Virus record (IMG/VR): IMGVR_UViG_3300000439_000009
Span: 42,854-106,853 of that record
Direction: 5' to 3' (one strand)
Origin: a virus
Taxonomy: Duplodnaviria; Caudoviricetes
DNA: 64,000 nucleotides
Shown one piece after another: positions 1-64,000 of the stretch (the stretch's first letter is position 1; each line of letters opens with the position of its first letter). Position numbers and translations under genes: made by a program. The notes beneath the pieces were generated by a model, which saw only the letters and a list, made by a program, of their open reading frames with translations, was not told the DNA's origin and made no database searches.

Positions 1-35
1 TGTATATACATTATATCAAACTGTTAGAGTTATTG

Positions 36-1088
36 TCAAATAGTTGTGTTATTAGAAGATCTGTTCCCGTACCCCACAGATGGCTTGCCATCATTTTCAT
101 ATGTCGCTCTTGACGGGAAATAGTATCTTGCATCTTGATCCTGTGAATTAAAATCAGGACCCATTTGACCTTTATTAGATGGAACAAATACACCAGACCA
201 AATTGATTCGCCCTTTTCCATCTTATTTTCTCTTTCAACAATTGCACGAGACCATGCAAATCCTGCATCTCCGCCCCATGCGTACCACATAACTTTACCA
301 TGTGAAGGCTTATCCCACTCTTTACCCTGCTTGTCAACTTCATGGCGTGAGAAGAATGAATACATACGCTTTACAGTATCAAGACTTAAAGACTCTCCAT
401 TAACAATTTGACGGGCTCTGCCCCAACCTACGGCTGTACCAGCTCCAGTTGCCTTGCCATCTTCTTTCCATTTAATTGCTTTGTGTGCTGCAGCCTTCAT
501 ACCTGCATTTGGCTTATAGCCAGAATCTGATTTCTTTACTTCTTTAGGAATGCAATCTGGAACAGTTTTACCATTCTTTTCTTTTGTACCCGCATACTCA
601 TAACCATCCCAGCAAGGACCTTGACCCTTGGTCATGCAACTTAAACATTTTTCTTCATCAGAAATATAATGATGATCATTTCCTAAATCATCACATCCGC
701 ATGTCATACATTTATTCACTACGTTATTCTCCTTATATTCCTCTGGAGTTTTAGTTGTCCTAACTTCATCGCTGAGTAGGTCTATTTTGGGGTTATCTAG
801 GCCTTTGAGAGCCTCTTCTGCTTCTGCCCTAGTCAAGTAGCAGCCTATTGATTGACCCGTTCCAGACTTCATTATAGCATATCCATGCTGACAATCTGGA
901 GTATTAAATTCAATTGACCAGCCGTCTCCACCTGTAAATATCATTTTCTTTACATCTGGCACGTTTGTATATAAAGCACCTAATTGTGCCTGGGCCTGGG
1001 CTTTAGACGGATGTGTTCCAACAACCTTACCAGTAGCAGTAACTACTACTTGATACTTGTTACCTTCACGTCTGATATTATATGGCAT
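36..1088 (-). CDS. Modular phage protein, possibly head-associated or protease-processed
   Basis: 350 aa of short modules: two copies of Y-x-V...TG.(V/S)(V/I)G.(H/Y)...A.A...L, a CxxCGC segment, CWDGYEYAGTKEKNGKTVPDC, and a GT.VGW.RARQI...TVKRMYSFFSRHE...WGGDAG..W block that I recall from phage head-region proteins. TATAAT lies 6 nt upstream of the ATG. Confidence 0.55.
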   Translation of the reverse strand: MPYNIRREGNKYQVVVTATGKVVGTHPSKAQAQAQLGALYTNVPDVKKMIFTGGDGWSIEFNTPDCQHGYAIMKSGTGQSIGCYLTRAEAEEALKGLDNPKIDLLSDEVRTTKTPEEYKENNVVNKCMTCGCDDLGNDHHYISDEEKCLSCMTKGQGPCWDGYEYAGTKEKNGKTVPDCIPKEVKKSDSGYKPNAGMKAAAHKAIKWKEDGKATGAGTAVGWGRARQIVNGESLSLDTVKRMYSFFSRHEVDKQGKEWDKPSHGKVMWYAWGGDAGFAWSRAIVERENKMEKGESIWSGVFVPSNKGQMGPDFNSQDQDARYYFPSRATYENDGKPSVGYGNRSSNNTTI

Positions 1089-1109
1089 ATGACAATTATA
1101 CCGTATTTA

Positions 1110-1358
1110 CTATAATCCAGCCAATATTTCATCATCTGGAGTATCTGGGTTATTTTCTGTATAAAGAGCTTTAAGAGTCTTTTTATTTTCTACTCTTTGA
1201 ACAGATTCTCCCATACCTATGACAAACATAATTGTTGGAATAATTATATCTATGGGTATATTAGGAAAGCTTTTATTTAAATAAATAATTAAAGCAGAAA
1301 TATACCCAGATACTCGTGAGGGATGTTTTCTAAGATATTTAGATATTTTATGCAACAT
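1110..1358 (-). CDS. Small membrane protein (holin-like candidate)
   Basis: 82 aa with two hydrophobic stretches; start overlaps the upstream stop codon. Confidence 0.5.
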   Translation of the reverse strand: MLHKISKYLRKHPSRVSGYISALIIYLNKSFPNIPIDIIIPTIMFVIGMGESVQRVENKKTLKALYTENNPDTPDDEILAGL

Positions 1359-1720
1359 TAATCTCCTAATGAAGTTTTATTATCTACTGCTGAAAATGAA
1401 GCATTAATTTCATCTATGGTTAATTTACCATCATCCATAAATCCACGTGCTAAACCTTCAACAACTTTTGCTACACCTAAAGTTCCCGCCATAAAAACAG
1501 CTGTTAAAGTTTTAATTCCAAAAATGGAACCTGCCCCTATGACTGAAAGACCAGTTGCTGCAAATACTGCTAATATTCTCATAATGATATTATTAACACT
1601 TGCTATTACACCACTTCCAACTTGTTGTGGGATATCTGCAGGTGTTAATGGCTTTGCTGCTATCGCTGCTGCTTCGGCTTTAATTTTATTTATTGCATAT
1701 GTTGGTTCTAATTGAGACAT
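1358..1720 (-). CDS. Membrane protein, two TM helices (holin-like candidate)
   Basis: ILAVFAATGLSVIGAGSIFG and AVFMAGTLGVA hydrophobic segments, then DDGKLT.DEIN. Confidence 0.55.
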   Translation of the reverse strand: MSQLEPTYAINKIKAEAAAIAAKPLTPADIPQQVGSGVIASVNNIIMRILAVFAATGLSVIGAGSIFGIKTLTAVFMAGTLGVAKVVEGLARGFMDDGKLTIDEINASFSAVDNKTSLGD

Positions 1721-1724
1721 ATTT

Positions 1725-1907
1725 TTACTCCTTTCCCTTTGGATTTCTTAATCTAAATGTTGCAATCCACAAGAAGATAGAAATAAGAATTGCATCTCCA
1801 ACAACTGTCTTTGCGGATCCCGTCAAAACTAGCCACGCAGAGAATAGACCAACGAAAGTCCAAATCTGATTGGCTAGGTCTGACATTAAACCTTTAATTA
1901 GTTTCAT
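1725..1907 (-). CDS. Small two-TM membrane protein
   Basis: 60 aa, largely hydrophobic; ATGA overlap with the upstream gene. Confidence 0.55.
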   Translation of the reverse strand: MKLIKGLMSDLANQIWTFVGLFSAWLVLTGSAKTVVGDAILISIFLWIATFRLRNPKGKE

Positions 1908-4684
1908 TTGCCGAACCTCCTTCTAAGTGCTGCTATTTGTCCTACGACAAGTGTAGTCACTAAGATTTTTTTAGCTTTCTTTCTTGTTACAGGCGACATA
2001 TCATTGCCAATATTAGCCATTGCAACAAATGCTTGATTGATTGCTTGCACTCCAGGAACTGAAGCAAGTGTACCAGTTATTGGGGTTAATACCACAGGGA
2101 CAGCAACATCTGGAGCATTAAAACTATCTCCCCCTGGTTGACCGATAAATGTATCAGCAGTAGTGATTGCATCTGCAGGAATAGGTAAACCAGATCCTGG
2201 AGGTGGGGCAGGAGGTGTAAGATGACCATCTTCTCCAACAACTTGAGGTGCACTTTGTGTACCAAAGAATTGAATACCGCCATTTTCTACTCCTTTTACA
2301 TCTACTTGAATATGTGGAACTAAAACTTCTGCTGGAGCAGGCTTTGGAATGTCAGTTGGCAGTTGTGCGGGATTGTTTGGAACGACGCCAGTTGATGCCA
2401 CTAACGCTTTGTCTGCTGCTACTTTGTCTGCTGCTACTTTGTCTGCTGCTTGATGTGCAGCTTTATCTGCTTCTGCTTTAGCAGCATCAGCTTTTGCCTG
2501 TGCATCTTTTTGTGCTTGTATAGCAGCATCCTGTGCGGCTTTTGCATCTTTTGCTTGTTGCTCTTTAGCTGCTTGTTCAGCAGCAATTCTATCCGCTTCT
2601 GCTTTTTGTTTATCTGCTTCTGCTTTAGCATTTGCAGATTCTTGTGCAGCTTTTGCTGCCTCATCTTTAGCTTTTTGTTCTGCTAGTGCAGCATCTTGTT
2701 CGGCTTTTGCTTTTGCGTCCGCCTCTGCTTTAGCAGCGTCTGCTGCTGCTTGAGCATCTTTTGCTGCTTGAATTTTTGCGTCTTCTGCTGCTTTGTCTGC
2801 TGCTGCTTGTGCTTCTTTGGCTGCTTGTTCAGCAGCAATACGTGCATCTTCTGCAGCCTTGGCTTCCGCTGCTGCTTTTTCATTTGCTGCTTGCTGTGCA
2901 GTTGCTGCTGCATCTGCTGCAGCTTTATCTGCTGCTGCTTGTTCTGCCAATGCTTGTGCTCTTGCTGCCCTAGCTTCTGCATCTGCTTTTTGTTGTGCAG
3001 CTAATGCTGCGTCAGATGCTGCTTTATCGGCTGCTGCTTGTGCTATTGCAGCTTGACGATCTGTTTCTGCTTTAATTGCTGCTTGTCTTGCAGCCTCTGC
3101 CTCTGCAGCAAGTCTTGCTTGTTCTGCATAATAATCTTGTGTAACAGTAACTGCATTTCCAGTAGCAGTATTTGCATCTTGAACAGCAACAGTTGCAGTA
3201 TCTGCAAGAGAGTTAGCAGTTTGCAATGTAGCATTTGCTGTATTTTGAGCATCTGTTAAATTTTGTTTTTGTATAGACAAATTTTCCTGTGCTGTTGTTA
3301 GATCTCTTTGTGCTAAATTATATGCTTGTTGTGCTGCATCTATAACAGATTGTTGGGCATTTACATCATTAACTGCATCGTGAAGTGCTTGTACTGCTTG
3401 TGCTACTACCTGTGCTTGTGCATCATATGCATTTTGAGCAGAAGTTAAATTAATTTGTGCTGTAGATACTGAAGCGGTCAATGTTGGATTTGGAGCAGAA
3501 GTAGTAGATATTACATGACTAAAATTAGTTGATGTAGGGGATGTAAAATATTGATTATTAATCATATAACCTAAAGTTACTCCAGCACCTCCGCCATTTT
3601 CATAATACCAAAGAATAATATCTTGCGTTGTGCCAGCGGTAATATCAAATGATTGACTATAAGGACTCCAAGCTAATCCTTGATCTCTCCAGTTATTAAT
3701 AACTAAATTACCATCAATATAAAGTTTTGATCCATCGTCTGAGTAAACAGCATATTTAACAACTGTTGCATCTGACGGTAATGTAATCTTGCCTTCAAAT
3801 TTTACAATTACATGATCTGATAATCCAGAATTAAGTATTTGACCACTTCCCCAATTATAAGTAATCTGAGGTACTGTCAGAACCTCTACTGGAGTAGCAT
3901 TTGCAGCGGGGAGTGCAGGAGAGGCACCATTTGCTGCATGATAAACTGTTGCTATAAGTCCTGGTTGAGTAACATCAACAGTTGTTAATGGAGCAGAATT
4001 CAGTGCAGTTTGGGCATTTGTTAAATCAGTTTGGGCATTATTTAGGTCTGTTGATTTTTGATCAAAGGTAGAATTTTCAGCATTTGCTGTAGATTGTGCA
4101 TTTGATGCAGTAGATTGTAAATCTGGCAACTTAGCAGTTTCGGTTGTTAGAATAGTTTGAGCATCAACCGCTTTAACTGTAGCGGTATCTACAGTAGTAA
4201 CGGCTTGCGTTACTATTGCTGTTTGTGTATCCACTGTAGCAATTGCTGTTTGTGCAACCTGTGTTGCAGCTGTAGCAGAATCAATTGTTTGTTGAGCTAT
4301 TTGAATTTTAGTATTTGCTTCAGCAACAGCAGATGCCATGGGTTCTTGTGTAGTAGCTATAGAAATTGCTGTTGAGGTATCTGTATTGGGAACGTTTGCT
4401 TGAATTGTTGAAATTATTGCATTCCCGTTTGCTTCTGAAGTTGTTTGAAGGCTTGAAATGGCTGCATTAATTTTATTTTCTATAACAGCAACTGTAACAG
4501 TTGATGTATCAATAACAGCATTTACTGTTGAAGTATCTGTTATAGCAATTGGAATATCTGAGACGGGTTGGGAAGTATCTGTGGCAACGGGTGCATCATC
4601 GGCATGTGCTTTATTAGACGGGAAAAGAAATAGCAACCCTGTTATAAACAAGGCTGCTATTATAAATTTAATCTTTCTGGTCAT
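1904..4684 (-). CDS. Secreted or membrane-anchored PA14-domain protein with Ala-rich coiled coils
   Basis: Signal peptide ending AHA|DD; PA14-type motifs (ITYNWGSG, VKFEGKI, YSDDGSKLYIDGNLVINNW.DQ, WYYENGGGA); long A/Q/K/E coiled coil; Pro-rich linker; C-terminal basic-hydrophobic-basic anchor. Confidence 0.75.
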   Translation of the reverse strand: MTRKIKFIIAALFITGLLFLFPSNKAHADDAPVATDTSQPVSDIPIAITDTSTVNAVIDTSTVTVAVIENKINAAISSLQTTSEANGNAIISTIQANVPNTDTSTAISIATTQEPMASAVAEANTKIQIAQQTIDSATAATQVAQTAIATVDTQTAIVTQAVTTVDTATVKAVDAQTILTTETAKLPDLQSTASNAQSTANAENSTFDQKSTDLNNAQTDLTNAQTALNSAPLTTVDVTQPGLIATVYHAANGASPALPAANATPVEVLTVPQITYNWGSGQILNSGLSDHVIVKFEGKITLPSDATVVKYAVYSDDGSKLYIDGNLVINNWRDQGLAWSPYSQSFDITAGTTQDIILWYYENGGGAGVTLGYMINNQYFTSPTSTNFSHVISTTSAPNPTLTASVSTAQINLTSAQNAYDAQAQVVAQAVQALHDAVNDVNAQQSVIDAAQQAYNLAQRDLTTAQENLSIQKQNLTDAQNTANATLQTANSLADTATVAVQDANTATGNAVTVTQDYYAEQARLAAEAEAARQAAIKAETDRQAAIAQAAADKAASDAALAAQQKADAEARAARAQALAEQAAADKAAADAAATAQQAANEKAAAEAKAAEDARIAAEQAAKEAQAAADKAAEDAKIQAAKDAQAAADAAKAEADAKAKAEQDAALAEQKAKDEAAKAAQESANAKAEADKQKAEADRIAAEQAAKEQQAKDAKAAQDAAIQAQKDAQAKADAAKAEADKAAHQAADKVAADKVAADKALVASTGVVPNNPAQLPTDIPKPAPAEVLVPHIQVDVKGVENGGIQFFGTQSAPQVVGEDGHLTPPAPPPGSGLPIPADAITTADTFIGQPGGDSFNAPDVAVPVVLTPITGTLASVPGVQAINQAFVAMANIGNDMSPVTRKKAKKILVTTLVVGQIAALRRRFGK

Positions 4685-4747
4685 TTAGACCTCCACGTAG
4701 AAGCGTCTACATGGCTATTATACCAGAATGACTACTTAATTAGTTAT

Positions 4748-5296
4748 TTATGCTGAATACTTTGGACGACCAAAGCCAACAACAGTTGCCCATAGGTGTT
4801 TTCCATTATTTACTCTGTAACCACGAACATTAGAACATACTTCTCCACCATTATCAGGGCTTCCTGAAGGCTTATGATCTGGAGATGTATTTCCTTCTAC
4901 AGTTGTAATTGTACCGTCTCCATTATTGTGCAGAACAACACCTACATGCTGTACTGGACTTGTTGGCAATGCATGTGGAATAAACGAGAAGAAGATTAAA
5001 TCTCCTGGTTGCGGGGTGCCAGTATTGGGATCAATAATTTCTCCTGCTGTTTTGAAAGCAGCATACCCTGCTGGTGTATAAACAACATTTGGGATTGTTA
5101 CGCCCGACTGGTGGGCGCACCAGTTCATGAAACTTCCGCACCATGCCTGTCCGTCATGTCCTGTAAACTTGCCATAATCTGTTTCGTTATCTTTTGGTCC
5201 TTCAACAACGCCAACTTGCGACATTGCTACTTCTAAAAATCTTGCAGCAGATCCTTGTGGATGTACTGTTACTGGTGGAACTGGTCTTGATGCCAT
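4748..5296 (-). CDS. Endolysin, CHAP/NlpC-P60-type Cys-His amidase
   Basis: A.SQVGVVEG..N.T.YG, AWCGSFMNW, PQPGDLIFF, HVGVV, TVEGNTS, VGFGRP motifs. Confidence 0.85.
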   Translation of the reverse strand: MASRPVPPVTVHPQGSAARFLEVAMSQVGVVEGPKDNETDYGKFTGHDGQAWCGSFMNWCAHQSGVTIPNVVYTPAGYAAFKTAGEIIDPNTGTPQPGDLIFFSFIPHALPTSPVQHVGVVLHNNGDGTITTVEGNTSPDHKPSGSPDNGGEVCSNVRGYRVNNGKHLWATVVGFGRPKYSA

Positions 5297-5571
5297 TATT
5301 TTACCTCTTTCGTGTGAAATACATTCACTTTAATTTTATTTTTAAACGATTTAGCTTCTGATATCCACTTATTAATATTAAATAAATATACAGAAATATA
5401 AATTGTGGAGCCAAATATAAAGCCCCACTGTTTAGTTTGAATACTATATGCTACCCAAGCACATTCTGTACAGATACCGACTGCGTATCCCCGCCAATTT
5501 TTACGTCCAGTAAGATATATACCAACAACTCCGATTGCTGATAAAGCCCATGACCATATTTGTGTATTCAT
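5296..5571 (-). CDS. PnuC-like three-TM membrane protein
   Basis: WSWALSAIGVVGIYLTGRK.W.GY...W..Y.I.T.QWGFI. Start moved to the ATG at 5571, which follows AGGAGG. Confidence 0.55.
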   Translation of the reverse strand: MNTQIWSWALSAIGVVGIYLTGRKNWRGYAVGICTECAWVAYSIQTKQWGFIFGSTIYISVYLFNINKWISEAKSFKNKIKVNVFHTKEVK

Positions 5572-5589
5572 TCTACCTCCTATTATACC

Positions 5590-5617
5590 AAAAGGGCGGA
5601 ACAATTAAGTTCCGCCC
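5590..5617 (-). terminator. Rho-independent terminator
   Basis: GGGCGGAAC-6 nt-GTTCCGCCC followed by TTTT on the minus strand, just downstream of 5633..6754. Confidence 0.75.
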
Positions 5618-5632
5618 CCAAGGTTGTATTAT

Positions 5633-6754
5633 TTACTTAACTGCTGCAAACTTGTACTTCTTAGCCTGAGCGTTATACTTAGCAACTAGTGCAAGATAAG
5701 CCTTATTAAGAGTAGCAAGGTCAGAAGCATGTGTTGCCTTCTCGAGTGTAAGGGCAGTTGTAGCAGCATCTAGGGCAGACTTTGCATCTGCTGATGCCTT
5801 ATCTGATGCTACCTTATCGGCTGCACGTCCTGCTTTTTCTGCTGTAAGGGCTGCAAGGTCATTAGCATGTGCCACCTTTTCTGCTGCAAGTGCAGCATCT
5901 GAACTAGCCTTTGCAGAATTTGCTGCTGCAAGCTGTGCATTCAATGCAACAATCTGTGCACCAAGATCAGATACATTAAATGTTGCAATTGCTGACTTGA
6001 CTGCTGCAGGAAGACCTGTTGCAGTTGCTGCGATTGAAGCATCTGTTGCAACTACGGTCACTGATCCCGCTACTGCTGTAGCAAGTGTTCCTGTTGCTGA
6101 TCCTAGTACTGTGACTGGAGTTACTCCTGCTGCAGATGTTACAGAAGCAGTTGTAAGGGTCTTTGTAATTGATGCATCAGAGAATGTTGCACCGATCAAA
6201 GTTACAGAAACAGCCTCAGATGCAACTGGGTTTCCAAATACGTCTGTTGCTGAAACAGAAATTGTTGGAATAGTTCCGACTGATGTTGCTGAAGGGACTG
6301 CGACTGCAACGTTTGCTGCAACGCCTGCTGTACCCTTAATGTAAACAATTGTTGAATATGCACCATTTGTAATGGTAACTGATCCAACAGAAGTTGAAGT
6401 TGTGTATGCATATACTGTCACTGCAGCACCTGTTGATGTTACAGAAATTGATGATGTGCCTGATGCAACAGAAACTGGTGCAAGGGTTGTGTTCAATGCT
6501 GAAACAAGCTTTACGCCTGATGCAACAAATGAAACTGATGTTGCAGTATCTGCTGTAGCAGCAAGTGCTACGGTATTTGATGAATCAATTACATTTGATA
6601 CTGGGACGGCTACTGATACTGGAGCAGTCGCTGTTGTTGTGTTTGTTGATCCAGCAACAGTTACCGCAAGCGGTGCTGCATGTGCTGAAGTTGAGATGCC
6701 TGCGATTGCAAGAGCTGCAGCTGCTGCAATAGCGATCTTCTTTGTTACGTTCAT
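5633..6754 (-). CDS. Secreted Ala/Thr/Val-rich protein (Ig-like beta region plus C-terminal coiled coil)
   Basis: Signal peptide MNVTKKIAIAAAAALAIAGISTSAHA|A; ATDVFGNPV Ig-like motif; Ala-rich coiled C-terminus. Confidence 0.65.
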   Translation of the reverse strand: MNVTKKIAIAAAAALAIAGISTSAHAAPLAVTVAGSTNTTTATAPVSVAVPVSNVIDSSNTVALAATADTATSVSFVASGVKLVSALNTTLAPVSVASGTSSISVTSTGAAVTVYAYTTSTSVGSVTITNGAYSTIVYIKGTAGVAANVAVAVPSATSVGTIPTISVSATDVFGNPVASEAVSVTLIGATFSDASITKTLTTASVTSAAGVTPVTVLGSATGTLATAVAGSVTVVATDASIAATATGLPAAVKSAIATFNVSDLGAQIVALNAQLAAANSAKASSDAALAAEKVAHANDLAALTAEKAGRAADKVASDKASADAKSALDAATTALTLEKATHASDLATLNKAYLALVAKYNAQAKKYKFAAVK

Positions 6755-6776
6755 TGTTTTCCTTTTCTTTAGTAGG

Positions 6777-7022
6777 TTATTTTCCTAGGTTTTTACCTAA
6801 TAGTTTAGGCAAATCTAACATTCCCTGCTTTAGGGCATCAAGCTCTTTTTTAAGCTTGGCATTTTCTTTGCGAAGGTCTTCCGCAATAGATTCTATTCTA
6901 TCACATTGTATTTGTTTTGTCTCTATGGCTTCAATATACCAGCTTAATTTTTGCTGAGAATCATGATATAAAGACTCATAATCAATCTTAGTTTTATTAC
7001 TCTTCAGTAACTTAAGTTTCAT
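6777..7022 (-). CDS. Hypothetical coiled-coil protein
   Basis: 81-aa ORF in line with the operon; heptad pattern. Confidence 0.5.
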   Translation of the reverse strand: MKLKLLKSNKTKIDYESLYHDSQQKLSWYIEAIETKQIQCDRIESIAEDLRKENAKLKKELDALKQGMLDLPKLLGKNLGK

Positions 7023-7027
7023 AATCC

Positions 7028-8869
7028 CTACAATATTGTAAAATTGTCTACAAAACCAGTTTCTGGATTTGGTTCTTCATCTTCTATACCAAGATAATCT
7101 TTTAGGCTTGCTGGCATATATCTGATATTTGGAGCTTTGATAGTGTTATCTTGCTTTACATCTGATGGGCTCCCGACCACTTCTTCATCAAATGCATCAT
7201 AGGAGTAAACTTGGATTTCTCCATCTCCCTTTGGTGTTAATGATATCGCATTAAAAATTGCACCGCAAGTAGCATCTGCAAGGTCTTTAGAACCTTTGCG
7301 TGGGTGATCAACCTTATCCCTTTTAACAATTCTTAATTCAAGTAATTCATCAATAATTAAAGGTAATCTAGGACCAGTTAATCTTTCTTCCATTACGCAT
7401 AAAAGCATATCTTCATAGTGTTTTTTAGCCACAGAAAGGACTTCACAGTTCATTCCGTATGATTTTAACTGCTCCATCATGTCAAAAGAATTCCATCGGT
7501 CAAATGTAACTCTACGAATATTAAATCCTCTTTGTTTTAAACTAATTATATAGTTCTTAACATCTGTAAAGTCAACAGACTTTTCTTTAGTAGGAGTCCA
7601 ATATCTGATTGCATCAACAACTACAAATGGTTGTGCATCTGTATATGCGCCAGATAGTTTCATAGTAACCCACTTATCTACATGTGCCATTGATACTGCA
7701 CAATGGTCATGCTTTTGTGCTAAGTCAACGTGTATATAATATGACTTTTCTGGATCTGGCACAAACCATTCTTTAAATGCATTATTTTCATCAAGGGCTA
7801 TGTTTAAATTGCTAAATGCAGTTTCAACTTTTTCACGGGAATGGAAAAGTGCATCAATAGCTTCAGGAGGCATACATGCAAAACGAGATAGGGCATCTAT
7901 AGGATCTGAATAGAAGTTCATAGCTAAATCTTCAATTTTAATTGTTGGGTTAATCTCCCATGTGGGACGCTTTAATGCAAATACTCTAGGCACATTATAG
8001 TTAAGGATATGATCTTCTTCCCATTCAATTGAGAATTCATTACCTTCAGTCCCCTCTGGTAAATCTTCATCTACTTTAAAAGTATGTGTACGAACTATAA
8101 CTTCTTTATCTGCAACTACTTCATTATATCTTTGTTGAATATAATCATTTTTAAAACGTGGGAATGAAAGAAGAATTACCTTTCCAAATTGTGGAAAACG
8201 AGAGTCTACAGATCCTCTAAACATCTTATAGATTGCAGAAGCAGTTTTAGATTGTTCATTACCGCTTGTTGAATCTAAATCAAAACCTGAAATTTCGTCA
8301 AGCACTGCAAATAAAAGGTTGTAACCCTCCCAAGATTCTCTTTGAGAGTGACCAGAGTGAACGGTAATTGCTTTGTCAAAAGCAATACTTCCCATCTTTG
8401 CTTCATATTTGCCATCAAACCAACGGCATCGTGTTATTCTGTTTTTAAAACCTTTAAAAAAAACCTGTTGTGCCTGTATAGCGTTTACCGCAACGTTAAT
8501 AATATCAATGGAGTCTCCTGGAGGTTTGCCATAATATCTGGCTGGATCTTTAAGACAAAGCAATAAATAAACTACATACGAACACGCAATAGTTGAAGTA
8601 TAGTCTTTTCCAGAACCTTTTCCCAGCTGGAAGATAACTTCATTACAAGTTTGCCCCCATCTTTTTGCTCCATCTTCTTCTCCGTATAACTTAATTAATG
8701 TTTCTTTTTTATAAATTTGAGTTGATGCTTTGATCATTTGATATTGATATTGTGAAAGTGGTGGCAAAGCAAGATAGTCTTTTGAAGTTACAAACTCCTC
8801 AATTTCTACTGGGGTTTCTTCAAAAGCATCTTCTTCAAGAGCACCTAAAAATTCACTAAAATCAGTCAA
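7028..8869 (-). CDS. terL: Terminase large subunit
   Basis: Walker A LGKGSGKD, Walker B AVLDEISGF, RNase H-like nuclease motifs HVDLAQKHD, TFDRWNS, KVDHPRKGSKDLADA. Confidence 0.9.
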   Translation of the reverse strand: MTDFSEFLGALEEDAFEETPVEIEEFVTSKDYLALPPLSQYQYQMIKASTQIYKKETLIKLYGEEDGAKRWGQTCNEVIFQLGKGSGKDYTSTIACSYVVYLLLCLKDPARYYGKPPGDSIDIINVAVNAIQAQQVFFKGFKNRITRCRWFDGKYEAKMGSIAFDKAITVHSGHSQRESWEGYNLLFAVLDEISGFDLDSTSGNEQSKTASAIYKMFRGSVDSRFPQFGKVILLSFPRFKNDYIQQRYNEVVADKEVIVRTHTFKVDEDLPEGTEGNEFSIEWEEDHILNYNVPRVFALKRPTWEINPTIKIEDLAMNFYSDPIDALSRFACMPPEAIDALFHSREKVETAFSNLNIALDENNAFKEWFVPDPEKSYYIHVDLAQKHDHCAVSMAHVDKWVTMKLSGAYTDAQPFVVVDAIRYWTPTKEKSVDFTDVKNYIISLKQRGFNIRRVTFDRWNSFDMMEQLKSYGMNCEVLSVAKKHYEDMLLCVMEERLTGPRLPLIIDELLELRIVKRDKVDHPRKGSKDLADATCGAIFNAISLTPKGDGEIQVYSYDAFDEEVVGSPSDVKQDNTIKAPNIRYMPASLKDYLGIEDEEPNPETGFVDNFTIL

Positions 8870-9386
8870 CTGATATTACCTCTACCTGATTGGTTGCGGA
8901 GGATAGCCTTCTGGCAACTTCTTGCTTGCAGTTAGGACAAGATGAAGTAACATCTCTTAATATCCCTACAAGTATCTCTTGCTTGCGTTCTGTTTCAAGT
9001 ATCTGATCTGCCATCTCATTCTTTTCAAGCACACCAGCTTTTTGTAGCATGTCAATTCTTTTTCCTTCTACATCCGCTATAAGCTTGAGGGATTGGGCTT
9101 TTACATTTAAAGCTTCTTGAGCATCTGCTTGCTCTACAGTATTCCAAGCCTCTTTAATAATCATCGAGTAATGTTGGTCCGCTGCACCAAGAGCTTCTCT
9201 GGCTCTTTCACGAATACCGCTATCTCCCTGCATAAGATCACGCCAATTTGATAGCATTTGATTTACTTGCATAGGCTTTAACGAGAATGATTTTGCAATC
9301 TGATTTACATTGTTGCCTTTAATAAACTCAGCAACAACCTTATTCATTTGCTCAAAATGATCTGAAAGTTCTATTACATTATCCAT
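8862..9386 (-). CDS. Probable terminase small subunit (N-terminal HTH)
   Basis: HTH-like segment (KG.NVNQIAKSFSL), helical; overlaps the terL start. Confidence 0.6.
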   Translation of the reverse strand: MDNVIELSDHFEQMNKVVAEFIKGNNVNQIAKSFSLKPMQVNQMLSNWRDLMQGDSGIRERAREALGAADQHYSMIIKEAWNTVEQADAQEALNVKAQSLKLIADVEGKRIDMLQKAGVLEKNEMADQILETERKQEILVGILRDVTSSCPNCKQEVARRLSSATNQVEVISVD

Positions 9387-9569
9387 TTATCTACCATTAT
9401 CTGTTTTATAAAAGCCAGAACCTTTAAATTGGATCCCAGCTGGCGTATATACTCTTACCATCTTATAACCGCAAGATTGACATGGCGGAATAACTTCAGG
9501 ATCACTAAATGATCTAGTAACTTCTATTTTTTCTTCACACTCTACACAGTTATATTCATAAACTGGCAC
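9387..9569 (-). CDS. FmdB-family zinc-ribbon protein
   Basis: MPVYEYNCVEC...CQSCG..M.RVY...GIQFKGSGFYKTD signature. Confidence 0.85.
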   Translation of the reverse strand: MPVYEYNCVECEEKIEVTRSFSDPEVIPPCQSCGYKMVRVYTPAGIQFKGSGFYKTDNGR

Positions 9570-9721
9570 TATCTGTTCCCTCTTTTTTGTATCCCGTATT
9601 TTTCTAAATATCTAACTATTGTCATATGGCTACATCCAGCTTCTTTTGCAAGTGTAACAATATCTTTACGCTCAACTACATAACGTTTGTAAAGCCAATC
9701 TTTAGATTCATATAGCTTCAT
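9569..9721 (-). CDS. Small HTH DNA-binding protein (50 aa; not in the ORF track)
   Basis: Hand translation MKLYESKDWLYKRYVVERKDIVTLAKEAGCSHMTIVRYLEKYGIQKRGNR*; fills the gap exactly, with overlapping start and stop codons. Confidence 0.75.
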   Translation of the reverse strand: MKLYESKDWLYKRYVVERKDIVTLAKEAGCSHMTIVRYLEKYGIQKRGNR

Positions 9722-10248
9722 ATAGCTTCATTTACTGCCCACCAAGCAATACCCACTGAGTCTGTAACGTTATTGTTATCAGTATTAACTCCTAGAGTTT
9801 TAGCAAACTCAATAGTTTTTTGCTTCCTTAGTTCTCTAACTTTGTTTTTATACCAAGATTCTGTTTTTCCTGGAAAATCTTTCTTGACTGATTCTTTTTC
9901 AGCTTTTGTAAAATTAGGATTGTTGATGTAGCCCTGCCACTTAAGTGGGTGGACTTCAATAACTGTTGTATCATCGTCCATCAACTCCCCCATTATTGTA
10001 CCAAACATGTAAGCCATCTTTAGTCCAGTAGCCACAGACTTAACAGAAACTGCAGCCTCTATACATATTATATCATAATCTAACTTACTTTTTAATGCTC
10101 TGACTTTGCGTTTAGCATCTAAGATTCTTTCATAAACACTAGATCCATGAAAAACAATCTCTCCCCATTTAACTGGCTTCTTTCCTGACATTAAGCAGAA
10201 AGCTATGCTATTTGTGCTTGAGTCTATACCTAGAACTCTACTTTCCAT
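9718..10248 (-). CDS. ruvC: RuvC-like Holliday junction resolvase
   Basis: VLGIDSST, ICIEA, V.P..W and TDSVGIA acidic motifs of the RNase H fold. Confidence 0.8.
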   Translation of the reverse strand: MESRVLGIDSSTNSIAFCLMSGKKPVKWGEIVFHGSSVYERILDAKRKVRALKSKLDYDIICIEAAVSVKSVATGLKMAYMFGTIMGELMDDDTTVIEVHPLKWQGYINNPNFTKAEKESVKKDFPGKTESWYKNKVRELRKQKTIEFAKTLGVNTDNNNVTDSVGIAWWAVNEAI

Positions 10249-10519
10249 TTAACATATCCAATAAGCCCTGACGTTCTTTTTCTTTATCTTTAGCCTTGCA
10301 TACTTCACAAACTTCATCAGTAGTAAATCTATTTAATACCTGCTTACACCCACGTGTTTTGCAAGTAAACTTTTCTCCTGAAAGTCTAGCTTTTTTATAG
10401 TAATACTTTTCTTTTATTTTAATATTAGTAGCAATCTTGCAGCATTCGTCTGAGCAATATTTCTGATTGTGTGTCTTAGGCTTAAATTCATTTACGCAAC
10501 CATTATTAGAACATATCAT
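10238..10519 (-). CDS. Cys-rich zinc-finger protein
   Basis: CxxxC..F.PK...QKYCSDEC and CxxxxC...CxxC. Confidence 0.65.
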   Translation of the reverse strand: MICSNNGCVNEFKPKTHNQKYCSDECCKIATNIKIKEKYYYKKARLSGEKFTCKTRGCKQVLNRFTTDEVCEVCKAKDKEKERQGLLDMLNGK

Positions 10520-11298
10520 AAAGATGTCTCCATGGCGGGATACTCAACTTCTCCCTCATCATTTTTCATATCTTTCCAGCAAACCTTTTTAACTGGACAA
10601 TACTTGCAAGCACTTTGAGTTTTAGTAAAGGCTCTATTTGGCAATGTTTCAGCCAAATAAATATCATAGACACCACGAAGCCAATCAAAAACATAATCAA
10701 TAAGCTTTTGGTTTTCTTCATTCATCTGAATGTTTATAAGAAGCAAAGATTGATCATTTTTGTTTTCATAAACAAAAACACCCTGATTATAACCCCACAC
10801 TTTCATGTATGTTAAAAGTTGAATTCTATGGTTGTCCGACGGCTCTAGATCATATCTTTTAATAGAGTATTGTTCATCTTTAGCTGATTTAATTTCAAAT
10901 GGAATCATAAGATCATTTTCAATATCTTGAACAAGACTATCCATATATCCATGGATAGGAGGATCTTCATGCCAAGTATCTATTTCGTGAGCAATTACTT
11001 TGTAATTACCCGCCATTTTACTCATCCTGGACTGAATTCTGTCGTGAACAAAGTTACCGTTCTCCATAGCAGCCTTTGCAGCGGGACCAGCAGTGTCTTC
11101 AAACTCTGCACCACTAAATGCTATGTACCAATATCTAGCACATTTGCCATGACCATAGCCTAAAGTGCTGGGAGAGAATGTTTTCTTTTCAGTAAACCCT
11201 GCTTTACTTTCATAAGTATTATTAAACTCTTCAATGAATCTTTTAGTATCAAATCCATTTGGCTTCTTATGAATTTGCAGTGTTGTTATGCTTGCCAA
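10516..11298 (-). CDS. Cas4-family (PD-(D/E)xK) exonuclease
   Basis: C.RY, G...H, GYMD, EIKS, QL..Y and C-terminal CKYCPVKKVCW Fe-S cluster cysteines. Confidence 0.85.
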   Translation of the reverse strand: MASITTLQIHKKPNGFDTKRFIEEFNNTYESKAGFTEKKTFSPSTLGYGHGKCARYWYIAFSGAEFEDTAGPAAKAAMENGNFVHDRIQSRMSKMAGNYKVIAHEIDTWHEDPPIHGYMDSLVQDIENDLMIPFEIKSAKDEQYSIKRYDLEPSDNHRIQLLTYMKVWGYNQGVFVYENKNDQSLLLINIQMNEENQKLIDYVFDWLRGVYDIYLAETLPNRAFTKTQSACKYCPVKKVCWKDMKNDEGEVEYPAMETSL

Positions 11299-11625
11299 TT
11301 AAACCCCATATCTGGCTGAATACTTTAAAGCATCAACTAGTTTATCTACTGCTTCTGCTGCTGTGTAATATGCATTTTTCCTCTTAGAGGATTCCCCGCC
11401 TTTTTCAAAGGTGGTGTAGTAACGTGCTTGAATTGCAAACTTAGAACTTATAGCCTGAAGTTTAACAATTAAGTCTGGAGCTTTGGTTGAAGGAACATCT
11501 GGCTTTGCAATTAGTTTAATTATTAAAGACATAGCTTCATCTAAATCTTTATCCTGCATATACTCAGAAAGATCGTTAAATTCCGTTACAGCACTTAGCT
11601 GCTCTAAGATTGTTGTTTCCGCCAT
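11299..11625 (-). CDS. Hypothetical helical protein
   Basis: 108-aa ORF, coupled to its neighbours. Confidence 0.6.
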   Translation of the reverse strand: MAETTILEQLSAVTEFNDLSEYMQDKDLDEAMSLIIKLIAKPDVPSTKAPDLIVKLQAISSKFAIQARYYTTFEKGGESSKRKNAYYTAAEAVDKLVDALKYSARYGV

Positions 11626-11912
11626 GCTTCCTCCATCTGCTCAAATAATGCCCATTCAATTACTGCAAGTCTTGTTTTTTGACCAGTCTCACCAAGTATA
11701 AGTTTAAGAACTGGATATTTTTCTCTAGAAACTTTGAACGTATCTGTACATATCTTTGCCCAAATTTCTTTGCTAATAGAGATGGACTTTGAATATTCTT
11801 TATAGTCAACCACAAAATCATGCCATGTAGCATCTCCCTTTTGATAGTCCCCACGTCCAGAATTTTTTTGCGCTTTAGCACCATCTCTTTTTACTTCTCC
11901 ACGCTCTGACAT
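11604..11912 (-). CDS. PD-(D/E)xK nuclease, Holliday-junction-resolvase-like
   Basis: E...NSGRG..KGD.....VDYKE motif. Confidence 0.65.
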   Translation of the reverse strand: MSERGEVKRDGAKAQKNSGRGDYQKGDATWHDFVVDYKEYSKSISISKEIWAKICTDTFKVSREKYPVLKLILGETGQKTRLAVIEWALFEQMEEAWRKQQS

Positions 11913-11913
11913 T

Positions 11914-12090
11914 TTATCCTAACTGATGTTCTGATCTATGACCTTGAGAGCATATCCAAAAAAACATTGCTTTGTTGTTGTCCCACCAAGCGTGATCCAT
12001 ATCTTCTTTGCAGTACTTACACCCGTAAGTACCAAATATCTTTTCACATCCTGGCTGATCTTTGCTTACAAAATTACTAAACTTACCCAT
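11914..12090 (-). CDS. Small zinc-binding protein (58 aa; not in the ORF track)
   Basis: Hand translation MGKFSNFVSKDQPGCEKIFGTYGCKYCKEDMDHAWWDNNKAMFFWICSQGHRSEHQLG*; CxxC...CxxxH; fills the recA-resolvase gap. Confidence 0.7.
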   Translation of the reverse strand: MGKFSNFVSKDQPGCEKIFGTYGCKYCKEDMDHAWWDNNKAMFFWICSQGHRSEHQLG

Positions 12091-13081
12091 AAATATCTTC
12101 TTTTAACTTTTCTACCACATCGGGATTTTCTCTTAGATACTCCAAAGCTTTATTTCTTCCTTGGAATCTTTCTTCACCTATAGTATACCATGCGCCACCT
12201 TTTTGAATTTTGCCCATCATTTCAGCGCAATCTAAAACTTCTCCGATGGCGTCAATGCCAAGGTTATCTCCTTGATAGTAAAAGTCGTATTGACCGCTCT
12301 GGCCCATCGGTCCAAGTTTATTATAGTCAACGATCCAGTTAACTGGCCTGCCAACCTTCTGTTCAATAATCTTGTCACCAACTTGGATTCCAGATTTAAT
12401 AGCATTTGCTTCTGCTTCAGAAGACCAAAGCTTAACAATCGTACTGGAGAAAAACTTAACTGCCATGCCCCCAGTCGGGATATGCGACGCATGCATAGTA
12501 CCAAACTGGTTTCTCTGCTGAGAAATAAGGACGAGTAGCGTATTTTTATTTGCGTAGTTAAGCATTTTGACTGCATGTGTCATATCCTTTGCCTCAGCAC
12601 CAATCTGTTTGGTATCTTCTAGCTTTTTAAGATCATTGCTATCTTTTTCAAAATAGATTGCTGGTAGCAACGCTGATATAGAATCAACTACAATTATATC
12701 AACACCTGCTGCCATAAGTTGGGTTGCAACGTCTACCATATCATTAATACTTTTTGCAGAAGAATAAATAAGGGAAGATGAATCTACTCCTAATTCCGCT
12801 GCCCATGCTGGATCATAAGAAGACTCAGCATCAATCCAAGCACAAGTCTTTCCTTCTTTTTGAGCCATACCAATCATCTGCAAACAGAAAGAAGATTTAC
12901 CAGCAGATTTATTTCCCCATATAAGAACTTGTCTGCCAAACCCCAAACCACCCTTTAAAGCTAAAGTTAAACCAATACTTGGAGTTTTTTGTCTTTCTGA
13001 ACTGACATCTGTAGCAAGCTGAATCCTTTGTCTAGTTTTTGGATCTAGACTTGCTAGTATCTTATCTGCTACTAATGTCAT
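12083..13081 (-). CDS. recA: RecA-like recombinase
   Basis: GNKSAGKS, AWIDAE, IVVDSI, TGGMAVKFFSS, KGGAWY. Confidence 0.92.
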   Translation of the reverse strand: MTLVADKILASLDPKTRQRIQLATDVSSERQKTPSIGLTLALKGGLGFGRQVLIWGNKSAGKSSFCLQMIGMAQKEGKTCAWIDAESSYDPAWAAELGVDSSSLIYSSAKSINDMVDVATQLMAAGVDIIVVDSISALLPAIYFEKDSNDLKKLEDTKQIGAEAKDMTHAVKMLNYANKNTLLVLISQQRNQFGTMHASHIPTGGMAVKFFSSTIVKLWSSEAEANAIKSGIQVGDKIIEQKVGRPVNWIVDYNKLGPMGQSGQYDFYYQGDNLGIDAIGEVLDCAEMMGKIQKGGAWYTIGEERFQGRNKALEYLRENPDVVEKLKEDIYG

Positions 13082-13084
13082 ATT

Positions 13085-13357
13085 TTATTCTGCTAGCTCT
13101 TCAGCTGGTACTGAAGCAATGTCAACAAGATTGAATGTTACAGACTTATCCTCAAGTTGATTTACTGCGATTGTTTTGTCTGCATAATTAGCAACTAAAG
13201 TATCTAGAGGAATATTAACTTCCCCAGTCTTACTAAGAATGGCTGCTAAAATCTGTTCAACACTAATGTTGACACCATCATTTGATGGCTGTGGCTGTGC
13301 TTCTACTGCATCTGCAATAGTAGATTCTACTGCTGACTGTGTTGTTTCATCTGTCAT
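13085..13357 (-). CDS. Hypothetical acidic protein
   Basis: 90-aa ORF; ATGA overlap with the dnaE stop. Confidence 0.55.
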   Translation of the reverse strand: MTDETTQSAVESTIADAVEAQPQPSNDGVNISVEQILAAILSKTGEVNIPLDTLVANYADKTIAVNQLEDKSVTFNLVDIASVPAEELAE

Positions 13358-16300
13358 TTTATATCCTTTACGAATTTAGTACCGTCATCCAATTCTGAAA
13401 TAACGGGGGAACAGAAAGATCCTGCTTTCATCTTTCCTAATGCCAACGTATAAGCTTTTGGAAAAGCTATTACACGGAACATCTCTTTTTGCCCATTGCA
13501 ATATATGATGTGGGCCATCATCTTTTTTTGTTTTGTTTGATAGTGGGTAAAGTCAACCACATATGAGTCCTTATTATCTGGAATCTCAAATTCCTTAGTA
13601 TGTAAATAGTTAATAAACGGATCATCTTTTTTCTCCACTACATCCACTATTGTAACATATCTATGAATTCTATTATCGCCAACAAGGAAGAAATACATAT
13701 TTCCCGTTTCAATTTGAGTATTCTCGCTATGAAAAATACCAATTGCTCCTGTGTCATCAACCAGCTCTACACGTGACCAACCCTTACCCTTTTTAATGGA
13801 TTTAACCATTGCACAAAGAATAAACGTTCCTTCTTCAAGGAACTCTTCTAATGGAGTCACCTGAGATTTAATATGAGCTGTTATTCCACGAGTATCAAAC
13901 TTTGGAATATTTAAATACTCATAATAATTTTCAGATTCTTTGCCAGTTCTCTGATTATCATCAAAAGTTGCTGCCCCTATAGCATTTAATGAATCTATTG
14001 CTCTTGAATTAATACCAGATTTCTTTTCCTGTGCCACTTCTAAAAGATGAGCATAAGATTTATAAGGTCTAGCATTTATAAGTTTTTTGCCAATGGTTTC
14101 AGAAATAAACTTAATATCTGACAAACCAAATCTAATTGAGTTACCTTGAATTGTAAAATCTAATCCAGATTCATTTACATGGGGTAGTAATACCTTAATT
14201 CCCAATCGCTTAGCTTCGATGAGGTATTCTGTTCTGGTATCTTTATTTCCTTCATTTTTAAGGAGCGCAAATACAAACTCAGTTGGATAGTAATGCTTAA
14301 GCCAAGCAGTCCAATAGCTGACCATAGAATAAGCAACAGCGTGAGAACGGTTAAAGGAATAACCAGCATGAGCTTCAAAATCATGCCATAGATGCTCAGC
14401 ATCTTCCTTAGAAATATAACTTCTTGCCCCTTCGATGAACTTATCTTTGAATACATCAAATTCCTTTGCATCTTTCTTCTTACCAATAATCTTTCTAACT
14501 TTATCAGCCTCAGACCATGACATCCCGCCCAAGTGTACGCAAGCCTGCATAACCTGCTCCTGATAAATAATAACTCCGTATGTACGCTCTGTAAACGGCT
14601 TCATAATTGGATGTACGTAAGTCACCATCTTCTCACCACGCTTACGTGCTAGATACTCTGCACCCACAGTATTCATAGCTCCTGGTCTAACAAGAGCGTT
14701 TGATGCAACTAGATCTTCAAATGTATCAACACCCATTTTAATTAATAGGTTTGTGTACGGCGTTGCTTCAGCTTGGAATACACCCTTTGTAAAACCACCA
14801 GTTAGATCATCAAATACAAACTTATCATCTAAGGGCAACGCATTAAGATCAATTGAAACCTTGTGCCTTTCCTTAACCATGTTAACTGTATCTTGAATTA
14901 CTGATAATGTTTTTAAACCAAGAACGTCAAATTTAATAAGACCAATATCTGCTGCCTGATCCATATCATAAGCAACTACTGGAACACGACCTGAAACATC
15001 TTCATCCTTGTCGCTTCTAGATTCGATTGGTGCGTACTTAGAAATAGGTTCTTTAGCAACTACAACTCCAGCAGCGTGAATTCCAACTGAACGGATTCTA
15101 CCACGCAGTTCGGATGCAAACTTTAAAACTTCTGGATACTTTTGTTTAAACCAGTCTACATTCTTATTAGACTCAAACTCTTCAAATGTTTCTACACCCT
15201 TAAGTGCTTTGTTGATTTCTCCAAGCGGTACATCAAATACTCTTCCCGCATCTCTAACTACACCCTTATCTTTGAAATATTGATAGGTGGAGATTGAGGC
15301 AACATTCTTGAATTTCTTTCTCAAGAATTCTTTTACTTCTCCACGACGGCGATCCATAAAATCTGTATCAATATCGGGGAAGTCATTACGTTCTGGGTTA
15401 ATAAATCTAAAGAACAATAGATCATACTTAATAGGATCTACTTCTGTTATTCCTAGCAGGTAACAGACTAACGATCCTGCTGCTGATCCTCGCCCTGGAC
15501 CAACCATGATTTCGTTTTCTTTAGCCCAACGTACCATGTCGCCAACAACAAGAAAATAACTACTAAACTCTTTATCTTTGATGACTTGAAGCTCTTCTTC
15601 CAGTCTCTCTTTATATTGATCATTTTCTAATCCTTTTTCTTTTAATGTGTCATTACACATTTGAATTAACTGCTTGTGTGCATCTTTTTTAGGGTTAGGT
15701 AGTAACTGTAGGTTCTGATGGAACTCGTACTCTTCTACCTTATTAGCAATTTCTTGAGTATTGCTGTATATACTTTGATCCCAGCCATCGCCAAAATCAG
15801 ATGAAATTTCTTTAAAACTTTGGATATAAACATTTATATCTTGAAATGAAATAGGACGATCTGGATAAAGATGGTTTAATCTTTCAAAAACATCCTTGAT
15901 CTTTTTACCAGATTCATAGTTAACACCTTCGGCAAGGTTTGGTTTAGTTGAAAGGATTAACAAAACTTCTTCTAAAGCTTTTTGATCTTTTGTTGCATAG
16001 TGGCAGTCACCAGTAGCAACCATCTTGATGCCGAGATCTTTAGATATTAAAATTTGTCCATCATTAATTTCTTTATCATTGTGCGATTGCATCTCTAGAT
16101 AGAAATCATCACCAAATCTATTCTTAAACCATCGGGCATATTCAAAAGCTTTATCCATATCATTGCGCTGGATAGCCTTTGCTATAAGTCCATTCATGCA
16201 ACCAGACAAAACAATAAGACCATTGCCGTACTCATCTAGTACTTCAAGGTCAATTCTAGGCTTGCGGTAATAACCCTCTGTCCAAGCAATTTCAGATAGC

Positions 16301-16626
16301 TTCTGTAAATTCTTTAGACCTTCAGTATTTTTTGCAAGTAAAATGATGTGGTTAAATACCTGTGTATTATCATCACGCTTTTTAATATCACGCTTGTCAA
16401 AGCGATCTGTTGCTGATATATATGCTTCTAAACCAAGTATTGGCTTCATTCCCAGCTTTTTAGCTGCAACTTGCATTTCTCTATGAGATGACAGTGTTCC
16501 GTGATCTGTAATAGCCATTGCTGTTTGTCCCGCATTTTTTGCAGCAGTCAATAACTCTTCAGGGGAACACAAGCCATCCATAAGTGAATAGTGCGAGTGC
16601 ACATGTAAATGTGTGAAATTCACCAA
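13354..16626 (-). CDS. dnaE: DNA polymerase III alpha subunit (PHP + Pol C + HhH + OB)
   Basis: HLHVHSHYSLMDG, AITDHG, GPGRGSAAGSLV, PDIDTDF, HAAGVV, KFDVLGL, GYSFNRSHA; no obvious intein. Confidence 0.97.
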   Translation of the reverse strand: MVNFTHLHVHSHYSLMDGLCSPEELLTAAKNAGQTAMAITDHGTLSSHREMQVAAKKLGMKPILGLEAYISATDRFDKRDIKKRDDNTQVFNHIILLAKNTEGLKNLQKLSEIAWTEGYYRKPRIDLEVLDEYGNGLIVLSGCMNGLIAKAIQRNDMDKAFEYARWFKNRFGDDFYLEMQSHNDKEINDGQILISKDLGIKMVATGDCHYATKDQKALEEVLLILSTKPNLAEGVNYESGKKIKDVFERLNHLYPDRPISFQDINVYIQSFKEISSDFGDGWDQSIYSNTQEIANKVEEYEFHQNLQLLPNPKKDAHKQLIQMCNDTLKEKGLENDQYKERLEEELQVIKDKEFSSYFLVVGDMVRWAKENEIMVGPGRGSAAGSLVCYLLGITEVDPIKYDLLFFRFINPERNDFPDIDTDFMDRRRGEVKEFLRKKFKNVASISTYQYFKDKGVVRDAGRVFDVPLGEINKALKGVETFEEFESNKNVDWFKQKYPEVLKFASELRGRIRSVGIHAAGVVVAKEPISKYAPIESRSDKDEDVSGRVPVVAYDMDQAADIGLIKFDVLGLKTLSVIQDTVNMVKERHKVSIDLNALPLDDKFVFDDLTGGFTKGVFQAEATPYTNLLIKMGVDTFEDLVASNALVRPGAMNTVGAEYLARKRGEKMVTYVHPIMKPFTERTYGVIIYQEQVMQACVHLGGMSWSEADKVRKIIGKKKDAKEFDVFKDKFIEGARSYISKEDAEHLWHDFEAHAGYSFNRSHAVAYSMVSYWTAWLKHYYPTEFVFALLKNEGNKDTRTEYLIEAKRLGIKVLLPHVNESGLDFTIQGNSIRFGLSDIKFISETIGKKLINARPYKSYAHLLEVAQEKKSGINSRAIDSLNAIGAATFDDNQRTGKESENYYEYLNIPKFDTRGITAHIKSQVTPLEEFLEEGTFILCAMVKSIKKGKGWSRVELVDDTGAIGIFHSENTQIETGNMYFFLVGDNRIHRYVTIVDVVEKKDDPFINYLHTKEFEIPDNKDSYVVDFTHYQTKQKKMMAHIIYCNGQKEMFRVIAFPKAYTLALGKMKAGSFCSPVISELDDGTKFVKDIK

Positions 16627-16644
16627 TACTCCGTTTAGTTTAGA

Positions 16645-17316
16645 TTACCACTCAACAGATGTTGACGTGGTTGATTCTTGAGACGAGTCTGATACTACGC
16701 CCATGTAAAAGTTTTCCTGATCAGCGTATGCAACTGTTCTAACAGCTGTCTTTGGCAAATCAAAAAGCTCATACTTTGAAAAATCAAGAGGCTTGACTTC
16801 TGCAGTTGGGAGTGGGATGATACTGTAATTAGTATCTGTCTTTTCTCCTGTGCGCTTTAACTTCCATACAAGGTTTGTAATGCTGCCAGTCTCTGATGCA
16901 TAAGATCCAATTTCTGGTGTAGCTGATTTTGCGCCAGTTCCCTGTGACAAAATAGCAACATAAGGATCTTCATTGCCATCTTCTACAAGGACGTTTACGT
17001 AGAAACGTGGACGTGCCTTCCATCCAGCCTTCGGATCACGGCGATGCTGCTCACAACCAAAGCACTGACCTTCGTCTTCAAATGTGCAAACTGCCTTGCG
17101 CTTGTAATCTCTTGGATTTGTATGTTCAATGCCTACAATACCTAGGCCTGCTTCTTTATTATAATTTGCTGAGTCAGGATCAATCTCCTGAAGAAAACGG
17201 ATCTTTACTGATTGTCCGTCTTTAAGTTGTAGCCATCTTCCCTTTTGTGAATCTGAAGATGTGTGTGTTGGTTCCATTGCTTTGTTCATAGCTGCTAAGC
17301 CTGTAACGATTCCCAT
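16645..17316 (-). CDS. Single-stranded DNA-binding protein (T4 gp32-like)
   Basis: LKDGQSVKIRFL, H...C...C..C Zn ligands, RTG...DT.Y, acidic tail ending in W; lies between primase and polymerase. Confidence 0.75.
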   Translation of the reverse strand: MGIVTGLAAMNKAMEPTHTSSDSQKGRWLQLKDGQSVKIRFLQEIDPDSANYNKEAGLGIVGIEHTNPRDYKRKAVCTFEDEGQCFGCEQHRRDPKAGWKARPRFYVNVLVEDGNEDPYVAILSQGTGAKSATPEIGSYASETGSITNLVWKLKRTGEKTDTNYSIIPLPTAEVKPLDFSKYELFDLPKTAVRTVAYADQENFYMGVVSDSSQESTTSTSVEW

Positions 17317-17362
17317 ATATGTTCTCCTAAGTGTTTGGGGCTATAGAATGCCCTGTAGTACT

Positions 17363-17371
17363 ATTATACCA
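17363..17371 (-). promoter_or_regulatory. Extended -10 promoter for the SSB-dnaE-recA block
   Basis: TGGTATAAT in the intergenic gap; AGGAG RBS downstream. Confidence 0.6.
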
Positions 17372-18325
17372 TTAATTAATATACTCAAAATGCGTTATTG
17401 CATTTTTAATACATTGTTTTATTTCTTTATCTGTGAGATCTCCCACATCTTTTGCACCATTTGGATATATGACTCCATCATCAAATGAAGCCCAAGATAT
17501 ACTTTTGTTAGGAAGCTTACCCACAATTTCCATTCCAAGCTTTCTTCCCGCTTCGTCAGCATCTGTTGCTATGATGATTGACGACGAATATTTATTTAAA
17601 TTATGTATGTTCTGCTTAGATATACCGCCACCCAAAGTTGCTACAACATTTGGATAACCAGCTTGATGTATTCGAATAGCATCAAAAGAAGATTCACAAA
17701 CAATAATTGTTGGACTTACCTTCTTTGCCCTGTGAAGATTAAACATAGTTAAACTTCTTGGAAGGTTGTCGCTATTCTTAAAACGCTTTCCCTCTATTGA
17801 TCTGCCGATGATTCCTACTGGCATACCTGTAGGACTATGAAGCGGAACAGTTACCATTCCTTGTTTTTGTGAATATCCCAAATAAAAATAATCAATAGAC
17901 TCATCGTTAATGCCACGACCATTAAAGTAACTCCTAGACTCTTCGTTTAAACCACTGTGCAATGCATCAAGTGTATCCTGCGGGAACTCAACAAAGTCTG
18001 GCTTTTCATCAAACAACTCTTCAAGATCTTTATCAAAAGTATCTGGACGATTTTTTTGTAGCATGCGAAGAAATCTTGCTGCTTCAAACTGCCCCATAGA
18101 TCCTTTTTGAATTATAAGATCTTCTAAGCCACCCCTCACATCACAAGAAGGATTAAAGCAGATATACGCACCTGTCTCTTTACTAATAGTAAAAGATGGC
18201 GTGTGAGTGTTATTATGAAATGGACAAAAGCAAAAGTAATTTGTTGAGGATTGATTCTGAATCTTAATGCCAATGCCTTCAAGTATTTCTTTAATTTGTC
18301 CTGGAGCATATCTTTGCATTAACAT
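17372..18325 (-). CDS. dnaG: DNA primase (CHC2 zinc finger + TOPRIM)
   Basis: CPFH...TPSF...CFNPSC, IIVCESSFDA, VATLG, ATDADEAG, KDVGDL. Confidence 0.9.
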   Translation of the reverse strand: MLMQRYAPGQIKEILEGIGIKIQNQSSTNYFCFCPFHNNTHTPSFTISKETGAYICFNPSCDVRGGLEDLIIQKGSMGQFEAARFLRMLQKNRPDTFDKDLEELFDEKPDFVEFPQDTLDALHSGLNEESRSYFNGRGINDESIDYFYLGYSQKQGMVTVPLHSPTGMPVGIIGRSIEGKRFKNSDNLPRSLTMFNLHRAKKVSPTIIVCESSFDAIRIHQAGYPNVVATLGGGISKQNIHNLNKYSSSIIIATDADEAGRKLGMEIVGKLPNKSISWASFDDGVIYPNGAKDVGDLTDKEIKQCIKNAITHFEYIN

Positions 18326-18331
18326 CTTTAC

Positions 18332-18340
18332 ATTATATCA
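18332..18340 (-). promoter_or_regulatory. Extended -10 promoter (TGATATAAT), probably leaderless primase mRNA
   Basis: Exactly 6 nt upstream of the primase ATG; no SD sequence. Confidence 0.65.
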
Positions 18341-18358
18341 AAAATGTATATTACCTGT

Positions 18359-18706
18359 CTATACTACTGCAAAGTAGGGAGGGATGTTTACTGTAAATGA
18401 AGGAGGTGGACTAATAACTTGCTTGGTATGTCTTTTATAAAATTGTTGCCCAGAAAAACCTTCTATTTCTTGCGCTTTCTTTTTACCAACATAGACACCA
18501 AACATTTCTAAATTAAAACTATACGTGTCTTTATTTTCATTATATTTAATTGAGAACTGTGGCTCTAAATCAAGAACTGGAACATAGCCTCTATCACGCA
18601 TATCTTGTAATAATATTCTTTCATACATTAAACGTGAATTGCCAATTGACGAGTCATCTTTGATAACCCCGCCAATTAGAAATGCTCTGATAGTTCTCTT
18701 TAACAT
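18359..18706 (-). CDS. Conserved hypothetical phage protein
   Basis: 115-aa ORF between helicase and primase (MR..GYVPVLD...F...YVGKKKA). Confidence 0.6.
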   Translation of the reverse strand: MLKRTIRAFLIGGVIKDDSSIGNSRLMYERILLQDMRDRGYVPVLDLEPQFSIKYNENKDTYSFNLEMFGVYVGKKKAQEIEGFSGQQFYKRHTKQVISPPPSFTVNIPPYFAVV

Positions 18707-18708
18707 AT

Positions 18709-18749
18709 TAGCCTTACTGTCTATCTAATTATACTAGACAGTAAGGCTA
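18709..18749. promoter_or_regulatory. Perfect 15-bp inverted repeat with TATAAT in the loop
   Basis: tagccttactgtcta (18709-18723) / tagacagtaaggcta (18735-18749); the 11-nt loop reads GTATAATTAGA on the minus strand. Confidence 0.7.
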
Positions 18750-18759
18750 TTACATAGAC

Positions 18760-19992
18760 TTAAAGCTGAGGAATGTCCATTTCATAAATTTCTTGGACTA
18801 TACCACGATTAAGATCCCAATCTAGATAAAATGCAAAATCAGTACCATGACGATTTTTTCTACTTACAATTTCCATGATATTTGTATCTGGTCGTTTGTG
18901 GATTGCCATCGCCATATCCGCATCGTATTCAATAGCCTTGGACCATGCAACTTGTGAAAGCAATGGTGGAGATTCTTGATCCGATACATCATCCATAGTA
19001 GCAGCAGTAATATCAATAATTGGAATAGCGTTTCGGACAGCAAGCAATTTAAAGTCACGAGAAATATTTCTATTTCTTTCTACTTCTGATTTGGCTCCAG
19101 ATGAATCATTAAATAACTGATGATAATCAAGGATAACTAGATCAGGCTTATACTGATCAATTTTAGCCTGTACTGTATTTGGAGTTACTTGACCAGCACC
19201 CTCATTTGATATAAGAATAAATCCTTGCTTATCTGTAAACTTGTCTGATGCCCATGTGTGAAAATCATCTGTATTTACCATACCCTTTTGAAAGTCTGAA
19301 GCCTTAAACAATCCCGACCCCATCATAGTATAAATACGATCTCTCATATTTTCTGGAGACATTTCAAGGGATATAATCATAGGCTTAAAACCCTGTTCCC
19401 AAGCCTTACAAGCCAAATAAGAAGACATCCAAGTTTTACCCCTACCCGCCCATCCAATCATGACTATAAGGTGCCCTGGAGCCATTCCAGTGGGGTAAGC
19501 AAGGTCAATGGCTTTAAACCCCGTCTTAATTCCTGGGCTACCGCCCATGGCAAGAGATCTTTCACGAACAGACTCAAAATGCTTTTCTGCAGTTTCAAAA
19601 TCTGTAAGGTCAACATCTCGAACATTGCCCGTCATTCTTGTAAGGTTAGATATTTCAGTCTGCATCTCCATAAGGACTCTCGTTGCAGAATCTGTTTTTA
19701 AACGGGATCCGTTTTTTAAAAGAAGATCTTTAATTCTACTTGTAAGAAATTCATTCTTAAGATTATCTAAATAATATCCAGTCTCACCTTTGACTACTTC
19801 TGGCTCAAAATCTTTAAACTTTTCTTGAAGTACACTTACATCTGGAACCGCTCTAAATTTAAGATAATAAGATTTAAGACCTTCCCATACATCACGGTGA
19901 GAAAGAAAAATATCATCAACATTATCTGCTAAAATAGTTGCTATATCTTTATTCTTACATACAGCTGATAGTACCGCTGCTTCACTATTCAT
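18760..19992 (-). CDS. dnaB: DnaB-like replicative helicase
   Basis: GIKTGF..ID, GWAGRGKT, ISLEMS, VILDY, IEYDAD, KNRHG. Confidence 0.92.
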   Translation of the reverse strand: MNSEAAVLSAVCKNKDIATILADNVDDIFLSHRDVWEGLKSYYLKFRAVPDVSVLQEKFKDFEPEVVKGETGYYLDNLKNEFLTSRIKDLLLKNGSRLKTDSATRVLMEMQTEISNLTRMTGNVRDVDLTDFETAEKHFESVRERSLAMGGSPGIKTGFKAIDLAYPTGMAPGHLIVMIGWAGRGKTWMSSYLACKAWEQGFKPMIISLEMSPENMRDRIYTMMGSGLFKASDFQKGMVNTDDFHTWASDKFTDKQGFILISNEGAGQVTPNTVQAKIDQYKPDLVILDYHQLFNDSSGAKSEVERNRNISRDFKLLAVRNAIPIIDITAATMDDVSDQESPPLLSQVAWSKAIEYDADMAMAIHKRPDTNIMEIVSRKNRHGTDFAFYLDWDLNRGIVQEIYEMDIPQL

Positions 19993-20314
19993 TAGATTCC
20001 GTCTCTACTAAAATTCTTGTCTGCTCCATAAGCATTCTTCTACGCTCTTTATCTGCTTCAGATTTTACCATAACGTCATCTATTCTGTCAAAGTTGTATA
20101 GGAACCAGTTTAAAGGATGGCCTGGCTTGTTACATTTAAAATAATATTCTATCAATTGCTTAGCACGATCAAATCCAACAGTATCAATAACATCCTGCAT
20201 GGCCCACTTCTCTCTATACCGATTTACAACTGGTTGTCTAGAGTAATGTGTTTTGTACAGGGCAATGTACAGAGATACGAGTGCGTATGCCTGCTGAGCA
20301 TCTTGCTTTGCCAT
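19985..20314 (-). CDS. Hypothetical protein, coupled upstream of the helicase
   Basis: 109-aa ORF overlapping the helicase start. Confidence 0.6.
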   Translation of the reverse strand: MAKQDAQQAYALVSLYIALYKTHYSRQPVVNRYREKWAMQDVIDTVGFDRAKQLIEYYFKCNKPGHPLNWFLYNFDRIDDVMVKSEADKERRRMLMEQTRILVETESNE

Positions 20315-20529
20315 TATTTCTTACCTTTAATCTCAGATTCTATTTGATTAACTTTTTCAATTAGTTGATTTTCAACAAACTTATAAACACGATCTGTTGC
20401 AGTGGTGGTGTTTTCACCTTCTCGAACCCAGTCTTCAATACCTAGACCGACCTTAACGCTTTCAAAGTTTCCAAGATTGCGTGTAAAGTGTAGTTCTACT
20501 TTAATCTTCGTCTGATCCATCTTGTTCAT
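20314..20529 (-). CDS. Conserved small phage protein
   Basis: KVELHFTRNLGNFESVKV motif; coupled to its neighbours. Confidence 0.6.
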   Translation of the reverse strand: MNKMDQTKIKVELHFTRNLGNFESVKVGLGIEDWVREGENTTTATDRVYKFVENQLIEKVNQIESEIKGKK

Positions 20530-20743
20530 CTTCCTTCTTTAAAGGTGGGAAGCCAAAGCCAGTCTTAAACTTCTTAGTATTCTTATCTGCTAAGTGCTGG
20601 TATAGCAACATCATTCTGTCTGATATTGCAATTATAGCATCCAGCTCTTCCTTTTGTAAAGCCAATTCCATAGCATGCTCTAATACAGTTAAAGACATAT
20701 CTAATGCATGCTTAGCTTCTTTACTTAATTTATTATCTACCAT
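20501..20743 (-). CDS. Hypothetical protein (80 aa)
   Basis: Start reassigned to the ATG at 20743 (MVDNKLSKEA...), by comparison with the duplicated copy starting at 20885. Confidence 0.55.
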   Translation of the reverse strand: MVDNKLSKEAKHALDMSLTVLEHAMELALQKEELDAIIAISDRMMLLYQHLADKNTKKFKTGFGFPPLKKEDEQDGSDED

Positions 20744-20937
20744 TCTGGTTGTTTCCAAACTGGGATAAACTCCCCATCGTTGTCTTTAACATATATTGTA
20801 CAGCCAATTCCATTGTAAATTCCAACACTTTAAATGCTTGATGTAACACATGGGTTGCTTCTTTATTTGATTTCTTATCTACCATTCAGGTTGCTTCCAA
20901 ACTGGGACAAATGCCCCATCGTTGTCCTTTACGTATA
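20655..20937. repeat. Diverged direct tandem duplication, period 142 bp
   Basis: Both units encode YVKDNDG(A/E)F(V/I)PVWKQPEW* overlapping MVD.K..KEA.H.L......VLE..MELA.Q. Confidence 0.85.
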
Positions 20938-21394
20938 AGACGGTCTCATTACGCAGTAGGGCTTCTAATTCTACCTTACTTGGAATATTACTTGCAGTTA
21001 CATTTCCGTCATTTCTAGGTCTACCTATATGAACGGTTTTAAAAAATTCTCTAATGTTTCTTATATCTTCATCTGTAAAATAATATCTGCTCAATTTAGT
21101 TTTATCATCTAATGCATGAGCTTGCTGTGGCTTGGGAATGTCCCCAGATCTTAAATGTCTTTTAATTGTATCAACGTGCCTATTAATTATTTTTCCTACT
21201 TCAGAAATGGAATAAGCGTGTTTTTTATTTTTCTGCACATCTGTGTAGTTATAAGCCACACGCTTACTCTTAACAAAGTCCCATGCAATCACTGTGTCTT
21301 CAGTACGATTTATCTGAAGTGCTTTATGAAGTGAATCATTTAGGTAGAAATACAATAATCGGCGTTGAGCCTTTTTTCTTGTTTGCTTAACCAT
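20879..21394 (-). CDS. MerR-like HTH DNA-binding protein
   Basis: YSISEVGKIINRHVDTIKRHLRSGDIPKP...RYYFTDEDI. Confidence 0.75.
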   Translation of the reverse strand: MVKQTRKKAQRRLLYFYLNDSLHKALQINRTEDTVIAWDFVKSKRVAYNYTDVQKNKKHAYSISEVGKIINRHVDTIKRHLRSGDIPKPQQAHALDDKTKLSRYYFTDEDIRNIREFFKTVHIGRPRNDGNVTASNIPSKVELEALLRNETVLYVKDNDGAFVPVWKQPEW

Positions 21395-21525
21395 TTACCG
21401 AACGCATTTCCATCTTTCTTGACAAACCATCTTTTTCCGCACATAAAACAAAATAACTCTACTCTAAGGTGCTGGGAAAACACACGATCTATAAAAACTC
21501 TGCCTTGACATTTCTTGCACCACAT
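21340..21525 (-). CDS. Small zinc-ribbon protein
   Basis: MWCKKCQGRVFIDR...ELFCFMCGKRW. Confidence 0.7.
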   Translation of the reverse strand: MWCKKCQGRVFIDRVFSQHLRVELFCFMCGKRWFVKKDGNAFGKWLSKQEKRLNADYCIST

Positions 21526-21543
21526 ATTAAGTTTTGCTTCTAA

Positions 21544-21807
21544 TTACTTAGCAGCTTTCAACTTATCTGTGACTGCATCTGTAGCCTGCTGGGCAACGAT
21601 ACCAAATGCTGGATCCTTCTTGTTAACAAAACGCAAGATTACTGGAACCAGTGAACCCCAAAGAGCGTTTGCTACAAGTGCGATCTGAGCACCCTTAAAA
21701 TTAACAATCGAAACATGGCTTGTGCTTGAAACGATTGTTGCTGCTGCGATAACCTGACCTAGCAAGTTACGAGCATACGATGCGACTAATGCTTGATTAA
21801 TCTTCAT
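21544..21807 (-). CDS. Holin-like membrane protein
   Basis: ATG at 21807 after GGAGG; SYAR..., two hydrophobic segments, LR.VN.KDPAFG motif as in actinophage holins. Confidence 0.6.
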   Translation of the reverse strand: MKINQALVASYARNLLGQVIAAATIVSSTSHVSIVNFKGAQIALVANALWGSLVPVILRFVNKKDPAFGIVAQQATDAVTDKLKAAK

Positions 21808-21820
21808 TTTTATGCCTCCT

Positions 21821-22624
21821 TTAGACACTAAATAATTTCCCGTCAACATAACATGTATAGTCTGGGGAAATTTCCACTATCTGTACGTGAGGATGAATAC
21901 CATTCTCAATGTGTGCGATAGCGAAACCTTTTTGCCAGTCATGGTGTTGAGTGTACTTCATTCCTGAAGACTTCTCGTCACACATATGACCGATCTCATA
22001 GCCACGTAAACTTCTTCCACCTGTTGCTATCGGCAACTCATAAGTTGCAAAGTGTGAAGCAATTCTGTGGGAATGGCCTCTAATTAAAGATACCTGTAAA
22101 TCAAGTACATCTTTTCTTACAGCACCCGAATCTGCAATTGATAAACCATGATGTACATGGATGTCACCAAAGCGATGTCTTGGCAATTCATTGTAATATA
22201 TATAATCATACCCCAAAGAATCTAAAGACCATAATGATTCTGGTGTAATATCTGCCAAATATTCTGGCATCTTTTTATCTAAATAATCAAAGATTCTAAT
22301 ATCGTGATTTCCCAATGCTGAAAAAAGCTGGGCATTTGGAAGCATCTCTCTAGTCTTTGCATAAAAATCTCTAGCACCTTTTGCTTCATGACGCATCATA
22401 GGGACAATTAAATCCTTGCTATCATTTTTGTGAAGCTGTAAAAATTCTGCTGATCTACCTTCTGTATATTTACTATAACAAGCTTGATCATCGGTATCCC
22501 CCAAATAATCAACTACGTCTGGTTTAAACCACTTCATGACTTTAAACCAAAGCTCAATAGCTTTATCGTCTTGATATGGGAATTGCTGATCGGATGATAA
22601 CATCCATTTTAAATCGTTAGCCAA
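21821..22624 (-). CDS. Calcineurin-like metallophosphoesterase
   Basis: SDQQ, GDTDD, GNHD, HHG, GHSH motifs. Confidence 0.85.
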   Translation of the reverse strand: MANDLKWMLSSDQQFPYQDDKAIELWFKVMKWFKPDVVDYLGDTDDQACYSKYTEGRSAEFLQLHKNDSKDLIVPMMRHEAKGARDFYAKTREMLPNAQLFSALGNHDIRIFDYLDKKMPEYLADITPESLWSLDSLGYDYIYYNELPRHRFGDIHVHHGLSIADSGAVRKDVLDLQVSLIRGHSHRIASHFATYELPIATGGRSLRGYEIGHMCDEKSSGMKYTQHHDWQKGFAIAHIENGIHPHVQIVEISPDYTCYVDGKLFSV

Positions 22625-22678
22625 TTAATAACCTTTCAAGTTAAAGACTAATATACAGTGCTTTATTTTATGAAGCAA

Positions 22679-22855
22679 TTATTGCGCAGTAATGTTTTTT
22701 AAACTATCGCTATAGTTCTGAATGGCGTTTTCTTTTTCTTGATCCATTAACATTGTAAGTTCTGCTCTTAACATGGCAATTTGAACTTCATAATTAGATG
22801 TTAATTCGCCTATACGTTGTTGTAGGGCGGTAATAATTAATTCCGCTTTTTCCAT
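22679..22855 (-). CDS. Small coiled-coil protein (58 aa; not in the ORF track)
   Basis: Hand translation MEKAELIITALQQRIGELTSNYEVQIAMLRAELTMLMDQEKENAIQNYSDSLKNITAQ*. Confidence 0.7.
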   Translation of the reverse strand: MEKAELIITALQQRIGELTSNYEVQIAMLRAELTMLMDQEKENAIQNYSDSLKNITAQ

Positions 22856-22870
22856 TATGTTCCGTTTCTA

Positions 22871-23104
22871 TTAGTTAGAAGGTGTGGCTGCTTGGAGTGT
22901 TGCTAGTTCTGCCTCTAATGCTGTTTTCTTGGCAGATAAATCATTAAGCTGTAAGTTTAAAGCATCAATTGCTGATTGGTCTGGCATAGCAACTGCTTGA
23001 TTTTCTTTAATGCTTAATCCAATGTTGTACTGACTGTAAATCAAATTTCTTAGATGTTGATCTACTACTTGAATTTTTTCTGCATTTGTAAGTTCTATTG
23101 TCAT
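22871..23104 (-). CDS. Small coiled-coil protein
   Basis: 77 aa; AAGGAGG RBS and TGATATAAT upstream. Confidence 0.7.
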   Translation of the reverse strand: MTIELTNAEKIQVVDQHLRNLIYSQYNIGLSIKENQAVAMPDQSAIDALNLQLNDLSAKKTALEAELATLQAATPSN

Positions 23105-23141
23105 ATTTTCCTCCTTCCTTATTATATCATAATTTAATTAT

Positions 23142-23399
23142 TTACCATTTGCCAATTGGGCAGGATGCATGTTTTATTTTAGATTTTACGGGCATAAAAC
23201 AACCACATTTTTTGCATTGATTTGTTATATTCATTAGCTCTGGGCAAGTTTTACATATATCATATCTTAAATCAGACTCTTCTTTAGATAGCCATTCTGT
23301 ACTAGGATTTAATACATCCCAAGGTTTTGCTGTTTTAGGCTTATCCAAAGATCCCGTTTTTTTATATATATCCCAAGGAGTTAATTCTTCTTCAGTCAT
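23142..23399 (-). CDS. Small Cys-rich protein (DUF6171-like), paralog of 62903..63142
   Basis: PW..L.P...R..IC..CP.L...T.QC..CGCFM..K.....CP..KW. Confidence 0.75.
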   Translation of the reverse strand: MTEEELTPWDIYKKTGSLDKPKTAKPWDVLNPSTEWLSKEESDLRYDICKTCPELMNITNQCKKCGCFMPVKSKIKHASCPIGKW

Positions 23400-23667
23400 T
23401 ATCTGGTATCTCTACTACTTCAAATGTCGGATTACTTCTAAAGGCTGCAACAAAAGGTAAAGACTCTTCTCCAAGTAAAATTTCTGCTTTAACATCACTA
23501 TCTACTATAAAATTAAACAAATATCCATTTGAAGATTCTAGTTCTGTGACTGTGGGATTTAATGAACAAGCTTGTTTAAATTTTTGCCAATAATCTGTAG
23601 CATTTTCCATTATTGTAAATGTCCCAACTGGATCTTCTTTAACATAAACTTTTACCATAGTTTTCAT
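23392..23667 (-). CDS. Small protein downstream of the PPFF fibre (possible assembly factor)
   Basis: 91 aa with an internal repeat (ACSLNPTVTEL / AAFRSNPTFEVVEI). Confidence 0.6.
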   Translation of the reverse strand: MKTMVKVYVKEDPVGTFTIMENATDYWQKFKQACSLNPTVTELESSNGYLFNFIVDSDVKAEILLGEESLPFVAAFRSNPTFEVVEIPDND

Positions 23668-23689
23668 TTTAACATCTTATCATAAAACA

Positions 23690-26600
23690 TTATTGTGAAC
23701 AAGTTCCTGGTACTGTACTTGTAGTTGAAGATGGGGAACATGGACCACAACCATTAAGATCAGAATAATAAGTAACTGTTTGACATTTTGCATTTACGCC
23801 GCTTCCAATTGTAGTTTGAGATACGGTACTTACTTGACAATTTGGTACACATGATGGAGCAAAGTATGGCGGGAAGAACGGTGGGAAGAATGGGAAGAAT
23901 GGTGGGAAGAATGGTGGGAAGAATGGTGGGAAGAATGGTGGGAAGAATGGTGATGGCGCAACTGTGCAAGCACCATTTGCTGCTGCAGCAAGTGCATCAT
24001 TTGAAGTTAATCTATAAACAGTTTTTGTTACAGTTCTTAATCCAGTAACAGTTGTATCCGTTGGAAGAGAGGATCCAGTAGTTGGACCAGACACTGAAGG
24101 TGCCTGATTATAAGTACCGAGCTGAATATCACAAATAGAGCTTCCAGTGTAGTATGTTACTACTGGAGCAAAGTATGGTGGGAAGAATGGTGGGAAGAAT
24201 GGTGGGAAGAATGGTGGGAAGAACGGTGGGAAGAACGGTGGGAAAAATGGTGGCGCAACGGTGCAATTTGCATTTGCTGCTGCAGATAACGCATCTGCAG
24301 ATGTCGCTCTATAAACAGTTTTGGTTATTCTTCCTGAATTATTAGCTGTAGTATCAGAAGGCATTGAATTAGCAGTATATGGTCCAGTTACATAGGGAGT
24401 AGTAATATAATAATTATTATTCAAATCACATAACGAAGTTCCAATATAATAGGTAACTGCGGTAATATATGAACTAAATACAGCACCGCTATTAGCAGTT
24501 CCGCCTGGACCAGTTGCTACGGAATAACCATATAATTGATAGCCGATATCAGCAGATGTAATTGTATATAAAGTTGTTGTAGCATTTGTACTGCTTGCAA
24601 GAAGTGTATTATTTGCGTCTGCTCTTCTAATGTATGTTGTATAATTTGTTGTATTTGTAAATGTTCCTACATCATATATAGCACTTTGACCTGGAACTGT
24701 ACCGCCATAAAACGAGCCACGTGTTGCAGTAGGTGCGGGAGCAACTGTACAAAGAGAATTAGCTGCTGCTGATAAAGCAGCGTCTGAAGTTAATCTGTAT
24801 ACAGTTTTTGTTATTGATTGAGATCCTGTAAATTGCGTATCTGTTGGGAGCGAAGATCCTGTAAAAGGTCCAGTTACATAGGGAGCATAAATATAATAAT
24901 TGTTTTGAGTACTACAATTTGAAGTTCCAACATAATAAGTAACTGTTCCATTACCTGTTACGGATGCAGAACCATTAGTATAACCTACCCTAGAAGTACT
25001 AACTGTTACTGTTGCACTCTGACCATTACTTAATCCAGAAACGGTAAATGTATTATTTCCAGTAACACTTGATGGACTCAATGTTCCTGCACTTGTATTA
25101 ATTGACCAGGAATAATTTGCATCATAATTGCTAAGAGAAAATGTAAAACCATCTGAAGTTTGTGTAGGAGATGAAAGTGAAGGGGTTAAGCCAGGTATTG
25201 AACAGATAGAATTCGTAGCAGCGGATAAAGCTTCTTGTGCACTAAATCTATATACAGTTTTTACATAATTTCCATTAAAAACTTGAACATTTGTATCTGC
25301 AGGAACTTTATCGTAAAGTGGTCCAGTTACTGAAGGTAATTTTGCATACGATCCATTAAGTGGATTACATTCTGAAGTTCCAGTATAATATGGATGATTT
25401 ACTAATTCTCCACCGCCATAAGTTTGAACAATTTGATATTCTGGCTTTACAGATTGACTAGAATTACTATTGCTGGCATATGTTGTAAAATATATATTTT
25501 GAGCATATATAGAATTTATTGTTATTGTATTTCCTTCGTAAACCAGTATATCTTGTGGCATAGACTTATATAATACATTATTAAATGTGCCAGTTCCTGA
25601 AGCTAAACCACTAATAGTATAGCTAACAACCCAACTATCTGTATGATCAGATGCATCTACACTTAATGTAACTTTATTTGGATCTTTACTATGAGTTGAT
25701 AGGTAGAGATTTTCAGTTCCAGATGAAGTAAATGTGATAGGACTTGAAACAACTTCAGAATTATTTTGTTGAGAGGCCCAGGTGTAGGGCGAAGTAGTAC
25801 CATAAACAACTCCATCGTAATGGGCAAACCAAAAACCTACATTAGTAGAAGATGATTGCTTACTCCATTTAATTTGAAATGTATTATTACCCAAATCAAC
25901 TAAAGATACATAGGGATTTTGATCTGGTATTTGCGTGGTATCGGTTATATAATAATTAAATGGATCTGGTGCAAAAACAGCTGTACCAGTTACATTTGCT
26001 GAATTTGAACTATACCCATTTGCACTAACAGTTATTTTAAAAGTGGCACTACTTCCTGGTGACATATTGCTAACATAAAAAGCCCAAGAATGAGAAGATG
26101 AAATTGGTACAGTTTGCCAATTAAAAATTGGAGGGGTGGGTAATGTAGAGGTATGGCTTATTAATTCTGCTGTATATGTATATCCAGAATTATAATTATT
26201 CACTGTTCCTTGAAAACCATCACCATGATCATGATTTCCGTCGCTATATCCACTTTGAACATTAGCAAATGTAGGCGCAGGTAATGGTGCGTTCACTACT
26301 TGATATAAATTAGAAAAGAAATCGTAATACTTTAAATCATTTCCTTGAACAAGATCTCTTACTATAAAATAATCTTGTGCGCCAGCTTCGTCAGCAGAAA
26401 CGGTATGCGTTGATGATGAATCATAACCCTCGTACCCTCCAGATTGCCCTCCAAGATAAGAATATGGATAAATATCTTGTGCGCCTGATGAAGTTTTTGC
26501 CCATTGAAAAACAGTTACAACAGAGCCTTTGTTATCTTTATACGTTCCTGGTGTAGAATAAAGAATGTCACCAGCTGTTATTCCGCTTGTTTTTATAACA

Positions 26601-27661
26601 CCTGTTGGGGATTTTGCAACTAATGTCGGGGGCGTTAATTGGGTAACTCCTGTAGAAATTTTTTGTGAAGATACTGCTACTGCTGAGGTGCCAACTCCAG
26701 CATTAAAAAATTTTGATCCTCCATTAGAAGCTGTTTCTACACAATATATATATTTACCTACTTCTGCACTTGTTATTGGCTGAGATACCGTGGTGCTTGA
26801 TAAAGGGTTTCCATTTTGAGTTAATTGACTTAAAGTTGTATAAGAATTTACAGCAGCACTAAACCACTGATATGTATATGTTTTTGGCATGTAGCCATCT
26901 GTCATCTGCCATAAAGATGAATAAGATAAAATGGATCCACTTCCATACCCATTAGATGAACTGATCTGTTTAGATATATTTACTGGCGGGTTAGTAACAA
27001 CATAAATTCTTGCAGAACCTTCATCACTTGAATCTTCTCCGTATATATAATGAATTCCATCTGTATCTTTTGTTGTGGTATTTGCTTGAACTGTAAATGA
27101 AACATATAAATCATCATATGTAAAATCTAATAATATTTGAGGAACTTGTGTAGAAGTTTTATCATTAGATAAAATTGGATCAGTTGAATTTGTATTTGAT
27201 ATAGTTAATGGAGAACTTGTATATGTTGAACTATTTAATGTTACCCCGCCCAGACTGGTGGTTGGGTCAGTAAATCCGTTTACATACCAATCAAAATTAC
27301 TTATTGTATATCCGTTAGGGTCCCAGTCCCCCACATATCCAAGTAATTTATTTTGAACATAAACGTTTCCAGTTCCTGCGGGAGCACTTGGATTTGGCAT
27401 AGTTCCTATAACTATCCAAGCTGGTATGTGTTTTTGTGCATCTAAAAAATACGGGTAATTATCTGCATATGGGACGGTAGTCGGAAAAAATCTTCTCCAT
27501 CCGCCTACTCCAGCAATAGTTTTTACATAAATAACCTTTACATCTTTCCAAACAGCGGTTGCAGTTTTTACGGAAACAGTTTTTATTTTATTCCATACGC
27601 TAGATGGGGATGCATTTGGATCACTTGGGTCGCTTCCGCTAGTCTTTACGTATAATGGCAT
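23690..27661 (-). CDS. Minor tail/fibre protein with Ig-like domains, four two-Cys repeats, (PPFF)n tracts and a Cys-rich tip
   Basis: Last large gene of the tail module; S/T/G/Y-rich; Ig-like motifs (YTYQW...AEVGKYIYC.ETASN; YTITSADIGYQL); PPFF tracts. Confidence 0.75.
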   Translation of the reverse strand: MPLYVKTSGSDPSDPNASPSSVWNKIKTVSVKTATAVWKDVKVIYVKTIAGVGGWRRFFPTTVPYADNYPYFLDAQKHIPAWIVIGTMPNPSAPAGTGNVYVQNKLLGYVGDWDPNGYTISNFDWYVNGFTDPTTSLGGVTLNSSTYTSSPLTISNTNSTDPILSNDKTSTQVPQILLDFTYDDLYVSFTVQANTTTKDTDGIHYIYGEDSSDEGSARIYVVTNPPVNISKQISSSNGYGSGSILSYSSLWQMTDGYMPKTYTYQWFSAAVNSYTTLSQLTQNGNPLSSTTVSQPITSAEVGKYIYCVETASNGGSKFFNAGVGTSAVAVSSQKISTGVTQLTPPTLVAKSPTGVIKTSGITAGDILYSTPGTYKDNKGSVVTVFQWAKTSSGAQDIYPYSYLGGQSGGYEGYDSSSTHTVSADEAGAQDYFIVRDLVQGNDLKYYDFFSNLYQVVNAPLPAPTFANVQSGYSDGNHDHGDGFQGTVNNYNSGYTYTAELISHTSTLPTPPIFNWQTVPISSSHSWAFYVSNMSPGSSATFKITVSANGYSSNSANVTGTAVFAPDPFNYYITDTTQIPDQNPYVSLVDLGNNTFQIKWSKQSSSTNVGFWFAHYDGVVYGTTSPYTWASQQNNSEVVSSPITFTSSGTENLYLSTHSKDPNKVTLSVDASDHTDSWVVSYTISGLASGTGTFNNVLYKSMPQDILVYEGNTITINSIYAQNIYFTTYASNSNSSQSVKPEYQIVQTYGGGELVNHPYYTGTSECNPLNGSYAKLPSVTGPLYDKVPADTNVQVFNGNYVKTVYRFSAQEALSAATNSICSIPGLTPSLSSPTQTSDGFTFSLSNYDANYSWSINTSAGTLSPSSVTGNNTFTVSGLSNGQSATVTVSTSRVGYTNGSASVTGNGTVTYYVGTSNCSTQNNYYIYAPYVTGPFTGSSLPTDTQFTGSQSITKTVYRLTSDAALSAAANSLCTVAPAPTATRGSFYGGTVPGQSAIYDVGTFTNTTNYTTYIRRADANNTLLASSTNATTTLYTITSADIGYQLYGYSVATGPGGTANSGAVFSSYITAVTYYIGTSLCDLNNNYYITTPYVTGPYTANSMPSDTTANNSGRITKTVYRATSADALSAAANANCTVAPPFFPPFFPPFFPPFFPPFFPPFFPPYFAPVVTYYTGSSICDIQLGTYNQAPSVSGPTTGSSLPTDTTVTGLRTVTKTVYRLTSNDALAAAANGACTVAPSPFFPPFFPPFFPPFFPPFFPFFPPFFPPYFAPSCVPNCQVSTVSQTTIGSGVNAKCQTVTYYSDLNGCGPCSPSSTTSTVPGTCSQ
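23861..23956. repeat. 12-bp tandem repeat (gggaagaatggt)n encoding PPFF
   Basis: Seen directly; near-identical units. Confidence 0.95.
24170..24253. repeat. 12-bp tandem repeat encoding PPFF
   Basis: Seen directly; same unit as 23861-23956. Confidence 0.95.
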
Positions 27662-27676
27662 TTTTTAAATTCTTTC

Positions 27677-30600
27677 TTACGAAGTCTGAACCCATAGATC
27701 TCCAACAAAACCAGTATTGGAGGTAGGTGAGGGCTTAACGGCAGACACGTATGTATTTCTTATATAAGAACCAGTACCAGTTCCCACTGGAGTTCCGTTT
27801 CTTATTCTCGCTAATCCATTTATATAAATATAAGATGAGCTTGCTGTTGCTGTACCGTCTGTTATTCCAGAACCACTACCAAGTATAACTGATCCTGAAT
27901 TTAAAAACGAAACAGATGCATTTGAAATAAAGTTTGAACCAGAATAAGTTTTACTCCAAGCCCCACCGCCAAAATCTGTTCCAGTCTCAGTAAATGTAGT
28001 AGAATTTCCAGTAGGGTCAACCGAAATAACTGGAGCATTTGGATTGCTTGTTGAACTTACTGGTGAAAGAACTTGAAAAGCTCCTATGTGATCATCACTA
28101 TTTAATCCTGGCGTAACTGTTATATAATGATCTGAAACTAACTGACCAGCTCTTAAAGATGTTGTTGATTTACTTGTTGTAGCGGTTGTTGTAGGGTCGT
28201 AAGCAGACCCTATAGCTCCGCCAGTAATCGTAGAAGTAAAAGAAGTGGCATATCCTGGTCTATCTGAAAGTCCATAAGATGTTACAGCATCTGTTTCTGC
28301 ATCTAATTTAATATAACTAGCATCCGTGGCTTCATTAGATATAATCCATTTATCTCTAATTGTCCAATATTTTGGATTTGTTGCTGTTATATTACCAATT
28401 AAACCAGTTACTGCTGATATATTTCCATAAACTCTTAAGCCATCTGTTGAATCATATATCATATATCCTTTAATGTCAGAAGGCAATGAAAGCAACTTTT
28501 CAGTTCCCGCCGATGCACCAATTCTAAAATTACCTTCATGACCCGTATCATTCCAATAATTATTTCCATCTATAGTAAATGAAGATGCTCTTACATCTCC
28601 ATAAATTTGAGCATTTGTTGCTTTCAGGAATCCTGCATGATCTACAGAAAAGTTTGCCCCATATGAAATATTACCATTTATTGCGCTACCAGTTCCAGAT
28701 CCTTTAATTGTAAAACTTGTTGAGCTTGGTACGGAATCAACTGGTTTGTAATAAACGTTAAATGGTGATGCAACTTCAGAATTACCAGATCCAGTATAAA
28801 CTAAACCAGTTATAACAACAGATTGTTTTACTTGCAGACCATGAGCTACAGATGTTGTATATGTCATTGTTGTACCGTCACCGCTAGCACTTACATTTGT
28901 TATTGTTCCTGCTCCGCCAGTACTACTTGGTAACTGTAAACTTCCTACTGTTAAAGCGTATCCATTAGATATACTGGTACCACCATATAATCTTGTACCA
29001 TAATTTAATTGAGCTTTATCATAATTTAATGGATAAGCTGTTATATAAGCAGCATTATTAAGTGGATCATTTGCATTTAATTCTAGCAATCCGTTTTTAG
29101 AAGTAATTAAACCTGAAGTTACATGCCAAGCAGTACTTAAATCAAGCCCACCTAGATAAGCATTTTTTGTTGCAAAAGTTGCTCCAGCGTTAGTAGCGGA
29201 AATTTGAGTTGTTATTTCTGATCCGCTATAGGCTACAATACCCGAGTTGGCACCACCCACTCTTACATAAGAACCACCTGAACCATTTGTTTGTAAATAT
29301 CCAGTACTTGATATTGTAATATCGCTATCAAAGAAAGAAGACTTGCTTACTCTTAATGAACCAGTTATATTTGCATTAGAAGCGTTTACAGTTCCGTCAG
29401 ACATTATAGTTAAATAAGAGCCAGCAGTTATTAAAGCTGTTGTTAATAGTAACGAACCCGTAGACAGATTGCCAGTTCCAGAACCAGATATAGTAAATGT
29501 TGTTGGACTTGTTACTGTTATTTGTTGTGAGCTTACGCTATATCTTGCATCCCCACCTTGAAGTGTGTTAGATATAGTTACGTATTGACCGCTTACTAAA
29601 TTATGAGGTGATGATGTTGTATAAGTCATGGTTGTTCCATCACCGCTAGCACCTGCTAACGCAGTTGAATTGCGACCATATATAGAAAGATTTCTAGCTG
29701 AAACATTACCCGTTGGGGTTACTGTAAAGTTTGCAGATGCGTCTCCACCACTTGTTGTTGATCCAGCCCAGAATGAATAAGGGCCAGTGGCAGCTAATCC
29801 AACATAATTAGATGAGGTACCTAAAGAATTTTGTATCCTATCAGTACCAACAACCCAATTTGCAATTTTTGCATTAACTGTTTCAAATGTATATGAATGT
29901 CCATTATTATCATTTGATATGATAGATGTTGTTGGGGCGGTGAGAGATGTAGAACCCCCGTCAAAAGCAAATATACCAGAATAGGTTCCATCTTGAGAAC
30001 TTCCAAGAACTATTCTTGCTCCATTAGTTGCAGATGCTGTTCCGCTATTTCCAACCCAAATAGCACCACTTGGTGCTCCGATACGCACGGAATTATTTAT
30101 AACAGATGTGGAAGGATTGGTTGGAGTTACTAGATAAACTAATGAATTTAAAGAACTAGATCCATAGATATCATAATATCTTAAAATCAAATATGTAGGC
30201 GTGGCATAATAATTATTAAATATATTAGCTGGTCCTTGACCAGAATACACCAAAGACTGCATATGATAATTACCAGCAGCCTGTTCTGTTAAGTTATTAT
30301 TTAAAGTAAGAGTGTATGGTCCACTACCAGATATAGAAGTTACCCATGTATTTGTCGGTATGCCAGTTCCAGTTATGCCATAACCAATATAAGTATTTAT
30401 TGATTTTCCATCAGGTAAAACAAAATTGCCGTTTTCCATTGAAATAGACTGAACTACTAATGTTTTTTGTCCAGATGTCCCGCCAGAATAATATGTTCCA
30501 TCCATGTAGTCTGGTAGGTCAACTGTATCAAAAGATCCAGTTGGATCAATGAATAACTGATAAACTGAACCATGATCTGCCCCGCTATTTCCAAGAGAAA

Positions 30601-32218
30601 ATTGAACTGTGTACCCATCAACAACATTTGAAATTGTTGCTTTTGGCACTAACGTCGTCATAGCATTATTTCGTGAAAATGTATCTATATTTGCTATAGA
30701 TGTACTTTCAGTTCCGTACTGAGAAACTCCATATATCTTTCCAGAATATGAAGAAAAATAATTTCCAAGTTGTGAAAATATTAAGTTTTTAGGTATTGTA
30801 AATGATGCATCAAAAAATAATAATGAACCAGATACATCACCAGAATTATTTAAAGATAATGTAATTGTTGTTCCGTTTATTGCTGTAATTACTGCTCCAT
30901 CAGCTATACCAGTTCCAGAAACTAAACGACCTATTACAAGATTTGCTGCACTATTAACTATTATAGTATTTGATCCAGCACTACCAGTTCCATTAGTAGT
31001 AACTGAATGAACTACTGTATGATAAAAAAACCCTTGTTGTGTTGGTTGGTCTGTTGGAGATAACATAACCTTTAGTGAAACTAATTTGTTTGGATCGGAA
31101 TCGGATATTGCTGGCAGGTTATAATGAATAATAACATCATCCCCACTAAATTCTCCAGAAGATTTACTTACTCCGTTTGGAGGTAATGTATTAGTTGGTA
31201 TTAATGGTGTTGGGGTTGCTTGTACGTAATTTGAATAAGGTGATTTGCCGCCGTTAACATCCATAAAGAAAGCTCTAATATATCTATGATTTCCATCTGC
31301 TGCAAATACATTAAATGGACTAACGGTAGTCGGGGATCCCATTGATACCCATCCAGTTGCGGAACTTTTTACAGCAGCATCCACTTGATCCGAAGTTAAA
31401 TCTATTTGCTCAAAAACAAATTCTTCAAATGCTTCTTCTAAAAATAATCCTGGAAAATCAGTTTTTACTTTATCTATGTTTGATGTAACTATTGAATATG
31501 AAGATACGTCACTTTTTGATTGTAGTGCTGGAGCGGGTAGTGGAGAAACATATGTATTAGTAAATGGGGCAAAAACATATCCATTAGTACAATGTGCTTC
31601 ATCTTGTACAGAAATTGCAACGTTAGTAAATCCAGTAGTATTGTATAATCCAGTCGTTGAAAGACCGCCTATGGATTGATTTTTAATAGTTATTGTTTGA
31701 TGAACAGATTTTGGATCAATTTGAGTAGAGTCGTAAGGGTTTATTGGAGTTACTGAATTATAGGTAGTTCCATTATCTGCACTCAAACTAACGGCAAGAT
31801 AAGAAAAAAATTGATTCTGCAAATTAGATAAATCAAGATCAAAATTTACAACTACACTTCCAGTATAATTATCATTGGCATCTTTTTCGTATTGTGCTGT
31901 TAAATTTGAAACTGTTGTAGGGGAAGTATCTGGAGTACAATTACCTGTTGGTGTTGTTGATGCGCCTGTTCCAGTTGGAAAAGATGGTGGTGGAGGATTT
32001 ACAACTCCATCCATAGATCCGCCTTGAAGATACAAAAATATTCCTGCAGCACTTTTATTTGCCCCAACAGGAGAAATATACCCATTTTGTCTAGATTGTT
32101 TAAATGGAGCTGTAAGAGAATTTATAGTTGGGTCTAAATTTACATCAACAGGAATCGGTTGCCTTCTTGCAGAAGAGGCATCCGATATGTAAGTAGGACT
32201 TAAGCTAACAATTTTCAT
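27677..32218 (-). CDS. Large minor tail / tail fibre protein
   Basis: 1513 aa, G/S/T-rich beta protein in the tail module; FN3-like segments; fibre-type motifs (F.V...G...A.NA.I.G); C-terminal P......GDLWVQ. Confidence 0.75.
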   Translation of the reverse strand: MKIVSLSPTYISDASSARRQPIPVDVNLDPTINSLTAPFKQSRQNGYISPVGANKSAAGIFLYLQGGSMDGVVNPPPPSFPTGTGASTTPTGNCTPDTSPTTVSNLTAQYEKDANDNYTGSVVVNFDLDLSNLQNQFFSYLAVSLSADNGTTYNSVTPINPYDSTQIDPKSVHQTITIKNQSIGGLSTTGLYNTTGFTNVAISVQDEAHCTNGYVFAPFTNTYVSPLPAPALQSKSDVSSYSIVTSNIDKVKTDFPGLFLEEAFEEFVFEQIDLTSDQVDAAVKSSATGWVSMGSPTTVSPFNVFAADGNHRYIRAFFMDVNGGKSPYSNYVQATPTPLIPTNTLPPNGVSKSSGEFSGDDVIIHYNLPAISDSDPNKLVSLKVMLSPTDQPTQQGFFYHTVVHSVTTNGTGSAGSNTIIVNSAANLVIGRLVSGTGIADGAVITAINGTTITLSLNNSGDVSGSLLFFDASFTIPKNLIFSQLGNYFSSYSGKIYGVSQYGTESTSIANIDTFSRNNAMTTLVPKATISNVVDGYTVQFSLGNSGADHGSVYQLFIDPTGSFDTVDLPDYMDGTYYSGGTSGQKTLVVQSISMENGNFVLPDGKSINTYIGYGITGTGIPTNTWVTSISGSGPYTLTLNNNLTEQAAGNYHMQSLVYSGQGPANIFNNYYATPTYLILRYYDIYGSSSLNSLVYLVTPTNPSTSVINNSVRIGAPSGAIWVGNSGTASATNGARIVLGSSQDGTYSGIFAFDGGSTSLTAPTTSIISNDNNGHSYTFETVNAKIANWVVGTDRIQNSLGTSSNYVGLAATGPYSFWAGSTTSGGDASANFTVTPTGNVSARNLSIYGRNSTALAGASGDGTTMTYTTSSPHNLVSGQYVTISNTLQGGDARYSVSSQQITVTSPTTFTISGSGTGNLSTGSLLLTTALITAGSYLTIMSDGTVNASNANITGSLRVSKSSFFDSDITISSTGYLQTNGSGGSYVRVGGANSGIVAYSGSEITTQISATNAGATFATKNAYLGGLDLSTAWHVTSGLITSKNGLLELNANDPLNNAAYITAYPLNYDKAQLNYGTRLYGGTSISNGYALTVGSLQLPSSTGGAGTITNVSASGDGTTMTYTTSVAHGLQVKQSVVITGLVYTGSGNSEVASPFNVYYKPVDSVPSSTSFTIKGSGTGSAINGNISYGANFSVDHAGFLKATNAQIYGDVRASSFTIDGNNYWNDTGHEGNFRIGASAGTEKLLSLPSDIKGYMIYDSTDGLRVYGNISAVTGLIGNITATNPKYWTIRDKWIISNEATDASYIKLDAETDAVTSYGLSDRPGYATSFTSTITGGAIGSAYDPTTTATTSKSTTSLRAGQLVSDHYITVTPGLNSDDHIGAFQVLSPVSSTSNPNAPVISVDPTGNSTTFTETGTDFGGGAWSKTYSGSNFISNASVSFLNSGSVILGSGSGITDGTATASSSYIYINGLARIRNGTPVGTGTGSYIRNTYVSAVKPSPTSNTGFVGDLWVQTS

Positions 32219-32235
32219 CCCGACTCCCTATCTTT

Positions 32236-32769
32236 TTATTTATGTCCGATTGCAATCCAATTTATTTTTACAGATGTACTGTTACCTAAAAATACGCCAT
32301 TGGCTCCATAAATAGCAGCACCTGCTTTTTGTGAGGTTGCATTGGATCCAGCGTGTCTTAATGCAAGTTGAAATGTCGACTGGTTGACTGCCCTAACGTC
32401 AACAACTAGATCTTGGACTAAAATAGTAGGTGTGCCGACGGTAGAAATGCTTGCCACTATAACTGGAGCGGTAGTAAAAGATGAGTTAAAGGTTACATTT
32501 TTAAGATACTCAAAGTTGTTTGCGGAAGTGGGAACACTATCCGCAGTTGATGCACTTATAGTGGTGTAACCATAATATATCTGCTGGGAAGATATGTCGT
32601 ATAAGCCCTGAGTTGTTCCACCAGACGTTGTTGGTACATTGCTATATACGCTTCCAAAATTGTTTGTAATAGCAGATATATTATCGCTATGTTGATTTAC
32701 CACATTTACAATTTGATGTATTGTAGGTAGGTCAATTATTTTTGGATCTGATATTTTTACGTATGCCAT
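32236..32769 (-). CDS. Minor tail protein with H-type-lectin-like C-terminal domain
   Basis: VTFNSSFTTAPVIVAS...V....F......INWIAIG pattern. Confidence 0.7.
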   Translation of the reverse strand: MAYVKISDPKIIDLPTIHQIVNVVNQHSDNISAITNNFGSVYSNVPTTSGGTTQGLYDISSQQIYYGYTTISASTADSVPTSANNFEYLKNVTFNSSFTTAPVIVASISTVGTPTILVQDLVVDVRAVNQSTFQLALRHAGSNATSQKAGAAIYGANGVFLGNSTSVKINWIAIGHK

Positions 32770-32808
32770 TTTTCTCCTTGTTTATATAAATTATACCATT
32801 TTATTGGT

Positions 32809-35800
32809 TTATTTATTAATTCCTCTATTTAACATATTTAAAGTTAATTTAGTAGTAAGACCGTTATTGTATGTGTTTGAAACGGAATGTACTATGTACT
32901 TTTGAGCATTTATTCCCATAAGAGGATAGTTTAGGCCAATTACATCTCCCACCTCAATTAGAGGATTGCCAAATACATTAAGAGTTACATCTTTAGAAAA
33001 GTTATCTAAACCAGAACTGACTATTTTTAACAGCTTTCCAGCAGCATCCCTAGACTGTATAAAGGAAGAATCTAATTGTACCACTTCTCCTATGTTTCCT
33101 GGATCTGTAACAATTTCTATTATTTCTGGATCTGACGGAACAATAATTTCATGAGTCCATAGATTAAGGTTAACCACAAAAGCATTTAATTCGTCAGAAT
33201 CTTTCTTTAAATAAATCATATGAGAGCTGTTGTTTACAATTGCAAACTTAGCCCTAAATCCTGTGTTGATCGGGGTTGAATAAGCTGCGGAATATTCATC
33301 TACAATTTGATGCTGCAGGTAGTTTTGATCTAATAATGTATTTCCTGGGTAATAGAACCAAGCATACTCAACTGGCAAAATATCTACAGATACTGCTGCT
33401 CCATTTGTATATTGAACGTCGTATGTGTTAATTCCAATTATTGCTGGTTGCGTTTGCATTATATATTCTTTATACAAAGAAAAAGATCTTTGTCCTTGAA
33501 CTAATGCATTTAAAAATTCACGATCTTGAAAATAATAATTTACGTTTCTTTCTTTTAATGTTTTTTGAGAAGCATAAATTTCTCTTAAATATCCAACTTG
33601 AGTTTTTGATGCAAAATTGGAAGAGCTAGGGTATATAACATTTTTACTATCATTTATTACTATAGGATTTCCAGAAAGAAATGCTCCAAATTTTTTAGTA
33701 GTAGATACATCATAAAAATAAGGAAAATCAAAAACAACTTTTTTTCTTAATCCAGTTATAGAATTTATTTCAGTATTTGCCCATTGCCCATTAGAGTATG
33801 TTTGCCATTGACCAATCTCATAATTATTTAAAAATACTGAAAATACTGAACCATCACCTAATATAGTTGATTTTCCTGGGGAGCCTTCGCCATCTGCTGA
33901 ATGATCAAATGTAGACATTGCTATTCTTAAATGATATGCTTCATGAGGATCAGTATATAAAGAATAAGGAGCGTTTGCGTCTCCAGTTTTTCTATATAAT
34001 TTTTCAAAGTTATTTGTTATTGAGGATACTGTGCCAGTAATATTTGTATATGCAATTAAAGAAGGAGATGTTCCTATAATCTTGTATAAAACCAAATAAT
34101 ATAAATAGTTTCTTCCACTTAAAGTTTGGTTTCCAATATTTGATCTTATTAATTCTAAGAAATATGTACCATCTAAACCAGAATCTGGCATATTGAAGAA
34201 TAGCCCCCCAGAACATAAATTATTATTAAATCCAGGCATATCATCAGTAAATTTAAATTTAGCTGAATAAGTTTTATATCCTAAATCTTTTTCAGAACTT
34301 GAATAAAAAAGTATTTTATTATTGTTATCTGGTTGACCAAGTATATAGTAATATGGAAGATCTGCTGGTGGATTAGTAACACCACTATCATCTTTTTGTG
34401 TTGATATTATATCATAATTTGAAGACTGTGGGGTTGTTATAGAATAATTATTTGACACCAAAGAAGCAGTTAAACCTTTACTATCTAAAGTTGTTTTTAT
34501 AACATCATGATTAGAAACATTTGTTCCAAACATTCCACGAGTTACATTTCTTATATAGCCAGTAGGGGTTACTTTCACATCATAGTCAGATCCTTTTGAT
34601 ACCCGTCCTTTATTAGTCCAGTCAACTGGAGTAGTGTCCATTGATTTTGTTGATCCAGTAATCACAGTAAAAGAATTTCCAGTAACAGCAATTACTCTAC
34701 CAGAAACATTTAATTCTTCTGGACTCATATTGCTTACTGAAACTAAATCTCCTACATTAAATAAAGTTACTGGATTTGATACATCAATTGTAGGGGTAGA
34801 TGAAACTGTATAAGTTGTAGCCTTGTAATCTTTTCCACCACTTGTAAAAGAATATGGGGATGCATTTGATATAATTCCAACATTTGGTATCATGCCAATA
34901 TGATTTTCTTTAATAAATTTATTTATTTGTGATGCAAGCTCTAAATCATTTTTAACAGAAACTGTTGTATATATGGATGGATTTGAATTTTGAGCTATAG
35001 TATATTCTTTATAAACAAAAGAAACAATTTCGTCTTCAATTACAGCATATCCATTATTATTTAAATTAAATGTGTGAAAAGAATCTAAAAGATCTGCTTG
35101 ATTTATTTTAAAATAATTATCTTTTGATGTCATTGGGGCATCAAGGTAGTTAAATCCTACAGAATCTACACTTTGTTGTGACCAAACAACATCATTACTT
35201 GTTGTATAAATATAAGATGGACCAATTCTTACATCTGCGTTTGTTACGTTTTGCAAAGATAAAGATTGTTTTAATCTTGGTGTTTGATACCTTAATGATA
35301 TTTTTCCTGGTTTGGATTTGTTGTTAATAGTATATCCATTTTGCAAAACTATATTTTGATCTAAATCAAAATCTGTTAGGCTTTTTTGTTTATCTAAAAT
35401 ATTAGACAAACTTAAAAATTTCATAACTCCATAATTATCTATGTAAGCACCAATTTGATACGGTAAAAATATTTGATTTAATGCATCTATCAAAGTAGAA
35501 TCTTTTGAATTACAAAAATAATAATCCATATTAATAGGAGAGTTTTGATCATAGCAAACATTATATAAAGAATCAATGTCGTAATCTGTAAATCCTGTTA
35601 AATCTAATATATTTGTTATAACATCAAAAGCATCTTTATAGTTTGAAACATAATCAGAAACTGGTGTTGTTTGCAAGTATCTAGTTATATCATAACATTG
35701 TACTGATACTGTATCTATATCATTTTGCTGCCAAGTATCGGAATACCAAACCCCGCCTGGAATAATTTTATTAACAGATTGATCAACATAAGAATCATCA

Positions 35801-37272
35801 ACGTAATCTACAAGATTGTAATTAATATAAAATTTTACATTCTTTCTCATAGTATCTTTAAGTATGTCAGAAGAAATATTACTAACATTAGAAAAGATTG
35901 GAATAGGATTTGTTATGTCGCCTAAAGGAATAGAAGAAAGTGTTATAGTCGCATCGTCTGTAACTACTGAGGATACAGGAAGATATGTGTCTTTGCCATC
36001 TAAAGATTTATTGGTCGTTACATCAATAAGATACGGAGTTAGATCTATTTCTAATCTAGGCGATATTTCTACAACTTGCAAAAGGCCCATATCATTTAAC
36101 ACGCTACTATTTGTAGTATCAAATATTGTATCTCTGGCACCCGCTACTTGTCCTGTTACTGTGATTGATTTAATATAAACGTAATTAGTTAAATCACCAG
36201 TACTTGTAAAGCTTGGCATGTTTGACCATTTATCAGAAGTTAAATTACCGTTATTTAAATAAAGTATGATTATTCCATTATCTTGCGGGGCTACTATATC
36301 AGAAACTATTTGATCTCCGTTCGCTTTAGTAACAGTTACAGTAACACCTGGTTTTGATAAATATGCATTTAATTTAATTACAACTTTATTCATTGCAACT
36401 GGTGTTGAATAGAATCCCGTTACAGATGGGTTATCTACATTTTGAGAAATAAAATATTTATAAGCAGATATGTCTGTCATCAATCCACTTTTATAAACTG
36501 GCATAGGTGATGAAGCATGAAAAAAACTTGGGTTGCATGTTATGGGGCTTACGGGCATATAAAAATCATCTGGATAATTTTTTAATAAAGTTGTAGTGTT
36601 TATTTTTCTATATCCATCTGGAAAATTATATTTTACATTACCTGTTCCAACATAAGATTCTCCTGGTCTAAATCCAGTAAATACAGAATCTGTTGACCAT
36701 ACGGATCCGTATTGATAATCAAAAGCACTTGTCGCATAAATTTCTGGTTGTGTGTAATAAATGGTTGGGTTTACTACTGCAGTGCTAAAATTACTAAATG
36801 ACAATGTAAATGTAAATGAAGATATGTCATCATTTGCACCAATATATGTTTCTAACTTAGTCCAATTATAAGAATTAGCTTCTATGTTATTAGAGCCAAA
36901 TTGTCTATTTCCCGATCCTTGAGCATAAGCATTAACCATAATAGGAGTGCTAGAACTAGTAGTAACATAAGTTACTATTTTAAATGCTTTAGATGGCACT
37001 GTAGGGCTAGATGTATAAGAAATAATATCATGATCAGAAGATCCATTCATATTAAAACTAAATGTATCAAAATAAGGATGTTTATTAGAGTCTGTTACAG
37101 TAGAAGTTCCATCTGGTGTTATTGATATATCTATTAAAGTTCCATCTCCTGCAACCGTAAGGTATGGAGCATTAAATATATTTTGATTCCATTCAGCAGA
37201 TATTACTGGAAGCAATCTAACTGAACTTGATTTTAAGAATATGTCATTACTAACACCATCTACAGATAACAA
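32809..37272 (-). CDS. Minor tail protein (hub / central tail tip)
   Basis: 1487 aa, second gene after the tape measure; C-terminal FGNPLIEVGDVI...YIVHSVS....GLTTKLTL hub-type motif. Confidence 0.75.
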   Translation of the reverse strand: MLSVDGVSNDIFLKSSSVRLLPVISAEWNQNIFNAPYLTVAGDGTLIDISITPDGTSTVTDSNKHPYFDTFSFNMNGSSDHDIISYTSSPTVPSKAFKIVTYVTTSSSTPIMVNAYAQGSGNRQFGSNNIEANSYNWTKLETYIGANDDISSFTFTLSFSNFSTAVVNPTIYYTQPEIYATSAFDYQYGSVWSTDSVFTGFRPGESYVGTGNVKYNFPDGYRKINTTTLLKNYPDDFYMPVSPITCNPSFFHASSPMPVYKSGLMTDISAYKYFISQNVDNPSVTGFYSTPVAMNKVVIKLNAYLSKPGVTVTVTKANGDQIVSDIVAPQDNGIIILYLNNGNLTSDKWSNMPSFTSTGDLTNYVYIKSITVTGQVAGARDTIFDTTNSSVLNDMGLLQVVEISPRLEIDLTPYLIDVTTNKSLDGKDTYLPVSSVVTDDATITLSSIPLGDITNPIPIFSNVSNISSDILKDTMRKNVKFYINYNLVDYVDDSYVDQSVNKIIPGGVWYSDTWQQNDIDTVSVQCYDITRYLQTTPVSDYVSNYKDAFDVITNILDLTGFTDYDIDSLYNVCYDQNSPINMDYYFCNSKDSTLIDALNQIFLPYQIGAYIDNYGVMKFLSLSNILDKQKSLTDFDLDQNIVLQNGYTINNKSKPGKISLRYQTPRLKQSLSLQNVTNADVRIGPSYIYTTSNDVVWSQQSVDSVGFNYLDAPMTSKDNYFKINQADLLDSFHTFNLNNNGYAVIEDEIVSFVYKEYTIAQNSNPSIYTTVSVKNDLELASQINKFIKENHIGMIPNVGIISNASPYSFTSGGKDYKATTYTVSSTPTIDVSNPVTLFNVGDLVSVSNMSPEELNVSGRVIAVTGNSFTVITGSTKSMDTTPVDWTNKGRVSKGSDYDVKVTPTGYIRNVTRGMFGTNVSNHDVIKTTLDSKGLTASLVSNNYSITTPQSSNYDIISTQKDDSGVTNPPADLPYYYILGQPDNNNKILFYSSSEKDLGYKTYSAKFKFTDDMPGFNNNLCSGGLFFNMPDSGLDGTYFLELIRSNIGNQTLSGRNYLYYLVLYKIIGTSPSLIAYTNITGTVSSITNNFEKLYRKTGDANAPYSLYTDPHEAYHLRIAMSTFDHSADGEGSPGKSTILGDGSVFSVFLNNYEIGQWQTYSNGQWANTEINSITGLRKKVVFDFPYFYDVSTTKKFGAFLSGNPIVINDSKNVIYPSSSNFASKTQVGYLREIYASQKTLKERNVNYYFQDREFLNALVQGQRSFSLYKEYIMQTQPAIIGINTYDVQYTNGAAVSVDILPVEYAWFYYPGNTLLDQNYLQHQIVDEYSAAYSTPINTGFRAKFAIVNNSSHMIYLKKDSDELNAFVVNLNLWTHEIIVPSDPEIIEIVTDPGNIGEVVQLDSSFIQSRDAAGKLLKIVSSGLDNFSKDVTLNVFGNPLIEVGDVIGLNYPLMGINAQKYIVHSVSNTYNNGLTTKLTLNMLNRGINK

Positions 37273-37788
37273 TTAAACCTCCGTAAACTGTAAGGTTACA
37301 TCTACGTAATCCAACAGTGTAAATCTTTTAGAAACTGTATACAAAAAGTTAGTCATATATACTGTTAATATTTGATGATTGTCTGTGGATGGATTAGCTA
37401 ATTGAGATGAAACATGTCCAGTTCCAGTTATATTATCTACTGCATAAGTTAGCTTTAGTAAAATAGGTTGAGTAACATACTTGTCGTAGAATGCTTTCAT
37501 AAATGCTGCGCCCATTTTTCCGTCTACTGTAGGCTGATATGACTGTAATGAAATCCCAGATTGGGATGTTATAGTCTGCGAAGCGGAAGGCAGGGCTTGC
37601 CAGGTGGTATCATAAATAGCTTTATTGGCAACAACAAATTTTCTCATAGTTCCATTTGCCATGCGTTGTACTTGTTCAATTCTTTGCGGGGAATATTGAA
37701 TAGGTTGTCTATTATGATCAGATAGAGCATACCAAGTAGTTCCATTGTCGGGGGATACAGAAATTCCCGCATTAATACTATAAGACAT
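37273..37788 (-). CDS. Minor tail protein (distal-tail-like)
   Basis: Directly after the tape measure; RMANGTMRKFVVA.K...W..LP, ends in V.LQFTEV. Confidence 0.75.
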   Translation of the reverse strand: MSYSINAGISVSPDNGTTWYALSDHNRQPIQYSPQRIEQVQRMANGTMRKFVVANKAIYDTTWQALPSASQTITSQSGISLQSYQPTVDGKMGAAFMKAFYDKYVTQPILLKLTYAVDNITGTGHVSSQLANPSTDNHQILTVYMTNFLYTVSKRFTLLDYVDVTLQFTEV

Positions 37789-40700
37789 TTATATTCTCAC
37801 CGCCATGTTAGTCTTGTTTATTTTAGCATCCTTTATATTTAAAGCCCGCATTACACCATCTTGTGCCATTTGTGTTATCTGTTTTGGATCGGTTACTCCA
37901 GTTGCATTTACATAAACATTTACAGTTCCGCCATATGCTCCAGTATTTTGATTTGCAGGTATTACCGCTTCTCCTTTATGCAACAAAGCTAATTGATTAT
38001 TTGGAACATATGGTGTTCCTACTTTATATGAAGGAAGTCCTATCTGTCCGCCGTTTGCTAATTTTGGAGTAAACGCTTTAAGATAATCTCCGTACGTTCT
38101 GCTAATTCCTGGTAACATTTTTAAATCACCTTTTTGCATTCGGGCGGCATTGTAAGCTTCAAAAAAATACCCGCTATAAGGATCATTTGGATGAGGTACG
38201 CCAGTAATTTTATATGAAACATTTGGTCCAAATAAACCTTCTCCAAGAACTCCAGTTGGTCTTCCTGCTTCTTCCATATTCAAAATGCCCTGAACTCCAC
38301 CACCTGGTCTCCAATTCATTGCCTTTATTTGTGAAATGCGAGATAGTTCCCAATTACCCATTTGTCGCTCAGCAAAACTTGAATTATCTGCAGCATTTAC
38401 ATACTTCATCAACTGTGTAAGATTTCCAAATGATTTAGGAGTTCCTGGATGCCAAAGATCTCCTACCTTAAGTCCTTTAAGTTGTTCTAAATCATGTGGG
38501 GACATAGCTCTAAAAACTTCAACTCCATGAGGTATTGTTACTTTATTTTCATCTAAAAATTTTGCTATTGCTGCAGCACCAAAATCATTATATGCTGTCA
38601 TTGGATATTGAATAAATTGTTCTACTGCATCAAAACCTTTTAATGAAGAAATTAATGTTTTAACTTCTTGTATTCCTAATTTTGATTCTCCGCCAACTGG
38701 TAATACGCTTGCAAGAACATTAGCAGCAGAAAGAACTTTAGCCTTTCCAGAACTTTTGCTTGAATATAAATTATCCAATGAATTGTTTAATGAAGATAAG
38801 GTATCTTTTAATAATTTAACATTAACACCAAGTGGGGAATTTAAATATTTTTCAAAAGCTGGCGATAAACTGCCCGCACCCGCCGTACTAGTTACTGTAC
38901 TATCTACTGATCCAGGAAGGGAAAGTCCTTTCAACCCACCAACAGTTCCATCTTTAAACTTCTTTGCATTTACAGAATCAAAGAAACCAGTTCCATAATG
39001 TGATACAGCATCTGCTTTAACAACATATTCACCATTTGAAAGATAGGCGGGGATTGAATCTGATGTCGAAGTTCCAGCTCCTCTTATATGACCTCCAGAA
39101 GCTTTTTGAATTACTGGAGTGGTTTGAGTAAAAGCGTCACCCTTTGTGCCGTTTGTATCAGTTACATCATAGCCCCACCATCTTCCCAAAAATGCGCCTT
39201 TTTTATTATAAACATTTCCATTAGGATCAAATATATTTCCAGATGGGTCTGCCCAGCGATGACCAACTTCTGTAGCCATACCAAAAGATATTGTTAATTG
39301 TTGTCCTGCATATTTTTTATAAACAAAACCAGGTATTCCTTCTGGCGGACCATAAGAATAACCTGGACTAGTAATTACTGTACCGTTTGAATCTTTATAA
39401 ATTGGATTTCCAAAGAAATCGTGTCCAGAAGGTTTTACTTTAGGCCCAATAGTTGTAGCTGGGCCTGCTGGGGTAGGCGGCTGATGAGTTTGCTTCCAAT
39501 AATTAATTATATTTGATACATCTTGTGCTATGTTTGCTGCATTTTGTGATATTAATTTTCCAAAACCAGCCATTGCCGATATTGAATCTGCAGCTTTTTG
39601 CGCTGCTGCGCCAACAGTTTGTATTTTTTCTGTAAGATCATTAATTGTTAACTGTAAAGAATCTGATAATGATTGAGTTGTATTTATTTGATTTTGTGCA
39701 TTGTATTGAGCAGTGTTTTGACTTTGTTGTGAAGTTAACTGAGCTGCTTGAATATAATTACCAGATATTTCAGCTTGTTTAATTTGATTTGTTAAATCTG
39801 TCTGTTTATTTAAATAATCATTTTGTTGATTTATTATATTAAGTCTATCTTTTTCAGCTTTTAATGTAGCATCTACAACTTTTTTCTGATCTTGAAGTGC
39901 AGTAAGTTCTTTGTTCATTGCTGCAGTTGCATCTACACCAGCATTTTGAGATTTAATTGATGCTAAATAAGCGTTCATCTCTTTGGTTTTTTGTGCATTC
40001 AAAGCATCAGTTAATGCTTTTTTACTGGTCATAAAATCTGTTAAAGATTTAGCATCTGAATACTTGGTTAATATATCTGATGGATTAATATCATATTGAC
40101 CCAAAGAATTTAATCCTAAGAAAATTGATCTGGCATCAGTTGCGTCTGATATAATTTGTTGAACAGAAGTTAACAGTCCACTCATTTGCGTATTTCCTGC
40201 ATTTTGTGCAGCAAGTTGCAGCAAATGCATTTGTGTACTTGCATCTTGCGTACTTGATGATATGGCTTGCAAAACAGAATTTAATCTATCACCCTGCAAT
40301 TTTCCAGAAGAGATTGCTTCAACCATAGTATAAAGTGAAGATGCATAATTTTTACCATCACTTGTTAAAGATTTATAAGTTTTTGCTGTTACATCTAAAG
40401 CACTAGTTGCATTATTTAAACTATTTAAATATGTCTCTGTAGATGTTTTAAAATCTTTATTATCAGCAATAATCTTCTTTAAAGCAACATCTAGCATATC
40501 TGTTTGACCTGTGTAAGTCAATATTGCAGTTACCATGTCTTTTACTTTTGAAGGATCCATTCCAGAAACAACTTGTGATGAAACATAAGAATCTAATGTA
40601 TTTAATACTTGATCTTTTGGTAGATTCTTTATATAATCAGCTACCTGCCTTGTAGAACTAGATGGTTTTAATTTACTTATATCTTGAGCTAAAAGTTTTG

Positions 40701-43700
40701 GAGTTTTACTTAATTCGTTATTAAACAATGCAATAGTTTGTTGATCACCAGAAAATACTTTTTGCATAATTGCAGCATGTTCTGCTGCATCTCTTTTACT
40801 TTTAGTTAACCACCAAGATAAACCTTTAAGAGCACCAACTGCAATTCCGATTGGAACGGCAACTTCTGGGGCAGCCCCAAATGAGAAAGCTGTTAATCCA
40901 GCACCAAGACCGCCCAATCCAACATTTTTTGCTCCACTTATATCAGTTCCACCAATTTTATTAGGAATAATAGAATTTAATATTTGGGGAATAAAAGATA
41001 AAGCAGTAAATTTTAACATAGGTCCAATTTTTGCCAAGAAACCTAACTTAAACATTCCAGAAAACTTAGAGAAAAATCCAACATCTTTTGCAATTGTTTC
41101 TCCTGCACCTGCAACTGCTCCTGCAGATGATTCTGCAGCAGGTGCAGCCATGCTTCCATATCTCCAAAGGTTTCCTGCATTTTTTAAAATATTTACCCCA
41201 GAAGAAGCTATGCCATAATTAGGTTTTGATGGATTTATTAAACCACCTAATACTCCGCCAGAATTCCAGCCTTTAAGACCTCTTGTATGCGGGGCTTTGT
41301 AGGAATTGTAGTGAACTCCAAGAGACGCTTTCATTCTTCTTGTTTGACCACGATATACGTCTGATCCCGTATACGAATAAACTGGAGATTTTCTGTGATG
41401 TGCTCCTATTGAACCACCTTTAGCAAATCCAGCTTCTGTTCTTAAAAGCTCTAATTCTTTTACAGTAAATTCAGCTTTTCTTAATATTTCATCTTTTATA
41501 GAACCAGATCCAGTTGCTGTGGTTGCTATTTGCTTAAATCTAGTTGCGGAAAGCTTGCCTTTTTTTGTAAGACTTTTTGCCCATTCTGGCAAACTTGCCC
41601 CTTGGGTTTTTCCAGATTCTGAAAATGATGGTCTTCCATTTTTTCTATAAACTATTTCACCTTTAGTTGTTAAGGGATCTCCCTTTTTTGGATTTTTAGG
41701 AACTATATTACCATCTTTATCAGTTGTCCAAACATCACTATATTTTAATATACCTTGGTCTATTGCATCCTGCTGAGTTAATATAGGAGAAGATCTTAAA
41801 GACTTCATTTCTTTTAATGCATCAAAAAGATTATTTGGTCTTCCATTTACTGGAGGTAAAGGAATTTGTCTAAGTCTCTGTATATACTTTGAATAAGCAA
41901 ATCTTTCAAATCCTCCAACATTATCCTTACCTCCAAAAACATGTGTTCCTTGAGATCTTAATGATTTTATTAAATCAGATAAAGCATGACTTAATTGTTC
42001 TTTTGCTGCTGCTGGATCTCCACCTAACATTGCAGCATTCTCAATCATAAGTGCATTTGGATTAACATTATCTTTTAACATCTGCTCTAATGCGTCTGCT
42101 ACTTCGTTACCAGTTACGCCATTATTTGCACTGTTCATTTTTTTATTTAAATGTTCTGGCAAATAAATCATCATTCCACTTAAATCTTCAGTTATATGAG
42201 CTTTTTGTAATTTAGATATATCAGTTCTTCCCAAAGGCGGTATCGGGGATAGCTCTCCTGGTAACATTCTATCTGCTTGAACTGTTGATAAAGTACCATT
42301 TCTAACTGCTCTTCTTACTGCATCTGCAGTTTCTTGTGCAACAGATCCATACATTGATTGACCAGAACTAATTGAACCGCCAATTTTATTTCCACTGTTT
42401 GCACTATTTAACAAATCATAATTTGCTGCAGTTGTTAATGGATCAAATACTGTTTCTCCTGGGGTAAGCATGGCAAGCATTCTTCCTCCAGTAGCAAATT
42501 TAGGCAGTGTTGATAGTCCTGGATTTTTTTGACTTGCTTTTTTATTTAATACAAAGCCTCCAACTGGTACACTTGCTAAAACTGAATCATAATTTATATG
42601 AGAAGGTCCTGGAACAACAGATCCATGCACAGAAGGATCATAAATTGCTCCTCCGTCATTAAATCCTGGAAGCATTCCGCCATTTTTCTTTGGTACAATT
42701 TTAAGTAGTGTCGCACCTTCTTTAGGTAATACAGTTCCAATAGAAGATAATAAACCACTACTCATAGAGGCATTTTGAGCTTGAGCTAACAATCTAAATT
42801 GATCTGTTAATTTAGCAATTTCAGTTCTTAATATTTCAAAAGCTTTAGCGTTTGTAGTAATGGCTTCTGGCATAAGTTCCATCTGATTTCTTGCTGCAAT
42901 TTCTGCTGCATCAAGTTCTTGATAGAAGTTACGCATTCCTTTAATGCCCGCCATAAATGCATTTTGAGTAGGTAATGCTTCCTGCATTCCTTGCCTAAAC
43001 ATTCTTATAGAATTTGCACCTCTAAGAATATTACCTATTAAGTTTGCAAACAAACCAACAAGCATTATAACTGGACCAATTATTATTAAGCCAGCAAAAC
43101 CAGTGCCAAAAACTTTACCTAAAATTCCAGCAACTGGGCCCATCATATTTGCTATACCTTTTATTGCATTATAAATATGGTCTACTGCATTTCCAATTTG
43201 AGTAAATGCTTGCAAGAAAGAACGACCAAGTGGAAGCAAATCAGCTTGTAATGTTGCTTTCATCTTTTGGAATTGTGCTGCTGGAGTTCCAGAAGAAGAA
43301 ACTTGAAGTTCTTGATTTGCTACAGAAGCTAACTGAGCATTTGATTGGTTGTAAAGTTCTAATACTTTAGCACTTTGAGATCCAGCTTTTCCTAAATTAT
43401 CTATAAGAGCTGTTACACGTGCAAACTGGAATTTACCAAAAACCTGTTCGATAGCTTTTAATCTTTGTTCGCTTGGTAATTGACTTAAAGCTGCCTGTAA
43501 TCCAGTTACCATTCCCATAGGATTTCCTTGATTATCTGCAACTATTTGTTTAATATTAATATGCAAAGCTGATAATGCTTTTTGAGCTGCAGTAGTTGGA
43601 TTAATTATTGATGCAAGCATAGATTTAATTGCGTTAGCACCTTGTGCAGCTGGAACACCAGATTCTTTTAATGCAACTAAAAATGTTGTAAAATCTTTAT

Positions 43701-44736
43701 AAGATCCACCCAACTGTTGAATGATAGGACCTACACGTGGAAGTGCATCAACAATATCTTGCATAGTTGTTGAAGTGGAGTGCTTTGCTGCATTAAGAAA
43801 ATTAACGGCATCTCCGATTTGATTTGCTTGCAACTTAAATACATTTTGTAAAGCAACCATTGATGTAGAGGCTTGTTGAGCTGACAAATTACCTAATTTT
43901 TGCAATCTTATTGTAGCTTCAGTTGCTGCTATAAGATTTTGTCCTTCAAGACCAATAGATGAAAATGTTTGTGCGACAGTAACGGTATCTGTCATTGCTA
44001 CACCGAGAGTACGTGCTAGTTTATCTGCTAAAGATGTAACTTGTTTTTGGATTAAATCTAAAGTTGCTTGCGACTGTACTGCTGCGTGTGCTCCATAAAC
44101 TTGAAGCATTTGGGTCATTTGCTTATCAAAACTTAGATACGCTTGAGATGCTGCTGCACCAAACATGGCAAGTGGCATAGTTAAGCCAACTGTTAATTGA
44201 CGTCCCATCCATTGGGTATTTTTACCAAAATCAACAAGTTTCATTGCTCCCTGTTGAAGGGCGGTATTTAATGCTTGTTGTTGAAATACAAGCTTTTCTT
44301 CTGCAGTAACTACACCATTAATATCAGTTACTAGTTTTGCATAGCCTGGTTTCAATGGGTCTGCAACAGCCATTGATCTGTTAAGTCTTGCTTGAGATGT
44401 GGCTAATGCATCAATTTCGGCTGATGTGCCTTTTGCACTATCCCGCCATATTTTATAATAATTTTGTAAACTTAATTGACCTCTTGATAATTGCTGTCCA
44501 AATTTAGCGACACTATCGGTCATAGCTACTTGTTGAATTGTAAACGCACGTGTTGATAATACTGCAGAATCAAATTGTGACTGTGCTGCTTTTATATCAG
44601 ACTGAACACCTGATGTAAATGGACCACCAACAGATGTTTGCTGTAAAGTTGTTAAAGCTGATTTCAACTTTGCAACTTCTGCATACACCTGTTGGAACTG
44701 TGCATTCGCAACGATATTTAGCTGTATATTATTCAA
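37789..44736 (-). CDS. Tape measure protein
   Basis: 2315 aa, helical and A/Q-rich; GKNTQWMGRQLTVGLTMPL and TP901-like core (LKESGV.A..GANAIKS.LAS.INPT); follows the tail chaperones. Confidence 0.92.
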   Translation of the reverse strand: MNNIQLNIVANAQFQQVYAEVAKLKSALTTLQQTSVGGPFTSGVQSDIKAAQSQFDSAVLSTRAFTIQQVAMTDSVAKFGQQLSRGQLSLQNYYKIWRDSAKGTSAEIDALATSQARLNRSMAVADPLKPGYAKLVTDINGVVTAEEKLVFQQQALNTALQQGAMKLVDFGKNTQWMGRQLTVGLTMPLAMFGAAASQAYLSFDKQMTQMLQVYGAHAAVQSQATLDLIQKQVTSLADKLARTLGVAMTDTVTVAQTFSSIGLEGQNLIAATEATIRLQKLGNLSAQQASTSMVALQNVFKLQANQIGDAVNFLNAAKHSTSTTMQDIVDALPRVGPIIQQLGGSYKDFTTFLVALKESGVPAAQGANAIKSMLASIINPTTAAQKALSALHINIKQIVADNQGNPMGMVTGLQAALSQLPSEQRLKAIEQVFGKFQFARVTALIDNLGKAGSQSAKVLELYNQSNAQLASVANQELQVSSSGTPAAQFQKMKATLQADLLPLGRSFLQAFTQIGNAVDHIYNAIKGIANMMGPVAGILGKVFGTGFAGLIIIGPVIMLVGLFANLIGNILRGANSIRMFRQGMQEALPTQNAFMAGIKGMRNFYQELDAAEIAARNQMELMPEAITTNAKAFEILRTEIAKLTDQFRLLAQAQNASMSSGLLSSIGTVLPKEGATLLKIVPKKNGGMLPGFNDGGAIYDPSVHGSVVPGPSHINYDSVLASVPVGGFVLNKKASQKNPGLSTLPKFATGGRMLAMLTPGETVFDPLTTAANYDLLNSANSGNKIGGSISSGQSMYGSVAQETADAVRRAVRNGTLSTVQADRMLPGELSPIPPLGRTDISKLQKAHITEDLSGMMIYLPEHLNKKMNSANNGVTGNEVADALEQMLKDNVNPNALMIENAAMLGGDPAAAKEQLSHALSDLIKSLRSQGTHVFGGKDNVGGFERFAYSKYIQRLRQIPLPPVNGRPNNLFDALKEMKSLRSSPILTQQDAIDQGILKYSDVWTTDKDGNIVPKNPKKGDPLTTKGEIVYRKNGRPSFSESGKTQGASLPEWAKSLTKKGKLSATRFKQIATTATGSGSIKDEILRKAEFTVKELELLRTEAGFAKGGSIGAHHRKSPVYSYTGSDVYRGQTRRMKASLGVHYNSYKAPHTRGLKGWNSGGVLGGLINPSKPNYGIASSGVNILKNAGNLWRYGSMAAPAAESSAGAVAGAGETIAKDVGFFSKFSGMFKLGFLAKIGPMLKFTALSFIPQILNSIIPNKIGGTDISGAKNVGLGGLGAGLTAFSFGAAPEVAVPIGIAVGALKGLSWWLTKSKRDAAEHAAIMQKVFSGDQQTIALFNNELSKTPKLLAQDISKLKPSSSTRQVADYIKNLPKDQVLNTLDSYVSSQVVSGMDPSKVKDMVTAILTYTGQTDMLDVALKKIIADNKDFKTSTETYLNSLNNATSALDVTAKTYKSLTSDGKNYASSLYTMVEAISSGKLQGDRLNSVLQAISSSTQDASTQMHLLQLAAQNAGNTQMSGLLTSVQQIISDATDARSIFLGLNSLGQYDINPSDILTKYSDAKSLTDFMTSKKALTDALNAQKTKEMNAYLASIKSQNAGVDATAAMNKELTALQDQKKVVDATLKAEKDRLNIINQQNDYLNKQTDLTNQIKQAEISGNYIQAAQLTSQQSQNTAQYNAQNQINTTQSLSDSLQLTINDLTEKIQTVGAAAQKAADSISAMAGFGKLISQNAANIAQDVSNIINYWKQTHQPPTPAGPATTIGPKVKPSGHDFFGNPIYKDSNGTVITSPGYSYGPPEGIPGFVYKKYAGQQLTISFGMATEVGHRWADPSGNIFDPNGNVYNKKGAFLGRWWGYDVTDTNGTKGDAFTQTTPVIQKASGGHIRGAGTSTSDSIPAYLSNGEYVVKADAVSHYGTGFFDSVNAKKFKDGTVGGLKGLSLPGSVDSTVTSTAGAGSLSPAFEKYLNSPLGVNVKLLKDTLSSLNNSLDNLYSSKSSGKAKVLSAANVLASVLPVGGESKLGIQEVKTLISSLKGFDAVEQFIQYPMTAYNDFGAAAIAKFLDENKVTIPHGVEVFRAMSPHDLEQLKGLKVGDLWHPGTPKSFGNLTQLMKYVNAADNSSFAERQMGNWELSRISQIKAMNWRPGGGVQGILNMEEAGRPTGVLGEGLFGPNVSYKITGVPHPNDPYSGYFFEAYNAARMQKGDLKMLPGISRTYGDYLKAFTPKLANGGQIGLPSYKVGTPYVPNNQLALLHKGEAVIPANQNTGAYGGTVNVYVNATGVTDPKQITQMAQDGVMRALNIKDAKINKTNMAVRI

Positions 44737-45358
44737 CTAGCGTTATCCTCCACAACATGTCCAAGTCCTATACCAATTCCAAAGCCATCTTGCTGGGCTC
44801 TGTAACCTTTAATCTTGGTTATGTCTTCCTCTTCTTGAGCTTCTTCATCTAAGTCTACGCCTTGAATTGCTGCTAAAAATTTCTTGTCTTGCATATCTTT
44901 TTTACGGACAGCATCAAGAGTAACTAGCAACTCTTCCATGGATAACGATGATTCTAAATCATCAAAGTTTTTCCATATTCCTAAAAGGAAAACTTCAGAT
45001 TCTAAAGAGACGAGATCTAGAGATTCCCAACTAGATTCGCCCCTTGGAAGTTTGGGTCGTCATTGTTCAACTTCAAACCACCTGCTATTTCAAGAATTTT
45101 CATAAGTGTTGGAGTTTCAAAATTATCTTCAAAAAGATCTTTATCAGTTGCAAACTCGGGAGCAAACTGCTCCATGCAAATCATACCAGCAGCAATAAAG
45201 ACATCCATTGCTTTTTCATCTGTGTCTGCTGTGCCGTCTTGAATTGGCTTGATAGCTTGCAAAAATTTTTTTAATTTATTTATTTTTAGTGGTTGTACTG
45301 TAATTACTGTACCGTTTGACAACTTAATCTCAAGTGTGTCATATACTGTTGTTGGCAT
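44733..45358 (-). CDS. Tail assembly chaperone, long (-1 frameshifted, gpGT-like) form
   Basis: A -1 slip at C CCA AAC (45050-45056) enters a frame that stays open through ...ESSWESLDLVSLESEVFLLGIWKNFDDLESSLSMEELL... to the stop at 44733. Confidence 0.75.
45017..45358 (-). CDS. Tail assembly chaperone, short (gpG-like) form
   Basis: 113 aa, between major tail and tape measure. Confidence 0.8.
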   Translation of the reverse strand: MPTTVYDTLEIKLSNGTVITVQPLKINKLKKFLQAIKPIQDGTADTDEKAMDVFIAAGMICMEQFAPEFATDKDLFEDNFETPTLMKILEIAGGLKLNNDDPNFQGANLVGNL

Positions 45359-45410
45359 TTATTCTCCTTAGTTACCTTATACAAATTATATCAAAATGCT
45401 TATTTAAAAC

Positions 45411-45443
45411 ATAAATGCCCCCCTTTTAGTGGGGGACATTTAT
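45411..45443 (-). terminator. Hairpin terminator after the major tail gene
   Basis: ataaatgccccc...gggggacatttat inverted repeat. Confidence 0.65.
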
Positions 45444-45462
45444 TAATTGTCTATATTAAGTT

Positions 45463-46188
45463 TTAGAGAGATGAGTAAACTCTGTCAATGATAACGCCAT
45501 ATTCTGCGCCATCGTACATATCTTTATCATCTGGTAAGCATCGGAACTGAACTGGGAATACAGTTGCACCGTCACGCTTTAATGCGTGAGCAGTGGTCTC
45601 AACCTGTACTACACGACGTGCAACATATACACGCTCTTTTCCAAGAGTTGAAGCATCTACTGGAGAAGCCTCTGTTCCAAGGTTAGCTGGAGCTTGTCCA
45701 ACTGCGACTATAGAACGCTCTACTGGAGCATCACCAAGAGCACCTGCTGCAAGATTAAGTGTTGCGTTCTTGTAACCAGCGGTTGCATTTGATGCTGCTG
45801 TGAATACTGCATCGGACTGACCTGTTGAACCACTATAGGTAACTACAGGATCTGACTGACCGAATACTAAGTGTACGTTTTCAAGAGTACCCTCTGTGAG
45901 TTCTGTCTTAAGCATGACCTTAACAGTCTGCTTGAAAAGTCTAGCTGCGTCCAAAAGTTGATCAACAGTAACTTCACCATAACCTGGCTCGTATGAAACC
46001 TCAAGACCAGTGTTTGTATATCCAACGTCTCTCCAATTTGAAGAGCCATCTAGGTATCCAGCTGCTTTCTGAGCACCCCAAGCTAAGCCTGAGTTGTCAA
46101 TTGTTGTCTGTGGACGATTTGCGTTAGTGCCTGTAGATACGAATACCTGTGCTGCACCAACAATTACGTTTTTTACATTTGCTGCCAT
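45463..46188 (-). CDS. Major tail (tube) protein
   Basis: NVIVGAA, WRDVGYT..GLEVSYEP...V.VDQLLD, LTEGTLEN; position in the module, strong RBS and downstream terminator. Confidence 0.88.
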   Translation of the reverse strand: MAANVKNVIVGAAQVFVSTGTNANRPQTTIDNSGLAWGAQKAAGYLDGSSNWRDVGYTNTGLEVSYEPGYGEVTVDQLLDAARLFKQTVKVMLKTELTEGTLENVHLVFGQSDPVVTYSGSTGQSDAVFTAASNATAGYKNATLNLAAGALGDAPVERSIVAVGQAPANLGTEASPVDASTLGKERVYVARRVVQVETTAHALKRDGATVFPVQFRCLPDDKDMYDGAEYGVIIDRVYSSL

Positions 46189-46277
46189 TTTTTTATTTCA
46201 CCACCTTATTTTTTTTAAAGTTTGGCTTAAATCTTCCTCTTGGTCTAATAATAACATATTAGACTTATAATACGAAT

Positions 46278-46784
46278 TTAGAACCTACCTTTTGAGTCTG
46301 TTTTTCTTGAATAATTATATGAGAATACTACGCTTCCCACTTGATATCCTCCCTCAGTCCCAAATGGTTCTGGGGAGAATACTGAGTCAATCATAATATG
46401 ATGATATATAAAATCTGTATTTCCGCCTAAGTATTTATTTAGATCTACTGCACTTTCATCATACCTTCTAAAAAGGTCTTGGATCAGGTTAGTTATCTGA
46501 TTAATTACCTCATAATTTTGAGATATTACTGTAAGAGTAAAAGATTCTTCTGACATCCACCATTGGACTGGGATTTGCTTTAGATCAAAGTCATAAAGCA
46601 TATAAGTGCGTCCTGGAAGGCTATTATTAAATTCTGGGACCTGTTGAGCAGGTACTATCGGAACAAGAGGATCTGCCATATTATCAACATAATAATCATT
46701 CTCATTAAGAAGATCTGCTTCTTTTATGCTATACCAAATATATTTTCTTATATCTGCTGAAGCCTGGCTATTGTAATTTGTCAT
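46278..46784 (-). CDS. Probable tail terminator protein
   Basis: 168 aa, immediately upstream of the major tail gene (positional call). Confidence 0.6.
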   Translation of the reverse strand: MTNYNSQASADIRKYIWYSIKEADLLNENDYYVDNMADPLVPIVPAQQVPEFNNSLPGRTYMLYDFDLKQIPVQWWMSEESFTLTVISQNYEVINQITNLIQDLFRRYDESAVDLNKYLGGNTDFIYHHIMIDSVFSPEPFGTEGGYQVGSVVFSYNYSRKTDSKGRF

Positions 46785-47506
46785 ACTACCTCTACCTCTC
46801 TTGAATACTGTCTTAATAGATTAACTACGGCGGTAGTAACTTGTGCTGGCCCCGCCTTTTTTTGATCTAAAACTTTTGCAGTTTCATTATCTATTGCCTG
46901 AATAATTCCAGATGAAGAGATAATTGAATTAACTTTTGTAGAATACCACAATTTAAAGAAATGCTCAAATGAACCTTTTACTTCTTTACCACCAGGATTA
47001 TAATTTTTTATTATAGTGCCTGCTGCTACAAATCTTATTGAGCCGTTATCTGGAAGTGGTATATTTTTAGAAGTTCTATATATGACTGGAGAACCAGATT
47101 CCATAACATTTGCTTTATCTCTAAAAACATATTTTGATGCAACTGATTTTCCTGTTTTTCCTGGAATCATTAGTTCAGGAGCAATTGGAACATTTTTTCT
47201 TGATTGTATGAATCCAGTTTTAATTCTTAACGATCCACCTCTTGAAGATTCTTTATATAAGAAAAAAAGCCTTCCAGATTCTAATCCAGTTTTATTCCAT
47301 TCATATACGTGATGATATTTTTTTGGAGTTGCTTTTGCTTGCATATTCATAGCTTTTACAAATGCTTTTGCACTTAATGTAAATATAGCATCGCCTAAAG
47401 CAGTTAAAACTCTTGGGGAAGATAAAGCTTTTATTCCGCCTATTTTTAAATCAAGTTCTGTTTCTATATCAGTTATACTGAAATCACTTGCTTTGAGTGT
47501 TATCAT
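46781..47506 (-). CDS. Neck / tail-completion protein
   Basis: HHVYEW...G...RLF, F..KA.VME.G; position in the connector block; start at ATG 47506 preferred. Confidence 0.55.
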   Translation of the reverse strand: MITLKASDFSITDIETELDLKIGGIKALSSPRVLTALGDAIFTLSAKAFVKAMNMQAKATPKKYHHVYEWNKTGLESGRLFFLYKESSRGGSLRIKTGFIQSRKNVPIAPELMIPGKTGKSVASKYVFRDKANVMESGSPVIYRTSKNIPLPDNGSIRFVAAGTIIKNYNPGGKEVKGSFEHFFKLWYSTKVNSIISSSGIIQAIDNETAKVLDQKKAGPAQVTTAVVNLLRQYSREVEVV

Positions 47507-47933
47507 TTTGGACACGTACCCTTTGCAATGTTATTTCGTAATGTGAAACTTTGCCAAATGGATCTAAAACTGCATGTGAACCTACAACATCAAATGTTGT
47601 ATCTGGATTATCGTATCTATCAATTTCTGTATATACCGATTGACCATCATTAGATTTTATACCAGATATTCTTGAACGCTTTGAAATAGGTTTTAAGCAC
47701 TTCATTTTTAATTCTATACTTTCTATATATTCATTATTTTTACCAACATCAAATTTTTTTCCATCCCCACGCACAGATGCGCCAGAAGATTTAATTGGTG
47801 ATATCTTGCAACGAATAGTTTCTTCATAAACCCATTCTCTAGTTATAACACCGCTAGTTTCAGATTGTTTATTTTGCTGAACTAATATATCAGCTGTCAT
47901 ATTCATTATGCTGCCAACTAATGATACAGACAT
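47484..47933 (-). CDS. Head-to-tail stopper / head closure protein
   Basis: 149-aa beta-rich ORF after the adaptor (G.ITREW...TI.C...DPFG.V.HY...L.R). Confidence 0.65.
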   Translation of the reverse strand: MSVSLVGSIMNMTADILVQQNKQSETSGVITREWVYEETIRCKISPIKSSGASVRGDGKKFDVGKNNEYIESIELKMKCLKPISKRSRISGIKSNDGQSVYTEIDRYDNPDTTFDVVGSHAVLDPFGKVSHYEITLQRVRVQNDNTQSK

Positions 47934-48883
47934 TATATAATCACTATCCCAGTATTTCTATATTGATCTAGGATCTGGTCCACAATAACATTTCCAGTTC
48001 CAGTAAATGCACCAGAATCAAGTTGGAAATTAATGTCGCCTAGTTGAACTTTATTAAGGTATTTTTGTCTCCACTCAGAGTCTCTAGAAAGATAATCTCC
48101 TGCTAATAAGACTGTACATCTTCTAACATCTTGTGGGACATAAGGCCAACCTTTTTCGCCATAAACTCTATATCTATATCCAGCCTTAAAACTTCCAGAA
48201 TATTCTGAAGTTACATTAAATGAGCTATCATAAGCAATTATATTTTGATAATCTTTATTAATAATACGAATAGCACGATATGTTGGAGTTAACTCTATAT
48301 CAAATCCAAATTTATTTACTATTGGATCCGTAGTATAATCTATCGTTAAAGTGCCATTTTCGTATAGTTGACCTATTTCAAGCATTCTCTCTACAAGCTC
48401 TAAAGCATCTGATCCATTACCAAATATTTCTTGATCTCCCCACCCACGACCAAATGTTTGGCCTGCGTAAGTTTCTATCTGCATACGTGCAATAAACTCT
48501 GCTGCTTGAATCTCTTCTTCTGATTTATAGTTAAGATCAGATGGGCGGGTGCCAAAACCATAATATTCTATTATATCTGCCAATGAAGCATACGGAGTAT
48601 ACACCTCATAAAAATCTTCTTGATAGGTTGCTTGTCCATGGGTTGTATAGCTCCATGTAACCTTTATAACACGATTTAGGGAAGTTACAATACCGTTAAG
48701 GTCTATTGTATACTTCCCTATTTCTGGATCGTTATATGCCAACGTAGATGGCAATAGTACTCTATCTGGGTAGTCTGCATCAACTATAACAACATGGACA
48801 TCGCCATCTGCATTACATAGCTCTTTTTTGTAGTATATCTCAAGTTCTGCTGTTGCTGTGGTACCACGTATTATCTGATGCAT
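47933..48883 (-). CDS. Head-to-tail adaptor with N-terminal Ig-like extension
   Basis: TPYA, AR.QIETY.GQ.F, GW.YVPQDV, TGN..VD.IL..YR. Confidence 0.7.
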   Translation of the reverse strand: MHQIIRGTTATAELEIYYKKELCNADGDVHVVIVDADYPDRVLLPSTLAYNDPEIGKYTIDLNGIVTSLNRVIKVTWSYTTHGQATYQEDFYEVYTPYASLADIIEYYGFGTRPSDLNYKSEEEIQAAEFIARMQIETYAGQTFGRGWGDQEIFGNGSDALELVERMLEIGQLYENGTLTIDYTTDPIVNKFGFDIELTPTYRAIRIINKDYQNIIAYDSSFNVTSEYSGSFKAGYRYRVYGEKGWPYVPQDVRRCTVLLAGDYLSRDSEWRQKYLNKVQLGDINFQLDSGAFTGTGNVIVDQILDQYRNTGIVII

Positions 48884-48896
48884 TTAAGCCCCCTAT

Positions 48897-49283
48897 TTAA
48901 TTATAAAACTCCTGAGCTTCTCTAGGAGTTGCTGGTCTAAAGCCTGGCTCATGGTCAAAAATCTTTGTAGCGTCGTCTTCTGTCATGGCTACAAATGGAT
49001 GTTCCTGAGTAAAGGTATATCCGTAAACAGTATAAGATGGATTAGCCTTATCCATTCTTACTAAAATAGTCTTAGCTTTATCAAGCTTAACTTTCTTTTC
49101 TTTTACTGGTTGTTCAATTTCTACTTTTTCTGTACCATTAAACTTTGCATACATATCGTATGAAATTCCATTATCTTCAAGTTCTAAAAGAATTGATTGC
49201 TTTGTAGCTTTTTCTGGCAATTCTACGCCAAAGGTTTCTGCTACCTTTTTTAATTCTGTAATTTTTAATGTATCAAATGACAT
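48897..49283 (-). CDS. Small protein after the capsid gene (N-terminal HeH/Rho-N-like motif)
   Basis: LKITELKKVAETFGV...KATKQSIL; second ATG (49283) chosen because AGAGGA precedes it. Confidence 0.6.
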   Translation of the reverse strand: MSFDTLKITELKKVAETFGVELPEKATKQSILLELEDNGISYDMYAKFNGTEKVEIEQPVKEKKVKLDKAKTILVRMDKANPSYTVYGYTFTQEHPFVAMTEDDATKIFDHEPGFRPATPREAQEFYN

Positions 49284-49331
49284 ATCTTTTCCTCTCATGT
49301 CGTATCTATTATACCATCTATTATATAAAGT

Positions 49332-49365
49332 ATAAGGGGGAGGATTTTAAGTCCTCCCCGCTTAT
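49332..49365 (-). terminator. Hairpin terminator after the major capsid gene
   Basis: ggggagga...tcctcccc stem with ataag/cttat flanks. Confidence 0.7.
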
Positions 49366-49386
49366 TTGCACCTTTAATAGGTTAGA

Positions 49387-50541
49387 TTAGAATGTACCAC
49401 GTGTATGTGTATCTGCATTAGATACTAGTGAACCGTGTGTTACTGATCCAAGTGAACCGAACTGGGTTCCTGAGACCTTAACATTCTTGACGATAACATG
49501 TGCATCGTAGTTCTCGAAAGCGCAGCCAACACGAATGAATAGTGTATATTCAATTGTGTCTTTCTTTGGCTGGAAGAGACGGTAAACAACAACGTCACGC
49601 TTGATACCAACGATAAAGTTCTGTGGGAATGTCAAGTGGACATCACCAAAGAGACCTGAAGTTGCATCGTAGCCTGAGTCGCCATATGCCTTACCAGTTG
49701 AATCACGAGTTTCATCCATAAGAGGAACGTTGATTACTGGGATACCGAAAGCAAACGGTGTAGTGGTACCAGGACCACCATCGTTAGCAACTACGTCACC
49801 ACGGATTACGCCAGAAGCGATATCCCATGGATTCACAGAACCAGCGTTAGCTGTAAGATTATATAGATAATCCTGAACTAAGTTTGATCCTACGAAGAAA
49901 CGAAGCTGATTGCGACGCTGCTTGTACTTACGTGGCAAGGTCTTAATTGCTGTATTAAAAACAGCTTTGTCAAGTCCCTGTGCGTTACCATCAACAACGT
50001 GTGCGTTTGCTAGAGCGTTAGCTCTGAATCCGACAAATGCTGACATAAGTCCGCTGCCTGATCCAGTACCGTTGATAAGAGTATCTTCGATGTCGTTACC
50101 TGCCTGTGTTGCCATCAAGCGGGCGATATGATCTTCGAGATCTGGTCCCTCAAGATTGTCTTCAAGAGCCTCTGCTGAGAGCTCCCAATCAAGACGAAGC
50201 TTGCGAGTTGTTAGAGAAATCTTAGAAAATGTTGCACCTGCTGTAGTGAACTGATCTCCTGCTGCGTTAACGTAGTCACGAGGGTTCTCTTCTGCTGCAA
50301 CTGTCATCAGTCTCTGTCCTACAGAAACACGATCAATCTCAGTTGTGTTTGAACGCATGCGAATTGTACGGGCCGCCTTAGCGAGAATCGTAGCATCCCA
50401 CATGTAATCTAGGAATCTGTTAGCCTGATCTGGGTATAGAAGACCTGTACCTGAATGGGTACGTCCGTCACCTGATAGATCAGAACCTGAAGTTCCAAGG
50501 TTTGTTGTGTCAATTACTTTTTGTAAAAGTTCATTGCTCAT
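49387..50541 (-). CDS. Major capsid protein (HK97 fold)
   Basis: GLL.PDQANRF.D, KLRLDWELS.EALEDN.EG, GNDIED..INGTG, LPRKY; high-expression codon bias; follows protease/scaffold. Confidence 0.93.
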   Translation of the reverse strand: MSNELLQKVIDTTNLGTSGSDLSGDGRTHSGTGLLYPDQANRFLDYMWDATILAKAARTIRMRSNTTEIDRVSVGQRLMTVAAEENPRDYVNAAGDQFTTAGATFSKISLTTRKLRLDWELSAEALEDNLEGPDLEDHIARLMATQAGNDIEDTLINGTGSGSGLMSAFVGFRANALANAHVVDGNAQGLDKAVFNTAIKTLPRKYKQRRNQLRFFVGSNLVQDYLYNLTANAGSVNPWDIASGVIRGDVVANDGGPGTTTPFAFGIPVINVPLMDETRDSTGKAYGDSGYDATSGLFGDVHLTFPQNFIVGIKRDVVVYRLFQPKKDTIEYTLFIRVGCAFENYDAHVIVKNVKVSGTQFGSLGSVTHGSLVSNADTHTRGTF

Positions 50542-50574
50542 TTTTTATTTCACCACCTTTGTATTTGTTGATTT

Positions 50575-51177
50575 TTATAGATTTGCGGAACCGAGGAAGG
50601 ATCCTTGCCAATCGAACTCCATATTTTTCTGGAGTCTAGTACCCCTTGGCGAGTTTTCTACTTCACCAATGGACTTTTGTACTGCAGTATCACTCTCGTA
50701 AGCACCAAAACGCTTTTCTAGCTCTTCAAATCTTTTGAAGAAATCAGAGATATTGTTAGTTAGATCTGTAAGATCTTTTTTCATGCCTTCTACGGCACTC
50801 ATGTATTCGGCACGTGCTGCCTCTACTGTATCTACTGACTTTTGGATTTTTGCTTCTGTGTCTGCAGAATTCTGTTCTACTGCTTCGCTGAAGAGGTTGC
50901 GCATTTCTGTCAACATCTTTGCAAAAGGCTCTGTTGCCTCTGCGCTTGTGACCGACTTCTCTACGGCTTCTTCTGCTGGAGCTTCTGCTGGTGCATCTGC
51001 TGCTACTGGAGTTTCATCTGTAGCTGGTGCATCTGCTGGTGCATCTGCTGCTGGAGCATCTGCTGGAGTTTCGACATCAGCTGCTGAATTTACAATTGCA
51101 TCAATTGCTGATTCTGCTGCTTCTACAATCTGTTCGATTGCATCCGCTACTGCGTCATTATTTGTTTCGTCTGCCAT
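50575..51177 (-). CDS. Nested in-frame scaffolding protein (internal start)
   Basis: GAAGGAGGTAATAAAATG: a full Shine-Dalgarno before the internal Met (MADETNND...), where composition switches to acidic and Ala-rich. Confidence 0.65.
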   Translation of the reverse strand: MADETNNDAVADAIEQIVEAAESAIDAIVNSAADVETPADAPAADAPADAPATDETPVAADAPAEAPAEEAVEKSVTSAEATEPFAKMLTEMRNLFSEAVEQNSADTEAKIQKSVDTVEAARAEYMSAVEGMKKDLTDLTNNISDFFKRFEELEKRFGAYESDTAVQKSIGEVENSPRGTRLQKNMEFDWQGSFLGSANL

Positions 51178-52101
51178 TTTATTACCTCCTTCATTAGCAT
51201 ACTCTGAATCATTTACTGAATCAGACTTCTTTAGTGTTGTTTTTTTCTTGAGTTTTCTTCTCAGTCTTTGCTTTGCTTTATTTTGATCTGGATAAAGATT
51301 AATTGTTTCTTTTGAGTTAACTGTTCCAGCATCTCCATCTTGAGTGGTAGCTGAATGATCTGGACCTGGAGCATCATCTTTCTTAAAATAAGAATCAACA
51401 ACTTTGCTAATTGCTAATCCCTTTTCAGTTTCTGAAGATTCTATCCAACCAACATTATCCATTCCTGTACCGCAGATAACGCAATCTTTTGAAGATGCAA
51501 TTGTTGAGGATGCAATCTGATCTTTTTTGCACCAATAAACATTTTCAATTTTAGTATCTGCTGCCATACCTTTCATAAATGAAGAACCATCAACATTTTT
51601 TTGAATAGAAAAAATGCTTGCAAGTGGATTTGCTGGTGAGTCAACTAATGAAAGTTCCATAAGATCATATTCTTTAATAACACGATGATCATTTTTATCT
51701 CCTGGCATTACTCCAGCATCTACAATATTCCCGCCAATTGAAAAACCAGTCATAGTTCCATCAAGAACTTTTTCCCAAGTGTCCTGTGCTCCCTTAGAAA
51801 CATAAGCCTGCACATAAATACCTTTATAAGTTTTTCCAGATTCTTTATCAAGATAATCTTCTGGATGAAATGATAAAACTTTACCTACAGCAATTGGGGC
51901 ATGCATTTCACGGAGGTTTCCTCTAAAACGTGCAAATGCTTTTTCTGATGCTTCTGCTGTTACAATGTCGCCATGACGGTCAATATTATCTAATGTTGCA
52001 AACCCAGAGACAGTCCTTTTTTCCTTATCTACCTTGGTGATAGGGAAGGACATATTGACTGTAGATTGGCTATTATTCCATTGTACTTTTTGAATGTTCA
52101 T
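50575..52101 (-). CDS. Prohead protease fused to scaffolding domain
   Basis: RTVSGFAT..NID..GD, LREMH...VGK, GFSIGG, ELSLVDSPANP; acidic, coiled C-terminal half. Confidence 0.9.
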   Translation of the reverse strand: MNIQKVQWNNSQSTVNMSFPITKVDKEKRTVSGFATLDNIDRHGDIVTAEASEKAFARFRGNLREMHAPIAVGKVLSFHPEDYLDKESGKTYKGIYVQAYVSKGAQDTWEKVLDGTMTGFSIGGNIVDAGVMPGDKNDHRVIKEYDLMELSLVDSPANPLASIFSIQKNVDGSSFMKGMAADTKIENVYWCKKDQIASSTIASSKDCVICGTGMDNVGWIESSETEKGLAISKVVDSYFKKDDAPGPDHSATTQDGDAGTVNSKETINLYPDQNKAKQRLRRKLKKKTTLKKSDSVNDSEYANEGGNKMADETNNDAVADAIEQIVEAAESAIDAIVNSAADVETPADAPAADAPADAPATDETPVAADAPAEAPAEEAVEKSVTSAEATEPFAKMLTEMRNLFSEAVEQNSADTEAKIQKSVDTVEAARAEYMSAVEGMKKDLTDLTNNISDFFKRFEELEKRFGAYESDTAVQKSIGEVENSPRGTRLQKNMEFDWQGSFLGSANL

Positions 52102-52154
52102 TCTAAGTTAAATAATATCAGTGTGTAGTATAAAGGCAAAATAATTCTAGTGTA

Positions 52155-53735
52155 TTATTTTACTTTTCTGCCTTCGCCTTTTCTGGCTCTACCGCTGACC
52201 GCCTCTTCTGGGGCTGCATTTCTGGTTTTATCTCTTGCTCTTGAATCCATAGTTTGAGCTTGGATTTCTGCAGCTTTGGCTGCTGGATCAAATACTTCAT
52301 CGCCAGAATCAATTGGATTCATACCCAATCTCATTCTAACTTCATTTGGCTTTAATACCTGAGTTGTAAGGTAGATTTGATCAATTTGAGCTTGTGCCAA
52401 TTCATCAGTAAGAGTAAGTTCTTCAAACTTAAATTTAAACATATCAGTAAATTCTTTAATAATTTTATTAATTTGAATTTCTAATGCATCCTGTGCTGGT
52501 CTTGTGACCTGCTCTTTAAATATCTTATCATCTAATGGGCTTGGTGTCCCGTTACCGATTTTAGATAATGGGGTTCTATGAGCAATAAGAATACGATCTC
52601 TATTTTCTATAGCATAGTTGCTAAAGGATGAATCTTGTATCCCCGCCTCAATTGGCTCCATATTAAACTCTACACGGGCCGAGTCATTATCTGCTGGAAG
52701 AGGAATATAAAGAGTTCTGTGATTTCTGCCTTTAAGACCTATTTGGAAAAATTCTAAAAGCTTTCTTTCAGAATCAGCATTTAAACGAGCACCCTTGGTT
52801 GTAATAATATAACGGGGCACAGCTTTATTCTCAAAATAATCTAAATTATAACGGGAAGCAAACTCATCACCAGCAACTGCATTCTTAGCAGACAAAATAT
52901 CTGGAACGCCATAATAGGTATTTGTTGGTGTGTATTTCTTAAAATGAATAACTTCGTTAGGACGTGGATCTGTGCCTATTTGGTCCTGTGTGGTCGTGTC
53001 GCCAAAGTTTCTGAAATAGGTATAGCGGTTGTATACTACCTGCACAAAACCGTCTCTATGCCGTCTTATACGCATTGTAATGGCAGGGATATGGCCTATG
53101 TAACCAATCTCTCCAGCAGATGTTCTACCTACTTCAAGATAGCCATTTCCAGTTGTTTCTAGGTCTTTGTAAACCTTACGCAAGACCTCTTCAAATGAAT
53201 CATCTGAGTTTAAGCTTTCAACTTTTTCTCTCATCATTACTCTAGCACGAGAAATTTTTCTTCTAACTTTTTCTAAAACTGGTTCATTTTCTGAAGCATC
53301 TTCTAGCTTGTCTAAAACTTTTTGAGTTTCTACAAATTTATATCCAAGGCCAACTGTATTTGCAACCTTAGCATCAATTGCTGCGTGGTGATAAGGGGAA
53401 ACATCATAAAGCTGAGCAAGGTACATAACATTATAAGGTGGTTGTACAATCTGGAATAATGAATATCCAGTTAAATCTAGTGGATCAAGCTTTTTTGATT
53501 TAGCATCATCTAAACCAGTATAAGCTTTATTTAATTTACGAGAAGCATTTCGTCTAAAGTTTGGGTTAAGGTTTTCAATTTTTAAAAGGTCTTCAGCCTT
53601 TGCCAAAAATGGGTCATCAAAATCTGTCTCCTGCAATTCACGTGGAGAAGTGCCTAAAGCTGCTCCTTCAATTTCAAGAGAATAACCTTTAGCAAAATCA
53701 TCGTTATCATCTACTACTGTAGCTCTGTGTTCCAT
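52155..53735 (-). CDS. Portal protein
   Basis: SPYHHAAI..K, D....GNGYLEV.R, NEVIHFK..P...YYGVP, YFEN.AVP, PNEVR..LG..P..GD. Confidence 0.92.
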   Translation of the reverse strand: MEHRATVVDDNDDFAKGYSLEIEGAALGTSPRELQETDFDDPFLAKAEDLLKIENLNPNFRRNASRKLNKAYTGLDDAKSKKLDPLDLTGYSLFQIVQPPYNVMYLAQLYDVSPYHHAAIDAKVANTVGLGYKFVETQKVLDKLEDASENEPVLEKVRRKISRARVMMREKVESLNSDDSFEEVLRKVYKDLETTGNGYLEVGRTSAGEIGYIGHIPAITMRIRRHRDGFVQVVYNRYTYFRNFGDTTTQDQIGTDPRPNEVIHFKKYTPTNTYYGVPDILSAKNAVAGDEFASRYNLDYFENKAVPRYIITTKGARLNADSERKLLEFFQIGLKGRNHRTLYIPLPADNDSARVEFNMEPIEAGIQDSSFSNYAIENRDRILIAHRTPLSKIGNGTPSPLDDKIFKEQVTRPAQDALEIQINKIIKEFTDMFKFKFEELTLTDELAQAQIDQIYLTTQVLKPNEVRMRLGMNPIDSGDEVFDPAAKAAEIQAQTMDSRARDKTRNAAPEEAVSGRARKGEGRKVK

Positions 53736-54065
53736 TTAAATAATCCCCATTTTTTTCTTTTGCTCTAAATCTTCTTTTAGAGCTGGGATGTCCCATTCGT
53801 CTGCAACTAATCCCCAGTCCATTCTTTGCTTTTGATTATCATACTCTTCGGCAGAAACTGGGCGGTGTCCAGAAAACCATACTGGCTCTCCATCTTCAAC
53901 GCCATAAGACTTGGCAAAATTTCTAAGTTCTGTAATCTTTTTTACATCACCTTTAATTGCATAAATACACATAAAATTACCATCTTCATCAGATACTAAT
54001 TTGCCGTCTGGCATCTGCCAGAGGTAGGTTCCATAATTAACTTCTTCAACAGGTGTAATTTTCAT
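53736..54065 (-). CDS. Conserved phage protein upstream of the portal
   Basis: 109 aa, abuts the portal ATG; TGGTAAAAT upstream. Confidence 0.65.
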   Translation of the reverse strand: MKITPVEEVNYGTYLWQMPDGKLVSDEDGNFMCIYAIKGDVKKITELRNFAKSYGVEDGEPVWFSGHRPVSAEEYDNQKQRMDWGLVADEWDIPALKEDLEQKKKMGII

Positions 54066-54117
54066 ATGAGTCTATTTTACCACTTTCTTTATCTGTAGCG
54101 AATATTGTGTACTGAAA

Positions 54118-54252
54118 TTAACCAATAACGGGAAACATCTGAGTACATCGGTCACAGTAATTATAAGTTTTACCAGTAAATGGACATGAGCCAGCCATTT
54201 TTAAGGTATGACCTTTAATCCCACACATCATTTTTTTTAGTATTAACAGCAT
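54118..54252 (-). CDS. Tiny Cys/His protein (44 aa; not in the ORF track)
   Basis: Hand translation MLLILKKMMCGIKGHTLKMAGSCPFTGKTYNYCDRCTQMFPVIG*; CxxxGH...C...CxxC. Confidence 0.55.
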   Translation of the reverse strand: MLLILKKMMCGIKGHTLKMAGSCPFTGKTYNYCDRCTQMFPVIG

Positions 54253-54424
54253 CTTTTATTCTCTTCCATTTTCCATATAAGTTGGGTTTGGCTGAACCCA
54301 TATATTCTTGACCCGTCTCAAGATCAATCAAAAGCCATTTTTCTGGACATTTTGTATGTATAGTTAAATCAATAGCCTCATCAAATTCCTGGACTTCAAT
54401 TCCAGTTATTAGTTTTCTAACCAT
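54215..54424 (-). CDS. Hypothetical protein
   Basis: 69 aa, TKCPEKWLLIDLETGQEY. Confidence 0.6.
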   Translation of the reverse strand: MVRKLITGIEVQEFDEAIDLTIHTKCPEKWLLIDLETGQEYMGSAKPNLYGKWKRIKDAVNTKKNDVWD

Positions 54425-54427
54425 TTA

Positions 54428-55114
54428 TTAAATAAACTTTCCGTTATATATATGACTTATTTCAATATGATTAATATTAACAGTTTTTGGCATAGATGCC
54501 ACCCATCTTATTGCCTCCGCCATATCTTCGGCAGATATCGCATTATCTTTTTTTATTACATCTGTATCTATAGAACCAGGACATATCTCACTTATCTTAA
54601 TTCCATATTCTGGAAATTCCATACGCATTGTATCTATTAGTGCCATCTGACCACGCTTTGCATTTGAATAGTTCCCGCCGCCCCTAAAAGGTATTTTTCC
54701 ACATAAAGATGTAACAAAAATAATTGTTGGTGAATCAGATTTTTTCATGCACGGAACAAATAGTTGAGACAGGTACATGGGGCCTGATACATTTATATCA
54801 TAAGCCATTCTAAAATTTTCCATAGTTTCATTAATAATAAAAGTAGGACTAGCCCCACCCCCAGCATTATTAACTAAAAGATCTAAAGAAATATTTTTAT
54901 ATTTAGTAAAAAATTCTTTTATTTGATTAGAATCTGTTATATCTACTTGATTAATTTCAACATTGTCAGATTCCAACTCTTTCATTGCTTCTAAATTTCT
55001 AGATAATGCAATAACCTTATAGTTATTTTGCTCTAGCAATTTGACAGTAGCTTTTCCTACTCCTCTACTTGCTCCAGTTACTATGGCTGTTTTTTGAATC
55101 AAAGTGTATTCCAC
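54428..55114 (-). CDS. Short-chain dehydrogenase/reductase (YdfG-like)
   Basis: TGASRGVG, LVNNAG, YxxxK (YSNAK), C-terminal AEAIRWVASMP..VNI..IEI. Confidence 0.9.
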   Translation of the reverse strand: MEYTLIQKTAIVTGASRGVGKATVKLLEQNNYKVIALSRNLEAMKELESDNVEINQVDITDSNQIKEFFTKYKNISLDLLVNNAGGGASPTFIINETMENFRMAYDINVSGPMYLSQLFVPCMKKSDSPTIIFVTSLCGKIPFRGGGNYSNAKRGQMALIDTMRMEFPEYGIKISEICPGSIDTDVIKKDNAISAEDMAEAIRWVASMPKTVNINHIEISHIYNGKFI

Positions 55115-55704
55115 TTAAAATACTCACGATATTTTTCAAGAGGAATAACATTTGGATCAACCCACCAGTCTTCATGAATTTCTCTAACAACTAAAGAGTA
55201 TCCAAGAGAATCTAATATTTCTCTCTGCATATCTCGAATTGACGTATTTTTCCAATACATATTAGCATCATGCTCAAATGTTATAATAGAAAATCTATAC
55301 TTATTTAAAGGCACAGCAATCAATCCATGCAATGTAGTATACGCACTTCCTACTGGCCTACCGTTTTGATCATAGCCAGCATCAATATCTAATTGAAGGT
55401 AATCTATCTGATTAGGAAAATTATTTTCTTCAAAATATTTAATATAATCAAATTTTGTTGCATCGCCTAGTATGCAAGGGTTTTTTCTATTTTCAGAAAC
55501 TTCTTTATGAAGTTCTGGTACTATCTCAAAAGATACGCCTTTCCAGTCAAATTCATTTTCAAGCCTATAAGTATTACTTCCATTTTTTGAATGCGCAGCA
55601 CCCAATTCAACAAAATAACCTTCTTTTTTATTATTTAATATATTTAATACAAATTCTTCTTGACTGCTTGTTGGCTGATACCCACTAACCATTCTATCCT
55701 CCAA
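55099..55704 (-). CDS. FkbM-family (Methyltransf_21-like) methyltransferase
   Basis: GYFVELGA.....SNT..LE...W.G...E, IDYLQLDID, ITFEH, L...GY, EDWWV. Confidence 0.75.
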   Translation of the reverse strand: MEDRMVSGYQPTSSQEEFVLNILNNKKEGYFVELGAAHSKNGSNTYRLENEFDWKGVSFEIVPELHKEVSENRKNPCILGDATKFDYIKYFEENNFPNQIDYLQLDIDAGYDQNGRPVGSAYTTLHGLIAVPLNKYRFSIITFEHDANMYWKNTSIRDMQREILDSLGYSLVVREIHEDWWVDPNVIPLEKYREYFKWNTL

Positions 55705-56263
55705 ATATCTCAGGGTTTAATTTTACTTTTGTACCATCTTTTTCTCTTATAAAAGAAGTTGAAAAGTATCTTATGCTATCACTTTGTACTGGTGTTGTTC
55801 CGTGTAATATGTCCCCAGCATGAATTATTAAAGATTTTGCTTTGGGCTTTAACTTTATATTTAAATCTGGATATTCAATTTCTCCCCCAAGATAATTATC
55901 ATTATAATAAAGAACAACTCCGTATGCAGAAGATATATTTCCCATTTTTGTATAATTATCTTTATGTCTACCCATGGCAACATCTTTAGAAAATCTATGA
56001 ATTGCATTTATTTTTGTTATATGATCAAATGATTTAAAAAAGGTGCTGACCCTATCATTAATATTATTAATTACTTCTGGAGGATTTGTATATAAATATA
56101 AAGACTTATCGCTCCAGAATTCAGAAGTGTTGTACTCATCTTTATCAACGTGCCAATCTTCTTCTTTTGATAAATAAGCTATTTCTAATATTTCTTGACA
56201 TTCTTCATCTGTTATGAAATTTTCTATTTCATATATATTATCATATATTTTATTAATTATCAT
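55694..56263 (-). CDS. 2OG-Fe(II) oxygenase, P4H-like (#8)
   Basis: HKD; VLYYNDNYLGGEI.YP; HG...V...IRY. Confidence 0.88.
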   Translation of the reverse strand: MIINKIYDNIYEIENFITDEECQEILEIAYLSKEEDWHVDKDEYNTSEFWSDKSLYLYTNPPEVINNINDRVSTFFKSFDHITKINAIHRFSKDVAMGRHKDNYTKMGNISSAYGVVLYYNDNYLGGEIEYPDLNIKLKPKAKSLIIHAGDILHGTTPVQSDSIRYFSTSFIREKDGTKVKLNPEIFGG

Positions 56264-56266
56264 ATA

Positions 56267-56983
56267 CTATTCCGACAGCATTGAGCTCTGAGGTGCTTTA
56301 TTAAACTCCATATCATTATGTATCCAATGTCCTGGAACCATATATTTAAAACCAAATTTAACAGTATGAGCAGTGTGAAAATATGGAGCAGAAGCTGGAA
56401 AAATAATAATACTATTTGCTTTTGGTTTAATTCCTACATCAAAAGCATTCTTATCCTTTGCTTCTTCAAAATCCATTGGTGTAGAAGGTTTTTGATTAAC
56501 TCCATCATAATCTACAATACTGAAAGAAATTTCCCCGCCTTCGCAATCATCATTTAGATACATAACTAAAGAATACCTTAATGTTTGATCTCCATCTAAT
56601 TGATCAAAATGCGATCCCATTGAAGTTCCTGAATAATATTTTTTTATATTAAAAGTAGGGAATAGGCGTGGTTCATCATAATCACCTAAAGATTCAGCAT
56701 AATCTTTAGATACATTATAAAGTGCATCTATTACAGAATTATATACATATGACATTTTTTCTTTTAAAGGATCTTGCAATTGATTAATTCTATTTAAATC
56801 AAATGATTTTGTTTCTCCATAAATAAAATCTTTGTCATTTGAAGATGTCCATGGGTACCATAAATTATCTTCATTTGAAGAAGAAATGTCATCTAACTCT
56901 TTCAATGTATTAATAAAATTATCAAAATTTGGCATTACATTTTCATAATAATAAATCTTTTCATCCAATACTTTTTTATCCAT
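56267..56983 (-). CDS. 2OG-Fe(II) oxygenase, P4H-like (#7)
   Basis: HFD; VMYLNDDCEGGEI; IIFP....HTA..V..G.KY. Confidence 0.88.
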   Translation of the reverse strand: MDKKVLDEKIYYYENVMPNFDNFINTLKELDDISSSNEDNLWYPWTSSNDKDFIYGETKSFDLNRINQLQDPLKEKMSYVYNSVIDALYNVSKDYAESLGDYDEPRLFPTFNIKKYYSGTSMGSHFDQLDGDQTLRYSLVMYLNDDCEGGEISFSIVDYDGVNQKPSTPMDFEEAKDKNAFDVGIKPKANSIIIFPASAPYFHTAHTVKFGFKYMVPGHWIHNDMEFNKAPQSSMLSE

Positions 56984-57731
56984 TTAATATATCCTCTATT
57001 TTATATTTGTTTCCATCTTTATCTAACTTAAAACCTTCTTTAAGAAGTTCTTGCCATTCTTTTTTTTCTTCAGCTTGAGCTTCTCTGATCTTTTTCATTT
57101 CTTCTGCCCAAGCATCTCTAGTTTCTTGTGGGTAAGCATCTTCTTCTCTATCATCCCAGAAAGAACCAAGTGTGTATCTTGTTCCTGATTCTATTAAAGT
57201 TACCTCATGCATATTTTCAAACCCGCCTGCAAATACAGCAAGCATTCCTACTTTTGGCTTTAAACTAATATCATGAGAAGGGAACTGAAGCAGACCACCC
57301 TCAAAATTATCATTTAAGTATAAAAATCCAGCGTATCTACTTCTTTCAAAAGGCCCAGTATTGCCATGTTCATCTGTATTATCAGAATGAAGCCTGGCAT
57401 ATGCTCCTGGTTCCCATTTTTGAGTATGGTATCCAATTTGAACTACTTTATTTGGTTCAATGTCATGAACTGCTGCAATTGCTTCAATGATACCTTTTTT
57501 AATATCAGAAAAAACAGTTGGTTTTAAATTAAATTCTGCTAGCTCTGGATCACCATCTTGCGGTAGAACTGAAGAATAAGATTCATAAAAAGATATAGGA
57601 GTCCAAGATAATTTTTCATTGCTTGCTTGTTTTTCTAAAACTTGTATTAAAGAATCACATTCTTCTTTTGTTAAAAAATCTTCATAAACAAGTATATCTT
57701 TTGTTAATCTATTTTTTTTATTTAAGATCAT
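56976..57731 (-). CDS. 2OG-Fe(II) oxygenase, P4H-like (#6)
   Basis: HSD; LYLNDNFEGGLL.FP; HEV..I.SG.RY; start at 57731 gives an ATGA overlap. Confidence 0.88.
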   Translation of the reverse strand: MILNKKNRLTKDILVYEDFLTKEECDSLIQVLEKQASNEKLSWTPISFYESYSSVLPQDGDPELAEFNLKPTVFSDIKKGIIEAIAAVHDIEPNKVVQIGYHTQKWEPGAYARLHSDNTDEHGNTGPFERSRYAGFLYLNDNFEGGLLQFPSHDISLKPKVGMLAVFAGGFENMHEVTLIESGTRYTLGSFWDDREEDAYPQETRDAWAEEMKKIREAQAEEKKEWQELLKEGFKLDKDGNKYKIEDILNG

Positions 57732-58636
57732 CTTATCCTCACACACTTACTAATATCTTTCATTTGCACAGATTCTCTATAATCTTGCATTATACTTTCT
57801 TGCATTCTTTCCCACTCTGCCTTCCCATATTTTTCTTCATTTTCAAACCACTCATCTTGACCCAAATGAAATTTTTGCCAATACATTCTTGTAAAAAATT
57901 TTTCTCCATTATAAAGATTTTTTACTCCATGTAAATAAACTTTACCGTTTTCAGTTAAAATATCTGGATGGCCTGATGGGAAAACAACAAAATCACCTTT
58001 TTTAGGTTTATACCCAATAAGCTTACTATCAATAACAAAATCCAATCCACCGCCGTCGTAATCATCATTTATATAAGAAGTTGTAGTTATAGCAAATTTA
58101 TATCCAGGAGTTATTATTGGCTCTCTTATGTAATCAGAATGATAACTCATAGAAAGATCTGAACCATTTCCAGCATTATCAAAATATTTACATAAGCTTG
58201 GGCCTGTCCATCTCCATGTTGGAACTTCTTCTGGAAAAGTTTTAAAATTATCTGCTTCATTTTGATCAACTGGGTTTTTTGTTTTTGATACAGATGTTAG
58301 ATCAAAATCTATATCAAACCTTTTAATATAATCATTATTTACTAAATGAAAAGCTTTTACTAATTCTGTAATAAAATATTTTTGATCTTCTTGAGTTTTA
58401 TTTATTGGATTAATATCTTTAGATATTTCCATTTCATTTTTTGTTTTATTAAAATAAATTCCAAACTCTTCTATTTTTTCACCAAAAGTATACCAATCTT
58501 TCCATGGCTCAAAAATTTCTTCTTCGCTTTTTCCTATGCTTTTAACAATTTCATACATCTTATCATTATCTTCAAAAACATTGCTATAAACAAGAATATT
58601 TGGGTATATTTCTTCTACATCAAAATTATTTTTCAT
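57728..58636 (-). CDS. 2OG-Fe(II) oxygenase, P4H-like (#5)
   Basis: HSD; YINDDYDGGGL.F; KP..GD.VVFPS; HGV.....G.KF. Confidence 0.88.
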   Translation of the reverse strand: MKNNFDVEEIYPNILVYSNVFEDNDKMYEIVKSIGKSEEEIFEPWKDWYTFGEKIEEFGIYFNKTKNEMEISKDINPINKTQEDQKYFITELVKAFHLVNNDYIKRFDIDFDLTSVSKTKNPVDQNEADNFKTFPEEVPTWRWTGPSLCKYFDNAGNGSDLSMSYHSDYIREPIITPGYKFAITTTSYINDDYDGGGLDFVIDSKLIGYKPKKGDFVVFPSGHPDILTENGKVYLHGVKNLYNGEKFFTRMYWQKFHLGQDEWFENEEKYGKAEWERMQESIMQDYRESVQMKDISKCVRIR

Positions 58637-59306
58637 TTATTTTATTGCCTTTCCTGTCATAATCATAATAATTTATTTTTTTAATAAATCCAACAATTAC
58701 ATATCTAATTGGACCAGAACTAACTTTTCTGACTCCATGATGATAATCTTCATTGCCTGGAAATAATAATAAAGAACCAGGTTCTGGTTTTAATTCTAAA
58801 TTTTTATTTTTAAAAAATAATTGACCATCATTGTAATTATTATTTAAATAAATAATTGCAGCATATCTTATAGAGGGATCTGTATCTTGATCCGTATGAC
58901 ATTTTAGCTCTACGCCTTCTTGCATCCTTTGAATGCTACCAAATCCATTGCAGGCAATATCTGGTTCAATTTGATATATAAAATTATTTATTCTTTCTGT
59001 TATGGTAGCAGATATTGATTGCTTAGAAATATTTAAATTTTTATCTTCCCAATTTTGAGTTATTTCAAATAAACCTTCTGCAACTAAATTTTCTACATCA
59101 TCTCTTCCAAACTTTTCTAGACAGAAAGGTTTTAAATTTGACATATACTCTATCAACCATTCATCTTCAGACGTGTTATTAATAAAATCATTAAAATATT
59201 TAATTTCAGAATCAAGCAAATAGTTTTTTACAACAAGCACGTTGTCTATTGGCTCTTCTACTATAAAATTGTTTTTTAATAATTTTTCTTTTAACACGCT
59301 TAGCAT
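58626..59306 (-). CDS. 2OG-Fe(II) oxygenase, P4H-like (#4)
   Basis: HTD; IIYLNNNYNDGQLFF; HGV..V..G.IRY. Confidence 0.88.
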   Translation of the reverse strand: MLSVLKEKLLKNNFIVEEPIDNVLVVKNYLLDSEIKYFNDFINNTSEDEWLIEYMSNLKPFCLEKFGRDDVENLVAEGLFEITQNWEDKNLNISKQSISATITERINNFIYQIEPDIACNGFGSIQRMQEGVELKCHTDQDTDPSIRYAAIIYLNNNYNDGQLFFKNKNLELKPEPGSLLLFPGNEDYHHGVRKVSSGPIRYVIVGFIKKINYYDYDRKGNKINEK

Positions 59307-59983
59307 TATGGCTTTTTATCTCCTGTATGCTCTGTTATATTCCAAAAAAATGGACAGGTATATCTAATTCCGCTTTTTACTTCTGTAACTCCGTGTATAA
59401 AATTTTTATCTCCTGGGAAAAAATAAGCTGCACCTTTTTTTGGTTTAAATTTAATTTCTTGATTAGGAAAATACAATTCTCCGCCTTCATAGTCATCGTT
59501 TAAATAAAACAAACTTGAAAGATCGTACCAAGGAAAATCATTTGGTTTTCCAGCATCTGGACCATCCCACAATTCTTTATCTGCATGAGGATTTTGAAAT
59601 TGTCCTGGGAGCCATCTAACTATAGTTTGTCCAGTTGGGGTGGCTTTTACATTATAAAAATTTTCTATGACTGGCTGTAGTCTTTCAAATAAACCAACTA
59701 TTACTGGTACAATTCTTGGATCATTTTTATTTAAAGATGGAGAACTGGCTACACGGTCTTTCCAATAGCTAGAATCATAAATTACAGTTCCATTTTCATT
59801 TACATGATCTTCTGTAATATCCCAAATATTTATATTTCTTGCTGCATTATCTAAAAAATTAATTTCTTCTTCAGTCATAAAATTTTCTAATTCAACAATC
59901 ATAGATTTATCATTTCCAAAAAATCCAGAAGGAGTTATTGATTTTGGAGCATGGTTATGAATGTCTTTATTTGTTATTTCCAT
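59306..59983 (-). CDS. 2OG-Fe(II) oxygenase, P4H-like (#3)
   Basis: HAD; FYLNDDYEGGELYFP; HGV..V.SG.RY; start at ATG 59983, 6 nt after TGGTATAAT. Confidence 0.88.
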   Translation of the reverse strand: MEITNKDIHNHAPKSITPSGFFGNDKSMIVELENFMTEEEINFLDNAARNINIWDITEDHVNENGTVIYDSSYWKDRVASSPSLNKNDPRIVPVIVGLFERLQPVIENFYNVKATPTGQTIVRWLPGQFQNPHADKELWDGPDAGKPNDFPWYDLSSLFYLNDDYEGGELYFPNQEIKFKPKKGAAYFFPGDKNFIHGVTEVKSGIRYTCPFFWNITEHTGDKKP

Positions 59984-59989
59984 ATTATT

Positions 59990-59998
59990 ATTATACCA
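59990..59998 (-). promoter_or_regulatory. Extended -10 promoter (TGGTATAAT) inside the oxygenase island
   Basis: 6 nt upstream of ATG 59983. Confidence 0.65.
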
Positions 59999-59999
59999 C

Positions 60000-60710
60000 C
60001 TAACTAGATGAAGTAAAATCATTAACTTTCATAGTTAAAGACTTTACTTCGTGTTTTCCTATTGAATTGCCTCTGTGATCAACGGCATTTCTATAAAAAT
60101 TAGTAAATTCTCCTTTAGCAGTAATTTCTGCCCAAGCTTTTCCTCTTTCTTCTCTAAATTCGTAATGATCTTCTGCAAAAATTTTATCATAAACATCTAA
60201 TTCAATTTCAGATAAATTAGTTAAAGATAATGGAATAAAAGTAGCAATCGGTGTTCCTGCTTTTAAAGTAAATTCAAAATTTGGTTTTGTAATTCTCCAT
60301 GCTATTGGATAAGGTTCGTCCAAAAAAGAAGTTGATATTACAGAGGTGTATGGGATCAAACCATCAATAAAAAGATTTGCTGGAGGTATGCAAAGTATAG
60401 ACATATTTTCATCTGTTTTAAATTGAATTCCGCTGTGAAAACTTATAGTTGCATTGGCTCTATTTGTATCTGTTAATCTTTCTCCTTGAAGTATATTTAC
60501 ATGGTCTGAGGTTGTATCTACTACTCCGTCCCAAATAAATTTAATATCTTCAGTAAATGAAATTGTCCAGCCTATTTGATTTGCTAAACTTAATGGAAAA
60601 CATTTATAAACATGTTTGCCCGCAGTTTCATCCATCCAGTCTCTTTGAACTCTTGACTGTTCTATTTTAACTGGATGACCTGGAATCTTATATGCTAAAA
60701 CTTTAGTCAT
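60000..60710 (-). CDS. DUF6065-like protein
   Basis: RDWMDET...H.YKC.PL..ANQ.GW, PP.N..IDG..P...VI.T, GTP.A..IP (family name from memory). Confidence 0.6.
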   Translation of the reverse strand: MTKVLAYKIPGHPVKIEQSRVQRDWMDETAGKHVYKCFPLSLANQIGWTISFTEDIKFIWDGVVDTTSDHVNILQGERLTDTNRANATISFHSGIQFKTDENMSILCIPPANLFIDGLIPYTSVISTSFLDEPYPIAWRITKPNFEFTLKAGTPIATFIPLSLTNLSEIELDVYDKIFAEDHYEFREERGKAWAEITAKGEFTNFYRNAVDHRGNSIGKHEVKSLTMKVNDFTSSS

Positions 60711-61380
60711 TATCTGGCATATACATTTCTGGCGTATGGAATTTTTTATTATAGTCTAGCATGGTAACAATTGAATATTTTGTTCCAGATGTTACTGGCA
60801 TAGCTCTATGTGGATACATATAGTTTGAAGGGAATATATATAGATCTCCAGCTTTAGGTTTAATATTTAGTTCTTGTAGTCTAAAATAAAGCTCCCCGCC
60901 TTCATAGTCATCATTAATATATGCAACAAGCGATACTGTGCAATTATAAGAAAAACCATGATCATGGTGTTCTTGGAAATGCTGTCCTGGACCATACTTA
61001 ATAAAGTTAAAAGCTTCCCAATATTTTAATTCCATAATGTTAAACATGCTTCGATAATCTTCAACCGCTGCAAATTGAGCATCATAAACATCTTGCCATA
61101 TATCTTGTAAGCGTAATGAATCTTCTGTTGAGTCTGCCTGAATGTCTGTTTTTTTAAATTTAAAATCATAGCAATCACGATATTCTGGCATTAGCTGCTG
61201 ATATCCTACATATGCTGGGTACCAATGATATCTTTTACCATCATCAGATATCTGACCATAAGGTGCTGCTTTGCCCAATATATTTTCTAATTTATTAATA
61301 ACATCAAATTCTGGCTTAATAACGTTTCTATAACAAACAATACCATTGCCTAGCATTTCTTTTTCAGTCCAAGTTTGCAT
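60703..61380 (-). CDS. 2OG-Fe(II) oxygenase, P4H-like (#2)
   Basis: HHDHG; YINDDYEGGELYF; FPSNYMYPH...PV.SGTKY; start at 61380 preferred. Confidence 0.9.
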   Translation of the reverse strand: MQTWTEKEMLGNGIVCYRNVIKPEFDVINKLENILGKAAPYGQISDDGKRYHWYPAYVGYQQLMPEYRDCYDFKFKKTDIQADSTEDSLRLQDIWQDVYDAQFAAVEDYRSMFNIMELKYWEAFNFIKYGPGQHFQEHHDHGFSYNCTVSLVAYINDDYEGGELYFRLQELNIKPKAGDLYIFPSNYMYPHRAMPVTSGTKYSIVTMLDYNKKFHTPEMYMPDND

Positions 61381-61387
61381 TTTATTC

Positions 61388-62167
61388 CTAACTATACTCT
61401 CTTTTAGTCCAGACTTTTTTTCTGTAAATCCCGCCATCTGGTTTGCGGTACATTTTCATATTATCCATCATTTTATCATAAATAGTATTTGTTGACAGTA
61501 TTTCTATTTCACTTTGCCAATTTTCTCTCTTAAATGGAAGAATTTGCATATAAGGAGTTCCCGCTGGAATAGTGCCTTCCCAGTCATCTATTATAAAAAA
61601 TGGAAAGGTTCCAGATAAATGAACTTTATCATTATCTACAATACCAGTTGTATTTAAAAATGGTAAATCAAATCTGTTCATCGGTGTCATGTATAAACAA
61701 CTATAACCTTCTGGAACTTCCAATCCCCAATCTGGTTGCCAAGCAAAATGATCTTTATAATAACCCTTGGGGTGTTCAAATTGTGGCATTGGTGGCCTTG
61801 CTGTACAAAAATCTTTATACTGATTATCTTCTATCTTTACATCAATTTTATTTTGACTGTTTTTAAAAAATGTTATATCGCAAGGAGTTTTTAAAACATA
61901 TCCAGTTGTAAAAGCATCTAAAATAGCTGGACAAGCTTTCCACGTTGGTATCATCCCATAATCATCTGTAGTTCCTTCTTTGGGAAAAGGGCAAACTGTT
62001 TTTGGAGCTTTATAATATTCTCCATTATAAGGATTTTTTGCAAACCTATCTGCCTCTTTATACCAATCTGGTATTAAACTTTGTGTTGGGCTGGGGGCTG
62101 AAATGCTATCTTTATTAAGCCATGGCCTAAAAGATTTAAATTTAATAATGTTATTTGTTAATTTCAT
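61388..62167 (-). CDS. Conserved oxygenase-cluster protein (distantly DUF6065-like)
   Basis: IPDWYK, TWKACP...DA...GY....P.D, P.GYS.L...P.NR..LPF...GIVD.D, IPAGTP..Q..PFKRE; shares its layout with 60000..60710. Confidence 0.55.
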   Translation of the reverse strand: MKLTNNIIKFKSFRPWLNKDSISAPSPTQSLIPDWYKEADRFAKNPYNGEYYKAPKTVCPFPKEGTTDDYGMIPTWKACPAILDAFTTGYVLKTPCDITFFKNSQNKIDVKIEDNQYKDFCTARPPMPQFEHPKGYYKDHFAWQPDWGLEVPEGYSCLYMTPMNRFDLPFLNTTGIVDNDKVHLSGTFPFFIIDDWEGTIPAGTPYMQILPFKRENWQSEIEILSTNTIYDKMMDNMKMYRKPDGGIYRKKVWTKREYS

Positions 62168-62170
62168 AGA

Positions 62171-62878
62171 TTAATGACTTAATGTATTTATATCGGTCAT
62201 AACAACAACACAATACTTTGTGCCAGATTTTATAGGCAAAGAAGCATGTTCATAAATATAATTTGATGGGAAAATAGCAATATCCCCTACTTTTGGAGTA
62301 TGTACAAAATTATCTAATCTTGGAAACTTAATTTCCCCGCCTTCATAATCATCATTAATATAAATAACTGCAGAAACAGTACAATTATAAGCTGGGCCAT
62401 GATCAGCATGAATATTAAAATGAGTACCTTCACCTTCATATTTTACAAAATTAAAAGCTTCATAATATACAACATTAATGCCCCAATAATGAGCATAATC
62501 ATCTATACAAGTTTTTAATTTTTGATATATTTCTTCATGCAAATCAATTAAATCAGAATTAAATTCATCTCTCGGACCAAGATTTTCTTGTTTATATTTA
62601 AAATCTACACAATCTCTTGCTTTTTTAATTGGGGAAGTTGAATTTGTAACTTGCGCTTCGGACCATGTATATTTTTTATTACTTGATAAATTTAATTCAA
62701 GAGTATCAATATATCTTTTTGAGTCTTCTAAAGAAAAAACATTATGATAAATATTTAAACCTAAACCAGGATTACTAATTAAAATATCATTATTAATTAA
62801 TCGTGACACTCTGTTTGAGGCTGTTTCTGATCTATCTTTAGTAAACCAAGGGTTTTCATTTTCATCATAAACATTCAT
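62171..62878 (-). CDS. 2OG-Fe(II) oxygenase, P4H-like (#1)
   Basis: HADHG; YINDDYEGGEI.FP; FPSNYIYEH...P..SGTKY; close paralog of 60703..61380. Confidence 0.9.
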   Translation of the reverse strand: MNVYDENENPWFTKDRSETASNRVSRLINNDILISNPGLGLNIYHNVFSLEDSKRYIDTLELNLSSNKKYTWSEAQVTNSTSPIKKARDCVDFKYKQENLGPRDEFNSDLIDLHEEIYQKLKTCIDDYAHYWGINVVYYEAFNFVKYEGEGTHFNIHADHGPAYNCTVSAVIYINDDYEGGEIKFPRLDNFVHTPKVGDIAIFPSNYIYEHASLPIKSGTKYCVVVMTDINTLSH

Positions 62879-62902
62879 TTTAAATCCTTTATCTATTAAA
62901 AC

Positions 62903-63142
62903 TTACTCGGACTTTCCCCATTTATTTAATGGGCATTCTGCATTTGAAAGATGAACTTTAGCAGACATGAAACATCCGCATTCTAAACATTGTTTTGTTA
63001 TTGAAACTAATCTTGGACATGAAATGCATATTTCTAATCTATTTTTTGCAATTTCTGAATCTTTTACTATTTTGTTTGGATCTAAAAGATGCCAAGGACG
63101 TGAATCTCCAACATTTTTTTTCCAATCATTCCACTTTGACAT
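62903..63142 (-). CDS. Small Cys-rich protein (DUF6171-like), paralog of 23142..23399
   Basis: RPW.LLDP...RL.IC.SCP.L...T.QC.ECGCFM..K......CP..KW. Confidence 0.75.
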   Translation of the reverse strand: MSKWNDWKKNVGDSRPWHLLDPNKIVKDSEIAKNRLEICISCPRLVSITKQCLECGCFMSAKVHLSNAECPLNKWGKSE

Positions 63143-63154
63143 ATTAACCTTTTT

Positions 63155-63610
63155 TTAATCTTTTGGCAAACTAAAACTTGATCCATCCCAAATATAACCT
63201 AAACCAAATAATTTTACATCAGATGCATCTATAACTAAAACTTTATTTGAAAAAGCAGCTTCAAATTTTTCAATATCATTATGTTTTGTTACTCTACCAA
63301 AAATTTTATTTTTTGATAAAAATGCAAGACTTAATGAATTTTCTTCATGACCCCATATATCAAATACATCGTGACCGACAACTCTTTCTTTATTGTCTGG
63401 AAGATTAAATTTTTGTCCGTCCCAAAAAGAATCAAATGTAAGATTATCTAAACCAGTTACATTCATTGCAATTGCATTTTGATTAGATGTACCAGATTTC
63501 CATCTTTTTGAAATTTCTGAATCAGATTCAAATATTATAATTTCAAAAACTTCAAATAAATTAGAATTTTCTTCTATTTCAGTAGCAAGTGCATATTTAT
63601 CAAATTTCAT
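63155..63610 (-). CDS. Small protein downstream of the PPFF gene (possible fibre assembly factor)
   Basis: 151 aa with an internal duplication (FWDGQKFNLP / IWDGSSFSLP). Confidence 0.65.
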   Translation of the reverse strand: MKFDKYALATEIEENSNLFEVFEIIIFESDSEISKRWKSGTSNQNAIAMNVTGLDNLTFDSFWDGQKFNLPDNKERVVGHDVFDIWGHEENSLSLAFLSKNKIFGRVTKHNDIEKFEAAFSNKVLVIDASDVKLFGLGYIWDGSSFSLPKD

Positions 63611-63642
63611 TTTTTATCCTTTTATTAATTATTTTTATAACT

Positions 63643-63679
63643 ATGATAGAGGGCATATATAGATTATACCCTCTACCAT
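63643..63679 (-). promoter_or_regulatory. 15-bp hairpin overlapping GGTATAAT
   Basis: Minus strand atggtagagggtata-atctata-tatgccctctatcat; both mismatches are G.U pairs in RNA. Confidence 0.55.
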
Positions 63680-63687
63680 TATTAACA

Positions 63688-64000
63688 TCAAACAACACAT
63701 CCTCCACAACTGCAATAAGCTGGTCTTAGGCATCTAACTCCACTGCATGAAGCGCAGAAAGATGGTGGGAAGGATGGCGGGAAAAACGGTGGGAAGAATG
63801 GTGCAGCAAAGTATGGTGGGAAGAATGGTGGTGGGAAATATGGTGGGAAAAACGGGAAGTACGGGAAATATGGTGGGAAGAACGGCGGGAAGAATGGGAA
63901 ATATGGCGGGAAGAATGGTGGGAAGAACGGCGGGAAGAATGGTGGGAAGAACGGGAAGTATGGGAAGAATGGTGGGAAGAATGGTGGGAAGAATGGGAAG
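63688..64000 (-). CDS. 3' end of a (PPFF/PPYF)n protein with Cys-rich tip (partial; not in the ORF track)
   Basis: Hand translation ends ...FPPYFAAPFFPPFFPPSFPPSFCASCSGVRCLRPAYCSCGGCVV* (TGA at 63688-63690); runs off the window edge. Confidence 0.85.
   Translation of the reverse strand, partial: FPFFPPFFPPFFPYFPFFPPFFPPFFPPFFPPYFPFFPPFFPPYFPYFPFFPPYFPPPFFPPYFAAPFFPPFFPPSFPPSFCASCSGVRCLRPAYCSCGGCVV
63758..64000. repeat. 9/12-bp tandem repeat array encoding PPFF/PYF/PPYF
   Basis: Same gggaagaatggt unit as the arrays at 23.9 and 24.2 kb, interspersed with 9-bp variants. Confidence 0.95.

Follow-up and report, generated by a model that had tools for sequence, protein, structure and literature searches.

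Two tip cassettes in a lake phage genome

The DNA analysed here, referred to as the window, is a stretch of 64,000 nt (positions 42,854 to 106,853) from the uncultured lake phage record IMGVR_UViG_3300000439_000009, which is 106,853 bases long and ends where the window ends. Two three-gene cassettes proposed in a preliminary description of this DNA were both recovered as six open reading frames (ORFs), all on the minus strand. The first starts with a gene for a fibre protein of 1323 aa (fibre 1, 23690..27661) containing four repeats of ~60 residues with two Cys each (positions 765/820, 916/971, 1078/1133, and 1177/1232), two FFPP runs (24176..24247 and 23867..23947, the latter being the linker that precedes the tip), and a Cys-rich C-terminal tip (residues 1268-1323, 23693..23860) with six Cys located within residues 1271-1321. 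Fibre 1 matched no functionally characterised family in Pfam or PHROG. It is followed by a small gene that we call middle gene 1 (23392..23667, 91 aa, two family units; supported by ORF, HMM, and hhalign), whose end overlaps by 8 nt with the start of a gene for a DUF6171-like protein of 85 aa with six invariant Cys (23142..23399; BLASTP, Pfam, and PHROG). The second cassette consists of the C-terminal piece of a protein with an FFPP repeat and a 7-Cys tip (63688..64000), its N-terminus being cut by the record end, of middle gene 2 (63155..63610, 151 aa, two units of the middle gene 1 family by HMM and hhalign), and of a second DUF6171-like gene (62903..63142, 79 aa; BLASTP, Pfam, and PHROG). 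As genomic context, an array of prolyl-4-hydroxylase-type 2OG-Fe(II) oxygenase genes lies downstream of it (first gene 62171..62878, minus strand; the array reaches ~55694). Exactly two copies of the DUF6171-like gene were found when the whole record was searched.

It was considered whether a circular junction could unite the ORF at the contig start (record 1-3868) with the FFPP tail at the record end into one gene, but their frames do not join. In relatives of the FFPP type, the tip protein is encoded by a separate gene of 280-337 aa, and both observations make a gap in the assembly at the record end likelier than a single gene spanning the junction. The two Cys-rich tips are indeed unrelated in sequence, as no alignment was obtained at E <= 100. 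The proposed link to proline-phenylalanine runs holds for the window, where both tip proteins carry FFPP, but FFPP is one of several linker types across loci.

A conserved six-cysteine protein family

The third genes of the cassettes are paralogues, with 29 of 80 positions identical (36%, BLASTP E 2e-19). Their designation as DUF6171-like stands in part: copy 1 passes the cut-off of 27 bits for Pfam DUF6171 (PF19668) with 29.6 bits, while copy 2 remains below it with 24.7 bits, and the model is aligned in its C-terminal half only (positions 32/41-80 of 80). Both copies match phrog_13558 (copy 1, E 1.6e-14, profile positions 20-68 of 69; copy 2, E 2.1e-16, positions 19-68 of 69). To our knowledge, neither DUF6171 nor phrog_13558 has an assigned function. 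The phage subfamily differs from Pfam DUF6171 by its own N-terminal P-W-D/H motif. Six Cys are invariant in 33 sequences (C49, C52, C62, C65, C67, and C80), forming two knuckles (C49-x2-C52 and C62-x2-C65) in a Lys-rich core. An AlphaFold2 model of copy 1 (pLDDT 80.8) consists of short helices and strands that have no analogue among solved structures (Foldseek against PDB, best E 7.6; VIA-align against 48,161 chains, best Z 2.2), hence the fold offers no functional hint. The family is large (8002 representative clusters at E <= 1e-3 in a large library) and nearly absent from cellular genomes (three small MAG contigs). In the literature, supplements excluded, neither DUF6171 by name nor a description of the cassette was found.

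A divergent family of middle genes

The middle genes belong to a divergent family built of units of 45-60 residues with the motif 'AAxxSNP ... GWxWDG', and the window members carry two units each. Their kinship is not visible in a direct comparison, either by BLASTP (E 11) or between the profiles of the two families (E 0.47), but emerges via single-unit relatives. An HMM built from 12 single-unit proteins, all from other loci, and searched against 6259 ORFs recovered middle gene 1 (E 6.6e-6, two stretches) and middle gene 2 (E 0.0059) and no further ORF of this genome. After two iterations, the matches improved to 4e-16 for middle gene 1 (residues 7-45 and 51-90) and 3.6e-13 for middle gene 2 (residues 20-68 and 108-146). 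These two unit matches per protein confirm the internal duplication that had been suspected in both. Profile-profile alignment of the single-unit family by hhalign likewise connects it to middle gene 1 (90.1%, E 1.6e-6) and to middle gene 2 (92.2%, E 5.8e-7). Both middle genes fall into one family, and the fold of its unit is predicted with confidence. The nearest kin of middle gene 1 are the middle genes of loci L039 and L043 (phmmer 4e-13), and middle gene 2 matches phrog_14370 (E 4.7e-4). Database searches for close relatives returned two and three proteins and no additional viral locus. Compared with solved chains by VIA, the unit fold gave a best Z of 2.2, its structural matches in BFVD are exclusively uncharacterised phage proteins, and none of the 10 window proteins scanned matched NCBIfam.

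The DUF6171-like gene follows Cys-rich fibre ends

Gene neighbourhoods were sampled at 80 of ~600 viral loci, counting an upstream ORF as Cys-tipped when it had at least four Cys in its last 60 residues and using other genes of at least 150 aa as background. A Cys-tipped ORF precedes 48 of the 55 evaluable unique DUF6171-like genes of subfamily A, compared to 8 of 695 background genes (Fisher p 1.5e-59), which substantiates the expected enrichment of these genes behind Cys-tipped ones. Of 58 middle-family ORFs, 57 have the DUF6171-like domain within 400 nt downstream. In a second sample of loci picked by the middle gene, with a closer middle-gene alignment, the domain lies directly downstream of 48 and directly upstream of 4 of 57 unique middle ORFs. 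Other arrangements were also observed. One locus (L123) has the tip and the middle gene with no DUF6171-like gene adjoining them, seven DUF6171-like genes of a subfamily B lack an upstream fibre, and in five loci (L009, L036, L049, L050, and L051) the fibre ahead of the gene has no Cys tip and terminates in a Hint/intein-like domain. In Stenotrophomonas phage Moby, distant homologues are found among small early-type genes.

One explanation of this tight association would be a folding factor that serves Cys-rich knobs generically and acts by metal templating or by catalysing or guarding disulfides, with nearby enzymes being a separate matter. The six invariant Cys with two CxxC pairs fit such a role, and the cassette is kept in several locus types where neither linker nor enzymes were seen (L015, L030, L056, L072, L077, and L081). 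In cyanophage S-IOM18, moreover, there is an overlap between the DUF6171-like homologue and a thioredoxin-like CPQC protein (Pfam match weak, E 0.0014), which favours a thiol-redox function. On the other hand, the fibres with Hint/intein-like ends and the fibreless subfamily B offer no Cys tip to be folded, and a thioredoxin-like fold was not recovered for the DUF6171-like model in structure searches. Overall, we regard a folding factor as rather unlikely, also in view of the fusions described below.

Whether the DUF6171-like protein remains on the finished fibre tip as a structural cap may be gauged from the cyanophage P-SS2. According to Table 2 of PMC2784084, ORF 085, which carries the domain, yielded 0 virion peptides whereas the listed ORFs 077-084 and 086-093 were all detected, with the reservation that this homologue is only ~30% identical and that small proteins can escape mass spectrometry. 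The same absence from the listed virion proteins would be expected of a folding factor. The location of the gene within tail modules speaks for a cap, as does a domain of ~110 residues that precedes the DUF domain in 9 of the 150 best family representatives (phrog_1084 in P0254) and belongs to a family with a protein among tail genes. The high conservation of the protein beside hypervariable tips speaks against a cap, and we consider this explanation very improbable.

Tips and middle genes are exchanged together

The three genes differ strongly in their conservation: pairwise identity has a median of 64% in the DUF core but of 17% among tips and 15% among middle genes. Tips and middle genes change in concert: tip identity reaches at least 0.4 in 31 of the 39 pairs with a middle identity of at least 0.4, but only in 44 of the 996 other pairs. 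The limits of such an exchange are visible between loci L003 and L007, where the DNA is 95% identical until ~335 nt into the fibre gene and then divergent, and similarity returns exactly at the start codon of the DUF6171-like gene (88% over 4 kb). The idea of an exchangeable unit is thus borne out for tip and middle gene, which co-vary and swap together, but not for the DUF6171-like gene, which lies outside the swapped segment of this pair. Neither can the latter be regarded as dedicated to its tip, as had been assumed, given its 64% conservation next to 15-17% in tips and middle genes, its position outside the swap, and its presence behind Hint-like fibres and in subfamily B. A gene directly downstream of a fibre and co-varying with its tip would be the typical chaperone candidate, and this describes the middle gene, while the DUF6171-like gene is adjacent without co-varying. 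Since the middle protein changes along with the knob, it is most likely a knob-specific partner. A diversity-generating retroelement was considered and dropped, as none of the annotated neighbourhoods showed a reverse transcriptase.

In many locus pairs, which were preselected for dissimilar tips, the DUF6171-like gene stands out by its DNA similarity while the sequences on either side vary. This might indicate that the conserved DNA itself is a homology arm for fibre-end swaps, or else that the gene encodes a Zn-ribbon regulator or nucleic-acid binder that is found behind fibres incidentally. The Lys-rich core would suit the latter, one source labels a homologue as 'predicted Zn-ribbon and HTH transcriptional regulator', and the company of early-type genes in Moby points in the same direction. 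Such origins hardly explain, however, why this genome has two copies, each straight after a pair of tip and middle gene, why start and stop codons overlap with or sit close to the middle gene, or why the domain is fused to enzymes and, in both orders, to middle units. Taken together, we find a regulator or homology arm clearly improbable.

Association and fusion with tailoring enzymes

A 2OG oxygenase (PF13640) is encoded directly 3' of the DUF6171-like gene in 27 of 63 loci, a GlcNAc-transferase takes this place in 7 of 63, and the type of enzyme varies with the linker of the fibre. Poly-T linkers were accompanied by a GlcNAc-transferase in 6 of 7 cases and by an oxygenase in 0 of 7, while oxygenases were found with 10 of 12 Pro-rich and 4 of 6 FFPP linkers. 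Oxygenases labelled phrog_2954, which possess an HxD...H.R triad, are encoded 0-3 genes downstream of a DUF6171-like gene in 25 of 26 ORFs, subfamily B included. The PHROG label 'ferrochelatase' for neighbours of ~190 aa was rejected, as their invariant HxD...H.R is the pattern of 2OG oxygenases. Further enzymes adjoining the cassette are an Asp/Asn hydroxylase (PF05118, E 6e-12, L068) and, in some loci, radical-SAM/SPASM enzymes. In the genome studied here, 8 of 28 window proteins scanned matched Pfam 2OG-FeII_Oxy_3 (7 above the cut-off) and a local oxygenase HMM detected 11 ORFs, while a PF11397 GlcNAc-transferase was not matched. For 21 of 63 cassettes, among them the first one of the window, the five genes downstream include no recognised enzyme; in 4 of 5 records with such enzyme-less cassettes, an enzyme is encoded elsewhere.

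The three distinct oxygenase families next to the DUF6171-like gene, with frequently overlapping stop and start codons, would also be consistent with an iron or redox helper whose rubredoxin-like Cys4 site keeps the Fe(II) of adjoining 2OG/cupin hydroxylases loaded or reduced. The knuckle spacing of rubredoxin, however, differs from the CxxC-x9-CxxC of the DUF6171-like protein. Moreover, a GlcNAc-transferase alone follows in the seven loci mentioned, no enzyme adjoins the first cassette of the window, and the domain is fused to enzymes that do not require iron, namely glycosyl- and sulfotransferases. A helper of this kind therefore appears improbable.

These fusions were found among the best 150 of the 8002 family clusters, for which domain architectures were determined, and in the sampled loci. 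The DUF domain precedes a GlcNAc-transferase in L080 (402 aa) and follows one in P0221, it precedes a Sulfotransfer_2 domain in P0215 (21.9 bits, just under the cut-off of 22), and middle units are attached in front of it (P0164 and P0258) or behind it (P0171). In addition, DUF residues 22-85 can be aligned in structure with an Atlas cluster of 52 viral GlcNAc proteins of 395 aa. A folding factor would not be expected to be fused to glycosyl- and sulfotransferases, and these fusions point to a tie with tailoring enzymes rather than to the folding, metal-loading, or disulfide role suggested in the preliminary description.

A possible docking module for fibre-end maturation

We interpret the cassette as the distal, host-recognising end of a fibre together with helpers of its maturation, to which we assign a probability of roughly 0.4; its products probably prepare or decorate the host-binding tip. 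The fibre end would comprise a low-complexity linker (FFPP in this phage) and a small hypervariable Cys-rich knob, and the middle protein could serve as a knob-specific partner, e.g. as an assembly chaperone or recognition handle. The DUF6171-like protein would contribute a conserved, generic six-Cys domain that probably binds metal and is not built into the virion. As an adaptor, it might dock on the middle protein or the tip and couple them to fibre-tailoring enzymes, i.e. the hydroxylases, GlcNAc-transferases, sulfotransferases, and radical-SAM enzymes that neighbour it or are fused to it.

More tentatively, many phages may share a system that chemically modifies the end of the fibre through hydroxylation, glycosylation, sulfation, or cross-linking, with the DUF6171-like domain as its common docking module, a possibility about which we remain doubtful. 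A single six-Cys adaptor would then read the knob and its private partner and recruit the enzyme set matched to the linker, applying a logic like that of the recognition elements of RiPPs to a virion protein. The binding of the adaptor, its metal content, and the identity of the modified residues are what we infer here. Structure prediction for tip, middle protein, and DUF6171-like protein as a complex gave a score of 0.49 compared to 0.00 for the best of three controls, one of which had the middle protein replaced. This is a weak result, and one of three runs scored 0.00. Of 157 solved complexes, 116 pass the score mark, as do 2 of 215 mismatched pairs, but passes at 0.60 or below comprise just 18 of the 157 solved complexes plus both passing mismatches. 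The runs share at least 26% of their contacts, with a partner pLDDT of at least 51.

Counting against our best explanation are the 21 of 63 cassettes without enzymes, subfamily B, the homologues in Moby, the arrangement in L123, the overlap with a CPQC protein in S-IOM18, and the complex run that scored 0.00.

Comparison with known systems

A fibre gene followed by a gene for an assembly chaperone or adhesin is known from lambda (stf-tfa), Mu (S-U), and T4 (gp37-gp38/gp57A). The cassette resembles these in having small genes directly 3' of the fibre gene, the first of which co-varies and swaps with the tip, and in that at least one homologue of the second helper is absent from virions, as far as the table for P-SS2 lists them. 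Unlike those systems, it pairs a hypervariable helper with a second, highly conserved one, and it combines Cys-rich mini-domain tips on low-complexity linkers with tailoring enzymes encoded downstream. Similarity to a named chaperone family was found neither in sequence (Pfam, NCBIfam, and annotated PHROG) nor in fold (solved folds, Z <= 2.2).

RiPP recognition elements are PqqD-like domains, free-standing or fused, that present a substrate to tailoring enzymes. The DUF6171-like protein is alike in behaviour only, as a small conserved domain that occurs free or fused to several enzyme classes close to a putative Cys-rich substrate, with radical-SAM/SPASM enzymes in some cassette loci. It differs by its six invariant Cys and by a substrate that would be the end of a large virion protein instead of a peptide, and the PqqD fold, a winged helix with three strands, was not among the matches of its model with Z >= 2 (best Z 2.2 among 48,161 chains).

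Regarding the enzymes, the prolyl 4-hydroxylase of chloroviruses offers a comparison, and so does the hydroxyproline glycosylation of Skp1 by prolyl-hydroxylase and Gnt1 in protists (PMC3515798). Likewise, some related loci (e.g. L009 and L023) combine PF13640 with PF11397 after linkers rich in Pro or Thr, whereas the genome studied here has oxygenases without PF11397, the substrate is putative only, and the protist pathway contains no equivalent of the DUF6171-like protein or of the middle protein. Phage-encoded glycosylation of virion proteins occurs in mycobacteriophages (PMC11256854). These phages of Actinobacteria are alike in encoding the enzymes that decorate their own virion proteins. 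Their targets are the capsid and tail tube, while the putative target here is a fibre end, with hydroxylases and helper proteins that are not known from those phages.

Which hosts a phage can infect is determined at the tip of its fibre. Our analysis defines a three-part unit at this site, in which two new families of small proteins surround a hypervariable Cys-rich knob, locates the boundary of its swappable part, and ties it to tailoring enzymes. It thereby bears on the substrates of phage prolyl-hydroxylase-like enzymes and on the maturation of Cys-rich tips under the reducing conditions of the cytoplasm. If the DUF6171-like protein is indeed a docking module, the many orphan '2OG-Fe(II) oxygenase' genes of phages would gain a substrate as well as a handle.

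Gene order and the two cassettes

The viral record comprises 106,853 bases, is estimated to be 99% complete (CheckV), and carries two copies of a three-gene cassette in its final 64 kb, with all genes discussed here on the minus strand. The order opens with an FFPP/Cys tail (63688-64000), middle gene 2 (63155-63610) and DUF6171-like gene 2 (62903-63142), continues through a 2OG-Fe(II) oxygenase array with DUF6065 and SDR to portal, protease, capsid, tail tube and tape measure, and then, after three large proteins, reaches fibre 1 (23690-27661), middle gene 1 (23392-23667), DUF6171-like gene 1 (23142-23399), two small genes and a metallophosphoesterase. ORF calls reproduced the positions that a preliminary description had given for the six cassette ORFs. 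A local profile finds 11 oxygenase ORFs in this genome, and a genome search for a PF11397 GlcNAc-transferase gene found none. The two small coiled-coil-like genes behind cassette 1 (77 aa, 22871-23104; 58 aa, 22679-22855, matching phrog_10610) occupy the same position behind the DUF6171-like gene in three sampled viral loci (L081, L006, L064).

Fibre 1 contains four repeats at constant spacing (23957-25384, minus strand, residues ~760-1235), each ~60 residues long, with a pair of Cys at a distance of exactly 55 residues and the conserved end VYR.TS..AL.AAAN..C, for which no family match was found. An FFPP run follows each of the last two repeats, and the protein ends in a 6-Cys tip. The second tail combines FFPP-type repeats with 7 Cys within its last 22 residues and, as first described, is unrelated to tip 1 in sequence, the two failing to align. 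It is truncated by the record end; a single gene joining it to the ORF that runs off the record start (1-3868) was rejected, since their reading frames cannot be connected. FFPP-type relatives encode the tip protein in a gene of its own (280-337 aa), preceded by a gene matching the N-terminus of ORF 1-3868, and this, with the mismatch of frames, points to an assembly gap inside the repeat, where the assembly probably breaks. The record start lies inside a fibre gene of 1289+ aa packed with 'SYTD.AISTEVTNRNSAI' repeats, the record end inside the FFPP repeat.

The third genes are indeed paralogues (29/80 residues identical, E 2e-19) and the only two DUF6171-like genes in the record. Copy 1 passes the Pfam DUF6171 cut-off of 27 bits with 29.6 and copy 2 stays under it with 24.7, the match covering only the C-terminal half of the model; both match phrog_13558 (E 1.6e-14 and 2.1e-16). 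An alignment of 33 relatives shows six invariant Cys (C49, C52, C62, C65, C67, C80) as well as a P-W-D/H motif near the N-terminus; most of the sequences end in CPIGKW. The structure model is fairly confident (pLDDT 80.8), and structure searches matched it to no solved fold.

The middle genes proved internally duplicated, as proposed, with units at residues 7-45 and 51-90 of the first and 20-68 and 108-146 of the second (HMM, two iterations). BLASTP between them gives nothing (E 11); nevertheless, 46 of the 53 unique small proteins between fibre and DUF6171-like gene in related loci form one phmmer-linked group that includes both. An HMM whose 12 single-unit members all come from other loci, searched in 6259 ORFs, matches middle gene 1 (E 6.6e-6, two stretches) and middle gene 2 (E 0.0059) and nothing further in this genome. 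Profile comparison by hhalign, with each gene represented by its own small alignment, links the single-unit family to the two at 90.1% (E 1.6e-6) and 92.2% (E 5.8e-7), while the direct comparison of the two alignments fails to do so. The suspected common family, and with it a common predicted fold, is upheld via the single-unit family, whose sequence profiles show that the two genes are related. The unit is modelled as a beta-hairpin, helix and short strand pair (AF2 pLDDT 88.1), with no solved structural analogue (best Z 2.2) and only uncharacterised phage proteins as structural look-alikes.

Distribution among phages

The cassette is a general arrangement among phages. A pattern scan of viral contigs yielded ~600 loci encoding a DUF6171-like relative, and the 80 kept contain 83 such genes (73 unique), of which 66 unique genes belong to the kind found here (subfamily A). 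Among the 55 evaluable with at least 1.2 kb upstream, 48 are preceded by a Cys-tipped ORF (at least 4 Cys in the last 60 residues), 40 by a middle-family gene and 38 by both; among the remaining called genes with 150 aa or more, 8 of 695 fit the same tip definition (Fisher p 1.5e-59), so that the predicted enrichment behind Cys-tipped ORFs is clear. Middle-family ORFs lie at most 400 nt upstream of a DUF6171-like domain in 57/58 cases. In a second sample of 80 loci, chosen by the middle gene (57 unique middle ORFs), the domain lies directly downstream in 48, directly upstream in swapped order in 4 and is non-adjacent in 5, with a true Cys tip upstream in at most 41 of the 48.

Seven of the 55 genes lack such a tip. 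In L020 the reading frame of the tip runs on into the middle gene, in L029 the DUF6171-like gene follows an oxygenase, and the other five follow fibres ending in a Hint/intein-like domain (L009, L036, L049, L050, L051), for which Pfam Intein_splicing scores fall below the cut-off (E 1.2e-6 and 0.0024; L050, L051). Such a self-processing end would be an alternative to the Cys knob. Given the tipped majority on one side and these Hint-type ends on the other, a generic folding, metal or disulfide factor for Cys knobs is a possible, if unlikely, role for the DUF6171-like protein.

The tips of related loci show very diverse Cys patterns, carried on TP, VTPA, PxP, poly-T, GGS or FFPP linkers. FFPP, named at first as part of the cassette, is therefore a minority type, although both copies here possess it.

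Exchanged and conserved parts

Median pairwise identity over 52 unique cassettes is 64% for the DUF6171-like core, 17% for the last 60 fibre residues and 15% for the middle protein. Similar tips occur in 31 of 39 pairs with middle-protein identity of at least 40% versus 44 of 996 other pairs. In two loci, L003 and L007, DNA identity stands at 95% through the genes preceding the fibre gene and the opening ~335 nt of the latter, which encode its PASTA-domain N-terminus; beyond this, fibre ends and middle genes are unrelated, and similarity restarts exactly at the DUF6171-like start codon (88% over 4 kb). These boundaries and the identity contrast define the swappable unit as distal fibre plus middle gene. 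The exchangeable receptor-binding unit envisaged earlier thus stands for tip and middle gene, which co-vary and swap together, but the DUF6171-like gene, judged by these sequence comparisons, is part of the conserved frame outside it. A PASTA domain opens five of eight fibre proteins scanned (L003:7518-8753, L007:7179-8744, L009, L049, L051) and is the conserved fibre part retained when the distal end swaps.

In many other pairs the DUF6171-like gene forms an island, 70-80% similar in DNA while its flanks are dissimilar; as these pairs had been picked beforehand for unlike tips and middle genes, only the edge sharpness is informative. With such islands on the one hand and the protein fusions described below on the other, we regard a regulator or mere homology arm as very doubtful.

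Tailoring enzymes downstream

A scan of 131 unique downstream proteins supplied the matches for a set of local profiles. In 63 evaluable loci, the gene directly after the DUF6171-like gene encodes a PF13640 oxygenase in 27, a PF11397 GlcNAc-transferase in 7, and a radical-SAM/SPASM enzyme, GT61 and cupin in one each; in 42 of the 63, one or more such enzymes lie within the next five genes. Of five records without a cassette-adjacent enzyme, four carry an oxygenase or GlcNAc-transferase gene at another site, and these four include both records of at least 90% completeness. Across 46 cassettes, enzyme type tracks linker type: poly-T linkers (7 cassettes) go with GlcNAc-transferase in 6 and oxygenase in 0, Pro-rich linkers (12) with oxygenase in 10 and GlcNAc-transferase in 5, and FFPP linkers (6) with oxygenase in 4, of which 3 have two or more, and DUF6065 in 3, while 13 of 21 cassettes with other or no linker have no enzyme.

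A ~190-aa family, 'ferrochelatase' by its PHROG 2954 label, shows HxD...H.R as an invariant pattern and probably represents mislabelled 2OG-Fe(II) oxygenases; 25 of its 26 ORFs sit 0-3 genes downstream of a DUF6171-like gene, subfamily B included (e.g. L051:9829-10404, L042:3135-3725, L003:199-798). Subfamily B comprises 7 unique genes located on the opposite strand and not near a fibre gene (L003:802-1038, L007:2871-3107, L041, L051, L068, L078, L082), with the N-terminal motif F.DLF[DN]PNQPRSD. The subfamily-B genes adjoin oxygenase-like genes, in one case an Asp/Asn hydroxylase (PF05118, E 6e-12), and are divergent from the genes of a phrog_1084 protein and of a small protein that resembles a membrane protein. 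An iron or redox helper of the oxygenases seems doubtful: oxygenases beside subfamily B speak for it, GlcNAc-transferases without an oxygenase behind poly-T cassettes against it.

Radical-SAM/SPASM enzymes also stand directly behind Cys-tip cassettes in L123 (2482-5644), L014, L017 and L034; in L123 such an enzyme comes right after the middle gene, without an intervening DUF6171-like gene, and precedes a GlcNAc-transferase and an epimerase. In L021, a sulfotransferase-like protein (542-1345) takes the place of the middle gene, and a gene for APS kinase lies downstream. Together with a DUF6171-sulfotransferase fusion (P0215), this hints at sulfation of fibre ends.

Cultured phages

Distant homologues occur in 77 phage records (tblastn), among them 35 Synechococcus, 16 Stenotrophomonas and 9 Rhizobium phages and cyanophage P-SS2. 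In P-SS2, the domain forms the C-terminal part of ORF 085 (186 aa), for which Table 2 of the published virion proteome gives 0 peptides while every listed ORF of 077-084 and 086-093 was detected (PMC2784084). A virion cap, although it would suit a gene found inside tail modules, is thus highly improbable. A second, unannotated P-SS2 copy (~60 aa; L087 ~9940-10120, P-SS2 record ~53,940-54,100) lies between the genes for the tail protein (gp076) and the tape measure (gp077). In siphophages, the slot before the tape measure gene is usually that of the tail assembly chaperones. The homologue in Synechococcus phage S-IOM18, six genes downstream of a tail-fibre gene, overlaps the end of a 137-aa 'SCPQC' thioredoxin-like protein (L088:4643-5297; Thioredoxin_2 E 0.0014, below cut-off), a lead towards a possible thiol-redox link, and that of Stenotrophomonas phage Moby lies among small hypothetical genes.

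Fusions and a possible maturation module

A profile search of 1.84 billion representatives returned 8002 members at E <= 1e-3; in a cellular genome collection, the phage subfamily appeared on only 3 small MAG contigs. Among the best 150 of the 8002, 15 exceed 140 aa, and in nine a domain of ~110 residues (phrog_1084 in P0254) precedes the DUF6171-like one. Fusions join the domain to a GlcNAc-transferase (P0221, enzyme first; L080, 402 aa, domain first), to a sulfotransferase (P0215, domain first; 21.9 bits, just under the cut-off of 22) and to the middle unit, either behind it (P0164; P0258, 123 aa) or, across a linker, before it (P0171). An Atlas cluster of 52 viral 395-aa GlcNAc proteins aligns structurally to DUF6171-like residues 22-85. 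Fusions with the middle unit in both orders and with two enzyme classes link domain, middle unit and enzymes functionally.

A three-chain prediction of knob (residues 1250-1323), middle protein 1 and, as partner, DUF6171-like protein scored weakly at 0.49 (runs 0.51, 0.49, 0.00), versus 0.00 for the best of three controls, one with the middle protein replaced; at least 26% of contacts are shared between runs, and partner pLDDT is 51 or more. The mark is reached by 116/157 solved complexes and 2/215 mismatched pairs, but passing scores up to 0.60 come from only 18/157 solved complexes and from both passing mismatches. Fusions and weak score together give a small push towards contact between DUF6171-like and middle protein.

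Among known arrangements, that of a fibre gene with its assembly chaperone, alike in gene layout, comes nearest, and the conserved domain resembles a RiPP recognition element in its behaviour; membership in either class is unsupported by sequence or fold. We found no description of the cassette in the literature on DUF6171, Cys-rich tail fibres, phage 2OG/prolyl hydroxylases or GT60/Gnt1. Our best account, to which we give a probability of roughly 0.4, is a module for maturation of the fibre end, in which a hypervariable knob would be served by a small knob-specific partner, the middle protein, while the DUF6171-like protein would be a generic, non-virion, probably metal-binding adaptor acting with the tailoring enzymes.

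Follow-up and report, generated by a model that had tools for sequence, protein, structure and literature searches.

The stretch of DNA analysed here (the window, 64,000 nt) derives from an uncultured lake phage and carries a gene array at positions 54428-63999, with all genes of this array on the minus strand. The array consists, in order, of a gene with a Pro-Phe tract, two small genes, eight PF13640 oxygenases together with two DUF6065-family genes, a methyltransferase-like gene and an SDR gene. Neighbouring genes of this operon-like island either overlap or are separated by 3-24 bp. The island is located immediately upstream of the portal gene, within the structural gene block and away from the replication genes. 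The gene order and the common strand confirm the preliminary description, in which the tract gene is followed by two small partner genes and then by a tightly packed run of oxygenases on the same strand.

The tract gene is represented by its 3' end (63688-63999), its 5' part being lost at the contig end. This ORF encodes PPFF, PFF and PPYF repeats followed by a Cys tip. The first 80 residues comprise 36 P, 34 F, 6 Y, 2 A and 2 S, and the C-terminus is a 23-residue tip with 7 Cys, in agreement with the earlier estimate of at least 75 codons of PPFF/PPYF repeats and a Cys-rich tip. The codons of the tract vary at the third position (CCA 26 and CCG 10, TTC 31 and TTT 3), and this variation agrees with the PPFF reading frame. 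The relatives of the tract protein have the full architecture, which consists of a conserved N-terminus, two to four FN3 domains, the tract and a variable tip. FN3 domains are typical of virion surface proteins. The tract gene had been described as encoding a virion protein. Its repeat tract and Cys tip are confirmed, but we infer its virion status from its relatives, because the gene is cut by the contig end. A PPFF tract had also been noticed in a tail-module protein of 1323 aa (23690-27661, minus strand), and two such tracts are located in this protein at residues 1137-1164 and 1238-1267, where they form linkers joining repeated Cys-containing domains. This protein is a candidate second substrate of the island enzymes.

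The first small gene (63155-63610) encodes a 151-aa protein without a Pfam family, which by eye resembles two copies of a domain of ~75 aa that is encoded by two separate small ORFs in another locus (L017). The second (62903-63142) encodes a DUF6171-like Cys-rich protein of 79 aa, which matches phrog_13558 with 60.7 bits and PF19668 with 24.7 bits, below the cut-off of 27 bits. Partner proteins of the 151-aa type accompany DUF6171 downstream of Cys-tipped tract genes. The DUF6171 gene is found downstream of Cys-rich tips in 22 of 23 cases, as compared with 8 of 98 for other tips, and all four independent pairs on the tree (4/4) agree in the direction of this co-variation. The association of DUF6171 with tract ORFs, which had been proposed as a check, is observed for the Cys-tipped tract genes.

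The eight P4H-like 2OG-Fe(II) oxygenases are termed W1 (62171-62878), W2 (60703-61437), W3 (59306-60022), W4 (58626-59306), W5 (57728-58636), W6 (56976-57746), W7 (56267-56983) and W8 (55694-56263), and match PF13640 with 41.8, 58.4, 41.5, 49.6, 25.6, 33.7, 35.8 and 28 bits respectively. Seven of these eight scores exceed the gathering score of 27 bits. The score of W5, a 302-aa protein with inserts, is just below it, and the triad of this protein is intact. As had been claimed, an HxD motif, a distal H and a K or R ~10 residues later are conserved in all eight proteins when they are aligned (HADH...H...K in W1). W2 represents the best-conserved orthogroup. The orthogroups of W1, W2, W3, W5, W6 and W7 follow one another in much the same order in relatives, an arrangement that points to enzymes that are ancient and not redundant. 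The genome contains 11 oxygenases of this kind in total, the three additional ones being encoded at genome positions 28274-30949, beyond the window.

The nearest relatives of solved structure indicate what kind of enzymes these oxygenases are likely to be. The PDB sequence matches of W2 and W3 are solely peptidyl Pro/Lys hydroxylases, including LH3 and P3H1. W2 matches the P4H of B. anthracis with an E value of 4e-5 (phmmer), and the best match of W3 is the P4H of PBCV-1 (5C5T). The AF2 model of W2, the one oxygenase modelled, has a pLDDT of 87.8 and a double-stranded beta-helix fold that is nearest to those of protein prolyl/lysyl hydroxylases. Its top Foldseek matches are the EF-Tu prolyl hydroxylase (PPHD), PBCV-1 vCPH, PHD2, algal CrP4H with (Ser-Pro)5, C-P4H-II and LH3, with E values of 4e-10 to 7e-8; the EF-Tu enzyme is the best match and vCPH ranks second. 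These comparisons of sequences (W2 and W3) and of a predicted fold (W2) show the oxygenases to be kin of protein prolyl/lysyl hydroxylases, in accordance with the P4H-like nature assigned to them earlier. We know of no P4H for which PPFF is a substrate motif.

The two DUF6065-like genes noted earlier are both identified. The protein encoded at 60000-60710 matches PF19541 with 115.5 bits and also phrog_7084. Its paralogue, termed dufA (61388-62167), gives no match in a Pfam search, matches phrog_7084 with 125 bits, aligns with DUF6065 and has the invariant W, Y, C, G, N, G and P of the family. The invariant Cys is Cys37 in the family alignment. The AF2 model of the 60000-60710 protein (pLDDT 73.7) matches dUTPases with a VIA Z score of 10.2 at 7-14% identity, which gives DUF6065 a dUTPase-like fold, the only feature that it has in common with dUTPases. 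In haloarchaeal viruses and in S-RIM4, DUF6065 homologues adjoin genes for ribonucleotide reductase, which, like the fold, hints at nucleotides. It is conceivable, but very improbable, that the targets of the island are nucleotides or DNA bases, with DUF6065 handling nucleotides and the oxygenases oxidizing bases. W8 gives a weak match to Tet_JBP (25.2 bits), but this score is below the cut-off, which none of the eight oxygenases reaches in the Pfam search, and the Foldseek matches listed for W2 include no chain of AlkB or TET. When the whole genome is searched with PF00692 at E 0.1, the sole match is a canonical dUTPase at genome positions 32833-33222, and the DUF6065 genes are unmatched. In addition, no glycosyltransferase, kinase or thymidylate-synthase-like gene is recognized in the island, and the location of the island in the structural block rather than near the replication genes also argues against base modification.

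The last two genes of the island encode a putative methyltransferase (55099-55704) and a classical SDR (54428-55114). The former had been described as an FkbM-type methyltransferase. An FkbM-like signal is detected, but at 13.4 bits (PF05050, E 0.088) as compared with a cut-off of 22.7 bits, so that the FkbM assignment is tentative. This protein gives no match in the NCBIfam search, and PF05050 is annotated on 24% of the members of its ESM-Atlas neighbour cluster, which serves as a lead only. A copy with 61% identity is located on another contig (G012), ~66 kb from the island of that contig. The SDR reported earlier is well supported by its adh_short match (PF00106, 139.5 bits) and by the TGxxxGxG and YxxxK motifs, which are readable as VTGASRGVG and YSNAK.

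Given these two genes, the island could also synthesize or modify a small molecule, or a peptide metabolite that is released, in which case the tract protein would be only a carrier or not a substrate at all. This reading gains from the sulfotransferase, APS kinase and glutathione peroxidase genes of relatives, and from the secondary-metabolite view of the Syn9 array, which encodes a DUF6065 homologue, gp43 (Iyer et al. 2010). However, a metabolite as the product is rather improbable. No NRPS, ATP-grasp, halogenase or transporter is recognized among the island proteins by Pfam, the substrates of the nearest characterized oxygenase relatives are proteins, and the tract proteins of the type found in this phage carry FN3 domains. 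A different type of tract protein, which gives some support to a peptide product, is described below.

The linkage of tract gene and island extends far beyond this phage. In a forward test, 23 long contigs were picked by a (PPFF)4 codon pattern, and all of them (23/23) carry PF13640 genes, mostly in 6-13 copies. Island genes are located within 2.5 kb downstream, on the same strand, of 121 of 139 distinct tract ORFs. In a reverse test, IMG/VR islands were picked through DUF6065 alone in two samples, giving 123 informative islands. A tract ORF is located just upstream on the same strand in 65 of 66 islands of one sample (median gap 145 bp) and in 57 of 57 of the other, that is, in 122 of 123. 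The co-occurrence and synteny of (PPFF)n ORFs, oxygenases and DUF6065, which the preliminary description had proposed to check, are therefore observed in both directions. The tract proteins of the second sample are small (~110-127 aa between stops) and resemble a short leader with a repeat core, a look that would suit a released peptide. Two contigs, G012 (46% GC, with its own portal gene ~60 kb from the island) and G009, have no structural genes in common with this phage, and both retain the tract gene followed by the island. In G018, the tract-island unit precedes the fibre gene rather than following it, and the tract-island adjacency is kept. These results indicate that the tract gene and the island form a near-obligately linked unit, which is found in more than 100 contigs and on at least three unrelated backbones. 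Because the repeat and the enzymes travel together on unrelated backbones, the repeat is the likeliest candidate substrate.

Most of this linkage comes from few lineages, so that shared descent explains much of the count. No co-loss of tract and island is found within the lineage; the contig G008 was considered as such a case and rejected, because it merely begins too late. One relative, whose portal shares 97% identity with that of this phage, matches the window at 91% DNA identity as far as position 54418. Across the island, the identity drops to 65-78% and is patchy, with rearrangements, and the relative has another tract tip and no DUF6171, which marks the island as a variable cassette. 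The islands of relatives also contain additional genes for APS kinase, Sulfotransfer_2, Asp_Arg_Hydrox (Asp/Asn beta-hydroxylase) and glutathione peroxidase, whereas a sulfotransferase is absent from the island of this phage itself. Whether the island is as frequent without PPFF proteins, a question raised earlier, depends on how the island is defined: the DUF6065-type island is almost never found without the tract (122/123 with it), but PF13640-rich cyanophages, such as S-SCSM1 with its 24 oxygenases, lack the PPFF tract. Such enzymes therefore have other substrates elsewhere.

Islands adjacent to tail-fibre genes are known hot spots for accessory genes, and the tract-island adjacency may therefore reflect an insertion site and not function. 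The island could then be one for host takeover, in which the oxygenases have host proteins or further phage proteins as targets, for example EF-Tu or ribosomal proteins, as in the case of bacterial PPHD, or just consume 2-oxoglutarate, and the tract gene is simply the last gene of the fibre module, beside a favoured insertion site. The cyanophages with up to 24 such oxygenases and no PPFF tract, the tail-fibre genes that adjoin the Syn9 and S-SCSM1 arrays, the EF-Tu prolyl hydroxylase as the best Foldseek match of W2, and the three paralogues outside the island (28274-30949) all fit this explanation, and host nitrogen/2OG metabolism is the standing guess in the literature (PMC9602691). Nevertheless, it is unlikely, since the constant neighbour of the island is the tract gene and not a fibre gene or the portal gene, as indicated by the 122 of 123 islands, the three backbones and the move in G018. 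The co-variation of the downstream genes with the tract tip and the packing of the genes as one operon immediately upstream of the portal gene also argue against it.

Among published systems, the array gp41-gp54 of Synechococcus phage Syn9 comes nearest. It likewise contains many tandem same-strand 2OG/Fe(II) dioxygenases, of distinct families, and directly follows the tail-fibre genes gp32-39. Its gp43 matches the DUF6065 profile (E 2.7e-7) and dufA (E 6.5e-8). Phage arrays of tandem dioxygenases with a dUTPase-fold protein have been described by Iyer, Abhiman, de Souza and Aravind (2010; PMC2938197), who proposed that the Syn9 array produces secondary metabolites, and not that it acts on a protein. 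The same combination, with a conserved Cys in the dUTPase-fold protein, is found here in the eight oxygenases and two DUF6065-family genes. In contrast, Syn9 has two tryptophan halogenases and a JmjC/MINA-type enzyme, for which the island proteins give no Pfam match; no Syn9 protein matches an HMM of the island oxygenases at E 0.01; and no Pro-Phe tract gene is present in Syn9, where a 20-aa window contains at most 11 P/F/Y/W. The preliminary description knew of no account of the pairing between a Pro-Phe tract and an oxygenase array, and none is found in literature searches, but the arrays with a dUTPase-fold protein were already known.

Chlorovirus PBCV-1 also encodes a P4H (vCPH, 5C5T) together with Pro-rich repeats as its presumed substrate. 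The PBCV-1 enzyme is reported (Eriksson et al. 1999) to act on (Pro-Ala-Pro-Lys)n-type peptides. In PBCV-1, however, only one enzyme is involved, the host is eukaryotic, the repeats differ in chemistry and adjacency of the genes is not the rule. The phage cassette combines 8-13 paralogues with DUF6065 partners, and its repeat is a Pro-Phe polymer. In the maturation of plant extensins and other hydroxyproline-rich glycoproteins, P4H-type enzymes likewise act on contiguous prolines of a repetitive structural protein, but the repeats are Ser-Pro(n) instead of Pro-Pro-Phe-Phe, and no glycosyltransferase is recognized in the island. The likeness to RiPP clusters is limited to the gene order, with the repeat-bearing gene first and the tailoring enzymes after it. 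In bacteria, Iyer et al. (PMC2938197) predicted hydroxylation and then sulfation of co-encoded repeat proteins by operons with beta-hydroxylase/phytanoyl-CoA-hydroxylase-type dioxygenases, sulfotransferases, PAPS synthetases and collagen-like or tail-collar proteins. The logic of a co-encoded low-complexity or fibre protein that is hydroxylated and then sulfated is common to both, and the APS kinase, sulfotransferase and Asp/Asn beta-hydroxylase of relatives match this scheme, but in the bacterial prediction the enzymes act on tail-collar domains or on collagen-like repeats rich in Gly, and not on a Pro-Phe tract.

The explanation that we prefer, with a probability of roughly one half, is that the tract gene and the island constitute a conserved phage cassette, in which a Pro-Phe-tailed protein of the fibre region is encoded together with enzymes that most likely modify this tail post-translationally. 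We infer the role of the tract as substrate, the identity of the modified residues and the presence of the product on the virion. The assembly line of the preliminary description is supported in part, by the P4H-like enzymes and the tract-island unit; hydroxylation of Phe/Tyr, action of the methyltransferase and the SDR on one common product, and stiffening of a fibre by this product would be further, conjectural steps. According to this explanation, the P4H-like 2OG/Fe(II) oxygenases would hydroxylate prolines of the (PPFF)n tract, perhaps with different paralogues acting at different positions or residues, so that a very hydrophobic polymer would be converted to a polar, extensin- or collagen-like one. 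The extra enzymes of related phages would contribute sulfation and Asp/Asn-type hydroxylation, and the DUF6171 protein and the small-domain proteins may serve the Cys-rich tip. A bolder version, which we regard as speculative and unlikely in full, is that non-redundant hydroxylases, with sulfotransferases in some relatives, turn the ribosomally made and purely hydrophobic (Pro-Pro-Phe-Phe)n tail of a fibre-associated protein into a heavily hydroxylated polymer that could contain 3-, 4- and dihydroxyproline and perhaps hydroxylated Phe/Tyr and sulfate. This polymer would resemble extensin or mussel foot protein and would be a viral biopolymer of a new class, tailored by enzymes and used for host attachment, with its free end set by self-cleaving intein-like domains or Cys knots.

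Genes for 2OG/Fe(II) oxygenases are frequent in aquatic phages, with 2OG/nitrogen sensing or secondary metabolites as earlier guesses, and their functions in viruses are uninvestigated according to a cyanophage study (PMC9602691). The cassette provides a concrete and cheap test case, in which a small repeat protein is encoded beside its candidate enzymes in more than 100 contigs. If the tract is the substrate, bacteriophages would hydroxylate their own structural proteins post-translationally with multi-enzyme batteries, and the cassette would define a Pro-Phe polymer of a new kind, along with novel P4H specificities of use in protein engineering. The phage "cysC" located by the sulfotransferase gene in relatives would then supply PAPS for sulfation, and not for sulfur assimilation.

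The contig from which the window is taken (106,853 bp, 99% complete according to CheckV; the window is its 3' part) carries every gene of the window on the minus strand. The open-ended ORF with the Pro-Phe tract (63999-63688) is followed by the genes for a 151-aa protein of no family (63610-63155) and for a Cys-rich, DUF6171-like protein of 79 aa (63142-62903). These are followed by oxygenase W1 (62878-62171), the DUF6065 paralogue dufA (62167-61388), oxygenase W2 (61437-60703), a DUF6065 gene (60710-60000), oxygenases W3 to W8 (60022-55694), a methyltransferase-like protein of 201 aa (55704-55099) and an SDR (55114-54428). A block of two small conserved proteins (54424-53736), in which p69 and p109 lie, precedes the portal gene (53735-52155). 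Neighbouring genes overlap or are spaced by 3-24 bp, except for gaps of 77 bp 3' of the tract gene and 149 bp 5' of the p109 gene. Promoter-like and terminator-like sites are no commoner in a consensus scan than in shuffled sequence. The arrangement given in the preliminary description, a tract gene, two small genes and an eight-oxygenase island on one strand, is thus confirmed, as is its observation of the region as a whole. A methyltransferase-like gene is present where it had named an FkbM-type methyltransferase, but the assignment is weak, and a 61%-identical copy in G012, an unrelated phage backbone, lies far from the island of that phage.

The visible tract of the first ORF consists of 80 residues (36 P, 34 F, 6 Y, 2 A and 2 S) and is followed by a tip of 23 residues with seven Cys, in agreement with the claim of at least 75 PPFF/PPYF codons and a Cys-rich tip. 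Third codon positions vary synonymously (CCA/CCG, TTC/TTT, TAC/TAT), in a way that fits the PPFF frame. The same type of tract, also claimed for a distant tail-module protein, is found there twice: in this protein of 1323 aa (23690-27661), the tracts are in frame with long flanks and link repeated Cys-containing domains. This protein has four copies of a domain of about 70 aa (VTYY.GTS.C...ALSAAAN..CTVAP), with PPFF linkers between the last two, and a Cys-rich C-terminus. The tract gene is interrupted by the contig end (63999-64000). An ORF truncated at the contig start (genome positions 1-3868, at least 1289 aa) matches at its N-terminus the fibre gene located directly 5' of the tract gene in several relatives, indicating that the contig is broken inside the fibre/tract region. 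Because many other IMG/VR contigs also end in such tracts, the PPFF repeat is an assembly breakpoint.

A Hint-like C-terminal domain follows the tract in some relatives (L050:8069-8521, and also loci L152, L162, L167 and L194). Its best PDB match over the whole domain is the bacterial intein-like 2LWY (E 7.7e-4), and Pfam Hint families score under their cut-offs on it. In some loci retrieved through DUF6065, the intein-like domain is preceded by a tract variant with a six-residue PPGFFA repeat. Many tract proteins terminate in ...FFPPxFK. Self-cleavage by the Hint domain would leave the tract as a free C-terminus, as in these proteins.

All eight island oxygenases match PF13640, seven above the cut-off and one slightly below it, and all eight retain HxD, the distal His and K/R in the alignment, as had been read from the sequence. 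The PDB sequence matches of W2 and W3 are only peptidyl hydroxylases (B. anthracis P4H, PBCV-1 P4H, collagen lysyl hydroxylases and P3H1). The nearest folds to the AlphaFold model of W2 (pLDDT 87.8) are bacterial EF-Tu P4H, PBCV-1 vCPH, PHD2, algal P4H bound to (Ser-Pro)5, human C-P4H-II and LH3. The sequence matches of W2 and W3 and the nearest folds of the W2 model are peptidyl Pro/Lys hydroxylases, and the designation prolyl-4-hydroxylase-like is supported. Orthogroups W1, W2, W3, W5, W6 and W7 recur in relatives in broadly the same order at 30-80% identity, suggesting that the paralogues are old and probably non-redundant. Three further, shorter oxygenases (hmmsearch E 4e-24 to 2e-18) are encoded before the window start, at genome positions 28274-30949, 2-5 kb from the canonical dUTPase gene (genome positions 32833-33222).

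A forward search of IMG/VR with a degenerate codon pattern for (PPFF)4 gives at least 120 loci. PF13640 genes are present in all 23 long contigs among these loci, mostly in 6-13 copies. Of the 139 distinct tract ORFs whose downstream DNA is long enough, 121 have island genes within 2.5 kb downstream on the same strand; the remaining tract ORFs are mostly large tail-fibre-type proteins, like that at 23690-27661. In the reverse direction, loci were retrieved through DUF6065 alone, and tracts were called by a relaxed pattern and inspection, such that short ORFs and PPGFFA-type repeats are included. A tract ORF ends within 3.5 kb upstream in 65/66 informative loci (median gap, 145 bp), and in a second sample, seeded with divergent DUF6065, a tract ORF is present in 57/57 when short ORFs are counted. 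Reference genomes yield only ten occurrences of the pattern, all of them in MAG contigs, and the five of these with island genes look like mis-binned phage. The proposed co-occurrence and synteny hold for the tract and the island in both directions, but oxygenases of this kind also occur without a tract: no PPFF tract is found in the oxygenase-bearing cyanophages S-SCSM1, ACG-2014f and S-RIM4 or in Methylophilales phage Melnitz.

The tract-island loci are partly independent of each other. The portal type of this phage is found in 13 of the 23 long contigs at 51-57% identity (97% in one), which is about the same distance as to Streptomyces phages of the Stanwilliamsviridae. In contrast, G012 (46% GC) and G009 (39.5% GC), a second unrelated backbone, have no structural genes in common with this phage. 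G012 encodes a portal of its own, about 60 kb away from the island, and gives a weak sheath match, and the 88-kb fragment of G009 gives no portal or sheath match. A T4-type portal search of the contigs without a portal match finds nothing, but its controls are silent as well. The order of tract gene and then island is kept in both G012 and G009. In the relative G018, the unit is located upstream of the fibre gene instead of between fibre and portal. The DNA from position 54418 downward (p69, p109 and portal) is 91% identical to that of the phage with the 97%-identical portal, whereas the island is only patchily 65-78% identical and rearranged. This mosaic boundary is sharp, at 54418-54428, ten bases below the SDR stop. 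The tract of that phage has a non-Cys tip, and DUF6171 is missing. Given the unrelated backbones, the relocation in G018 and the mosaic boundary, the tract gene and its island act as a single mobile cassette that evolves fast.

Contig G008 was considered as a joint loss of the tract gene and the island between fibre and portal, and this candidate is rejected. In its sub-lineage, for which 80 portals were sampled, the unit is found 5' of the fibre gene (G018, L323 and L324), outside the contig, which starts too late to show it. The only joint absence seen is that of one distant Streptomyces phage, Muntaha, which has no (PPFF)2. The hosts named in the oxygenase match summary include no Streptomyces record.

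Among island-adjacent tract proteins, the DUF6171 gene lies just downstream for 22/23 Cys-rich tips versus 8/98 other tips; several of these eight are short tips that contain Cys. A tree built from 69 N-terminal regions shows five or more changes for each trait, and the independent pairs agree in 4/4 cases, so few that the sign test cannot fall below p 0.125. This co-variation connects at least one downstream gene with a property of the tract protein, and does not bear directly on the oxygenases.

In fold comparison, the DUF6065 model (pLDDT 73.7) aligns with trimeric dUTPases at Z scores that reach 10.2. The twelve chains with Z of at least 8 are eleven dUTPases and the dUTPase-derived herpesvirus pp71, whereas unrelated entries score about 4. 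The dUTPase profile is not matched by the DUF6065 genes, and the normal dUTPase of the phage is encoded elsewhere. Among isolate phages, the island finds no match by megablast, nor does DUF6065 by tblastn. About 50 haloarchaeal tailed viruses, as well as cyanophage S-RIM4, carry remote homologues of the second DUF6065-family gene. Those of Halorubrum virus VOLN27B (L200) and S-RIM4 (L201) adjoin ribonucleotide reductase genes, which is a hint in favor of the alternative that the island serves nucleotide or DNA modification. In these two records, no oxygenase is annotated within 7 kb of the homologues.

In relatives, genes for an APS kinase (PF01583, 65.6 bits), a Sulfotransfer_2 protein and an Asp/Asn beta-hydroxylase adjoin the oxygenases (L017:3297-6294 in G009, and L162:8077-9331). 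Sulfur assimilation has been assumed for freshwater cysC phages (PMC10914622). Because 'cysC' adjoins a sulfotransferase gene in these islands, its position suggests that it may supply PAPS for sulfation and not serve sulfur assimilation. The G012 island includes a gene for a glutathione peroxidase (PF00255, 88 bits; L204:7586-8203). In two loci of the second reverse sample (L228:7264-7935 and L252:5992-6705), a hydrophobic ORF of about 225-240 aa, which by eye looks like a membrane protein, separates the small tract gene from the first oxygenases.

The literature search turned up no publication about phage PPFF repeats or DUF6065, and the nearest published frame is the analysis of the Syn9 array by Iyer et al. 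2010 (PMC2938197). The tandem oxygenase array of Syn9 (L392, 32965-43144) directly follows tail-fibre genes, and Syn9 gp43 is a homologue of the DUF6065 family; that of S-SCSM1 (L215, 211341-219702) likewise lies directly beside tail-fibre genes. Neither cyanomyovirus has a Pro-Phe tract.

The presence of such oxygenases without a tract in cyanophages and Melnitz weighs against the proposal that the tract is their substrate, whereas the kinship of the enzymes and the unusually strict, backbone-independent linkage speak for it. The further steps of the 'assembly line' proposed in the preliminary description, oxidation or epimerisation and O-methylation, are conjecture. Because of this kinship and linkage, the tract is a candidate substrate of the oxygenases, and this is the best available explanation, with a probability of about 0.5.
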